A DNA stretch of 63,820 nt, counting the filler, from Platydemus manokwari (lineage: Eukaryota), in assembly GCA_037951405.1 (NCBI GenBank). It is 4 parts of 4 records of this genome, joined end to end, with 100 filler letters (N's around TTAATTAATTAA, not from the genome) between each part and the next. Parts side by side here need not be neighbours in the genome. Positions count along the whole stretch, not along the records: positions 40,028 to 63,820 come from JBBMOY010666651.1; 3 more parts are not named here. The stretch is one strand, 5' to 3'. The translations under genes and the position numbers were made by a program. Under the pieces are notes generated by a model. The model worked only from the letters and a program-made list of their open reading frames with translations. It was not told the DNA's origin and did not search any database. Shown one piece after another: positions 1 through 63,820 of the stretch (the first letter of the stretch is position 1; each line of letters begins with the position of its first letter).

Positions 1-388
1 ATCTTCAACGAATTCGGTTGTTTTCAAAGCATAGTTACATCGCAGTTGTTTTCGAAGCATAGTTACACAGCACCTTTAGAGTCAGGTGTTTAAAAGTATA
101 AGCTCATAAGTTGGGAAAAAATCAGAGATCAATAGTAAAACTTATCAACCCCAACAGTATCATTATAAAAGTATGCATATAATCGTTTCATTATTTTATT
201 AATATATTATCCGAATTACACGCAACCCGCTGTTCTGATTTGGATCAAATCATTGGTGGAATCTCCATTATTCTTATTTTAATTACATTTATCTAACCTA
301 CTGATGGTTCAACAGGTTATTACTAGTTTAATTATCTTTAAATAGTCACACCAAATACTAATTAGTATAGGCTAGTAGGATTCCATCA
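1..388 (+). mobile_element. 3' part of an LTR (same family as the 9663-10820 solo LTR), cut by the window start
   Basis: Ends ...caccaaatactaattagtataggctagtaggattccatCA, aligning with ...caccaaatactacttagtacaggatagtcggactccatCA at 10781-10820. Contains a 28-bp tandem repeat at 17-72. Confidence 0.65.
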
Positions 389-1440
389 ATGTGTCACTAT
401 ATGTAGGACCATACCGATGTTGTACACATTTCATTTGAATCAGTTCAGATCATTTTAAAAGATGTTCTTAGCCTCAGGCGAGCCAAATCGCATTTGGTTA
501 TTGCAATTGATTCCATAAATTTTCATCAAAAATTCAGTTCATATCGGTTCACAATCACTATATTTGCCTGATTTAATACTGTGTGGCTTCTAATTATTCG
601 ATATACTGAAAAAACCGCCACGGTACTCGATTAAAGAATAAAAAACCATATCACGTGAGGTACTAAAGACCATTCCAGAAATCGACCTCAACAACCGTTT
701 TTTTTTCATTTTATTATTTGATAATATTTGCTTGCCAGATACATTGAGAACCATTTTTGTAATAAATGAAATATTAAAGAATTAATTTCTTTCCGAACAT
801 TTTTAAAATTCTTATGAAGTTTTTGTTTATCAGACATTTAGAAATTCACACACCGTGTTATTTTCACGCATACGCCACACACATTTTGAAAATACATTTA
901 CTGGGTTTTCCCTTTATAACATACGAGAAAAAATAATAATCGAATTCCGAATTGACACAATCAATGAGTTGATATTTTTTTAAAATTATAATAGAAAAAT
1001 GAAAGAGCAGACTAAGAACATTAACCTGTTATGCAAATGGCCTTTTTAAATTGCCGCTTCGTACAAATATCAATTACTTTACTCAAATAATTAACTTAGT
1101 TACGTTAAGGTTATTTTTCGAATTTTTTTCTCATTTTTAGATACACTGAGAAGGTCAAAGTACTGTTTTTGTCAGTTTTTATTTGGATAAAAACACAATT
1201 GTAGTGATAATTTATATAATTCATTTAGTTGTGTGACCTAATTTATGGATATCGGCTTTTTGAATATAATTTTTCTCACAATTTTGATTTTATTATTTTA
1301 TAATTATTGATTATTCTTATTTCTAATCGTGTATCGATTATTTGTTATACTTTTATCACTACTTATATATCAACTATTATCGATCCGTCGGATAGTGGAG
1401 TAGAAAATTGTTCATTCGAAAACTTATTCGATATTGATGA

Positions 1441-1966
1441 TGTTGGGTAGATCTCAAATCAATCAAAAGGTTCACAAGAACCAAGGAAAGAATCCTAAAA
1501 AAGGTCAATACACACAGACCCGATAAACACACATGTCACCAGCCTATCAGATTCGTTCTAATATTATCTATTTTTACCTACCTACAAATTTTTACATACC
1601 TACAAATGGCAGCAGTCTCAAATATTCACCAATGGCACGAGAGATGCGAGGAAAATTTGAAGTAGATCGATCTACGAACAAATTCAGCAAATGGAAAACG
1701 AAAATTCGTGACATTAGGCGGACATACCCGAAAAGTCTATAAAAGAGGTAGAGTTCCATGAATAACTGCCAGTCTTTTAGGTCGGTAACTCGTGTGTTAA
1801 GCTTATATTTAGTAATCAGTCTTTTTGATTACTTTCCATTCTGTTTTTGACTTTCGAGCGTTTATCTCATATTGAGTGATTTACTATGTTAATGTTAAAA
1901 GATTATTATGGTAGTATTTTGGTTAATACATTTTCACATCTAAATTGTTGATTAATATACCCAACA
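1441..1966. mobile_element. Solo LTR (526 bp)
   Basis: Perfect 9-bp terminal inverted repeat TGTTGGGTA...TACCCAACA, flanked by a 4-bp target-site duplication ATGA (1437-1440 and 1967-1970). Confidence 0.8.
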
Positions 1967-4855
1967 ATGAGTATAAAGAACTGCGAAACCAGTCTATCGA
2001 TTTCGATCAGTAAACACACAACCTTAACAATGATATTAATAATCTCTTGAAATCTATGATCTGTTTATATCAAATACGATGGTTCTATGGATGTATTTAA
2101 CATAAGCGGATTAAGAAAAATCTGCGAACGACTTTATAAATCTAGTCAGTCTAGCAAATCAACATGTATCCAAAGATCACAGTATAATACAAAAATCAAT
2201 TAAAGTTGATAACTGATACCAATGCCATGTATCAAGTACAATTAGATTATTACATCCTATTACGAAAAACAATAAATGGTATAATGTTTCAATGTTTAAT
2301 TTCATCTAAATCTAATACGTACCGAAAATATATCCAAAAATGAGACATTTGGTCACAACAACTCATCAATTTATTCGATGTTTCGCTATCAGATGCGAAT
2401 GCATTCGCTAATTTGTTTGGATTGTTTAATTAACTTTTATAGGATTTAAAAATAGAAATAAAAACATTCGCTCATTATAAGCCTTGAAAACAAATTATGA
2501 AAACAAAGTAATCCTTGTATCGGATTAAAAAGCATTCTGACACATTGATAGTTACAATTTCTAAACAATTGTATGTCATTTGAGTTTCAAGAATCTAGCC
2601 TGTATAACTACTAACTCATAATGGCTTACACACTGCAAACTTGTTCATTCTTGAATGTAATATCTTTCGATGTGTTTTGGTTTTACAATTCACATAGGAT
2701 GTGTCTGAATTCATAGTTTTGACATGTATTGTCGTAGAGTTCAAATCAGGAAAATTTGTTGTTGTGTGAATGTAGTTTTGGACCAAATGTTGAAGTGGAA
2801 AATGAAAACAAATTTATTCCTTGTTTATATTTATTTGTATTAGTCTTTTTTAATACTGGATTAAGACAGTCGGGTAATTTATTCATCGTATCAGTATCGA
2901 GTAGGACTTCGAATTCACCAATCCAATACCACTTCACTCGTAAATTGAAATCCACACCCATTTTATTGAAATATCACTACTTAATCATTCGGGTATTTGG
3001 TGACTGTTGTTATTGTGTGTTGGTTTCTTATCTGTATATAAATAAATATCCACATTGGTAAAAAATATTCCTCAATACTTTCAATAACACTTATTCATCT
3101 CTACAATACGGTGGGATTTCCATGATTGTGTTAGAATATAAATGCAAATAACCATTTATATAACAAAATAAATATCAAAAAATAATAGAAAAAGGATTTT
3201 ATGAATAGATTAAAATATTATTTTTAAGAGTATTAGAATGTTTTGTCTTATAATATTTATTTAATAATAGTAAATTTCCAGTCACTTTTTACTACTGGTA
3301 TTGATAGTTAGTACCGGGAATAATATTCACAATGACTATTTGAATTTCATTCTACTTTTAATAGCATTAATGAGCTAGAAATCTTAAATTTTTGTTTTAA
3401 ATAAACATAAAGGGTGATAATTTCTTTGCTAAAGAATATCAAGTCAATTCAGATAATTTATTTCCTTGGTTTATTTAATCAAAATAGTTCTCCCAAATAT
3501 TCAACTCTGAACTTTTTAACAATATGAGTTACACAGTTAACGCGATGTTTCTTAATCAATACAAATGATTCTGGTAAATAGATATGATTCATACAACGAT
3601 AAATCATTATGGTTTGGTACATATTCAATATTGACCTTTTATGAATGTTTCTAGATGATAGTATATGTATTGTAATGTCGTCTACGTTAAACTCTAATGG
3701 ATATCATCATATTTAGTATCATATTTTTATTTCAGATTCACTTCACCAGATTTGTGAATAAAGTAATTTGACAATTACTCAAACCATAAATCTTCTTTGC
3801 GAGATATTTATGAATCTGTCATTGATTTCATAATAAACAATTTTCGGTAGAATATAGCAACTTTCTCGAAAAAAATATCCACTGAAATACATATTGAGGA
3901 AATGAAATCGAAAATCAAAAGTAAAATTTTACAAACATTTTGACGAAATCATCAACTAAAAAATGAAAATTCCAAGAACAACCTTAATAATGAAATTTAA
4001 TGATAGAATAAAAGATATCACATAAACTCTGGTAAAGGTCAGCCATTGTCATAATAAGCTAAACGAAAATCACCATTGATATCGAGAAGCACATAAAACA
4101 TTATTTCGATTAAGCCTCTGTATTGATTTGATAAGCACACATGTTAAATTTAGAAGCGAAATTAAAGCAAAAATATTGGCTAGAATCTTATAATTATTTT
4201 GACCATTAAGAACGGATTATATTTACATTGGAAACTGCTGAATTCTTCTTCAACATATTAATCACATAGCTGATTAATCTGTAATTATATTGAGTCATTT
4301 CCAAAAAATCATCCTCACTACTTAAATTTACATTTCCGTTATATTTTAGACTTGTTAGTCACAAATTTCAAGGTTTTCAAATACATAAGATCTTCACGAT
4401 AAAAAAAAAATAAAATCAAAATGAGAATATTAATACTGCCAGCTTGATTTTTAATGGGCTTCAGTTACTTCCAAAATAAAGGGCCCGAATGAAAAATATA
4501 TCAATAAACTGTGAATGAAAACGAACGAACATGCGCTGCTGTCGGATTTCCTTGTTTTAAATTCTGAAAATGATATTCAAATTATATTGCATAAGCACTT
4601 TATATGAATGCAATTTTTTCTCAAGAAACTCAACTAAAATTTTCTTATTGATCGACAGATTTTTAATAAGTAGGAGAAAAAAACCAATTATTGATTTTAA
4701 ATTGGTAATTATAACTGAAAATAGTGACAATCGTATGTGGCATATATAAGAAAAAACGAGAGAAATTAAGTGAAAATAGGTGTTTATTTAAAATTCCAGA
4801 AATAAAGAATATCATTTCATTGGATGATATGGCTAATGTGTGCCCCCCATCCATA

Positions 4856-7800
4856 TTACGAGGTATACAATTCATTTATGATGGCCGAATATTTGTCTGT
4901 AATCACATTTCGTTTCATCTTCATCGTTGGTCCTAAACAGATCAAGCACAAAATTAAGAACCAATCAAATCTTGAACGGAATATCTTTTACCGAGTTCTC
5001 CACCACCGAGAGAAAAATCTGTCGGAAGGAAAGCCCATTTCTGAACATAAGCTGCTCTTGACACCGATGTTTTGTTCACTTGATTAATGGTGCTGTCGAT
5101 ATGCTTTTTGAGAATCGGGTCGACTTTATCGTATATTTGATGAGCATGTGATGCATCAATACCAAGTTCGTTGAGACTTCTTACAGCAGCTGGTGTTAAA
5201 ACGTCTGTTGGGATTTGAGTATCAAGGTTCATAGTAGTCTGCAATTCATTAAGAATTGATCTCATTAAGCAAACAATCAAAATATACTTTTAAACACAAT
5301 AAACACGATATAAATTTTTGTTTATCACCAACCAACATGACATTACTGACAAATGCAAGTTTTTCTTTAATTTTTTCTTCAATTGGAACAGGGGCAACAT
5401 TTTCTCCTCCGGCTGTTATTAAAAGTTCTGAACGATATCGATAATAAATAAAGTGGTTTCATTTCAGAGTTGTCTGAATTCAAACCTTTAATTCGACCGG
5501 TAATCACGAGGAATTCACCATCCTCCATTTTTCCTAGATCACCAGAATGGAGCCATCCCTCGGAATCAAGTGTTTCTCTGGTTTTTTCTTCAGCATTAAA
5601 GTATCCCAGAAACACATTTCGACCACGCATGCAAATTTCTCCAATATTATTTTCATCGGGATCTGCTATCTTCAGTTCTGTACCTTTCATTAATGTGCCA
5701 GCAGAACCCAATCTCAGCTAAAATTTATAATGGTTTTAGACATTCATTTGTATGGAATATTTTACAATTAGTGTTGTTATAATATACAAATATTTATTGA
5801 TAAAACACAGTTTTTATAATACAAGTCAGACAGTCTCCGACACCATCACCACATAGTGGCAGGGCAAAATATAACATAAAAAAATAACATCAAATAATTT
5901 GCTTTTAATTAGCTACGCTCACCCAACACGGTTGCTGACAAATCACTTGCTACATGCCAGCAACGATTCTGATACTGTCTATTAATTTAAGACAAGATCC
6001 ATTGATCCATTAAAATTTTCATTTCAATCTGGAAAGATGTAAGATTTCTATTCTCGATTCAATAGTTTTCTGAATCAACACACGATCGATGAATGGAAAA
6101 TTATAAATTCAACCATTAATACTGCTCTCGAAAATATTAAATTTAATATCATTTTCATATGATCATTGAAAATCTATCGAAGAAGCATAAATTTCTAAAC
6201 AGTGATAATATTTCATACATCAATGACAATCGATAGAAAAAAATAAATGTTTTGATTGAGAAAAATTTTGACTGAAAACAATGAATAGAGAAAAGAATTA
6301 CAACAACCGTTTGTGTGTTTAGTGCCAATGTCAACTAAGTACGATCGTGAAAGCCAAAATCAATCTAATTGTATTGAATATGCGATGAGAAATAATAATC
6401 AATATGATTCTGGTTTGAGAAATAAACTAATAAATTGAATTGATAACATATTGTTGATGAGATTGCATTGAATTTTTATTGAAAACAATTAGTTACCATA
6501 ACGACAGTTATAAGTCATAATATTAATTATTATTAGTTAATATTTTATCTATAAAAAAAATTTCTGCTGACAATTACCTTATCGGGTACGCCTATAGTGT
6601 GCGGTCCAGTACATTCCGACATGCCATAGATCTGAGAAATTTGGATGTCCAAGCTAAGAAAATAATCCGATGTTTGTTTACTAAGTGGTGCTGCAGCTGA
6701 CGCTAGATATCGAACACGATCAAGACCCAAAGCTTGTTTCACTTTAGAAAATACCAAGCAATTGGCCAATTTATAAGACAAACCAAGCGGTTTCTTATTC
6801 AACTTGTCCATACTGCTTCTGTAACCAACACGTTTTGCCCACATCGCAATTTGTCGTTTTAACCAATTAGCTTTGGCTCCGATTTCCTGCATTTGTTCCT
6901 GGATTTTTTCAAACACTCGAGGAACACCGATAAATATTGTCGGTCTGACCTAAACGGAATGAGATATTTGTTATATTAATTAGATAATGTTCCCATTATG
7001 ATAGCTATATTCGAATGAGCCAATACCTGATAATAAAAATATCTATTCGGTTATAAATTCATAACTATTATGTTAATTGTTTAAAAATCGTTATATCTCT
7101 TTCTTAATCTCAGAAGAACTCTTTTAAGGATTGAAAACTAACAGCGTTATCTTAATAATTTACCTCAGCTACACAATCATCTCCACCTAAAATCAAGATC
7201 TTTTTAAAATTTTCAGATCGTCCCAGCTAGAGCTAGATTAGCTATAATTTCGATTAGCCAATCTATTATTGGTAAAAGGTATTAGCTATAAAATTTTATA
7301 TTTTTAGGTTATCATAAAACTCGGTCATTTTTCCACGATTATAAAGAGTATTTTTATTTTCGTCTTCAAATATAATCATTTGTGGCTTTATATTGATATT
7401 TATGACCTCATATACTAAAAAACCTTTGTCAAATGATAATGGAATAAACATCAATTCAAGTTTCAAACCATTGACCTACAAACTTTCTAAATTCAATACG
7501 ATGATATCCATCAATACGCGCATCACAATAACAACCTCTTAACCTTCAATGTCAATTATAATAGTTATTGAAATTTTAATTATCTGCTATCATAGGAGTA
7601 AGATAATAAATTTTGTAAATCGAACTTTTTTTTATAAAATTATCAAACCATAAATGAATGATTCGAGCTCAGTAATCCAGTTTAAGTATTCAGCAAACCA
7701 TTGATAAGCTGATAGTAAGAACAGTTATTCGGAAATCAATATTATTTCTCAATCCCGATACATTTACAAGATGGTTAGAGATTGAGAATGGTTAATATTT

Positions 7801-9256
7801 TAGGTTGCCATCACAAAACAATAACAATTGAACCAGATCATATCCATAATCAAATAATGATTATCATATTACCACCCCAAATGACATCATTATGATTATG
7901 TGACACACCATATCTTTATTGGGACTTCAATATTGACATATTTCAGTTATATCATACATGTTAATCCTTTATTTGTGTAATCATAAAGATTCACTCTAAA
8001 TTGTATGACATTTCATTATACTAAGTCAACAAACTGACAAATCATTCTCCTTCACAAAGAAAACAGTGATGACTGGTCCAATGATAATGACATATGTATT
8101 TCAATAAATCGATGATTTGTAATCGGTTATGAATTATTATTGAGATAATCTATGTCAGTGGATTTCAACCGTTTTACTGGAGAGGAAACCACGGCAACAT
8201 TTCTCTGGCTCGAGAAACCCCTGTGCAATAATGTAGCGAATTTAATTATGTTAAATTTAGTATATTGAAACAATAACTAATAATAATAATAATAATATTA
8301 ATAATAATAATGATAATAATAATAATAATGAAATAATAATAATAATAATAAAATAGATTTTCGAAATTGAATTTAATATGTTGTTTATTTCTTCGTTGTT
8401 CTAATTTAGAAATTTAAAAATTGCGGAATCCCTGGAGCGTATTGGGGGAACCCTAAGATTCCGCGGAATACTGGTTGAAAACCACTGATCTATTAAAACA
8501 ATTCTTACTTCTAACAAAGTTTTCCCCAAAGACCCTTTCAAAGCATCGGGTTGAGCAAAATAAACTGTAGAGCCAATTGCAACAGTTGAGATGATATCAA
8601 CTAAATTTGCAGCGACATGACTCAACGGTAGATATGATATCAAGGAATGTTGGAAAGACTTGATCCCGACATGTTCCATTGCCATTTTCGCTGTGAAAAT
8701 AGCCTATATGAAATATTCATCATTAAACACTCCACCAATCAATTTATAACGCACATTGTCATGGGATAATACCACACCTTTTGGTAACCCAGTAGTACCA
8801 CTAGTATAAATGAGTATGGCGCAATCATCAGGTTTAATATTCGCCAAACGTATTTCCATTTCTCCATGAGCATTATCAGATTCCATATTCATAAATTCCG
8901 ACCACTAATCAATACTCATTATCATTCACCTTTTTCCCAAAATTATTTACCGTCAAAATTGGAATGTTGCATTTATTCTTCACTTCATCAGTAACAGTTC
9001 CAGTATATTTCACTATGGCTTTCAACTGAGGAATGTCTGGCAAGATAGAGATAATTTTGGCGAGTTGTTCATCACTGTCAACGACAGCCATTTGACAATT
9101 ACAATCGTTTATGATGAATTTACAAATATCTGCATTATTCGTGGCGTATATTCCACAAGTAATTGCTCCAGCAAAAATCGCTCCAAGCTCACTAATAAAC
9201 CATGCAGGATGATTGAATCCAATCATACCGATAGAAGCTTTAACATCAAGACCCAA
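4856..9256 (-). CDS. ACSBG: Long-chain fatty acyl-CoA synthetase, bubblegum (ACSBG) family; 5' exons missing
   Basis: Exons 9256-8951, 8904-8755, 8703-8509, 6949-6578, 5717-5486, 5427-5288, 5238-4992, 4932-4856 (TAA), all GT-AG and in phase. Motifs [65 protein letters not shown] and [17 protein letters not shown] are typical of ACSBG. Confidence 0.93.
8156..8487. mobile_element. hAT-family (Buster/Charlie-like) non-autonomous element in an ACSBG intron
   Basis: TIRs CAGTGGATTTCAACC / GGTTGAAAACCACTG (14 of 15 match). Imperfect 8-bp TSD atcTAtgt / atcTAtta with the central TA typical of Buster. Internal (AAT)n tract. Confidence 0.75.
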
Positions 9257-9662
9257 CTGAAATAAATCATTGTGTTATTAGATTGGAATGAAGATGAAAT
9301 TCTGACCTCATTAAAACAAATAAAATAAAACCAATAGAATTATGTGATAAGAAACACGTTAAAATTATTTTACTTAATGAATATAATCGTTGGAAAAATA
9401 TAAACTATAAACTTATGGCACAGAGGACAGAGAATTTTATCAAATGGGCAAGTATGTCTCTAATTTAATTATCGAGTTCATATAGAAACTAAATACCACT
9501 AAGGTAATAGACGTTCAGGGAATATTTAACGAATCGCATATTAGTAAGATTAAATCACAGGTTTCTAATCAATAAATTATTCTCACCTCGACTTCACAAG
9601 TGGGATAGAGCAATCGAAGTAAAGAAATATCAAAATCATAAGACTCATTTTTGTTGGAGGGT

Positions 9663-10820
9663 TGTTGGGTATAATACAATATATGCATATAAGTGAAAAT
9701 ATAAAAAAATACAAAATGCATTCATTAAAATGTGATAATATGCAGTTCACATATACTGCCCACATATCCCATCATACACATGAAATTTTCATAATTTTTA
9801 CCTAAATCACATCACCATGGTGAATTAATGCGTTACCAGGGCAACGTCATTGAGGGTATTAGGTCACCATGATAAATATTAAACATTAAAAGAATTGTCA
9901 TGATAACGGCAAAAAAATTATAATTAACTCCCACACACGCCCACGGAGTAAAGTTATATATATATATACGAAGCCGAATAATGGGAACGACCCACAAAAC
10001 CCCTAACAAATTGTAACAAACTAGCAATTTGCTTCAACCCATTAGCCAACAGAAATTATTAGTTAACTCAGAATTAGGAATTGGTTCTCCGAAATCGCGC
10101 TTATTCAGCTATTACCGATATTCTCCTCAGAAAGACATTGGAAATTGATATAAGAAGTTGGGCAGAAGAAGTGGAACCATTCTCGACCGTGATTCAATTT
10201 GGAAAACAGAAATCATCATCGATACTGCTCGGAACTATCTTCGAAAGGTTCAGGAGGAACATTATCGAATTATCAACGATATATGATGCACGCGGTAAAT
10301 TTACTTATTGTTCATTAGTACTAGAGTATAAAGTCGCAAGAATTTGTACTCGGTGCCCACACATAAATTTAATCGTATTCTCATTAACACTGAGAAATAA
10401 AGGCGAAAGCACTTGTATTACATTGTCGATATTCTGCAAAGCCGCAAGAATTTGTAGTAATTAAAATCAAAGTAATAAGATCAAATCTTCTTTAGTTTTT
10501 CGTCCGAAGTAAGGCGGCACTTAGTTCTTTAAGTCAGTTTGTTTCAAAACTCTTCAGGGCATAACACTTCCTTATGTTAATTATGTCGCATCAGACATTT
10601 GTTAATTTTTATTATAATAAACGAATTCATATAATGGTTTCATTATTCTATTATCTTATCATTATTGATTAAAGTCGGATTATTGGTGGAATCATCATTA
10701 TTCTGATTATAATCATCATTTCAAGTATACACAGGTAATTCGCCGAGTATGTACTAGCTGAATTACCTCATATAAGTAATCACCAAATACTACTTAGTAC
10801 AGGATAGTCGGACTCCATCA
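9663..10820 (+). mobile_element. Solo LTR (1158 bp)
   Basis: TG...CA ends (TGTTGG/CCATCA) with a 4-bp TSD GGGT (9659-9662 and 10821-10824). Shares blocks with the LTRs at 1-388, 22205-23158 and 34386-35284. Confidence 0.78.
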
Positions 10821-11578
10821 GGGTCATGAGAACTCTGGAGATCAATATATGTCGGTGACAGTGTATAATAAATCATGTATAATAAAAACCAACGATAGAC
10901 CCCAAATAACGAATTGATTATTTCTTCTCTACACTTATAGATTGTTTTCTATCACTTATTCCTTGGGCAAAACAAATCAATTATTCGAATTTGAAAACAA
11001 AAACAAAATCATCATATAAAGAAGGTTATCAAGATGATAATTTATAAGATTTGTTACAACGAAATTGAGATTGTCAATCAAAGACTTGATGTCGCGTAGG
11101 TGATAAAAAAGGAATTAATCAAATTCAGATGAGGAAATGACTTTCAAACAAATATTATATCAAATGTAACAGATTTGATTTTATTCAAACATATTTTCTA
11201 ATTTCTTTATTAATATATGTAAGGAATTATGAAAAGAATAATAATAATCAGTAAATAATAATAAAGGCAAACATGATCCAAGCGAATTCGGAAACAAACA
11301 AATATCACTCTTACTTGGCAATGTTCATTTCTATTGTACTTTAATATCTATTAATTTTTTGATTTTATATTTTATTTTTATTAGAATGGTCAGGGTTAAC
11401 AGGTAGAAATTTTTTCAATATCAATAGGAAGTTCAATAAAGCAAGGATTTCATAAAGCTTTATGCCTATAATTCTCGCATCGATAATTATTAAAAATATT
11501 ATTATTAAATTAGATATCATCATATTTATTATTAAAAACTTAATATATTAATAATAATAATAATAATGATAACAATAA

Positions 11579-11678
11579 NNNNNNNNNNNNNNNNNNNNNN
11601 NNNNNNNNNNNNNNNNNNNNNNTTAATTAATTAANNNNNNNNNNNNNNNNNNNNNNNNNNNNNNNNNNNNNNNNNNNN
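11579..11678. other. Assembly gap spacer N44-TTAATTAATTAA-N44
   Basis: Identical 100-nt construct occurs three times; the 12-mer puts stops in all six frames. Artificial. Confidence 0.97.
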
Positions 11679-11802
11679 TTATAAAATTATGAATTATATT
11701 ATATATTTGTTATTAATTGTTTTTAAAAAATAATAATGAAATATTTTTGATTATCTATATTTAATTTTTTAATAATTAATTTATTATAATCCTTACACTC
11801 AC

Positions 11803-14800
11803 CTTTATTAATTTTAAAAAAGAATTTTGGATGAATATCATTTGATTTCAAATATCTTCGAACTTCTAACCTCTGAAATGAAAATAAATACAACATTTTA
11901 ACTTTATCGGCTGTAATTTTCGAAATTTTATATTTGAAAATTAATTTTTTTAAATTAAATAACTGTAATGATTGGATTTACAGTTGATAGTCAGTAAAAC
12001 ACAACAAAACAGAAACATGGTATTGAAATAGATACCAATTTTTACCCGAAAGAAAAACGACAAGGACGATTGTACTTCGGTTAATATAAAACAACTTTGG
12101 GCTCATTAGCACAAATCATTGTAGGTTAATCTGACATTAGCTAGCAAATACGGGAAGAATTTATAATAATTCATCAGAAAGGCAACCATAAATTGATATT
12201 TTTATTTGGCGCTGGATATGATCGTAATCGATATTGTTTTGTATTCGAGAAACAACCAGCTATTTGAAAATTTTCCATCTCAGTAAAAACAAAGTAAATT
12301 TATTGTTTCCATTGCTGTTTGTAAGTTGCTCTGAGATGGGAATAATTAAAACCTATATATATCATTTATTTCTTGTATCTTTCCTGAGTACAGTTAAATT
12401 GTCATAGCTCCAATATGTGTTGCTTGAAAACAGAAACTCCCACCACTGGTTATAGTTTTATTTAAATTTCTAAGATTTTTTGAAATCGACTTTCGTAATA
12501 AATTTTAAATCCAACCTGTTTATACCCTCCTCAGGACTCATCATTTTCTCCATCGCATTTTAATAATTTCAAAATACTACTTATAATATTTTTTGCATTG
12601 TTTGTTTATCACAGTAACAATTTTTGCACGATATCAGCTCATGTCTGATTACAATATATTTCTCAGGGTAAAAATATCGATGTTTATTGGATTTGTTTAT
12701 TATTAAGTGCCGAATTCATCCAAAGAACTACAATTTGACGAACACCATACAAAATTTGCCCATTATCAAACATAATTAGTCTCTTTATCGGTAGTAAATC
12801 CCAATTTTTATATATAAAGAAATATTATATTTGTTTATTAATTATTTTGCTTCTATATTCGAGTAACTCTCCTTGTATCCCTTTTCAAATATAAACCTAA
12901 GAATGTTGCAAAATAAATGAATGTGTGCAGTTATTAATTTATCAATTCTAAATTATACTATATAATTTTTATGAAGATTGGGCTGAATTATTTTGGTCAG
13001 TTAATAATAAAATTGCCTCTATTTATAAACCAATCAATGCTCGACATTTTTATCAAAAAGAAAACACCAAATGACTATCGAAAAATATTTAAAACAAATT
13101 AGTCAAATACCAGTAACCTGCGTTCTATGTTGTTAATGGATTTGTATGAATATTTTATAATAATTATCATATTTTCTGACGCCAACAAAGCTGATTAAAT
13201 AACGATCTGATGAAAATGAGACCAAACAAATAAATAAACGATATCTGTAATATAAATGGAGAATTGAATTTAATTCTACTTTATCCAATTTGATTTTATA
13301 TATCAGTCTATTTTAAAAAATTACTTTTGGACTCTTTTTTTCTTGATTTAATTACAATTCTGAAAATTTCAATTTCATAATAATAAAGAATTTTATTAAC
13401 ATAACAAAATTTACTAAACTATTACCTGATAACTACAGCCTTGGTTGTATAAAACTTATTTTTATTTTTTTTCCAATTTATATTAAAGTTGATGGACTCG
13501 AGTGAAAAAAATAATAAAGTGGCACCTCTAATACTTTGGTTTGCTTGGAAGGTCAGTAGGATTTTTTATGAATACCATTCGTAAGGTCTTTTCCAAAAAC
13601 TTTAATACCCAAAGACTTGGGATTGTTATTTCAAAACAAAGAATTCAATGACTTTTCTTAATGAATTTTATAAATGACTTCAAAATATTTGATTAACTTA
13701 TAAAAATTAACGAATTGTCAAAAAAGTTTTAACGAAAAAGATTTAACAAATTTCAAAAGTTTTTAAAATATTGTAATAAATATTATTACAGCAAAAAATA
13801 GATAAAAATCTAATAACCTTCCAGGAATATTCGATAATACATCTTCCTTGATTAACAAACTCTATGTTCTGAAGTTCAGGTAGTCTTTGATTTGTAGCAG
13901 GAAAAAAAATGTGAAAACATTTCGGCTTTTGAATTATCTCGGATTCATCTTTTTGGTTTGGATAAGACGAAAGCAAATGCCCATTGATTTCCAAATGCAG
14001 GCCTTGAGATAAAGGTTCAATGACATCATTGGAGGCCGATTGAATAAATGTCGAATATTCTTTAGAATTATTCTGGTTGATTTCATCTCCCAAAACGATT
14101 ATTTCAGATAGTGATGGAATCGAATAAAAAAAATCGTTGAGAAACTTTTCGAATTGTTTATTTTTTATGATTTTATTTTTGTCTCTTATTCTCTCAAAAC
14201 AAATTTTATCCGAACTCGATTCATCTTAGTAGAAAATTTCAATAAACTATGCTAATAACATCATTTATACCAATTTCATCAACAATTTTTTGACTGTAGC
14301 CAATTTTTGTGATATCAAGGGGGATTTTATCCTCCCACTTAGGTCGTTGAATTCGAAGATTTTCTTTGGTTACTTCTTGCTGAGGCCAGATTGACCTATT
14401 GATTGGTGCTTTTTCAAAGAAGATTCAGAAGTAATTAAGTCATTATAAATTACCACCAGTTCCATTTTGAAAATATGGTTGAACTTTTCGTAGTAAATCA
14501 TCTTGATATTTTAATTCAAAAATGTTTTGTGACGAATAATTCATCAACAACAATTCTTGATTGATTTTTAATTTTTCTAATATTTAATATTTAAGAAATT
14601 TTCCTCTAAAAAAATACCAACTTGATAATATTGTTTTTAATCTTCTTCTCTCCTCCATCCTTATTTTCCAGTTTTTTAAAGCTTTGAAGGAATAATCTGA
14701 TATCAAATTGACTTTCTTGTTCACAATCACAGATTTAGATTCTTGACTTTCAGGAATCGATATTTCCTAAATATAAATGATGCAAATTTATTTTTGAAGA

Positions 14801-16375
14801 TTTTCTGTTCCAGTATTTGTATCGTTAACCTGTGGAATTAAAATATTGAAAGGACTAAAAATAAATTAAACATATCAAATTAAATTTAGAATTTTTGGTG
14901 GGCATTTTCAATTTCTATTTTATTGTTGAAATAATTAGATTTATGTGAAGATTTAAAACAGAAGAGTTGGAAATTTGACTTGTTGCACCTTTTAAAATCA
15001 TTTTTCAATACCATACTTACTCATACGCAAAAACAAGATCCTTGGATAGCCAATCAAAAACCAAGAAACCAAAACATTTTATTGGATTGTTAGATGCATG
15101 AATAACATCTGGACAGGGACAGGCAAGCACTTTAGTGGGTCTATAGAAATTCTTTAATTTTTCCGTACAATGTTCAAAAACCATATAATCAATGCTTTAA
15201 CATACGAAATCAACTCATTTCTTGGTGAAAAATTGCAGCTCTACCACAACTCATCATCGCCAACTCAAAATATCGAAAATCAAAGCCAATTACTGTGGCG
15301 ACACAAGTATAGAATGCTGGCGATAAATAATGGAATGAAGAAAAGCATTTGCTCAAAACACAAAACTTTCAATAAAACGGCCATATTCAATTTTCAATAA
15401 CCCAATGTGAGGCATTCTTTCACAGCTTCAAGAAGATCCATGTTAATAGGAAATAAATATTCAAATCGACAAAAATCTCTACCCCTTTAGATACAAAAAT
15501 TAACCGAATACACCCATCACTTTTGCATGTGCTCAATATCCTTTCGTTAGTACGAATCTCAACAATTAATATTAACCTAGGTTATAGGATTGTTTTTTGA
15601 ATGTAGCGGATTTTATTTTAATTGAGTGTTATTCAATTTGAATACTATTTTTAAAATGGCGGATGTCGTTATATTTGATTAGAACTTTGTATCTGATGGC
15701 TATGGGTAATATATAATTAGAGTCAAGATTCGTACCAAGCACTTGTAAATATTTATATAATAAAGAATATCGATTAAATTTGATCAGAAAAAATAAATTA
15801 AATTTTCAATTCTTAATATTAAAAATATTTTGTAACAAACCGAAAAAACCTTTTATTTCTAATCTTTATACATTACAAAAATAATACCTTTATTTTATCA
15901 TTAGCTTCCAATAAATTAGCAGTATTTGTCGAGTTTATACTTGAAAATAGTTTCAAATTTTCGGATTGCTGATTCGTATTAATTCTTTTCAAAATCATTC
16001 CACTATTAATAATCCATTAAGTTGGATCTTTAAAAAGACATCATACTTTTGACATTTCAGTTTGGGTATACTCAATAAGCGTCTAACTGCAATGATTTCA
16101 TCACTTATTGTCTTCAAATGATTTTCATTTCCAGTTTGTTTAATCTTAAAAGTAAATTTTAAATTTTATTAAAAATATTTAATAACCAAATCATCTTGCG
16201 AAATTTTTAGACCTTCCAAATCACCTAATTTGAGCTGATATTTTGGAATTTCAATCTTATCGAGCCTTTCCAATTCATTAACTTGTAACTTTAAATTAGA
16301 GACTTTTATTGAGTCTTTTCTGACCTTATTCGATACAGAACGTCTTCTATTAATCATATTATATTGATAAATCAT
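11803..16375 (-). CDS. MYCBPAP: MYCBP-associated protein-like (cilia/sperm), 3' end lost at the gap
   Basis: Approximate exons 16375-16187, 16144-16047, 16002-15888, 15140-15021, 14854-14830, 14766-14622, 14576-14454, 14408-14271, 14224-13818, 11872-11803; the 15888/15140 junction phase is unresolved. Segments ALKNWKIRMEERRRLK..LLMN, NIEFVNQGRCIIEYSWK and KFFFKINKG resemble conserved MYCBPAP blocks (recognised from memory). Confidence 0.6.
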
Positions 16376-16688
16376 TTGAGTGATAGTAAATAACCATATA
16401 GAAACGTAAATGTCATAGCATATTTTTCAACTCTTCACTGAGTGACCTATAAAGTTTATGGAGTTAATTCGAAATTATTAATATGAGAAACAATATATGC
16501 TTTATATCCGAATAATAAAAATATTATTTCGTTATCATTTATAGTATTAAATATTTTCGAATGTTTTATTTTTGTTCATTAATAAAATCAAATTAATTTT
16601 TCAACCAATTTGCAAAAACTTAATGGATTTTATGACATCTTTAAATGCTTCAATTTTTATTAAATAAACGGTCTAATTTAATCTTTTA

Positions 16689-17685
16689 ATGATTTTTAAA
16701 TTTGTTAAGTTCCTTAGAAATGACTTAACTAGAATTCCTAAAAGAAATTTTAGTGACATTTCTCAATATTTGCAAACTGTTTCAGCATCTGGGAAAGAAG
16801 TTGTATATGATATTAATCATCCATCTAAAATTGCCTTTATTGGCCTAAATCGACCTAAGGCTAAAAATGCATTAGGACGAATTTTAGTTGATGAGTTTAA
16901 GTCTGCAATACTAACCTTACATGAAACAAAAGAAATGCGTTGTGTAGTGATCGGTAGTTTAGTAAGTATGATAACATTACTTGAATTCATAAGAATTTGT
17001 TATAAAAGGTTCCTAATATATTTTGTGCTGGAGCAGACCTTAAAGAAAGAAAACAAATGTCCGAAGATGATGTGGAAAATTTTGTCAAATCTGCTCGGAA
17101 TTTATTTCAATCTGTAGCTGAGGTCCCAATACCGACAATATGTGCAATTGACGGCCCAGCGTTGGGTGGTGGATTAGAATTGGCATTAGCTTGTGATTTA
17201 CGATATGCATCTGATGAAACATATATGGGGTTAGTAGAGACTCGATTAGCTATAATTCCGGGTGCTGGAGGAACACAACGTCTTCCGAGATTGGTTGGAG
17301 TGGCAAAGTTGTTTTTTTGCACAATTTCCACATCTCATATTAGTTGAGATTCAACAGAGCGAAGGAATTGATTTTCACAGGAAAAACCGTTTCTGGCACA
17401 GAGGCCATGCAAATCGGAATTGTCAATGCATGTGTAAAACAAAATGCTAATGGCAACGCAGCTCTGTTGCATTGCTTCAGTGTCGCAGAAATGATTGCTA
17501 ATAACGGACCGATTGGGGTCAGAATGGCCAAAGCAGCAATTGATGTCGGTATAAAATCGGGATCGGTGAAAGATGGCCTCCTAGCAGAAGAGAAATCGTA
17601 TGCCAACATTATTCCAACCACTGATCGATTGGAGGGATTGAAAGCCTTCCAGGAAAAGCGAAAACCGAAATATGTTGGAAAATAA
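16689..17685 (+). CDS. AUH: Methylglutaconyl-CoA hydratase, mitochondrial (enoyl-CoA hydratase superfamily)
   Basis: Exons 16689-16961, 17009-17307, 17358-17685 (introns 47 and 50 nt). Basic N-terminal presequence; motifs [66 protein letters not shown]. Confidence 0.9.
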
Positions 17686-18589
17686 AGAAAAATTGTCTTT
17701 TGTTTAATTTTAAGATGTTTTTATCTAAAAGTGCAAATTTTTTGTGATTATTTTTTATATGGAATTTTATTGGCTGGAATTATTAATCTTATTTTATTAT
17801 TTTTTTCACTTTTTTATTCATTTTTGGTCATTTACTTTTAATAGGAATTTATATTGTGTAGATCATAAATTTAAATTTAGTGCTCAATTTATTGGTTGGT
17901 TTTTATTGGTCAATTCTTTTTTAAACAAATTTTGTGTTTATATGAAGTTTATTTAATTGAAGTGCCTCGATTTTCAAATTAATTTATTGCGAATTGATTA
18001 GTTACACTATCTAGATGAAACGATTATTTAAAATTTAATTTTGCGGCTTTTTAATTTGGTATAAAAACTTTACTTCGACATTAAACAGGTTCATTTATCA
18101 TTTTGTAAATTTTTATAATTTGAACTTGATTGTTTTTATTGTCTAGAATTTTGAAGATTATTTTCAATGGATCTTTTTGTTTAACTTCAATATCAGCGTG
18201 TTTTATTCTTCGCTATCAAATTAAACTTGTCGTAAAGTCTCTACTTGTGTTAACAATCATTTACAATTATTATAAATGTAGTCGTATTTATACGTAAATA
18301 GCTTTCCAAACAATTCACTATGAGAATTAGAAAATATAACATTTTGTTTTTCTTTTACTATCATAATCAATTCCTTTGATGCTTTCGTACTTTTCCAAAC
18401 CATAGTTGTAAAAAAAATCATTACTTTTATATCGGTTTTTTAAAAAATTAATATATTTTGTTCTTAATTTCAACCGAAATGCACATTAATCATATTGGGA
18501 GGGTATATAAGAATATAATTTAACTTTCATTTCGACTCTATTTTTACTCACCAATCCTGATTTTTTTTATAAATCTGATAGAATGCATG

Positions 18590-19050
18590 TTGTGTAAATA
18601 AAAAATCATGAGATTATTTACTAATTATAATTTGAATATTCCAGTAAATGTAGAGTTTGTGATGCTATTGACCATCTCCATTCAGTACTATATAGATCCT
18701 GTACAATAATAATATATTCAACTTTATGGAAAATTTGTATAATTTATGACTTTTATCATTTTCATTATTATTTTGTAGATTTTATTTTAGATCTAAATTT
18801 GCAGAATGCTAAAAGATTTCGTGATCAATTTTCATCGTACCTTGGAGAATGGTTAAATTTTGCCAACATATTATAATTATTTACAACTTATTCACTAAAA
18901 CATTTAACATAGGAAACTTGACTCGTACTTGAGATTATTCCCTACAAATATAACAAACGTTTTTTCACCATCACCAGTCTCCATGAGACACCCGGGAAAA
19001 CAAAATATATTGTAAAATATGATGTTGATGAAAAGTTGACAATAATAACA
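18590..19050 (-). mobile_element. Highly decayed LTR-retrotransposon integrase fragment
   Basis: Minus-strand ...PGCLMETGDGEKTFVIFVGNNLKY resembles the GPLPET.xGNKYILV..D..TK integrase block; many stops. Confidence 0.3.
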
Positions 19051-20560
19051 ATTTAATTTTTAAAAAATGATTATGAATGGTTTTGTCATCAATGAAGGAA
19101 TAGGTAAATTAATAAGTCATTTAAAATAAGAATTTAGATTTATGTGCTCACATCAATGAATAAAAATAAATTTAAAAAATCTATTGAGGTGTGGCCACAG
19201 TAAATAACACCGATTTATATTTTATTATTAGTTAATAAATACACTACTAGCTATTATAAATAGATTACCATTATTTTTTAATTTTAATATATTTTTGAAG
19301 CTTTAAATTAGAAAATATTTTCGAATATTATTCCGATATTAATTTTTATAACAGATTCATGATCTACAATATTTTCTCATTTCCAACAGCAGTAAAAAGT
19401 TTCCACTTAATATTCATTGAAGTTCTAATAAATCTTCCAGTAAAAACAACTTTTCCTTCATTCTCTGTATAATGTAAAATGATATCATTATTCTCACAAA
19501 ACTATTTCAAAAGTTTACACCTAATAGCAAGTATTTTATCAAACTAAATATATTTAAAAATTCCTTGACCGGTCAAAAATAATTTTTAAATGCTTCAGCC
19601 GAAGTTTCTTGGTTTAAATTCTTCAAAGGAATACACCAACCATATCTTACGGACAAATAAATAACAGCTAAGTAGACTTTTTTGCAATAATTTGCACTGC
19701 ATGTTATCCTTGCCAAATATTTTTGCTTTTAAAAACTTCTTAGGTTTGTCCAAAGAGTCATTGTCTCGTAATTTGTAACTTTGTTTGATCCTCGTCATGA
19801 AGATCTATGTTGTTAATTTCATCGTCTTCATCTAGTTTCTCAAAAGATGTTCTTTCATATAATTTTTAATTTGCCAAGTCTTTAGCTTTTCAAACAAATT
19901 GTCTCGAAATGAAGATTTTGCTTGACTTAGACCTTCACTAATTACTATTTTTCTTTCACAATTCGTTTAATTTAAAATCTTTCTAATTTTTCTCTAAATA
20001 CTATTTTCAGAACTTTTATCAAAAAGAATAACAGATTTTATATCATCGATTTAAAAATGGATTGTCAAAAGAAATCATTATATAAATATTTGAAAAACAA
20101 GATCATTTTGATAAAGATATTACTATTAGAGAAATTTGTGAAATGTGTAATATATCGAAAGAAGTTCCTTATATAACAATTACTTCTAAATTTAATGCAA
20201 TTTAGAATCCTTTTTATTTAAATGCAACAGAAAAAGATCAGGAAATAATATCAACTTAAAGTAATATCAAGATTCATTATATATAAGCATAACAGTCTTC
20301 ACGACAGGGTCGCGCAAGTCCTCATATCGAATTTTAAATTGAATTATTAGGATTGATATATCTTTTATTCAGGAACGAGATTTCTTCTTTTGAAGTTTTC
20401 TCATTCGCTTCGGAACATTATCGAGTAGCTCTGTTATATATTTGTTGTTTTAGCTAGCCACTACTGGAGAGTCAGCACTCGATCTCATCAGACATTCTTT
20501 TTCTTCTTTGGTCCATATGGGTCTTGTATGTCGCATAGGCATCTTTGGGCAATGTCGTTA

Positions 20561-22204
20561 TTAGAAAAACCGAGATAAAAGTGATTTGCTTATTATCGAG
20601 TCCGATATTCGATAGGACTTTGTATTATGGTAGTTCCAAGGCCAAAATATACTAATGCAAATGACATTAAGGTGAGTTTCGAATCTCGATATCTTGCAGA
20701 TATCTTTGGTAATGGTTCTGTATTTCTGGTGATTGAGGAATCTATGACACTGGAAATTGTCGATCTTATCAAAAGGAATTTTGAGGTCGACGATGTAGAC
20801 ATGATGTTTGTTTTTGTTTCGGTTCACCAAGTTAACTCACAGATTACGATGGTGTTGTATTGATGCCCGTGTCGAAGCCTTGTGTCTGTTGATAATTTCC
20901 TAAATTATCTAGGATTATCTCGAGCCTTTTTGATGCTAGTCCTGGAAGAGCCAGGTAGTGAATAAAAATATGAGCATCAGTTTCTTGTTCTATGTTCCAG
21001 CCTCGTTAGGGCGTTTATTTGTTTGCTTTGTTAAAGTATAGTGTGTTATTGAACAACAAGAGGTTATTACTCACGTGATGGGTGTTAGCCGCTAATAATT
21101 TAAAAACTACACATAATAAACGAAATAAAAAGACACGACACCAAAAATCTATTTAAATACAAATATTTAAACAAATAAATTTAATTTTATACAAATATTA
21201 TTTTAAATAAAATTAGAATTAAATTAGAATTAAATTTGAATAAAAAATTTAATTCATTTAAAATTTCTTACAGTGCCTAAATATCCAAAGTTTTTAATGT
21301 CTCATGAGATAGATGGGATGAGGAAAAACAGTGGAACAACCGTCCTTGATTTTTATTGTTGAGCAATGGTTGAAGAAAGACATGGATACCGAATCTTGAA
21401 GAATATCTTGGACTTTGTGGCGCCTGCCTTTTGAGATAAAGTATGTCTTGTTAGGTATTACAGTGACTTTTAGTTGGATTTAATCACTATGATGATTGAA
21501 TTTACAATAAATTTTAAGCTTCCTGGGTTTCCTGGCAGCAAGTCTAGTCTTGGTCCACCAAATTGTGGAATTGATTTTTGTCTGATATCCTGAGTAAAAA
21601 TCAGTGGCTTCCTTGAGTTTGTAGTTGATCAGATTGGTTAAGTGATTTATAAAAAATGAACTGAATTGATGGTATCAACTTGTTAAGAATCTGAAGACGT
21701 AAACAATGCTCTGAATACAGTATTCCATTAGTGAAGTACTTATGCAGATTCCCCCTAGTTTGGGTGGAGAGTAGATAAAGTAATTGTTGCTGATTTTTCA
21801 GCCTTGCAGCTTCAGTACTTTTTGAGAGCTTGATCAGATCTCTTTGTGGAAGGATTGGACCAGTTCGTTGTTTTCAATATTGATCAGAGTGCGAGAATCT
21901 GGTTTAGTAGTTTCAACTTGTTGAATTCTGAAGTGGAACAGAATCCTTGAGTGCATTAAAATGCTGTATGCCTGAAACATTTGAGAGAGGTGCAGTCGAG
22001 GCTACGTAATGGTTTCGAAGTCCGATATGATCGATTGAAATATGTTGGTCACCCGTCTTCGTTTTGCAATGCCGAATGGTACTCCAAAGTACTTTTAGAT
22101 GTAATTGCTGTCAATAACGGGAACCGATTCATTGAATATTGAAAGATCAATTCAGCTCATTGAATTTTTTGAATAGTAACCAAACTTTTGAACATTGTTT
22201 GTAT
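20561..22204 (-). mobile_element. Decayed non-LTR retrotransposon with restriction-like endonuclease (R2/NeSL-like)
   Basis: Minus-strand order: RT end (KYFGVPF), thumb (YFIYSPPKLGGI), QG block, decayed CCHC knuckle (ETDAHIFIH), RLE domain (VYIVDLKIPFD...KY...W in ORF 20561-20830). Frameshifts and stops throughout; interrupted at about 21069-21272. Confidence 0.7.
21069..21272 (+). repeat. Short LTR-like repeat inserted in the LINE; related copy at about 38040-38215 on the minus strand
   Basis: Shared blocks gccg(c/t)ta...aaacgaa..aaaagacacga...tttaaacaaat...tttatacaaa; this copy ends in TTACA and the other begins TGTCA. Confidence 0.45.
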
Positions 22205-23158
22205 TGCCATGATAAAATGCCCACACAGGCTGTAAGCTTTATAATATAATATATAATGATAATAAATAATGATAATAATATAAACCTACATTAATGAAAA
22301 TATAGGCCTGTGGGGGAAATTATATTAATAATAACCAGAGAACTTTTGAAAAATGATTATTAATCCACATTACCATGGCATTCATAAGCATAGTCATAGA
22401 AATTTAAATTTAAATTACCATGACACCGACGGATGTTGCCAAGGAAAACAACAAATTAAATATAAAATTAATCATACGCCCACATTCAAAAACACTATAA
22501 ATAGTGAATTAAAATTCAGTATTTTAGCCACAAAATTTAACTAATTCCAAACGGATTACAGTTCACGCGCGATTTCAAATTCTTTATTCGGTGAACCAGA
22601 CTTGCGACGTGATAATCATTTACTTTAAAACGAATTTCAGTTTCAGTGCGACTTCAAATTCAATATTTGGTGAACCAGACATCGCAATCTGATATTTATC
22701 TATGTTATATGGTCATTTCATAATGGTAATTTTTAATTGTTATACTAATCATCTGATATCATTCTCCGAAAGGAGATTTGTTGTCATTCGTAACTGAATT
22801 TGTGAGTTCTGAAATCATACTTCCTCGGTTTTCATACCGCAGTGGGGCGCCACTTAGTTTTCTCCGGCGGTTTTTCATTACTGATAAAACTCTTCAGGCC
22901 ACGACAAGTTTCTCTTTCTAAAATTTATTACATAACACATTTGTCAATTATTATTATAATAAAGTATTATATCATATTTTTATCGTTATTGATATTCACA
23001 TATATTATCTACACGCAACCTATTAATCTGTGAAGTTTCAGATATTAGTGAAAACATCAATCTCTAACTCACGTTATCTCATGTAATAATATAGAAAATT
23101 ATCGATTGAAAAATCGTTGATTTATTATTAATTTATCACCAAATAACTCAACCAAACA
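22205..23158 (+). mobile_element. Isolated Ty3/Gypsy LTR, same family as 34386-35284
   Basis: TG...CA ends; alignable along its whole length to the 3' LTR at 34386-35284 but visibly diverged. No PBS follows and there is no clean TSD. Confidence 0.8.
22496..22522 (+). promoter_or_regulatory. LTR core promoter candidate (TATA box plus initiator)
   Basis: TATAAATA at 22496-22503 followed by Inr-like TCAGT at 22516-22520; ttcagtattt is conserved in the 3' LTR copy. Confidence 0.5.
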
Positions 23159-24254
23159 GGTTTACGTCAAAATGTTCCAGAATAATTTGTTTAAATGAAT
23201 CAATTTAATATTGTGTATGATGGCATTATAAAAAGCGTCTATTCTTGGCAAAATTATCAGTTGGGAGTCAAGTTTTTAGTTGATATTTTGTACCTGCCAG
23301 TTGGAAATCAGATTTTGGTTGATATTTTGTATTAGTGTATTGATTAATACACAAGAAAATATATTAATTGCCTTATATTTGGAGTCAGAGTTTCATTAAT
23401 TGTTTAGAACTATACAGCACTTCTCTACAGAACAATTTCAAGCAATTTAAACACAGATGATTAATCGTAGTCAAAGACACTTCAGAATCTCAATCCTCAA
23501 ATTCTCGATAAAACTCAGCCAAGATGCCCAATCCTTATTGATAGGTGGCCATAGGCGATTAACAATAATTATATTGTGACAATTTATTGGACAATTATTA
23601 TTTGGTTTTTGGAAAAACTCTTATCATTCAATTATTATCTGTTGACAATTATTACTGGTTATTTTTTAATTTGAAGAACTTTTATTATGAAAAAAATTTG
23701 GAAATTGTGAATCTGATATTTAATTATTTGATTTTTTTAACGATAAATTACATTGACAATATAATAAAATCTATAATCAAAATAATAATTAATATCTTAA
23801 ATAAAAAAATACGAATTGAAATTTCTTCAAGAGTTTTTCTTGTCAAACACCTCCATCACTAATCACAAACTTAAAAGTATTGACACTAAAACTCTCAATT
23901 CAAAATTAAACCACATAAGCAACAACTAAGATTGCTTCTGAGAAATCAAAACTACAAAATTCTACCGACAGGTTCACTCAGTCCAACTAATTTAATTTCA
24001 TGAGTAAATTTACATTTGTTGTTTACGTGATAATACCGGACGGGGGAAAATAACTAATTTAAACTATAATGCGAAGTTCAATCCAAATATATGCCATCTT
24101 TTTGAACTACACTTCGTCCAAAACCTTGATTTTAACCAGAGTTGCGTGCCATTAGTTTCCGCCATTGGTTGATCAATGTAACGACATAATTATTTATAAA
24201 CTATTACTATTGGCTTATTCTACAATTTTAGTGCTTATTGCACACAATATATGT

Positions 24255-24369
24255 ACCCTTGATTATGAAAGTGGTATAAGTCATATATTTCCTGTTTGGA
24301 GATATTAAGGGATTTGCATGTTAAAGAATTAAAAAATATTTGTGTATTATGGAATGAAATATTTTGACA
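24255..24369. mobile_element. End of a MITE of the 47231-47462 family, truncated by the gap
   Basis: Reverse complement of about 47348-47462, including the TIR CCCTTGATTATGAAAGTGGTATAAGTCAT. Confidence 0.75.
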
Positions 24370-24469
24370 NNNNNNNNNNNNNNNNNNNNNNNNNNNNNNN
24401 NNNNNNNNNNNNNTTAATTAATTAANNNNNNNNNNNNNNNNNNNNNNNNNNNNNNNNNNNNNNNNNNNN
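24370..24469. other. Assembly gap spacer
   Basis: N44-TTAATTAATTAA-N44. Confidence 0.97.
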
Positions 24470-25128
24470 TATAGATATATAATCTTTAAATCTTTCTTAT
24501 TTATCGTTAAATATCATTAAATATTAATAATTTGGATTAATTTTGGTTATATGGCTCTATTTTCACAAAAAGATCGAATTTTTTATGGTGCGTCTAAAAA
24601 TTTTAGCCGGGGTGTATAATTTAAAGGAATACAACGTTTCATATTTTTTATGTTCTTATGTAACTCAGAGTTGATATTTTGTTTGCTACTCATCAACCAT
24701 TTTGCTAAATGAATTGTCTGACACCAATGTAATGCTACTTGCTTTATGTTTATTTGAAATCAAATAATCTTTTTTGAAATAAAATTCAAATTTTTTAACC
24801 ACTTGCACTTTCGTGATAAACATGCAGTTCATGTTATTTATCCATGGAGACCAAATTCATATATTTCATCTGTCTTCGAACATTTAGTGAAAATAGAGAA
24901 AATAATTTTATCTAACGTAATTCTCTATGTAAAATATGATAACATAAATGTCTATTGGCTTTAATAGATAATTATGAAGATTTCAGTTCATATTTATTCA
25001 ATCTTACTGTTAGTGGTAGCTATCTCGTTTCAATTCAAATCAAATAAAACATTTTAAAACAAATTACAATCTTTCCCAGAGAGCTTCAATTGTTGTCAAT
25101 CTTAATTAGGAGAATAAAAAGTTACATA

Positions 25129-25348
25129 TGTTAAGTGGTCAAAATAAAATAAATAAATAAATAAACTACCTTTTGTAGAAAAATTAGTTCTACTTTGGCT
25201 ATCCACATGACTCATCAGTATCCCGGTTCAGAGATATATAAAACGATCTCTCGGAACCTTTAAGAACGATAGGTGCGACGATGACGATGGTGATTTTATG
25301 ATACGGATAGTATCCTATTTTGGCCTTCCATGGACATCATCAGAAACT
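25129..25348 (-). ncRNA. Repeat copy 1 with two tandem degenerate hammerhead-ribozyme motifs
   Basis: Minus strand CTGATGA-TGTCC-atgga-AGGCC-AAAA-TAGgataCTA-TC (core 25343-25337) and CTGATGA-GTCAT-gtgga-TAGCC-AAAG-TAGaaCTA (core 25218-25212). Homologous to 53709-53935. Confidence 0.6.
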
Positions 25349-25429
25349 TAACTAATTCTATAACGGGTTTCAGTTCAAGCGCTATCTCGAATCTAATATT
25401 CGGTGAACCAGACCGTGCAATATGATATT

Positions 25430-26267
25430 CCACGAGTTTATAGCAGACTATTTCCAACTGTCAGAAGTTTACGGAATAAGTCAGGGCAATATGATCAAAC
25501 TCTTACTTACTACCTAAAAGGTATGGCACGAGAAAAATATAATACTGTAATGACACAACTACATAAGAAACATTCCTGGAGTGAGTTTTGGAGAGTGTTC
25601 GGAAATCAGGTGTTACCAACCGATACATCGCACCTATTCAGACAAAGATTTAATAAACGCAAACAAGGTGCCTGTGAACGTGTGGGTGAATTCGCTCACC
25701 AACCCATTTTATTAGCAGAAAGAGTTTGTGGTGATCGCGCTAAATGGCAATAAGATACAATGAACAATGTGAAAAATCACTTATGTGAAGCTTTCCTTCC
25801 CCACATTTGCACAGTACTCAGTCTGCACATAATGATGAACTTGTTCAAAAAGCGAGACTCGTAGCACAGGGTGAAGGAGGGGGAGAAGTAATATGTGCTA
25901 TATACAACCAAAACAAAATAATACACATAAAGGCGAAAATGACATGAAACCAGAACTAAAAAATAACAATAAATCAAAATTAACATCCACCTGCCGTATC
26001 TGTAGTCACAAAAATCATACAGTTAGGGACTGCAGGACCACTACAGACGTGGTAGGAAAGCGAATTAAGTGTCAAAAATGTGGGCTACTCAATCATTACA
26101 GAAGTGAGTGCACTCGAACCAATCTGGAATGCGATAACTCAGCGTTCTGGGGAAGGCTCTGTCAATCAGTAAATGAACAAGTCAGTAATACAGAGAACTT
26201 CGAGGAAGTCTTCCCACCTCCCACAGAGACTCTGTCACCTCCATGGGGATCTCATCTCATCCGTTAA
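25430..26267 (+). pseudogene. Gypsy gag remnant
   Basis: Capsid-like RKQGACERVGEF block; zinc knuckles CRICSHKNHTVRDC and CQKCGLLNHYRSEC; stops and frameshifts. Confidence 0.82.
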
Positions 26268-27407
26268 GTCAGTGGTTAACAGAATCTGAGATCTACAATA
26301 CAGAATGGCCTACGGTCACCGATACCGAAGCGGCTACTTCTGTCAAAGATGCAAATACGGAAAACATAACCAGAGAATGGGTCTCAGCTATCAATACTGA
26401 GGTTCCGATTCATAATACAGACAGGGAAATTACACCCCTAAATTACACGGTTTAAATGGTACGACCACCGAGGATACGGAGATCAATAAACTCCCATCAG
26501 AAACTTCAAAAGATAACTCGATGGAATAAGCCATTTTATGCAGAAATCGGAGCCATATGAATACAGTCATGTTGGGCGAGAATCAGAGCATCATGGACAA
26601 AATCATGTCAGATAAAGCATAGGTTCAGGGGACCCAAGCCAAATCAATGACAAATGACGGGGTTTAAAACCCCACCACACAAACCGAGTCGGCTATAGCT
26701 GTCTCACTGCCACAGGAAATAATGACAAAAGGACGAGAAACCACCTACGCATTAAATACAGTGAACACATTCGTACTAGCAGAAAGGCATAAGATAAATC
26801 AGGTACCTCAGGAATTAGCCATTGAATTCAAGAAGGAAACTATTGATGAATAGAAAGTCAGAGATATGCTCAGCAAACATATTTTTGTCACATTATCAGG
26901 GGAATTGTTATGTCAAATGGCACCAATCCTGGTAACTCAACTGAGACCAGTCACCAATTATCGAACAGATGTACAACTTCTCATGCAAAACACGGGTTAT
27001 TTATTCGCGGAACAGAACCAGGCTTAAAGCTCAACGTGCTCATAAAAACCGATCACGAAGATCAACTCATTAAACAGGTGTCATGTCACATACGCATGAA
27101 AAAGATTCGTCATATCACCAAAACCGAATTAGGTCTAAGCGAACATATTGTTTTTATAGTGTAGGAAAATCCAATAGACGATGATGAATTCTTAATCGAC
27201 ATAGGCTGTCTACCAGACTACACTACAACCATAAAGGAACTCCAGGTACCTGTATTCGCAAATCAATGGCGACGCAGAACACTCGTTACAGACGAGAACA
27301 AGCAGGCCCAAACGTAGATACCTGTCACTACAACCGAAATTCCAGTTGATCTAGATGCAGAATTAAACACACCGTGTGTCACGCTCGAGGACATCACCAA
27401 CAATGAC

Positions 27408-28025
27408 TTGAAACAATTTCTCCAATTCAATATGGAGAACAACCTCTTTCAAGACACAGTGGGAAACGAACCTCCAATCGAGAGAGTGGATGTAACTACA
27501 CCTACAACGGTGCCAGAGCCAAACAGTGGAGCAACACAGGCTCCATTGCTAGCATCAAGTCAAACACGTAGACCACGTGGTAGACCACCCAAGTCTACTC
27601 GTGTTCAGCCCTCGTTTGAACAAACAAACAACGGAATAGCAACCCAACCACAGTCAACTACATCCGCGTCACAAGGGAGGCGACCAAAGCACACAAATTA
27701 CCAGACGCACGCGCAATTGCTGATGCATCTAGCAGATCAAATCGAAACCACACATAGACCGGAGATTAGAAGCTTTCTGATCAGGATTGCAAAAGGGATC
27801 GACCCAGGAAACAGTGGATTGTCTCAAGAGGACACATTAGATTACGAGGATCTGATACAAGAAATCAAAGGATATGTACGGAAAATACATGACATATTCG
27901 CTCAACTAGATAAGCTCGAACCAGAGAAAGTAATGAGAGATTTGACTGGATCAGGTCTCACGGAAACTAGAGCAAAACTAGCCATTACATGTCTAGTCGA
28001 CAAAGTCCTGACTGCACAAAAATGA
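27408..28025 (+). CDS. Retroelement-internal ORF with an AT-hook, between gag and pol
   Basis: 205-aa open frame with a low-complexity T/P/Q/S region containing RRPRGRPPK, followed by a helical-looking segment. Confidence 0.55.
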   Translation: MKQFLQFNMENNLFQDTVGNEPPIERVDVTTPTTVPEPNSGATQAPLLASSQTRRPRGRPPKSTRVQPSFEQTNNGIATQPQSTTSASQGRRPKHTNYQTHAQLLMHLADQIETTHRPEIRSFLIRIAKGIDPGNSGLSQEDTLDYEDLIQEIKGYVRKIHDIFAQLDKLEPEKVMRDLTGSGLTETRAKLAITCLVDKVLTAQK

Positions 28026-28559
28026 ACACAACACAGTTTCAAAACGAGCTAAATCTGTTATCTAGACTAGCAGACCAATATTTGGGCCCATAAATCCAAA
28101 CACAAGGTGGATCTAGCCGTTTCGGATTAGTAAACCAACCTATTACAGACTTCTTAGGGGGATTAAGAGGCGGATCGTTCAACAGGATTATCAAAATATT
28201 ACTTATACTTGGATTAATCTGGAAATCAACTCTGCTCGAATTCAACCATATACTCAATGGTGAACTTAATGAAATGTCCCAGCATGGAAATCCACAACGT
28301 CACCAAGGGGCCAGAAGAAACATATTTCATTTATCAGGAATTGGATTTTTAAAGGACAAAAATCCGCAAATGTCGAGTCAATAAGGCTGTCATTCGTTAT
28401 CATTGCGAGACATGGAGTCATACCTCTGTAGTCGACGCTAAACTGGTACCCTTAAGCGTAGAAATTTCGTCCGATGTTTGTGAGAATGCATTATCACTCA
28501 ACTAAAGTGCGTAGTTTACGACTGGTCAACAGACAAACTGGTCAAGATCCGTAGAGAAC

Positions 28560-31500
28560 GAAGACGCCAGAGCAACGATGTATATCTGGGAGAAGACATA
28601 GTTATTCCGTCACGAACGGAAATGATATGTTTCTTTAAAACCAAAGGGGCAGAGCAAAAAAATGTTGTGTTCAAGCCAAATCAACAGCTGATGGATCGCA
28701 AAAGTATTCCTATTAGTTCATGCATAGTCACGGTCATTAAAGGCAAAATCCCCATTCGAGTAGCCAACACAGCATAACCATTACTGCCACACACGGATAC
28801 ACAAGTCGGGGGACCCACGGAATCTGCATTAGTTGCACAAGAAGCAGTCAAAACCAAGGTTTATGGACCACTAGAGGACAAGACCTCAGAGATTAAACCG
28901 CCACAATGTGAACAAATTACTAAATTGCTAAACCAGTATAAAGCAGCTTGCGCCAATCACAAATACGATTTAAGACGCTCCAATTTATTGCAACATCGAA
29001 TTGAGCTCATCAACTCACAACCGATTTGTCAAAGGGAGTACCGATTACCTATAGTAATGAAAGCTGAAGTACAGCGACAGATCATGGAACTAGCAAAACA
29101 AGGGCATATCCCTCCCAGCCACTCACCTTGGAGATCACTCATAGTGATGGTAAAGACCAAAGAAAGAACAATGAAGATGTGCATTGACTATAGGAAAGTC
29201 AGCTATCAAACACGGAAAGATACGTTTCCTTTACCATTAATGGATGAAATGGTTAACAGAGTAAGAGGAGCTGACCTCTTCTCTACATTTGACTTACAAA
29301 CCGGGTATAATAATATCCTGATGGAAGAAGAATTCATCCCAATAACGGCATTCACAGTTGGAAAGGGCTTATACGAGTTCATAGTCATGCCGTTTAGACT
29401 CACGGAAGCCCCGGCCAAGTTCCAGAGAGCTATGAATTAAATGCTCATAGATGTTCATCACGCAAATGGTATACATTGACGATGTTATTATTTACTCAAA
29501 AGGCTACGATGAACACCTCCAAGATATCGAAAATGTACTGAGAAAGATGATTGCTAAACAGATTAAATTAAAGCCCACCAAATGTGAGTGGGCACGAAAG
29601 GAAGTTAAATATATGGATCATATCGTATCCGGAGTCGTGATCAAACCAGACAAGGCCTACATAACAAAGGTGGAACAGTACCCACGTCCAAAATATATGA
29701 AACACATTCAGGAGTTTTTAGGTTTGGTTAATTACTACCTCAAATTCATACGGAATTGCGCTTCAATAGCAACATCGCTAACACAATTGTTACAAAAGAA
29801 TAAGCCGTTCAAAATAAGCACGAAACAAGAGGATGCTTTCACACAATTAAAACAGGTCTTAATAGCAGAACCCATCTTGAGACGCCCAAGTATGGCAAAG
29901 TCATTTATTTTAATGACGGTCACCAGCGGTTATGTAATAGGAGCCGTTTTAGGCCAAATAGATGAAGAAGGAAACGAATATGCCATCGCTTATGTAAGCC
30001 GGGGTCTCAAGAGTCACGGAAAGAATTAGGCGGTAATTGAGCTAGAAGTGTTAGCTATTGTTTACGCGGTGGAGAGATTTATAGCATTTGATTTAGAACA
30101 CGAGATTCATGTCCTCACAGATCATAAACCACTCCAGTGGAAACTACAACACCGGGACATCGTATACAGGCTCATTCGTTGGGCATTAAAATTCGGACAA
30201 CACAACATTAAGATCTGCTATCGGAAAGGTAATGCGAAAGCTTTATCAAGAGCAGACACGCATACGTACGATACGGAAAACATTTTCACAGCTGTTTGCG
30301 GACTATCAACTGTCAATAAACTATTGGAAGCACAGCAACAGGACATAGAAATAAGGCAAATAGTCAATCTGATGGACAATATTCCATCCAGTTGGGACAA
30401 GGTAGACTTTGAAGGGTTACCAAGAACAAACCATCATAGCGAATGCCTTATTTGGAAATATAAGAAGAATTTTCTATTCGAAGAGGATATTCTCAAATGG
30501 AATGATGAACAACGGAGACTCATAGTCATCCCAACAGACGTTCAACAAGCAGTGTTACTGCAGTATCATGATGGCACACTCGGAGACCATTTGTCAACAA
30601 AGAAAACCTTGTCACGAATCACACAAAAATACTTTTGGCTCATAATGTGAGTCGATGTCAAACAATGGTGTCAGACTTGTAAAATCTGTCAGACCAGTCG
30701 CAATACAGGAACTAAATACAAGGCACCATTAAAGCCGTTACTCATTCCAGGCGCATCAATGGAAAGACTAGCCATGGATATAGTCGGACCACTATCAATG
30801 AGCAAAAACGGGAACAAATAAATTCTAGTATTTATTGATCATATGACTAGGTGGTCCGAAGCCTATGCGGTACCGGACAAGAAGGCCAGCACATTGCCTA
30901 AAATCTTTGTAGAGGAAATCGTGTATAGTCATGGCGCACTTAAATAAATCCTAACCGATCAGGGAACAGAGTTTCTCAACGAAACACTGGAGGCCGTGAA
31001 CCAACAGTTCAAAATAACCAAACTCACCACGACTGCATATCACCCAAAGTGCAACGGATTGGTCGAAAAAGTTAATGGTACGCTCATTAATATGCTCACG
31101 TCCTATACCAATGCAGCACAAAATGATTGAGATGTTCACATATTATCTTGTCTTTACGCTTATCGAAATGCAGAGCAAGTCAGTACAGGTTATTCTCCTT
31201 TTTATCTCATGAATCGCCGACCAAGCAACCGGCCAATTGATGTCGAAATAATGCCAAAGCTATCCCAATATATAGATGACGAAGGTTACGTCATCTCAAT
31301 GAAAGAAAGACTATCAGAAGCTTGGCTATAGGCCAAAAGAAACCTACGATTTGCTCAGAAAACAAATCAAAACAGTTTAAAAATAGGATATAAGGTCATG
31401 CTAGAAAGCAAAGCATGCCTCAAAAGGATATCACCCAAACTAACTAGGCCATTTAAAGGCCTATATATCGTTGAAAAAGTCATCAACACAAATCTAGCCA

Positions 31501-31661
31501 TTCGAGCCATCGGTAGAAGCAATACAGAACTCATGTGGATTCATATTAATAGGTGTAAAAAATACAATGAGCAGGATAATAAAACCCTGACCCAAACAGA
31601 AACAGGAAAATCGTCAAAAAAGACAAGGGAGATTCCCAAACCATCACAGAATACTCATTAA
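28560..31661 (+). pseudogene. Gypsy pol (RT, RNase H, integrase), disrupted
   Basis: RT: SPWRS, MCIDYRK, FPLP, FSTFDLQTGY, MPFRL, YIDDV. RNase H: IAYVSR, ELEVLAIV, TDHKPL. Integrase: H..H..CQTC, AMDIVGPL, TDQGTEF, GLVEKVN, RPFKGLY. Multiple in-frame stops and frameshifts. Confidence 0.93.
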
Positions 31662-32620
31662 TACCCGCAACGGTCACAGGTATAACCGTCTTGAGCATAT
31701 TAGCATTCCTAGGCCAAGCTGAATCGGCCAAGTTACTAGACGAGCATTGGTCTATCGAATGGGAATCCCTCTGGATGCCTGCAGAAGCCGTAGAACAGAA
31801 CCAAAATAGGAAAATAGCTACCCTCAACACAGTCAATGGGACTTATCAGTCCGCTATGTTCGACACGGAACATCTATTTGACGACCCCTTACCAAAGGAT
31901 GTTGCTACACTTAGGCTTTATCAATATAGCAAGAAAAAGCATATGCTCATACAAAACGAGTCGAGCCTGTCCCATCCTGTTACGGAAATGGTATAAAACG
32001 ACTCGTAAATCTGTCACACGGCATCAAGTGCAGAGAATAGCATACGAAATGAATCCAGCCTTATCGGCGCAACTTTAACAATAAGCGACTGAAAAAATAT
32101 GCTCATTGAGCAACGGATAGAAGAGGACCCTCCCAGCGACACGGTAATCAACCCAATGGTTACGCAACAAACAACCATTTTTGCAAGCACACAATTCACG
32201 AATCAAACAATAAAAGTACGAACAGAGCGAGGAGCATTAGGCAAGTACATATGATTATACTCATATGCACTTGCCTAATGCTCCTCGCTCTGTTCGTATT
32301 TTTATTGGGCGGACTAATATATTGTCAACAGAAGAAGAGGCATGAGTACACGGAACCCGTATACTATGCTTCTATGGTATAATTCATAATTAAATATCCT
32401 TATTTATCTGTCATCTATTCGTATTATTTCATTAAAGGCATCACTAATAGTTGTTCGAATATTATTGATGATCTATTGTTCAACCAGGCATACAATATTG
32501 TTGGAAACAACACTATTACTTGCCTATAAATTTAGATGTATTTTCAGACAGGCAAGCAGATCATTCAACTTCAGAACTACCACCTCTCTCTCTCCTCCTC
32601 AACCTCAATGCCAAAAATAA
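31640..32620 (+). pseudogene. env-like ORF remnant
   Basis: Lies immediately after integrase. Signal-like TVTGITVLSILAFLGQAES, N-glycosylation sequons (NGT, NES, NQT), and a distal hydrophobic stretch (SLIVVRILLMIYCS...LLLAY). Short and frameshifted. Confidence 0.5.
32208..32307. repeat. 100-bp foldback (47-bp arms, 2 mismatches, 6-nt loop)
   Basis: caataaaagtacgaacagagcgaggagcattaggcaagtacatatga - ttatac - tcatatgcacttgcctaatgctcctcgctctgttcgtatttttattg. Confidence 0.95.
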
Positions 32621-33969
32621 CCAAATGAGATAACGAGAAGGCACCCGGCAAAGCATATCACAAACTAATGATGCAGGAACGAGCCAGGGATCAAAGCCTT
32701 AAGTATTTTGCAGACCAAACTAGTTTCCCAAATGATTTAAAATTCGGAAGTCGAGGACCATCGTAGAACTTCCATTACCCGGGAGAGGAATGGAGACGTC
32801 AACATTGCTACTTGCATACTACAGGGGAACCTATTACAATATGGATGGGCGGACTCGACCAGCTCATCGAGATGTCTCTCTTCCAAACCCTAAAAATTAC
32901 CGAGTGTGAAATTACCGATTAGCCAAGGCTCAAGTAGAAATCTTTATGGCAACAACCACACTCGTCATTGAAAGAGAAAGTGACGAATATCTACCATATG
33001 TACCCTTTTTACATGTCACACCATTCATTTATCAGGACATCAATGTCCGAAACAGAAATCAGAACAAAAGTCTTATTCCTAAGTGTGCGCATGGTTGCTA
33101 CCGCGAACATGACGGCATGACAGGAAACGGAAAATTCCCTAGTTGCTATCACTGTGCTCAACTACCAGGATAATCAATTCCAGAGTCTCACCACGACGAC
33201 GCCTCCGGCATTGGAAGAACGACGGATCAGATACCATCACCGACAAAGATATTATAGGACAGTTGGACGAAGTCCTATATCAACACAAACTGAGGCAAAT
33301 AACACAAGGGAGAGTAATTATCGAATACAAGATGGCGGATGCATTAGAAGCATGTGGGATTAATCCACATCATCTCATTGGGATTGGTGACATTGCACGG
33401 GCAAAAAATCTAGCCAGCAGAGGTTTATGTCACCAGCAAAGCCTACAAATGGTCAACGATTTGCAAGGCCGTTATGCCTAATTGTGTTCCAGATAGGCAA
33501 TAAGCTGTACCTAAACATGGAATCTAAGTGGGAGGATCAGGTGCAGAATGTGATTGAACAGACCATGGAGATCGAATAAGTTAAACTAATGGGTGACTTG
33601 GTCATAGACAAGAAACAAACCCAACAACCCATGAGTGAACAGGGGAAAAATGTCCCATCAGCGCCAACATTAAAGACGATTAATGCGGCCACTGTAGACA
33701 GAGTCGTATTAAAGAAATTAGATCCAATAATGGCACCAAGTCCCCCAACCAGTATGAACAAAAAGAAACATCAAGAAAAAGAAAGCAAGAAATTTAACCT
33801 AATGGAAGTCGATATGGACTGCGAGGAATGCGGACCAAGTACGTCCAGCAAACCACCATCAACATCCGAAAAAAGAAGTATCTGGTCTCTTCCAAAAATA
33901 CCAAAAAAGACAAACAAGCCGTACCCTAAGAAAACCAAGATACCTGATAAAATTGCTAAAGTAACATAA
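32608..33969 (+). pseudogene. Accessory 3' ORF of the Gypsy element (Cys/His cluster, basic C-terminus), fragmented
   Basis: ATG at 32608, then consecutive sense ORFs 32946-33173 (CAHGCYREH...CYHC), 33143-33481 and 33589-33969 (K/P/S-rich), all upstream of the PPT. Confidence 0.5.
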
Positions 33970-34385
33970 CAAGCGTTCATTATGCTGATGAGAAAACCAA
34001 ACAAACCATGTTCCTGGCATATCGGAACCCAAACCTCAAAGCAGTACTAGTAGAGGAAACTTCAGGATCTTGAGTTCCAATGAACCTAACAGTAGGGAAG
34101 GACTAGGACACAGTGGATCTCATGGATGACAGAAAATGAGGATCGTGCCTGCAAGCTACAAACTATCTTATCATTATTCGTGACAATGAACTCATAATTT
34201 GTGACAATTATATTTTGTGATTCATTAACCATATTTTTTACTTGGTGATCAGTTCAATGCTTGCATTATTGTAAACAGTACTCATTATTTTATTCAGTTG
34301 TATTCCATGTAAAAGTTTGTCGTGACCCTACCTCCCTTTTCTTCTGTTCTAATTTTCGGGACGAAAATCTTAAAGGGGGGAGATA

Positions 34386-35284
34386 TGCTGAGATAATATA
34401 CCTACACAGGCTGCAAGCCTTATAATATAAAATATTACATAACAATATTTTTATCGCAAATTAGATTAATAATATGCTTAAAATTTTTGAAAAAGAATTA
34501 TAATCCACGTTGCCATGGCATTAATAAGCATAGTCATAGAAAATCAAATTGCCATGACAACGGTGGATGTTGCCAAGGGAATTAGTAAATTAAATATAAT
34601 ATTAATCATGCGCTCACACTCCAAATCGCTAGAAATACTAAAGTAAAATTCAGTATTTTCGCCACAAACTTAACTAATTCTAAGCGGATTATTGTTCAAG
34701 CGCTATTTCAAATATAATATTCTGCGAACCAGGCCGTGCAATCTGATAATTAGAATAAGTTAAACGAATTACTGTTCTAGCGCGACTTTGAATTCAATTT
34801 TTGGCGAACCAGACATCGAAATCTGATTTTTATTTACGTTATATGTTCATTTCACAATGGTAAATTTTAATTGTTACACTAATCAACTGATATCACTCTC
34901 TGAAAAGAAATTGTCAGTCATTAATACCTCGCAAAGTCGTGACTGAATTTGTGAGCATTAAAATCAAATTTCCTAAGTTTTCATATCGCAGTGGGGCGCC
35001 ACTTAGTTCTCTCTGGTGGTTTTTCATTACTGATAAAACTCTTCAGAGCACGACAAGCTTCTCTTTCTTAAATCAATACGCATTGCACATTTGCTAATTT
35101 GTTATTATAATAGAGTATTTTATCATATTTTTATATACACGCAACCCATTAATCTGTGAAGTTTCAGACATTGATGGAAACATCAATCTCTAACTCACGG
35201 CCTCACATCTAATAATATAGTAAATTATCGATTGAAAAATCGTTGATTTATTATTAATTAATCACCAAATAACCCAACCCAACA
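34386..35284 (+). mobile_element. 3' LTR of the Gypsy element
   Basis: Starts with TG directly after the PPT, ends ...cccaaCA; two internal ~90-bp repeats (gcg..ttcaaat...gaaccag). Confidence 0.88.
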
Positions 35285-35304
35285 GAATTCCAACTAAATC
35301 AAGG

Positions 35305-35500
35305 AAGAAGAAATGTAAATGGATTATTTTCGGTTTTCAAAATTAAGGATTTTTCGTAAATTTTGTGTATTTATTAATTAAGAAAAATAAATGCTAAATA
35401 GTTGGAAGAAAGCTGGTATAGAAACAATAACCACTCGGAAATTATTTGTAACTATTAAGAGAAACTAAAACGATTTATAAACGATTTATTACTAATCCAA
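35305..35500. repeat. Local duplication, partner at about 39682-39860
   Basis: Near-identical aagaagaaatgtaaatggattatttt...caaaattaaggatttttcgtaaa...aataaccactcggaaattatttgtaac in both places. Confidence 0.85.
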
Positions 35501-35675
35501 ATATATTCAAATCCAAATAAAGCTCGCATTAATTCTATTTTTATGAATGGCAATTCAAAAAACAATTCATTTGAATAGATATATTTCAAGAAAATAGTCT
35601 TAGCAAGTAAATATGAGCAACAACTTTATAACGATTATATTTCATGAAAAGGTTAATGGACAACTAAACCAAATA

Positions 35676-35994
35676 TCATTTTCCATGTCCACTGTTATGC
35701 ATTTGATGGCGAGTATCTATCGCTTTTGCAAAATCAATCATCTCTTTCAAAAGGATCAGTAATTCCTCGCGAGTCCTTATTTTGTAATTATCTGGAACGG
35801 ATTGAAATGTGGCACTGTCGAAACACAGGAGAACTAAACAATCGAAATATTTGTAAATAAATGATCCAAATAATTAGTAAAACTATCTAAATTTTATTGA
35901 GAACAATTAAATCGAGATTCGTTTATAGTATTAAAATCCATGAAATTGTAAGTTCAAACTTACCAAAAACAGGCGAAAATTTAACCAATCTCAT
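35676..35994 (-). CDS. Candidate small secreted peptide (neuropeptide-like) precursor, 62 aa
   Basis: Exon 35994-35964 with GTAAGT donor, 130-nt intron, TTTAG acceptor, exon 35833-35676, in phase. Product MRLVKFSPVFVLLCFDSATFQSVPDNYKIRTREELLILLKEMIDFAKAIDTRHQMHNSGHGK*: signal-like N-terminus and G-K-stop amidation signature. Confidence 0.6.
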
Positions 35995-38499
35995 TGCCGA
36001 AGAACGACTTATTGGAGTTGGTGTTAATAAAATAAATGAATTATATATTAGCTATTCCATATCTAATCCCAAATATTTTTTTAAAGCTTTTCATTTTTGT
36101 ATTTTACTTTCAAAATATTGATCATTTCTCGTTCGTGATTCCATGGTTATCAATATTAAAAATTTATTCGATGATCAATCCAATGGTTTGGAAAGTTATG
36201 GTTCAAATAGTTGATGGCATCATACATCTGTTTCCTACAATTTGCGTTGTGAAGAAGGGAGATAATTTTCATCTTTGACAATTGTCTTGAAGAAATAGTG
36301 TAATTTTAAGAATGCGATGAAAATTATTAGTTGTATTTTATTCCTCATTTTATTCGCACCATTACCAACTGCACCAAACGTTCGTCAGGAGATTTGCATG
36401 TGTTCTTTTCCCAACACCTCCAATTGATTTAAATCTCTCAATTAAAGAACACTCTAACTTGTGATCGATTGATATGACGTAAAAAATTCTTAAAATTTAG
36501 GTCACTTTACAACAGTTAAATATTCTGTACAATTGTTTTTGAAATAAAGCCACTCTGTTTATTCGTTGGTGTTTGTAGCATCATTGATATTGAATAGATG
36601 TACACCAATCAAATAATCAATAATTAAAAGAATTTGAATTTTCAAATTTAGTAAAATTTATGCGATACAACAAAGAATGCCATTTTTTAAAATATTCAAT
36701 GAGTTTCCACAGATTTTGTGTGAAAATTTTTAATTTAAGAGAATATTTTCTAATAAATTCTACAATTCGAAACTTGAGTCATTCAAATAGTTTATTTCTC
36801 AAATCGATAATAATCGCATAAAGTCTAGAAATACGCTGTATTGATAGATATCGTTTTGTTAAAAATATTGGATTACACAATTATATTAACATTTTAAAAT
36901 TGAAGGTTTTCTCCGACATTAAGTTATTGGAAGTGCTTGTTAATATTTTTAATAAAATAAAATATAATCAAAATAATACTTGATATTGACAATAATAAAG
37001 AACCGATTGGGAAATTCATTTTCGATTTGTTTCCAAAATCTATTTAAAATATAAAAAAATAAATATTGATTATATTTTGGTTAACAAATTTAAAGAAAAT
37101 CGATAATTATTTCAGAAATATTTTTGATGAAAATTATTTATTATTTTAATTTCTATTGAGATAAAAAATAATTTAACTATAAATTAATTCGATTTCATTT
37201 CAAGGAAATTTATCACATCCCGGTTTCAATGAAACGAAGCCGTTTTTCTAAAATTAAAATAATTAATACAAATTAAGAAACCCTTCATTAATTTAAAGTC
37301 GATATAGAAGCGATTAGGAAATTAAACTAAAAATAGAAAAAAAGGAATTGCTTCACACCAGTGAAGTCATTTGAAATTCAATTTTAAAAGTTCGTTCATA
37401 TAATTTTAAAATATTTTAAAAGTGGTGTGGAAAAAATATTGGAATACAAGAAATATTATTATAAAAAGATAAAAGAAATAAATCCATCTTAAAATTTCTA
37501 ATATTTGTACATTTAATAAACTATTATTAAATGAAAAGTAAAGAGAAAATATTTTATTTAATGAAATATCATCGAAAAGAAAGGATTTAAAAACCAGGAA
37601 TCTTTGGTCAAATTGGTGATAATATAATGACAAAATATACATTAATAAAAACCCAAACTCACTTTCACTGAAATCTTACCATGAAACCAATAGCGTTTTT
37701 TATGTAAAAACCGACCAATGAAATTTAATGAATTCGATTATATGATATAAAATAATTTCTATGAATTCAAACAACGATTGAAATAATTTGAAGCAAATTT
37801 AAATAATTACCCCCAAATATTTAAGGGTTTCGATGGTTTGTTGATTAAACTATTGCCAGCTAAAATAGTTAGTCAATTGATAGACAGACCTGGTAATGTA
37901 CTTACTTATAAATATCATAAAACATCTCGAATCCATCTCTCTATACTTCGTTTGTTGGTGAATTCGAACTCACAGAATCTCGATTTCCATTTACATTGAT
38001 TCAAACATCAGCATGTCTGGCATAGATGCGATTATTTTAAATTAAATTAAAATTTCTAAAATTTTAAAATTTAATTTTGTATAATTTTTTTTGTATAAAG
38101 TCAATTTAATTTGTTTAAATAAATATATTTAAAGACATAATTAGTTATCGTGTCTTTTCAGTTCGTTTTCGATGCGTGTTTTATAGTGTAGTAACGGCTT
38201 ACAATACATATGACAGTTATATATAATATATTGAGATTTATGTTTAAATATTATTTTACCAGTCAACAAATTTGCAACATATTTAGTAAAGTAAAATGTT
38301 TGGGTTTTATCATTAATAAATTGCGAATATCTGATTTATTATGCAATCAAAATCATAATTTAAATATTTAACAAATCTATCAAGCTGAATTTTTCAAACT
38401 CGATTAAGCCAAGTCGTCATTAATATCACTAACATCATAAAAATGCATTTTGATTTTATGTGGTATCAATGAATCACAGTTCCTTATTTTAAATACCTT

Positions 38500-39272
38500 C
38501 GCTGGATTATTGATATCCCTTGCTTTTATTTGGATCTTTGTTGTCCCCTTCTCTATATTTGTATAACATTCACTTTCATGATGTCCTCGTTATTGACATC
38601 TGCGGCACTTTGTGACATTTGTGCAATTTCTCACCATATGACCTACTCGGTGACAAACGTAGCACGTCACAACTTTACGATTTTCAATTTTGTGCTATAT
38701 GCCTTAGTTTTTGGCAATAATAGCACGTCCTATTATCTACCATTCTTTCCGGAGACCTGGGTTTTGATTGCGCTCTGACTATCGTGGTCCATTCTCCTAC
38801 TCCTACATTATTTACTTCTTTCTTAATTTCTTATTTCACCTGGCTTTTTTGGCGTTTTTTACTTGATCCACTTCTTCAATATCCCTCATTTTAATTTCTT
38901 TCTCTAACTCCACATTATCTGCACAATGCATCAAGAGGAGAGCAGTTAGCTTCTTTTTAGTTATGTTATGAGACAATATGTCTTCAACCAGTTAATCTAC
39001 CTTTTTAAAATACACGTCAGCTGGATAGGCCTCCATCCAAACTTTTTCCTCAGTCTATCATCTTACCTCATCTTGCCATCTGTCACCTCAAATTGCTGTA
39101 TTAAGCCGTCGTCCAGTCGTGCTAATACGATAGAGTATTGGACGTGCTTTAGGATTTTTCCAACCTTGAAATATCGATTACACTTTTTAATAAAGTGTTT
39201 GACGTTATCTCCCATTTTGAATTTATCTGGCAACAGCAAACATAGAATCACATTCAAGTGATGGTCGCCATG
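38500..39272 (-). mobile_element. LTR-retrotransposon 5' remnant: LTR end, PBS and gag
   Basis: Minus strand ...taaCA-TGGCGACCAT (PBS-like, 39270-39261); gag N-terminus PDKFKMGDNVKHFIKKCNRYF; knuckles CYVCHRVGHMVRNC and CRRCQ*RGHHESEC. Confidence 0.75.
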
Positions 39273-39927
39273 TTAGTTGCTAACACTTCTACGTTTTTTA
39301 TGTTGGATTCAAAAGTCATAATCGTTAAGCGCAAAAAATATTTTAATATTACATATTTTCCAAACAAATATTATATTATTTTTAGCCTTGTTTAAAAATT
39401 CAAATTATCATCAATTTAAAAATTATTTTTTAACATATTTTTATTTTAAATTTTATAAATTGTTTTTTTAAAAAATTTTGAAAGGTTACAGTAATGGTTT
39501 GAACAAGATAAATACAAATAATAAATATTTTTAATATAGTTAATTAAAAATATTTTTTAAAAATTATTAATCATAATTTAAATAATAAACCTCACATCAT
39601 CAATTTCTTGTTTTCTCTTCATGATAACAGATAATTTAATCAATAAATCAAATCTAGTTTGTTTATAAAAATTAAGTCGATGAAGAAGAAATGTAAATGG
39701 ATTATTTTCTGGTTTCAAAATTAAGGATTTTTCGTAAACGTTATGTGTATTTATGAATTTAAAAAAGAAAATGCGAAATAATTGGAACAAAGGTGGTATA
39801 AAAATAATAACCACTCGGAAATTATTTGTAACGATCAAGACAAACGAAAGCGATTTATAAGTTTTGATAATTCTCTGATCAAACCAATCCTAATGAATAA
39901 TATATTATTCACCATTATGTTACTTTA

Positions 39928-40027
39928 NNNNNNNNNNNNNNNNNNNNNNNNNNNNNNNNNNNNNNNNNNNNTTAATTAATTAANNNNNNNNNNNNNNNNN
40001 NNNNNNNNNNNNNNNNNNNNNNNNNNN
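39928..40027. other. Assembly gap spacer
   Basis: N44-TTAATTAATTAA-N44. Confidence 0.97.
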
Positions 40028-41440
40028 TTTAGATTTTCCATTAGAATAAAACTTGGGTTCATTCGAAAATCGCTTATCTGAGTGTCTCCTGGGACTGGGG
40101 GCATTATTAAGCCCGTCATCTCTCTGGGCATACTCGTTTTTAAGATCTTGGTATGAGTCTAGCATAAAGTTCAGTAAGTCCAAAAGCATAGCAGCGTTTA
40201 ATTTTAATTTATTAAAATTACGAAATCCGAGTGGCTTTTGGCAATTCGAAGTTTCACGTGGAAGACTTGATGCAAACAAGCTATGTTACAGACATGGTCC
40301 TTGAAACAATAAAATTATATCAATATATTACGTATAGATCTGATTCATTTTTTGAAACCTATTAAACTTATTTTGTCTGTATTCGAAAATGATATTTTGG
40401 AAACACCTGCATGGCCTCTTGCAACCACTGGTTTAATACTTTCTTAAAACTATTGTATATTTTCAAATTTGAAAATGAAAAGTTAATATAACCATTTATG
40501 TGCAAATTGATAGCTTAATACCAAAAATTATATCACAATAGTCATAAAATTATATAAAAATTATTTCCAAAACAGAAAATCAAAAAGATAAATAAATACA
40601 TAACATTGCTGAAATCAGAAAGATAAATCCCAAACATAGAACTAAACACTAATATTGAAAAAGAACATTTGATATTAATTATAGTTAGATGTCTGTAAAA
40701 CGAGTATTATTACAGTACAGAAATATTGATCACAGTTTACACAACATACATTTTATCACACACAGTTTATTAGTTATAATAGATTGTGTTTATCAAAAAA
40801 TCATTTGGCTTGCTTTTAAAATTTGTATGAAAACATAAATAAATGACAGGGAAATATCAGAAATACAAATAGAAATTCAACATTTATATTTACATATAAA
40901 CATCAGTTTATATTTACAAAATCGTTTCATGATTAATTTGGCGTTTATCTTGACCACAAGTATTTCCAGCACAGGATTGAATACGAATTCAACCAATTAT
41001 AGGAAATGCTAAAAATAACTATTAATACTATTTCAACTATGATTGTTATATTTATTTTAATTATATATTCAGACAAATGCCTCGTTCTTGTAATCAGATT
41101 TCATGGGTAGCTCGAGACTCATCATTATTTATTTTTACTTTTTTAATATTCATAATACTTACCATTATAAAGGGAAGATTTTCTTCTTTCATTTCAATTC
41201 GACAAGTCAAGAGAATCTAAATTCGATATATTAATTTAATATAAAAATATTTGAAATTATATGATGCTCAAAATCTCAGGAAATCATTCTCAACAGAAAG
41301 TCTGAAGACCGTCGTGATTTGAAGTATCATCAATTCATAATACATTAAATATACATATATTGTATTCAAAACTTACATTTGTTTACTGTCATTTTGTGTT
41401 TGTACATCACTACTTGATTTAAATTATTATCATAGGCACC
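40028..41440 (-). CDS. Exons of an unidentified multi-exon gene (frame ambiguous)
   Basis: Several GT-AG bounded open segments, e.g. 41377-41438 GAYDNNLNQVVMYKHKMTVNK, and segments in 40028-40445; no recognisable domain. Confidence 0.3.
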
Positions 41441-42688
41441 TAAAGGTAGAAATATTAAATTTAACAATTTTATATTCAATACAATATATTATTATAATAT
41501 AAAATATTTTCAGTAATAAATTTTCAACATCATTATCTGACCCGAAAGATGAACATCATTTTATAATACTTATCATATTAAAATAATTGTTTCACAAAAA
41601 TTACCTTAGATTAAATTTATGTGCAATATATTTTATCACATATATAAACAATTTTTAAATTTTTTAAATAATAATTCTGGTAATTATTCAGTTTATTTCT
41701 TGCTACGAAGCGTTTTTGCATATTATTATCGATGCTGAAAAATCAAGTAATCCATTAAGTAGTTTCAGACCAAATAGAAAATTTAGTATTAAGTGCTTTC
41801 TGCAAGATTAGTTTATATAATATTTTTTCTGTATGTTTTATTGTTTGTATTTTTTTTTATTTTCGAATAGTCCTTTAATGGAGTGTCACTCTATTCTTTC
41901 CTTGTCTTTTGTATTTATATCAATACACGTCGTTATTTTAAAATTGTGTGTTTTTACTATTTTTATGATTGTATCATTTTTCAAACCAAACAAAAAAGTA
42001 ATTTTCCAAAAATGCTACGTATAATAATTAATAATGTAGAAGATTTTCGCCCAGGATATATAATTTATCACAAATGAACATAACATTTTTCTATAAACAT
42101 GGATAAAATGGCATTAAAATATTTATTTATGCAACGATTAATTTTACGTCATTGTTAAAAAAATAAATTGTCAATAGAATATGAATTGAACATTTAATTA
42201 TTGAATAACAACCTTTATTTGAAAATTAGAATAATTATGTCTATAATTTGATTTGTAAAATAACACAGAAAATAAGTTTTTATTCATTCAAAAAATAATA
42301 TTAATCAAAATGAATCACTGATAACAAGAATTTTAGCGCTCTAAAAGATCGAGAAAATAAGAACAGAATATTTACAACTAAGTTAGCTCTGAAAATGCGA
42401 TTATTTGATAAATTAAAGTTTGACCCAAAATGAAAGTAAAAAATACTTCAGGTTTGTTACCGATGGATCCATAAACGAGTCGTTCACCTATCATACTAAA
42501 ATTATAAATCGTTGTGCAAAATGAATTTTGTCATGGTTTATCTTGATATTTAATTTGTGAAGGTTTCGGTAAATGAAGTTTTAATAAAAATATATTGCAT
42601 GTTGTTCCTGATTAAAAATATAGCAATTATTCTTAGGAACAAATCAGCACTACATTGTACTTATGATAATCATCAAAGTTGTTGATTT

Positions 42689-43353
42689 TTATTTAACATA
42701 CACAATGGTCTTTACCTTAGGCCTTCTTGTCGAATAAACATTCAACATTTTTTGAAAGCAAGTAACTCTGACTCTCTTATTATCCGTCAGATTATGAGGA
42801 ACCCATCTGTTGCAAAGTGACCTCTTTCCAAGTTCCTGTTTCAATATGCGATGAACAATCATTTCTTTAATGCCAGTGACTCTTGAAATTCCTATACAGT
42901 TTAAGTGGTAATATTCTTCAACGCACAACAATCACATTCTTTTCTACAATGCTTTCTAAATCTTCTTTTCGGCCAAAAGGTTTTCGCCTGCAAACGCTTT
43001 AGTAATCTGCTGTACTCTCCGAAGACTGATGATGTCATTTTCTCGCCAACTTTCGACAAGAAAGCGATGAATTTCGGTAGCCCAAACGTTGTTACGTGTT
43101 AAAGTTGCTTTGTTTTCATCTTTCAAGTTAAATCATATAACAAATTCTAATCGATTTATTTAAATTTAAATTTTTCAGGCTAAATAATATAACCAACTAT
43201 AATCAATTTATTTAAATTTAAATCTTGAACTTTCAAGTCTTGTTAACGATCTACCTTAGAAAATTTACCAAAGAAAGACCTGTCTACAAAATTTTGACTT
43301 TGATCTTAAATATTTTCTGACTGTTAAAAATGACATTTTCTTGGCGGCCCCTA
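42689..43353 (-). mobile_element. mariner transposase remnant
   Basis: VHRILKQELGKRSLCNRWVPHNLT contains the mariner WVPHEL linker after an HTH; TIR-like end ...ggcggccccTA near 43351. Confidence 0.8.
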
Positions 43354-43592
43354 TTCTATTATTGATTATCGATTGTTAATTGCTGATTCGTTGATAAATA
43401 AAAATATTTATAAATTAATATTATCTATAAATTTCTCGATTTACAACCAACCGAAATAATAGTCAGATCTCTCCAAGAGCCAGAAACGTAACAAATTGGT
43501 AAGCCTGCCGACGTGATACAAATTGAGATCACGACTAAATTAATAAAACCTTAATTCTAAAGTTTATTTCATCAAATTCTTAAGAAATTATA

Positions 43593-44148
43593 ATGGGAGA
43601 TTTTGATCCACCAGTAATTAATCAACAATTACCACAACATCATCCAAAGCTGAAGTCGCCTTTGGGCCTCGAGCTCAATGGGATGACCAAATCAACGTTA
43701 TAGTTAAAGATCAGTTCTGGGACGGCCCACCAAGTGGTATAAGAAAAGCACTGAGTCTATACGCAGGAGACCCGCTAATTGAATTAATAGAAAAAGCACG
43801 AAGAGCAGAAGCAACTGAAAATAATTTAAATGCATCCCTTTTAGAGGAACATGCTTTCATAGCAAACGAAAATAAGGGAAATAATAATAGAGCCAATAAT
43901 AAAAATGATTATAACTCGAAACCAAATCAAAATAATTATGATAAATCAAACTTAAGGTGCCAACGACAAGGGCACAGAACCAATGAGTGTAGATCAATGA
44001 TAGATCTACAAGGGAACCCTATTAAATGCAATAAATGCGGGCGAACGAACCACCCAACCAGTAAATGTAAATGCACTAATCTTAAATGTAATAGAGAAGG
44101 GCATAATGACAACGCCTGTAGATCGGGAAGCATGAATGATAATTTTTA
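43593..44148 (+). pseudogene. Gypsy gag remnant with several CCHC knuckles
   Basis: KDQFWDGPP capsid block; RCQRQGHRTNEC, CNKCGRTNHPTSKC, KCNREGHNDNAC; similar to the 56640-57340 remnant. Confidence 0.75.
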
Positions 44149-45029
44149 AACAAACAAAAGAGACGTTGTAAACACATATTAAAATAAATGTTTCAAAAAA
44201 ATTACCTTAGATTAAATTTATGTGTAATATATTTTATCACATATATAAATAATTTTTTTTTAATTCTATATATTTAATAATAATATTGATAATTTTTTTT
44301 ATCAATTTTAGAATTATGTTTTATAATAGAATTTACGAGTTAAAGCATTAATACAGAAATTTCGTTAAACTAGAATTTTTCAGGCAGGTTATTACTGTAG
44401 CAATTTTTATAAGTAACAATATGCTAGAAATTTATCGAAAACTTTGATAATTGATTTTTAAAAATTTCACATTTTAATCACATAAAAACAAGTTACACTG
44501 TTTATCTCGTTCTAAAATTGTCAAGAAAATATAAAATATATAATAGCAACAAATAACCAAGGTGTTATTTTAGTAAGAAAATTGATCGAATCACAATCCA
44601 CGAGTGTTTATCACAGTATGGTATGCACATAAAAGATAAAAGAATGATAGAAATGACGCTCATAAAAGATTTTCACCAGAATGATTACACAAAAGAATAA
44701 GAAAAATATGAAAGAACATGAAAGACTCTCTTCTGTTCAAGAGTTCTAATTATTATTATAAACTTGTCATATCTGCTTACCATTGTCGATTTTGATTGGC
44801 AATTTGACTATTAAAGGCCTTTTACACATAGTATAAGAAGATCGAATCATACAGCCGAGCAAATAAGTATCAAGGGAATAACCACCATAATTATAGGTTG
44901 TTTTGAATTTTTTCACAATTCAGCTGGTTTTTATTTATTCAATTTGACAAAGTATGATTTTAAGGTCAGCAACAGTAAATTGTTTAGTAGGTGATGCGTA
45001 AAAATCCAAATTTCTGGCAATAAATTGAA

Positions 45030-45225
45030 GTATGAGGCTGAAAAGCAGTGCACCAGTGTGCCTTGCTTTTTCATGGTTGACCATTTGTTGAAGAAAGTCA
45101 TTGATGCCGAGTCGTAGAGGAGGTCATACAGCTTCCCGCGGTTGTCTTTTGAGAAGAAGTAAGTCTTGTCCGAATTGACAGTTACCTTCAATTGAATTTC
45201 TGTGTTGTTGTGACTGGGTCACAAG
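45030..45225 (-). mobile_element. Second fragment of the RLE-LINE family seen at 20561-22204
   Basis: IQLKVTVNSDKTYFFSK...MTFFNKWSTMKKQGTLVHCFSAS aligns with IQLKVTVIPNKTYFISK...MSFFNHCSNNKNQGRLFHCFSSS at about 21320-21480. Confidence 0.75.
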
Positions 45226-46105
45226 CAAATATAATCTTGGAAACTTATTGATTTTCTTATTATTTTTCTTAGTGTAAAAATTTTAACATAGTCTTTTTGG
45301 CCAATTTTTTCTTAATCATCAATTCTGTCGCGAACAAACTGAATAAGAGAGAATTCGAGAAACTATATTGCAATGAAATCAATCTTTTAATTTGGATATA
45401 ATAATAATAGATAGATAATGTATTTTGTAAAATAAAAAAAATATAATTTTTCAAAATCCCTTTTTAATATTTTAAAGTTTGCAACGAGAACAGTATTCAA
45501 TCATTTTAATGCAATTTAGTCAATCGAACACAAGTTAAGGCATTTTGCTAAAATTTGATTGAAATATGAATTTTATAAAGTTGTGAAATGTCGAAAACAT
45601 ATGCGTAATTATGTTGACTTGACTTATCAACAGAAAAATATGTAGATTGCATAATTGTAAATAGATCCATTGTATGTCGATTTCCAACTGGAGGTAAGTG
45701 CTGGTTTTAAATGATAAGATAAAGTTCATTTGTCAGTTTGATTTCCTTTCTACCCCGTTTTCTAATTAATTGATTTTATAATTTATGAATATTGCCATGA
45801 TGGATTTATGCGTAACTCCGAGAATTCCAGTGTTTGTCATTGGAATATGTTTGTTGTCACGATGGCGATAACTTAACAATAGCTATTAAGTTATTTTTGA
45901 GTCAATAGTCAATTTTAATAACAAAATGACTATTTAATAAATTACTATAATTTTTAAGAATATTAATTTACTTAGTTTTATTCCGATAATGTAAAATAAA
46001 GCTGTCGTTTAATAACAAGATTGTATAATATTTATGCAATGATGATAATTAAATTTTCATATTTTCCACCGATAACTTTCTTTTTGATCCAATTGATAAA
46101 ATTAC

Positions 46106-46843
46106 TTCATTTAACGCCTTCAATTCAGGATTGGTTTCCTTTAGTGAAGTAGCTAGCCTACTTTTATCTAGTATCTAAGTCTGCTTCAATGTTGTAATCA
46201 TAATTATAAAACTTACTTTGTGGATATTTGTGGAATTGCTCACATTTTTCCTGGTGTTGCTTATTTTAACAATATTGGATTCTTTTAAACTTGCAATGAA
46301 TTTTTCTTCATTTTCTGGCAATTCATAACTAATCAATAAAGAATTATCTCGAATTGTTACTCCTAAATTTATTATTCGATACAGTAAAATTGCCAAACCT
46401 AAAATCAAACTAATAATAATTGCATTAATTCGAAATTTGTGTAGAAATTCAAAATCTTTCAACATTCTTGCTAAAATTAAATTGTGTCTAGTTTTTAGAT
46501 CACTTCTTGATTCTATAAGTGGATTTTCATACCAAACAATAAATTCTATTATTCCAAATCCCAATCCAAAACTCAAAAAAATCACGAACAGTAAAATTAA
46601 AGCCATTTGAAATTTCAAGAGTTTTTGAAATACGTTTGTCAAAACAGTTATTATGGATAAAATAATGAATATTGAACCGCACCATATTCCACAATAATGA
46701 AACCACGGAATCGGTACTGTTTTATTAGTTACTGGTTCTCTTAAAACACATCCACCTACTCCAATTGCAACGCAGAACAATCCCAGACAAAACAAAATCC
46801 AATTTAGAAACGTATCAATATAATATAAATCTTTCAAACTCAT
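46106..46843 (-). CDS. Four-transmembrane protein, MS4A/CD20-like; further 3' exons likely
   Basis: Exon 46843-46217 has four hydrophobic segments and GIWCGSIFII in TM2, resembling the MS4A WGG..FII motif; 42-nt GTAAGT..TAG intron; exon 46174-46106 in frame. Confidence 0.6.
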
Positions 46844-47230
46844 TTTCGAATCAATAATATTTAAAATAGTTTATTAATAATTGCTTATATGTGTATTTAT
46901 TTTTATTTTTAAAACCAATGCTGATAATCAAGGGCAGTACAGATTTTATAATTGAAAACCATTAGAAAAGTATGCATGAAGTGGGTTAATTACAACCCGG
47001 AGAAATGGATTGTAGGATCGAGAAATCGATAGGATCTTGGTTTAGGCACATTTCTTGAAAGACGTTATTATTTGTTGGGCTTTATGATTTGTTAATTAAA
47101 GTTGGTCTTTTATTATAGAATATTCGTCTATAATGAATTTTCGATAGTATATATTTAAATATGAATAACTAGATTATTTATTATATACAATATTATATTC
47201 AAACTAAAATATGCATAATTGGATAGTTGA

Positions 47231-47462
47231 GCCCTTGATTATGAAAGTGGTATAAGTCATTTCAACTTTTCAAAAGCAAATTTCCATTTAAAAATGGTAA
47301 TAAATTTCACAATCATATTAAATGCTGATTTACCGGCGCTAATTAATTGTCAAAATATTTCATTCCATAATACACAGATATTTTTTAATGCTTTAACATA
47401 CAAACCCCTTAATATCTCCAAACAAGAAATATATGACTTATACCACTTTCATAATCAAGGGC
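47231..47462. mobile_element. MITE with 30-bp perfect TIRs
   Basis: GCCCTTGATTATGAAAGTGGTATAAGTCAT ... ATGACTTATACCACTTTCATAATCAAGGGC; a second copy lies at 24255-24369. Confidence 0.85.
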
Positions 47463-50400
47463 ACAAGTGTCGATTTTTAATGCTGATTATTGATTAATAA
47501 AAATTTATAATTTTCTATAAGCGAATAAAATTATGTTGAGATTTACAATTGGTTTTTTAAAGATTTGTTAATTATTTTACGAAAAATTATTGGAGTAGAT
47601 TGTTTAATGAAGAATCATTGCAGCAATTGAATCACAACATAACAATTCTTTTATGCAATAATAAATCACTGGCAATTACAGTAAAATAATTACAGTATTT
47701 AGTATTTCTTTCTGGCTTTTATTGATTTTTTCAAAACCCAACATTGTATAACATTCTAACTTGTCGTCTATCTAACATAATCTTCTCTAAACATTCTTTT
47801 AGATTAAAGTCAGGTGTCATTAGTGCCAACGTACCAGGATTAGTTTGCAATGTAACTTATAAGGTACATCATGGCCGATTTTTTATAATCTTTGTGTATT
47901 TTATATGTATTGTCTTTACAGTTGAATTTATCATGTTCGTATTTATAAATTTATATTTTTCGGTGGAAATTATCAGCAAAATATTTATTTTTTTTAATAA
48001 CAAATTATTTTTTAACAGGATATCACTAGTAATCTATTATTGCTGATCTTTCATCTGCTAACCGGGCGTTGGTAATCCACTTCATCAATTTCCCCCTAAT
48101 AATCAGTTGAGAAATTTATCAGCCAGTTTTTTGAAAAGTTTTCAATTGTGGTTATGTTTGTAAGTGCTGTAATTAAAAAATCCTTTAAAAACTTCATCCA
48201 GTGCTTCATCTTCAATCTAATCTAAAAACCTCCTTCAAACAATTCACGTAAAACCTGTGCCACATTACAATATTCTGATTCAGTTATTTTATCGTATAGT
48301 TTTACTTGAAATGCTTTGTGAATCTAATTATTTCACAGTAAGCTGCTTCGATTGAAGCATTCATGTTAATGTATTGGAATTAATATAATCATTTTCTTTT
48401 TTATTCAATTTCCATTTGCGAAATATTCGACAAATACCGATAAGACAAACATCTCGAAACCTTATGAATTGTTCTGTTCACCGTAAAGGTAAGCGTTCGA
48501 ACTAGTAGCCAACAATGTAGATGACCTAATTTATTATCATGGAATGAGTAATTTCAGAAGTTAAAAAATTGAAATTAAATGCATATAAATATCATGAATA
48601 TATCTTCTTGCTTTCTGGACTCTTTAGACAAAATCATTTTGTAAGAATAATTTAAATAACAATTCAGAAAATAAATTTATTGACGTCTTATTATTGATTT
48701 GTTATTGGCTTATTGTTATATTATATTTATCCTAATAAATTCGAATTATTCTACTTTATTAAAATTTTCGACTCTTCAAAGTCAGAATTTGTTGTATCTC
48801 GATTTACTGATGTGAGAATCTCATTGGATTAGTATGCACAAATTAAAGCGATATATTACGGAATATTGTTATCAGCATTTGTCCGGATTTACAGTGAAAA
48901 GTGTTTATCAATATTTAATCATTGGATGGAAAGTTATTTTATTTTTTTTTCCAACAAAAATAAGAGAAAAAATCCAAATATTAAAAAAAAATTGAAATCA
49001 TCTTTCCTAATTGGAAATCGACTGATCATAGAAATACAGTTAAACGTCCTAGACTCGGTGTAATGTTCTTAATTGAAATGGTTTAATGGAGATAGTCATG
49101 ATTCGAATGACGGAGTTGTATTACTAAAGATCAAAGATAAGTCTTTTTCATTTGAAATTAAATTTGAGTGTCGATTATTAAAGATGAATAATATTAGCCA
49201 ATATAAATTAAATTCGTTTTTAATTAAATAATGGTTTTTTGAATTCTTTTAAGTAATTTTTAAATATTGAAATTAATCATTGAAAATTTAAACATTTCCC
49301 CAGTATCTCTCAATTTTATTATGTTTCTTCTGAATTAGTTAGTGGTTCACTAAAATTATTTACATAGGCGACCAGTGAGATATATTTTCTGTATTATTTA
49401 ATTTATAAAATGAAGACAGCAATACATAAAGCAGTGATTGAAATTTTGAAAATTTTTATTGAAAAATTTGTTTTTATTTTCAAAGTTCTAAATTTTTGTG
49501 AGAGACCTGATTTCATTGGTGTCAAATAAATTTTTTATGATTATTTTAAATAGAAAATATATTTATATTAAAAATATCAAGTGTGCATGTATTTTAACGT
49601 AGATTGTTTAGGATAATGGGATCCACAGAATGATGGAGTCTTGAGTCTAATAGGGTTAGATAGTAAGAGTTCGAATTAGCTGGCTTCACTTCTTGTTTCT
49701 ACTTCTATTATAGAATCATATAAATTATATAGGTCTCATATAGCGAAGAAGGATAGGGCTCCAATAAACAGCCCCGCCATAATGTAACAGAAAAAATGAC
49801 AGCTTGAACATACATAAAATGGATACCAATATAGGTATTTCTATTATTATTGTTATTGTCTATTGTTTATAAGGTGTATCGTGTTTTCCACCTTCTTATT
49901 CATATTTATGGTGTGGTACAGCGCATCTATCTTGATTGCTGAGATCATCTTATCATGGGAAAAACCTTGTATAAATCGATTATAGGATATAGAATAAATA
50001 TTACCTTGCGTTTTCGTTTTAGATCAGAAAAAATATCGCCATGGAGATGAGTTTTTATTGTTAAATAATTATATTCTGTTTTTTAGATTTTAGCCTGGTA
50101 ATTGATGAAATACGGGGGTGATTGCGGAACGAGAATATTAGACTAAAGAAAAGCACACAGCGAAAATATTCATGCCTGTGAAAACCGACTACGACTTAAA
50201 AAATTTGGACTATAAAACCAAAGTTTTCAAACTTTTTTTAAACCAAAACTATGAAAGACTTTGATTTTCAAACGAGAAATTTTTATGTTTTGTAATAAAA
50301 TCTTTTCACCTCAAAATGTTTGAACATTTTGATTTAATTTGCTTTTGTGGTTTGAAGTTATTGAATTGTTTTCAATTTGAGTATAACAAAATAGCAGCAG

Positions 50401-51003
50401 CTAAGTATTGAGATCATGTATTTATATATTATTCTGACACCCATGTTACAAAAATATGTAAGATAATGAACATACAGAATTAATAGCATTGAGAACATAA
50501 ATATAGAAAATAAATGCAATAAATTTGAAGATTCCAAGAAATGGGAATGTGACGATTTTAAAATCAAACAAATGATTATTTTAAGTAGAAAATCTTGATA
50601 TATCAAAAAATATATAAAATGAACAATATAATGTGTTTGAGTATTTAAATTAAATATATTTGTGTGATGAAATTCTTAATTTATTTTCAATTATCATCAA
50701 TCATGCCACGCCAAGTATTAATCTATAATATCACCAAATTAGTTTACATAACTCAATAATATATTCATTTCTAAAATACTAATATAAATACATGGAGATT
50801 ATATAAAAGAATCTTAGAAAATTGAAATCAATAAAATATTTATATGTATTATCCAGATAGAAATTTCCTCTTGACATTATACCCGTCGTTAAATTGTCTC
50901 AAAGGACAGAAACTGCGCAAAAAATCAAACCGAGATTGCGATTGGTTCATTTAGAAAGTCAGAATAATATTTAATATGGACTGACAGAAATTTCTTTGTT
51001 ATA

Positions 51004-51623
51004 ATGAAGAGCTTCAATTTTTCAATTGATGACATTCTGAATAAAAATGAGCCAACTGTGGTCTGCAATGATGGAGAAAATCGAATGAACAACGATGAAA
51101 AAGATGCTGCACATCTATCCAAAGGTGATATTGTCACTATTATTATTAGAATTTTTGTTTTTAAATTATCAATAAAAAAACTGTCAGGTTAATAATCTGT
51201 TATCGTACAGATAAAGAAAAGGTGATCTCGTCCACAAGAAAGTCTAGATTTATTATTTTACACAAATACCAAAAGAAAACTCGCACAGTTTTCCTCAAAA
51301 ACCAAATTATGGAATTGGAAGCGGTGTTTCACGTTAAGAAATATTTATCCAGCAGTGAACGTTTATTGTTGTCGAAAAAATTGCAAATCAGTGAGCCACA
51401 GGTGAAGATTTGGTTTCAGAATCGTCGGAATAAATTCAAACGTGTTGTTTCACAAAAATGTAACTTTCTTGGTGCCAATGCCTTAGAAATTTTGACAGAG
51501 TATCCAACTACAATGGATGTTATGCAATTAAAATATTCGAATAATCCTTTGAAACGTCGCTTTTGGAGCTCTTTTAGTGCGGATGATCGCTGTTTATTAA
51601 GGAAGACAGTTTTTGAAAAATAA
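51004..51623 (+). CDS. HMX: NK5/HMX-class homeobox transcription factor, divergent
   Basis: Exon 51004-51124 with eh1 motif FSIDDIL; 86-nt intron; exon 51211-51623 with homeodomain [25 protein letters not shown]...[26 protein letters not shown] and NRRNK are characteristic of HMX. Confidence 0.82.
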
Positions 51624-51928
51624 AATTATTTGATTTCTTTTGTAGACGCTTTCATGGCAATTATCCTCAATTATAAACTACATTTAATTTTCAAAATTTA
51701 TTTATTGATTTTCAATTCAGCTGATTTTAATTTTTGCTTTTAATTATATTTTAATAATATTTCATGGCTATCATTTTATTTTGCTTTTTACTTTCATTGC
51801 ATAACACAAATATTTACATATAATAATAAATTTATTGACTTCCGATCTTGTTTTAATAATCTGTTCACAGAAAATTAAAGAGGGTATTCAAGTAAAATTC
51901 AAGACTATCTGGGCTGTTGTAATACATT

Positions 51929-52062
51929 TTAATAAATAAACTGAGAACATCTTAGAGATTAAATAAAAATCGAGTTAATTTCAAATTAAATAAATCTATA
52001 CACGATTAAATTCTTCATGGAGTTTTATTTAATCTCTAAGATGTTTTCAGTTTATTTATTAA
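51929..52062. repeat. Foldback or tiny MITE with 40-bp inverted repeats
   Basis: ttaataaataaactgagaacatcttagagattaaataaaa ... ttttatttaatctctaagatgttttcagtttatttattaa (1 mismatch). Confidence 0.85.
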
Positions 52063-53708
52063 GTATAATCTTGGTGATGTTTAAAGTTGCTCAAGTTTCT
52101 CATCTGATTCTTAGCTTACATGATTACCAATTACATTGAATAAGAGTCAGTTTGAACACACTGAAACTAAATAATATTCAAAGCTATAGATTGTGTGGAG
52201 TAGTGATTTCTCTTTAGTTCAATTTATTGTTCAATCTCCACTGTCGGTGTGGAAGCAAATTTTAATTTTCGAATTTTAAACGAATTATTTCGGTGTTTTG
52301 CAAATTTACTGCTTGTATTATTTTAACCTTAAGAAAATAGTTATAGTGAATCATAATTGTTGAATATATTAAATAACAACATAATCTCTACTAGTTTATG
52401 TCTTGAAATTATTTATAATATTTATAAATTCGTTAATGAAGAATGAAAATGTTTTATAAGTGGTAATTTATCAATACAACTTTATTCGATTTTTAAACCT
52501 TTGTTAAGAACAAAAGCTTTCGAAATTTAAATCCTGAGTTTCCCTTGCCTGACTTCCATTTAAATCAGGTTTCATTAATCATAACCCTTTAATCGGTTTT
52601 ATACATTTTATTCAATCTCAAACCCTAAATTGTAATCAATCATAAGTTAATAAGTAATGTACGATTAAGCTCTAAACAATATTAAATCACCAACGCATGA
52701 TTTACACATATTCATTACTGAAATACCCTGTAATTTGTAATTAAACTAATGCGTGTTATTAACAGCTTAGTGAACAACCAAAGGCTGATATAATACTACA
52801 TTCTTGTGTCTCTTCTGCCCGTATTTCAAATTATCAAAGTACACTATTTTGACATTACTTATATAGTAATTTTCAAATATGTTTTTCTTAGTATGTCTCT
52901 AATTATAGACTTTATTTCTTATTATACCTTCGAGTTCATAACTAAAAGATAAAATAATAAATAATAAAGAATTACAAAAAATTTACAATCATTAGAAAAA
53001 TTTTGAACTTTATAGACCCTTGGCATATAAACAAGCTTTTGTAAATTTGTATTTGTCTTGATGATTCATCATTTTGATTTGATCTTTGTTCAAGACAAAG
53101 GCAGGCCAGAAATTTCCAAAGACAAAGCAATTTCTCGCAGTAAGCAGAACGTCTTTATGTATGTCAATGAGAGGCTTTCTGCCAATGGAAAGACAAAGCT
53201 TCATCAACCGTCAAACAATCATAGGACAAAGACAGTTTCGTTTTCTAAGAAAAAAATCACACAAATCTGAGGTAAAATTTACTGAGCTTCATTTTATTTT
53301 TGGCATCATGAAGAAAATTTGAAGCCTCGTCGATCTATGCATTGCCAAATGTCAAACGCAAAATTGTGGAGGAAAAATAATATTTTGATTCTATTGTTGG
53401 GTACTAAATACTAAAATAAATAATAACAAAATCATATACATTTTTTCAAGAAAACCAGTCACTAAAGCCACCCAAAAATAGAAATTATATAAATAAAATT
53501 TATTAATATGAAAAATAGAAAAAATAATTAAAAATTACTAAAATTGGGACAAAAAAATCTGAGAACCTGAAAATAGAATAAATAAAATATAAAAATAATA
53601 AAAAGATAATTCATTAAAAAAGAATCACATTAAAAGAAAAGCAATTAGTCAGCAAAACACACACAACTACTCTAAACAAAAGTTTATAAAAAACGCTCAC
53701 ATTCATTA

Positions 53709-53935
53709 TGTTAAGTGGTCAAGATACAATAAAAAAAATAGATTAATAAACTACCTTTTGTTGAAAATTTAGTTCTATTTTGGCCCTCCATAGGCCTCAT
53801 CAGTATCCGGGTTCAAAGATATATAAGACGATCTCTCGGAACCTTCAAGAACGATAGCTACAATGATTATGATGGTGGTTTTATGATACAGATACAGTCC
53901 TATTCCGGCCTTCCGTGGACCTCATTCTCGGACCA
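53709..53935 (-). ncRNA. Repeat copy 2 with two tandem degenerate hammerhead-ribozyme motifs
   Basis: Minus strand CTGATGA-GGCCT-atgga-GGGCC-AAAA-TAGaaCTA (core 53803-53797) and agaATGA-GGTCC-acgga-AGGCC-GGAA-TAG (core 53928-53922); 125-nt spacing as in copy 1. Confidence 0.62.
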
Positions 53936-56639
53936 GAGACAGGTAGGACTAAAAGAAATCTAGAAAATAACTATCTGTTTATATAATAAATTAGTGATCA
54001 ATTCATCAAATAACCCAAAACCCAGGATAACTATATTGAGGCTAAAAATTCATGCAGAACCCGACGGCATTTTAAAGCGCTGGCAGGTAATAAATTTCGA
54101 CACATTATTGTCGTCAGGTTAAATCACGTCACAGAATGAAAATCCAATTCATAATAGATTACAGATTGAGCTACGTGTATGATGGATGATCATAGCTCAA
54201 TCTGATAGTTAATTAAAAAATAATTATTATATTATAATTAATTATAATTAATTATAACTAATATATAAAGTACATATTATCAACTAGTATAAATAGTTGA
54301 AAAAATATTATACAAAACACAAAAAAGGATTTCTATTTAAGTTTAAAAATTTATTATATAAAGTATGTTAATCATGTTTTATTTTACCTTATATTGTAAT
54401 GTTTTAAGGTGCCAAAGTGTGTACGTACTAGGCTACCCTGTATAAATCAATTCTATCTTTTAATTTATTTGTTTTAAACGAATAAACATTACTGTTTCAT
54501 TTTGTTTTAGCTATGTGTTTCTATATTAAATACTAGCTTATATAACAATTATAATCAAGAAGTTCTCTAATTATTTCAAGTAATTAATCTATTATTGATT
54601 ATTCCACGTAAGTAATCGAATGTTGTTAATATACGAGAAAAATCTTTAAACATTCATATAATCGTATCAATAAAGACAAGAGTATAAAAGCGATCGAATA
54701 AAATTACAAGTAGAGAAAGAGGAATTATTTTCGAAACAGTCATTCTAAAGTAAAGTTATTTTTTTGATTCTAACGGATTTATTTTACTATGTATTTTACA
54801 ATGATTATTTCACGAAACATTTTAATTAATAGTATCGTCCAATTACTCATCATCTAATCACCTAAAATCTAGTGCAAACTCAGATTCTCTTAAATTCGTA
54901 TCATAAATTAGAATTCAAGGACCTTGCAGCTCACCGCAAAAGCATCTATTAAAACTTGTATGTACAACAATTGTCTCTATTTAAAAAGCTAATAAAAGCC
55001 TGATTATTTGTAATTTAATATTTACTATTTTATTTGATATTTGTAAATTGATATTTAATAATTTATTGATTATTATTTCCACCTCGTTTAATTTAACAAT
55101 TATACACTTTCATTTATTTTCGTTATTTATTTATATTAAAATTATTATCACTGTTTCATTTATCGAGTCTTTGGAGCCCGGTGCAAAATAACTGTTGGGG
55201 TTTGAGAATAAGAACAACTACGTAAAAAGACAATGATCCGAAAATGATTGTGTATCGATTTATAAAAGTATTCTGAATGAAAAAATATTGAATATTTTAA
55301 TGTAAAATTGTATGAAATAATATTGAATATTTTTTGTAAAAATTCCAGAAGTTCTGCGATTGACATAAATTAAATACAATATAAATTTAAATCCAAAATA
55401 ATATTGTACTATCAGTTTAAAATATCTATTAAAACAATACAATTTAAAAACCACTTGAAAATTCTCTCAATAATAAAAATACCCATAAAATAATAATAAT
55501 AAATAACCCATTATGTGTTATCGCGCACAGTTAAAAAATATTCAGCCAGAATAAAATAAACAACCATGCATAAAATAAAATAAAATAACTATGAAATTAA
55601 TAGCAGAGAATTTCTCAGTTAACGAATGCACTAGTACAGTTACTCAGTTATAGCATAGCTATTTCACAGTAAGAAGTATTAACAATATTAACAGTATTAA
55701 CAACAAATCAGTATAACAATACAGTGGAGCAGAAAAAAATTCAATTGCATAGGATATACAGAAATTGTATATGTCCAGTACTCGCACTAGAAGAACATAA
55801 ATGCCATAGGAATATCAAGTAAGATTCAATTATAATAAAAATATTCATAATTTATAAAAACCGAGTATTCTTCTATAATACCTAGTTTTACTTCTCTTGG
55901 GAGTTTATTAACCGTTATTCTTTTCAGGAATTGTGTATAAAATGTCCTTCGTTTATGTGTATAAATGTGATTTCTCTAAAACCTTACTTTTATTAAGTGT
56001 ATATAAGTATTTGAAGAATTTTTATTATGCGTATTATGAATTTTCTGTTATAACAATGAAAGTATATCTAAACCACAAAGTTGTTGTAATATTAAATGTA
56101 ATATAAGTGCCATAAGGTTCCAAAATCATTTCGACTAATAATACCATCATCAAAATCATCTCATCACCTTTTTAGGCAAGATACAGTTAAGACAGTTAAA
56201 GTTAAAAATGATATAAAATCATTAAAGCAATATCTAGAACCGCTCATCCCGTCTCTATGCGTGTATTAGAGTTGATCAAGACAAAGGAACAAAGTAATTT
56301 TTGATTTTGTGGTTATCCGCAGGTCATTAGAGCTCCAGAGTACTGATAAGACATAGATATTGCTCAAGAATGTTAAAAACAACTATAAATAAAATAAATA
56401 TAAAACGGTGATCCAAAAAAATCAATATAACTCTTAATATTAATTTACTTTAACGAGCCAAATGCTTCTGAGCTATCTAGATATGATAATTAGAAATGAC
56501 AGAAATTAATAACAACATACAACTTAATGATGCTGATAACATCAATCTTAATGAAATGTTCCATTGACAATTCCAATACCAAGTATAAATCCAAATGTAA
56601 AAATAAATATCAGTCCCTATCTCCATGAATTTATTGCCG

Positions 56640-57146
56640 AATATAATCAAATAGCGGAAACATATGGATTAATAGAAGCCCATGTGATTAGACGACCACC
56701 AATATATTTAACAGGAATGGCAAGAGAGAATTGAATCAATTCAGACAGACTTTCGGACAAGTGCTTCTTCCGCCTAATATAGGTCGTATGTATCATCAGC
56801 AATTTAAGAATAAAAAACAATTACCAGGAGAACATATAGGAGAGTTTTCAAACTAATTAATTATATTGGCAGAAAGATCCTTCCGATCAAGAGCCGAATG
56901 GGATGCAGATAAAGAGGCAATGATGAAAGACCAATTCTGGGAAGAATTACCTCAGAATATGAAAACAGTCTTGAGTAGTTATATATATATAGGTGATGAG
57001 TCCGAACAGTTAATTCATGAATCTTGCTTTGCCGAACATTGTTTAGGACATAATTAATTTGTACTCACAATTGACGAAAATAAACCTCATAATAAATGGC
57101 AAAGTAATGAAAGGAGTCTGATAGTACTGATGGCAATTATAATGCC

Positions 57147-57192
<46 letters not shown>

Positions 57193-57340
57193 GAGGAAAT
57201 TTAAGACCCTAAGAATGCTTCCGTACAGGATATCGAACTAATGAATACAAGTAAATTAAAGACATTAATGGCAATCCCATTAAATTTTATAAATGTGATC
57301 TTACAAACAACTCAACAAGCCAATATGAGTGTAGCAACTA
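56640..57340 (+). pseudogene. Gypsy gag remnant
   Basis: FGQVLLP...FKNKKQLPGEHIGEF...LAERSF...KDQFWEELP, homologous to the gag pieces at 25430 and 43593; (AAT)n tract at 57147-57191; eroded knuckles. Confidence 0.7.
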
Positions 57341-57602
57341 AACAAATAAATTTCATTTTGAATTTTAAAAATAATAAAAATTTGATAATTACAATTTGTT
57401 TTACCAAATAACATCACGCTAAGTAAACGTATAAATGTTCAAAATATCACTTTAATATCAGTTAAAAAGTTAAAATTTTTAATTTGATTTTTAATTTTTA
57501 CTTGATATTGGTTTTATATTTACATTTTATTCGAGTATATATTATTGATAATGTTTGTGTTAATGGTAATTGTTATTTATTTGTTAAATATTTTTCTTTA
57601 GA

Positions 57603-59490
57603 ATGAATATTGATTCAAATATAATCATTCTTTTTACAATATCATTCATTGTTCTTGTCAAATCAGATGAAGATTATTACAAACTATTAGGAGTTTCAAG
57701 AAGTGCTGATAAAAAAACAATTAAGCAAGCATACAAAAAATTAGCAATCAAGTATCATCCAGACAAGAATAAAGAAAAGGGTGCAGAAGATAAATTTATA
57801 AAGGTGACAAGGGGTAAGATTTTTGTCAGACGGTAAATTTTTGTAATTTAATAACAACAGTGAATTATTTTTTTGTGAAATAGTTTAAATTTGGCAATGT
57901 TTTTCGTAGATACCAGCATATTTCTGTTTGATACGTGTTCATAACTTGGTTTTCGTTAATAATTTCAGTAAATAATTTCAGCTTATGAAATCTTATCCGA
58001 TCCTGATAAACGACAACGGTACGATAAATTCGGTGAAGCAGCATTCAGCCAAGATGCTGGCAATGATGATTTCCATCATTTCAATATGAATGATTTCTTC
58101 AAGGATTTCGACTTTTTCCAGACCCATCATTCGTCAGAAGATTTCAAATCGCACGGATCGGGCGGATTCAAGGGGAAATTTTTCCAGAATCTTTTTGATG
58201 AAGACGATGACGACGATGGGTTCGGTGGGCATTTTGGATCGTTTAGTAGCATGTTTGGTCATAACGACGATCAGGATGGCAGCGATCTGCATTCTTATCA
58301 TACCGAGCAAACGTTTTCCAGTGGTAAGTGCCAGCTGGTTAAATTATTTTCAAATTTGCTTCCCGGTTGCTATAGTAACTGATAAATTATCAAAATTCAA
58401 ACATTTAACATTCGAGTCCAATTTAATGCTCGAATGCCAAATGTTAAAATCATTTGAAGTGATTTCTCTGCGAATGACGTCATCGCTGTTATCAAATGAT
58501 TATTATTACCTTGATTCTTACCAATGATAACAATTATATTTTTAACTAATTTAACGATTTTTGAATTGTTATATAGTGTTTGAGAATATCTTGACGGTCA
58601 TTCAAAAATTTTTCAGAATTCGAATTAAAAAAGCGTTAAAAACAATTATTTAATATTTTTTAAATTGTTTATTTTTAATGTTAATTATTATTAACTACTG
58701 ATTATAATAAGTAGGTTATATGATTTTAAAAATGTTTTCAATCTATTTCAAATCTTATTGGAATGGTATTAGATAGTGATTATAATAACCAAGTGATGCA
58801 AATTATTGTTTATGCTGATTAGTCATGAAAATTTGTAATCGATTTTTTATTTTATTTAGTAGTAGTTATTTAAGGGTATCATTTAATATTTAATTACACG
58901 ATTATATTGTGTGTTTTAGTGATTTGCACAGCTATTTTAAAGATATTATGCAATTTAATGCTGGTTGAATTTAATTTGTCGATTGCCTAATGGAAATATT
59001 TATCAATTTAACACATTCAGTTGCTATGATCAATAATATCCCATATTCATTGGATTAATCTTAACTTTTATACCTCAATCAATACAATTGTCTGCAGTTT
59101 TGTCCATGATTGATTATTCCAGATGATGAAATAAATATCAAATAACTGATCATCTAGATTATCATTTAATGAATGAAACTAATATTTACAAAATCATTTC
59201 TGTGTGGTTCTGGAAATCATATCAGTTTATGAGTTGTGCTATTTCATATTTCTGTATTCATAAAATAGTGTATCTGATCAGATGATAATTGTGTATTTAT
59301 CATTATAGATTATTTGTTCAGAAAATTAACAATAGCTACTAAATGATTTGTTTCTCATATCTGAATTAATGATTCCAATCGATTTTTCAACAATGGTGTT
59401 AATAATCAATAATTTTTTGTAGGTCAGCGATGCAGAACTATCACCAAAAGAAGCGGAAATTCTGTTTTTACCCAAACTGAATGCCATTAA
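57603..59490 (+). CDS. DNAJB9: DnaJ homolog subfamily B member 9 (ERdj4), ER-lumenal co-chaperone
   Basis: Exons 57603-57813, 57982-58323, 59423-59490. Signal peptide, J domain with HPD, G/F/D-rich region, and C-terminal [18 protein letters not shown] matching the DNAJB9 CRTVTQRRGN..T.T.C tail. Confidence 0.88.
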
Positions 59491-59749
59491 ATAATGCTTG
59501 TCAACAAACAAATTCATGAAATGGGATTTTCTTCTGTTTTTGGGGGGATGTTATATTTGTTGCTTTGATTTTTGTATATTGTTTTCATTAAAATAAACAA
59601 TTTATTGATTTTTTTTTCATCACAATCAAACAATCACAATTAATTTGTTTTAATTGAATTAATTTTTAATTAATATTTATTAAAAATCAATATTAGTTAG
59701 TTGTACGATATTTTTTTAAAAAATTTTCTTCATTTGTTCTTCTGGTGCA

Positions 59750-60855
59750 TTAAGCAACGAGATATGATTTGGAATAAACGGTAGATGTTTGCGAGAGATA
59801 GAGCCGCAATTTAGCCAATCGTTCACTGATAATATAAAGAATGATTATCAATATGAGACAAAACAAGAAAAATAATAATCGATAATGGGTGGGTAAAACT
59901 TGAAGAATTGGATAAACCCAACGGTTGGTTTTGTAGTGAATGAAATGGATCCTGAACGATGATGATTAATATTTAGTCAAAACAAACAGCACAAATGCTT
60001 TACCATAAAATGTAGATAAATAACAGACAAAACAATGCCGACAGACCAATATTACGTTTGGGAAAAACTGGGGGATTTACCATCATATCGTAGATGATAA
60101 ATATTGCCACGATGGTGTGCTGAATCGTAAATGGAATTTTATAAAATACATAATCAAAACATAAGCAGGTTATTTTTATGACAACAACAAAATAAATATT
60201 CTGGTTTGAATTCAATAAAGCAAGTTTTTTATAATCTTAGCATTAAATTATAATAATTTGTCACTGAATTAAGTAGATTGTTTCACCAATACCACCTAAG
60301 AGTTAGATTTTTTACAAATTGTAATACATATTGCCATTTAAATATAAGACCAATTTTAAAATTAAAAAACAACTTTAGTTTTAAATAAATCGAAAATGCT
60401 CACATTAGAATGAGTCAACCAAAGTGGTACAACATCATTATGGTGTTTTGAAATGACCAATTCGTAATTGAGAACATATAGTGACCAAAACATAACTGAA
60501 ACGAACTGTTAACCAATCAAACATATGCTTTAGTAAATGTTTTCAACTTCTCACCAATGTTGTGGTACAAATTATGGAATAGGATAAATTTAAAAAATAA
60601 TCTCGACGAAGAGTTCTTTTTTTGAAACAATAGAAAACCATGAATGAAAAATAAAAGATCTGCAGTAACTTAATTAGAGTTATTATCAACATATTTTCCA
60701 ATAAAAATTACAATATTTATAAAAGTAAGATGCTTGAATCGAGAACCATAATTGATTTCATCTTTTAATGGTCCAATATGAAATCCATAAATAAAAGTGA
60801 ATAAATACCATAATATTATCAAAACGTAACTTGAACAAATAACTCTATATGTCAT
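59750..60855 (-). CDS. AIG1: AIG1/ADTRP (FAR-17a) family integral membrane hydrolase
   Basis: Exons 60855-60712, 60668-60555, 60505-60404, 60119-60004, 59951-59750. Motifs YGSRFKHLTFIN (catalytic Thr position), MFWSLY, PLWLTHSNHT (catalytic His position), WVYPIL. Confidence 0.85.
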
Positions 60856-63739
60856 AATTACTTAATATTCTTAAAAATGAATTATTTAAACAAGGCAATT
60901 TACCTAATGAAATTTTTGCAGATATTTCAGTGAAATTTTAAATGAACTTAAAGCTGGATTGAAGATTTAAAATTTTACTAAAAATTAATTCTAAATCAAA
61001 TAAGTAAAACTACTTTTAGGAATAAAGTTTAAACCAATATATTTCTCAAATATTATAAATTCTACATCGAAGAATACCGGTATTTCCTAGATTTCATTCT
61101 GACTCAATTTCGTTCTTAAGAATGACTCCCTGTAAATCATATTTTTTGATGTTGGATAATATTTCATGTTTGGAATGCTCTGAGGTGGCTCTCATTCCTT
61201 GGATTGTATTGTTAAACTAGTTTTTCTCTGAATTTCATGGCTATCTAGACTGGTACGCTCTCAGCACTGATTCAAGTATTCCAATCTTCTGTTTTCCAGG
61301 AGGTTCCTCGTTCTACTTTGAATGTTTTCAATCACAATTAATTAGTATGTGAATTTCCCATTTCCCTTGTTTAAAAAGCTTGCAGCAATATGCTGGTTTC
61401 TTTGGGTTCCTTCTGGTAGTATTTAATAACAACATCTTTAAAAATTTTATTTTTTTTTAAAGTATCATAACCTTGATTGAACGGTAAATTAAATGCTGCT
61501 TCTTGAATTCCATACATAGCGTCATTTTAATGCTAATTGGCCTGTTAATATTCCACATTTTCGGTGATAATTCTTTGCTCATGATGAACCTCAACATTAA
61601 TTTTATTTGTTTTTCCAAATATTTATCATCATATAAATTTTTAACACGATACTGCTGGGTACAAAAATATCCTAAAATAATAATATTGAAATATTAATTT
61701 TTTTAAAATTTTCTGAATAATCCAGGCTATCCTATAAATATGTTTGGGTTTCAAAGAATTCTGTGCAAATATGCAATGATGACGATGACTTCGACAATTT
61801 ACGATGTGTAGTTTTAACAAAAATTTTGACAATTTATATGTATGAGTGATATCTTACATTTTTATGTATATATGTAGTAATTTATAATTAGGATATATGT
61901 AATAATTTTAATTTTTTATTTTGTTGATAATATTTAGTTGACACAAAGTTGTATCGATTAATTGGTAGAAATTGTTGATGGGTTCATTGAGTTGTATTAA
62001 TGAACCTCATATTTTATTTTTATCCAATGTAACATTTTATCCGGTCATGAAAAAGCAATGAAGTGTTTTGATATCTTACAGTTCTGAAAATAATCTAGCT
62101 GGAATTTTAATATAAAATTATTACATAAGAATTATAATTATATTTTTATATATTACAAGGACTGGAATAATATTTATTTATCATTAGGGAATAATATTTA
62201 ATATATAGTACATAATATGGGACGTTGATAATAATGTAACACAAAATATATTATATTTAACACCATTATAAGCACCGTCTAAATTAAGTATAAATAGGAG
62301 CTGGAACATTACAACTCGCTCATGATTTACCGAAACCACTAGGAAGCATATCTATCGTGAACTCTTCGATTTACATTCGGTATACGTATTTGCCATAGAA
62401 GCCTTCGAAATATTCAATTCGTTCTCCAGCCCCAGGCATTATATTAATTTATCGTTCAAATCAAAGTGAGTTAGACTAATAGTGTAAAATAATTATCGAT
62501 ACAATCTATCGTATTGTATATTGGCATATTATAGAATTTTATCTCAAAAAACCTATTCCGGGTATTGGTTCGGCTTCTTGAGTTGAAGTTTGCAACCGTT
62601 GCTTATTTCCAGAATTTTTAAGGTCATCGTTGAAGTGTATTTTTATTATTCTTATATTATAGTTTTAAAATAGTTAATTTGAAAATTTTTATAATTGGTG
62701 TGAATTTGTATAACAATAAATCTTATTGTAATAGTATAATTGCAGGATAATTTAATTTGCAACTGATAGTGAAAAATATAATATTCAAATCAATGCTGCC
62801 GATCATACTATCATCAAATAGTATTGATCGGGAGGTGAAGATAGGAAATAGTTAATTAAGGTTTTATAGATTGTGCCTTGGAGTTGATCAGAACTCGTGG
62901 AAACTGGTCAAGACGGCACTGATTCATTGTATTAAATTATTGAATATTGATAATGTATTTAAAAATCAATCAACCCCGAAACACATCAAGTAGAAACAAC
63001 AAAATAAATATAAATATAATTAAATATAATTAAAAGATTAATTAATTAATATATAAATAGTACAACAAAATAGAAGTTGCTAAAAAAAATGATGCAAAAA
63101 ATACAAAAATAGATGAAAATATAAGATAGCCTGGAAAACATAAATAAACCAGTATAAAAGAAAACAAATGAATCAGAAAAAACCCATAGTGATATTGCTA
63201 AGCCCATAGTAAAATTGATTCTAAAAATCATCCCGTTATTGATCCAATAAAATCAGTCTATTCGCAAGCTATATATCGATTAGCACAATTCATTCTATTA
63301 TTCGAATTAGTTTATTATATCAGATCACCACTGAGTTCACACATTAAATTGTGGATTATACAATTTAAACAAAATTAACAACCATGAGATAATTCCCACT
63401 CCATGACTAAAGACTTATATTAAACTATATAATCACCTAACAATTAGTGAAGACAGACACTATAACGAGACAAGCCGAATATTCTCCGCCAAGCAAAGTT
63501 AATTTATATTTTGTAAACTTTAAAAATGTAAATGAAAATCATCATTGTTAAAAACTGCGTCTTGGGCCCAGCCCAAACACTCTAATTAATTTTTTAACCT
63601 TAGTACAAGGTAATCTTTATTCATTCTTATAGTTGCTAGACTATTAGCTTCCAACTACCTATAATAAATTAGAGAACCTTGCCAGTCGCCGCTCAAGGAT
63701 CTTATAAATTTTCAAAAGAACAATAGCGTATTAATTAAG

Positions 63740-63820
63740 ACCAATTTTTCCTATACCAAATTCCGAAGAAATATTCGATGCTGTACAAGGAGCCAGATAT
63801 TTTTCAACAATAGATTTGGC
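63740..63820 (+). mobile_element. Gypsy RT fragment running off the window end
   Basis: FPIPNSEEIFDAVQGARYFSTIDLA. Confidence 0.8.

What the first reader, a model, noticed from the sequence alone, without database searches (positions are those of the whole stretch)
53709..54547. Tandem hammerhead-ribozyme cores beside an LTR-like terminus: a possible animal LTR-type retrozyme
Seen: a ~220-bp repeat occurs twice (25129-25348 and 53709-53935). On the minus strand each copy has two motifs exactly 125 nt apart. Their four-way reconstruction is CTGATGA-GGCCT-ATGGA-AGGCC-(G/A)AAA-TAG-loop-CTA. Both copies stop sharply at the same ...gaccacTTAACA end. Copy 2 can be read as TGTTA(53709)...TAACA(54547) with ATTA on both sides. 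Established: CUGANGA, stem II, GAAA and a very short stem III define the minimal type I hammerheads of Penelope pseudo-LTRs and metazoan non-LTR retrozymes. Hammerheads inside TG..CA LTRs with 4-bp TSDs are the plant retrozyme arrangement, mobilised by Ty3/Gypsy. Inference: this family could self-cleave twice to release a ~125-nt RNA that may circularise, and may be an LTR-borne ribozyme system in an animal. Three of four motifs read CC-AAA rather than CC-GAAA and none has a fully intact core. That fits CpG decay, so these copies are probably dead. The right boundary is weak: the TSD is AT-rich and a Tc1-like end lies near 54440.
Basis: partly seen in the sequence, partly recalled or inferred. 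Interest (0 to 1): 0.8.

Follow-up and report, generated by a model that had tools for sequence, protein, structure and literature searches.

The report
Dead type III hammerhead repeat copy
This is a decayed copy of a high-copy 839-bp mobile repeat in an animal genome whose other copies carry complete self-cleaving hammerhead ribozymes of the "type III" layout, which is typical of plant retrozymes and unusual in animal repeats.

Summary
On the minus strand of 53709-53960 lie two diverged ~125-nt tandem units, each with a hammerhead-like core. Both fold as type III hammerheads: a 7-bp stem III closes the motif, stem I is a 6-bp hairpin and stem II is GGCC/GGCC. They are not minimal type I motifs.

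In the window 29 of 32 pair cells are standard pairs, against 31-45% in slid controls. Both window units are dead. Unit A lacks five bases including C3-G5, reads C at 16.1 and G at A13. Unit B reads A at G12 and has two stem mismatches.

Contigs of the only public run holding this DNA show a high-copy family (1842 pieces at 80% likeness or more). Other copies read CUGAUGA and GAAA intact. All six majority letters that fall on hammerhead positions fit the canonical core or pairing.

Depth steps up near 53709 and falls 26-fold at 54548. This supports a discrete 839-bp element, TGTTA...TAACA, flanked by ATTA/ATTA, that is solo-LTR-like. No second LTR, PBS, reverse-transcriptase ORF or RNA data could be found, so "animal LTR retrozyme" stays possible (about 0.3-0.4) but unproven. 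A Penelope pseudo-LTR is not supported.

The parts
53709..54547 (-). Whole 839-bp repeat element. The strand given is the sense of the ribozymes. Ends are TGTTA...TAACA, GC is 29%, and no ORF exceeds 42 aa.
   Evidence: Summed contig depth rises from 68 to 337 to 2400 across 53709 and falls from 1259 to 48 at 54547/54548. Contigs bridge 53745-53984, 53790-54101 and 53865-54226. Sequence; ORFs.
53705..53708 (.). Left copy of the putative 4-bp target-site duplication, ATTA.
   Evidence: One contig joins 53665 to 54567 with 22 letters between that contain a single CATTATAA. It looks like a paralogous site without the element (table 5c).
54548..54551 (.). Right copy of the putative 4-bp target-site duplication, ATTA.
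   Evidence: The flank is AT-rich, so the match is weak on its own. TA or TTA duplications with shifted element ends fit equally well.
53897..53949 (-). Unit A hammerhead relic, type III order. The stem III 5' strand is GUCCUAC, followed by C17. Stem I is truncated, the core is truncated and stem II is GGUC/GGCC. GGAA stands where GAAA should be, followed by the stem III 3' strand AUAGGAC.
   Evidence: The window lacks 5 bases: GC of the stem I 3' strand and C3-U4-G5. Contigs insert CAG and GC at 53925/53926, and 34 contigs show a loose-end consensus with intact CUGAUGA..GAAA. At 53943 (position 16.1) and 53905 (A13) most contigs read U and A where the window reads C and G.
53772..53829 (-). 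Unit B hammerhead relic, type III order. The stem III 5' strand is GUCUUAU, followed by A17. Stem I is UAUC.../...GAUA, the core is CUGAUGA and stem II is GGCC/GGCC. AAAA stands where GAAA should be (A at G12, 53781), followed by the stem III 3' strand AUAGAAC.
   Evidence: Rfam Hammerhead_3 scores 21 bits with E 0.044, against a gathering score of 48.5. At 53774, 53826, 53816 and 53809 most contigs read the letters that make C-G pairs at 16.5/15.5, 16.4/15.4 and 1.6/2.6.
53941..53942 (-). Predicted cleavage site of unit A, 3' of C17 at 53942.
   Evidence: Inferred from hammerhead numbering on alignment A2. Not tested.
53821..53822 (-). Predicted cleavage site of unit B, 3' of A17 at 53822. 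The RNA between the two sites would be 120 nt here and about 125 nt in copies without the deletion.
   Evidence: Inferred.
53709..53771 (-). 63-nt 3' tail of the element after unit B, ending ...GACCACUUAACA.
   Evidence: Depth steps at this end.
54162..54204 (.). Hairpin inside the element body: 12-bp perfect arms with 19 nt between. Its role is unknown.
   Evidence: Self-match; sequence.

Best explanation
53709-54547 is one decayed insertion of a high-copy, non-coding mobile repeat of an animal genome. The 3' quarter of its minus strand carries a short tandem array of ~125-nt units. There are two units here and one in some other copies. Each unit encodes a complete type III hammerhead ribozyme.

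The layout is a 7-bp stem III that closes the motif, a cleavage triplet AU-C (unit A lineage) or AU-A (unit B), a 6-bp stem I hairpin with a 6-nt loop, CUGAUGA, a 4-5-bp stem II, and GAAA.

In intact family members, an RNA read from this strand would cut itself after position 17 of each unit (inferred). That would trim the transcript and, where two units are present, release a ~125-nt RNA with 5'-OH and 2',3'-cyclic phosphate ends. A cellular RNA ligase could circularise such an RNA, as in retrozymes.

The window copy cannot do this. Unit A has lost C3-G5 and reads C at 16.1 and G at A13. Unit B reads A at the general-base position G12.

The carrier is a discrete 839-bp element with TGTTA...TAACA ends and a 4-bp ATTA duplication. 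It is most simply read as a solo LTR or another short terminal-repeat-type retroelement remnant. I hold that sub-claim at about 0.4.
For: Shown:
1. The only Rfam match in the region is the type III model, on unit B. Type I models match nothing.
2. With the type III structure laid on the two window units, 90.6% of cells pair, against 31-45% for slid partners. All three helices are present in both units.
3. The family is real and abundant: 1842 contig pieces at 80% likeness or more.
4. Other copies are intact where this one is broken. A loose-end consensus of 34 contigs reads CUGAUGA-GGCC..GGCC-GAAA. Insertions of CAG and GC fill the window's 5-nt gap. One variant of unit B reads GCCGAAAUAG.
5. 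Ten majority differences are listed for 53741-53943. Six fall on hammerhead positions (16.1, A13, 15.5, 16.4, 1.6, 2.6), and all six fit the canonical core or a Watson-Crick pair.
6. Stem I differs between lineages while keeping its pairing. It reads UGUCUC/GAGGCA and UGUCUC/GAGGUA in the unit A type, against UAUCUC/GGGAUA in unit B.
7. Joints that skip 117-119 nt show copies with a single unit.
8. Element limits come from the depth steps, TG..CA ends and ATTA flanks, plus one contig resembling an unoccupied paralogous site.
9. The host is an animal. An HMX-type homeodomain exon lies 2 kb away on the same gap-free piece.
Against: - The window copy scores only 21 bits against a gathering score of 48.5. 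Neither unit has a complete core.
- Unit B's minimum-energy fold does not close stem III.
- The 120-nt inter-site RNA of this copy shows no unusual stability (z = +1.6).
- No RNA run exists for this organism, so there is no evidence of transcription, cleavage or circles.
- Intact copies were seen only through the read tool's summaries, not as full sequences. No intact copy could be scored with Infernal.
- For the majority state at G12 of unit B I have one variant contig only.
- For the LTR reading, there is no partner LTR, no PBS or PPT, and no gag/pol within 24 kb. The 4-bp duplication is AT-rich, and TA or TTA fit equally well.
Confidence: 0.8

Rival explanations
1. The tandem hammerhead units form a small satellite-like or retrozyme-like module of about 125 nt. 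It sits at the end of, or was captured by, a non-LTR carrier such as a SINE-like retroposon (as in Schistosoma Sm-alpha) or a MITE-like element. The TG..CA ends and the ATTA duplication would then be coincidental.
For: - The unit number varies between copies, from one to two (joints skipping 117-119 nt).
- Contig counts dip about three-fold across 54302-54424, so the 839 bp may be composite.
- No LTR partner or PBS was found.
Against: - No tRNA-like head was found.
- Neither end has an A-rich or simple-repeat tail, and there are no terminal inverted repeats beyond 5 nt.
- Contigs bridge the ribozyme part and the body in other copies.
- Both ends coincide with depth steps and TG..CA.
Confidence: 0.35
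2. One reading: minimal type I hammerheads with a very short stem III, as in Penelope-like pseudo-LTRs or metazoan non-LTR retrozymes.
For: - CUGAUGA, stem II and (G/A)AAA are present.
- A TAG..CUA complementarity follows them.
- The units are in tandem, and the host is an animal, where type I is the rule (PMC7229834).
Against: - The TAG/CUA stem would enclose a 2-nt loop and puts A at 16.1.
- No stem I can be formed from the flanks.
- Rfam matches only the type III model.
- A 7-bp stem III and a 6-bp stem I hairpin are present in both units and are supported by the majority letters of other copies.
- No RT or GIY-YIG ORF appears among the ORFs of the 24-kb piece.
Confidence: 0.05
3. Chance resemblance: an AT-rich repeat that happens to contain CUGAUGA and a GC hairpin, with no ribozyme ancestry.
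For: The window copy is below Rfam threshold (21 bits) and has no intact core. Unit B's fold z-score is only -0.9.
Against: - The chance expectation of even the relaxed core is 0.06 per piece.
- Two units share the full three-helix layout.
- Other copies carry the complete core, and their differences fit the canonical pairs.
Confidence: 0.03

Closest known systems
Plant LTR retrozymes (Cervera, Urbina and de la Pena 2016, PMC4918200)
   Same: - Type III hammerhead with stable helices.
- Non-coding, non-autonomous, multi-copy element.
- TG..CA-type ends and a 4-bp target duplication.
- In plants, many hammerheads sit in solo LTRs.
   Different: - The host is an animal.
- GC is 29%, against more than 55% in plants.
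- The putative LTR is 839 bp, against 300-400 bp.
- Two ribozymes lie 125 nt apart inside one repeat, rather than one per LTR separated by 600-1000 nt.
- No partner LTR, tRNA-Met PBS or PPT was found at this locus.
Metazoan non-LTR retrozymes and hammerhead satellites (newt satellite 2, Schistosoma Sm-alpha, coral, mussel and axolotl repeats; PMC7229834)
   Same: - Animal host and low GC.
- Short tandem units, each with a hammerhead.
- The predicted product is a small RNA that could circularise.
   Different: - Those carry type I hammerheads. This one has type III topology.
- Their units are 150-450 nt, in arrays from dimers to large multimers, without TG..CA ends. Here there are one or two 125-nt units embedded near one end of a discrete 839-bp element.
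Penelope-like element pseudo-LTR hammerheads (cited in PMC7229834, PMC7761336; 10.64898/2026.07.22.740005)
   Same: The hammerhead sits in a terminal repeat-like part of an animal retroelement.
   Different: - PLE motifs are minimal type I with a 1-2-bp helix III and act as dimers.
- Here helix III has 7 bp and the ends lie in helix III.
- No PLE ORF is nearby.
Type III hammerheads reported in animals: the discontinuous Clec2 3'UTR hammerhead and HDV-like circular RNAs of toads and termites (PMC6155905, PMC7936874). Type III elements in insects are mentioned only as 'in preparation' (PMC7761336).
   Same: Type III topology in an animal context.
   Different: The first is a single conserved mRNA motif and the second are RNA replicons. 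Neither is a high-copy genomic repeat. The insect elements were not described in any paper I could read.

Membership tests
Hammerhead ribozyme, type III (Rfam RF00008) | Core CUGANGA between stems I and II | tested here: met
   Unit B has CUGAUGA at 53803-53797. Unit A has lost C3-G5 in the window, but 34 contigs read the full heptamer there.
Hammerhead ribozyme, type III (Rfam RF00008) | GAAA after stem II (G12, A13, A14, A15.1), with the A15.1-U16.1 pair and H17 | tested here: not met
   In the window, unit B reads AAAA (A at G12) and unit A reads GGAA with C at 16.1. Other copies read GAAA and U16.1: 53905 and 53943 majority letters, the loose-end consensus and a unit B variant. The family meets this feature; this locus does not.
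Hammerhead ribozyme, type III (Rfam RF00008) | Three helices in type III order, with the ends in stem III and stems I and II capped by loops | tested here: met
   29 of 32 cells pair in the two window units, against 31-45% for slid controls. Stem III has 7 bp, stem I 6 bp and stem II 4 bp.
Hammerhead ribozyme, type III (Rfam RF00008) | Score at or above the curated gathering threshold | tested here: not met
   21 bits against 48.5 for unit B, and no hit for unit A. Intact copies could not be scored because only summaries of them were available.
Hammerhead ribozyme, type III (Rfam RF00008) | Self-cleavage at H17 | not testable with these tools
   Needs in vitro transcription of natural copies.
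LTR retrozyme (plant type) | Two direct LTRs, each with a hammerhead, flanking a short non-coding centre | tested here: not met
   No second copy of the 839-bp repeat lies in the 24-kb piece. The only internal direct repeat is the 125-nt tandem pair. A solo LTR would look like this, so the family-level question stays open.
LTR retrozyme (plant type) | PBS (tRNA-Met) and PPT at the inner LTR edges | tested here: not met
   The tRNA-Met PBS 12-mer has no match with up to 2 mismatches. No TGG follows either end.
LTR retrozyme (plant type) | TG..CA ends and a 4-bp target-site duplication | tested here: met
   TGTTA...TAACA with ATTA/ATTA. The ends coincide with depth steps, and one contig resembles an unoccupied site. 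The evidence is weak because the flank is AT-rich.
LTR retrozyme (plant type) | Expressed as circular RNA | not testable with these tools
   No RNA run holds this stretch.
Metazoan non-LTR retrozyme | Type I hammerhead in each tandem unit | tested here: not met
   The topology is type III.
Metazoan non-LTR retrozyme | Tandem repeats of about 150-450 bp without LTR features | tested here: inconclusive
   Two 125-nt units here and one in some copies. They lie embedded in a larger TG..CA element.
Penelope-like element pseudo-LTR | Minimal type I hammerhead with a 1-2-bp helix III, next to an RT/GIY-YIG ORF | tested here: not met
   Helix III has 7 bp. No ORF of 90 aa or more other than homeobox, DnaJ, a membrane protein and unassigned ORFs lies in the piece. 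Degenerate RT remnants were not searched with profiles.

The most novel reading that the evidence does not exclude
This family is an animal counterpart of plant LTR retrozymes. It would be a non-autonomous LTR-type retroelement whose LTRs carry canonical type III hammerheads, mobilised by an LTR retrotransposon and expressed as small circular RNAs. That would break the current division (type III with LTRs in plants, type I with tandem repeats or PLEs in animals). It would also bear on where plant retrozymes and viroid-like RNAs got their ribozymes.
Probability: 0.3. Interest if true: 0.8.

Novelty: new variant of a known kind. Interest (0 to 1): 0.6.

Why it matters
Current reviews divide genomic hammerhead elements in two. 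Type III motifs inside LTR retrozymes belong to plants. Type I motifs in tandem repeats and Penelope-like elements belong to animals (PMC7229834, PMC7761336, 10.64898/2026.07.22.740005).

An abundant animal repeat family with canonical type III hammerheads inside an LTR-like element does not fit that division. It offers a concrete system to ask three questions. Did LTR-borne ribozymes arise more than once? Do animal LTR retrotransposons mobilise ribozyme-bearing parasites? Do such elements feed the pool of small circular RNAs?

The locus in the window itself is a dead copy with no likely function.

Tried and rejected
- **Type I reading (reader):** rejected. It needs a 2-nt stem III loop, puts A at 16.1 and has no stem I. 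Rfam type I models give nothing, even at E up to 10 on 351 bases.
- **Penelope pseudo-LTR:** rejected on topology and on the absence of nearby ORFs.
- **Tc1-like end near 54440:** contig counts and depth run on across it. No inverted partner was found.
- **Other copies in the piece:** none by blastn with word size 7.
- **Pattern scans for the core plus stem III:** two patterns in JGI metagenomes, one in viral contigs and one in prokaryotic genomes gave only three unrelated or ambiguous hits, L002, L003 and L004. L003 has a sub-threshold type III-like motif (18.9 bits) of uncertain standing.
- **Fetching other copies through spurious ORF products:** a protein word search with the 52-aa open frame of 53964-54119 found nothing.
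- **Species identification:** the HMX exon has no hit above 60% identity; the best is an acanthocephalan. The 222-aa membrane ORF has one 54% homologue in an unnamed run. An exact look-up found nothing and the atlas search was uninformative. The host is an animal, but the lineage is unresolved.
- **RNA evidence:** no RNA run holds the stretch.
- **Fold of the 120-nt inter-site RNA:** not more stable than shuffles.
- **Other structured RNAs in the element:** no other Rfam family in 53950-54600 and no tRNA.
- **The 2010 survey cited for type III elements in insects:** not held in the library.
Full report
**What is in the sequence**

The piece 40028-63820 is gap-free, about 27% GC and eukaryotic. 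It carries an HMX-type homeodomain exon at 51222-51623 and a DnaJ exon at 57603-57836. The homeodomain finds only animal HMX proteins. The best is 60% identical, from an acanthocephalan. The host is therefore an animal of an unannotated, poorly sampled lineage, and the species stays unknown.

The finding lies about 2 kb downstream of the homeobox exon, antisense to both genes.

On the minus strand, 53960-53709 consists of two diverged units of about 125 nt.
- Unit B reads CUGAUGA-GGCC-loop-GGCC-AAAA.
- Unit A reads a truncated version of the same, ending GGCC-GGAA.
- A relaxed core descriptor finds only unit B in 24 kb, where first-order simulations give 0.06 hits.

**Topology**

At gathering or E up to 10 over the whole piece, Rfam reports no hammerhead. 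On the 351 bases around the finding, the only match is Hammerhead_3, the type III model. It lies on unit B at 53772-53829 on the minus strand, with 21 bits against a gathering score of 48.5.

The TAG after (G/A)AAA does not pair with a CTA two bases downstream. It is part of AUAGRAC, which pairs with GUCYUAY about 50 nt upstream.

I aligned both units and counted a type III structure on them:
- stem III of 7 bp closing the motif
- stem I as a 6-bp hairpin
- stem II of 4 bp

This gives 29 of 32 cells paired (90.6%). With the 3' partners slid by 1-3 columns, 31-45% pair.

**State of the window copy**

Unit A:
- It lacks five bases: GC of the stem I 3' strand and C3-U4-G5.
- It has C at 16.1.
- It has G at A13.

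Unit B:
- It has A at G12 (53781).
- It has a C/A mismatch at 16.5/15.5.
- It has a U/C mismatch at 1.6/2.6.

Both units are dead as ribozymes. Unit A's minimum-energy fold still closes stem III, while unit B's does not.

**The family**

One public run holds this DNA, kept as contigs. No RNA run does. I laid its contigs on 53400-54600 at 80% likeness, which placed 1842 pieces.

Limits of the repeat:
- Summed depth is 12-68 just left of the element, 337 in the bin containing 53709, and 2200-2700 over the ribozyme units.
- It is 1500-10500 over 53933-54301, inflated by AT-rich low complexity near 54220-54300.
- It is 490-1270 over 54302-54547 and 48 from 54548 on.
- Contigs bridge 53745-53984, 53790-54101 and 53865-54226, so the ribozyme part and the body travel together.
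- The repeat therefore spans 53709-54547.
- One contig joins 53665 to 54567 with 22 letters between that contain a single CATTATAA. It looks like a paralogous copy of the flanking sequence, itself a moderate repeat, without the insertion. This fits a 2-4-bp target duplication.

Ribozyme state in other copies:
- Thirty-four contigs diverge from the window just where unit A is deleted. Their consensus, as printed by the tool, reads an intact CUGAUGA, GGCC..GGCC and GAAA.
- Further contigs insert CAG and GC at 53925/53926, which fills the 5-nt gap.
- Ten majority differences are listed between 53741 and 53943, and six fall on hammerhead positions. These are 53943 (16.1, U in most copies), 53905 (A13, A in most), 53774 (15.5), 53826 (16.4), 53816 (1.6) and 53809 (2.6). 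All six agree with the canonical core or make a C-G pair.
- A variant of unit B reads GCCGAAAUAG.
- Stem I keeps its pairing through different letters. It reads UGUCUC/GAGGCA and UGUCUC/GAGGUA in the unit A type, against UAUCUC/GGGAUA in unit B.
- Joints that skip 117-119 nt show copies with one unit only.

The family does carry GAAA and paired stems, so the ribozyme reading stands, in type III form.

**What the carrier is**

The element has no ORF above 42 aa and no tRNA-like part. It has no other Rfam family, no terminal inverted repeat beyond 5 nt and no A-rich tail. It has no internal long direct repeats apart from the two units.

The 24-kb piece holds no second copy, no tRNA-Met PBS and no RT-like ORF.

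TG..CA ends with a short inverted pentamer and a 4-bp duplication are the signature of an LTR. Tandem sub-repeats of variable number are common in LTRs. A solo LTR is therefore the simplest reading, but it is an inference from the termini alone. The 4-bp match is in AT-rich sequence. The three-fold dip in contig counts over 54302-54424 leaves room for a composite element. I put the LTR reading at about 0.4 and a non-LTR carrier with a captured hammerhead module at about 0.35.

**How it would work (inferred)**

In intact copies, an RNA of minus-strand sense folds each ~57-nt motif and cleaves 3' of C17 or A17. The homologous positions here are 53942 and 53822. Two units would release about 125 nt (120 nt in this copy), with ends suitable for ligation into a circle. 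A single unit would simply cut the transcript.

If the repeat is an LTR, full-length members would carry ribozymes at both ends, as plant retrozymes do. No step of this could be tested, because no RNA data exist. The 120-nt RNA of this decayed copy is not unusually structured.

**Comparison with what is known**

Plant LTR retrozymes have type III hammerheads in 300-400-bp LTRs, 4-bp duplications, a tRNA-Met PBS and many solo LTRs (PMC4918200). Animal retrozymes and Penelope-like elements carry type I motifs, in tandem repeats or pseudo-LTRs (PMC7229834; 10.64898/2026.07.22.740005).

Type III motifs in animals are reported in three settings:
- the discontinuous Clec2 hammerhead (PMC6155905)
- HDV-like RNA replicons (PMC7936874)
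- insect elements mentioned only as 'in preparation' (PMC7761336)

The family seen here works like a retrozyme or hammerhead satellite. It shares the ribozyme type and the terminal features with the plant kind. It fails the locus-level membership tests (paired LTRs, PBS/PPT), which a solo LTR would fail anyway. I rate it a new variant of a known kind.

**Limits**

- Intact copies were seen only through the read tool's summaries.
- The species is unknown.

Noticed in passing
window 41060-41570, minus strand: A cluster of sub-threshold C/D-box snoRNA-like matches. These are SNORD35-like at 41267-41335 (26.9 bits, with an intact 'UCACGACGGUCUUCAGA' guide-like block), SNOR75-like at 41064-41149 and SNORD78/SNORD2-like at 41504-41569. 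It may be a snoRNA gene cluster.
   Followed up: no
window 51929-52062: A near-perfect hairpin with 43-nt arms, 95% complementary, and 48 nt between them. It also gives a sub-threshold MIR859 hit (33.5 bits against 130). It lies just downstream of the homeobox exon and may be a MITE or a hairpin RNA.
   Followed up: no
window 47217-47476: An inverted repeat with 44-nt arms, 89% complementary, and 172 nt between them. It looks MITE-like.
   Followed up: no
window 41574-41656 and 44175-44257: An 83-nt direct repeat, 95% identical, with copies 2601 bp apart.
   Followed up: no
window 46175-46843, minus strand: A 222-aa ORF predicted to be a multi-pass membrane protein. It has no Pfam family and only one homologue in 5.8 billion proteins (54% identity, an unnamed sequencing run). 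It appears lineage-restricted.
   Followed up: partly
window 53441-53563: The left flank of the element is itself moderately repeated in the genome (summed contig depth 375-1139 against 12-68 nearby). The hammerhead element seems to have inserted into an older repeat.
   Followed up: no
L003 1930-2021 (metagenome contig Ga0224511_10023618): A hammerhead-like motif (CUGAUGA-GGCC..GGCC-GAAAUAGGUU) with two alternative 7-nt partners for stem III. It scores 18.9 bits on Rfam Hammerhead_3. It is unclear whether it is a real type III ribozyme with a long stem I or chance.
   Followed up: partly
window 51222-51623 and 57603-57836, plus strand: An HMX/Nk5-type homeodomain exon and the J-domain exon of a secreted DnaJ-like protein flank the finding. 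The hammerhead element lies between them, antisense to both.
   Followed up: partly
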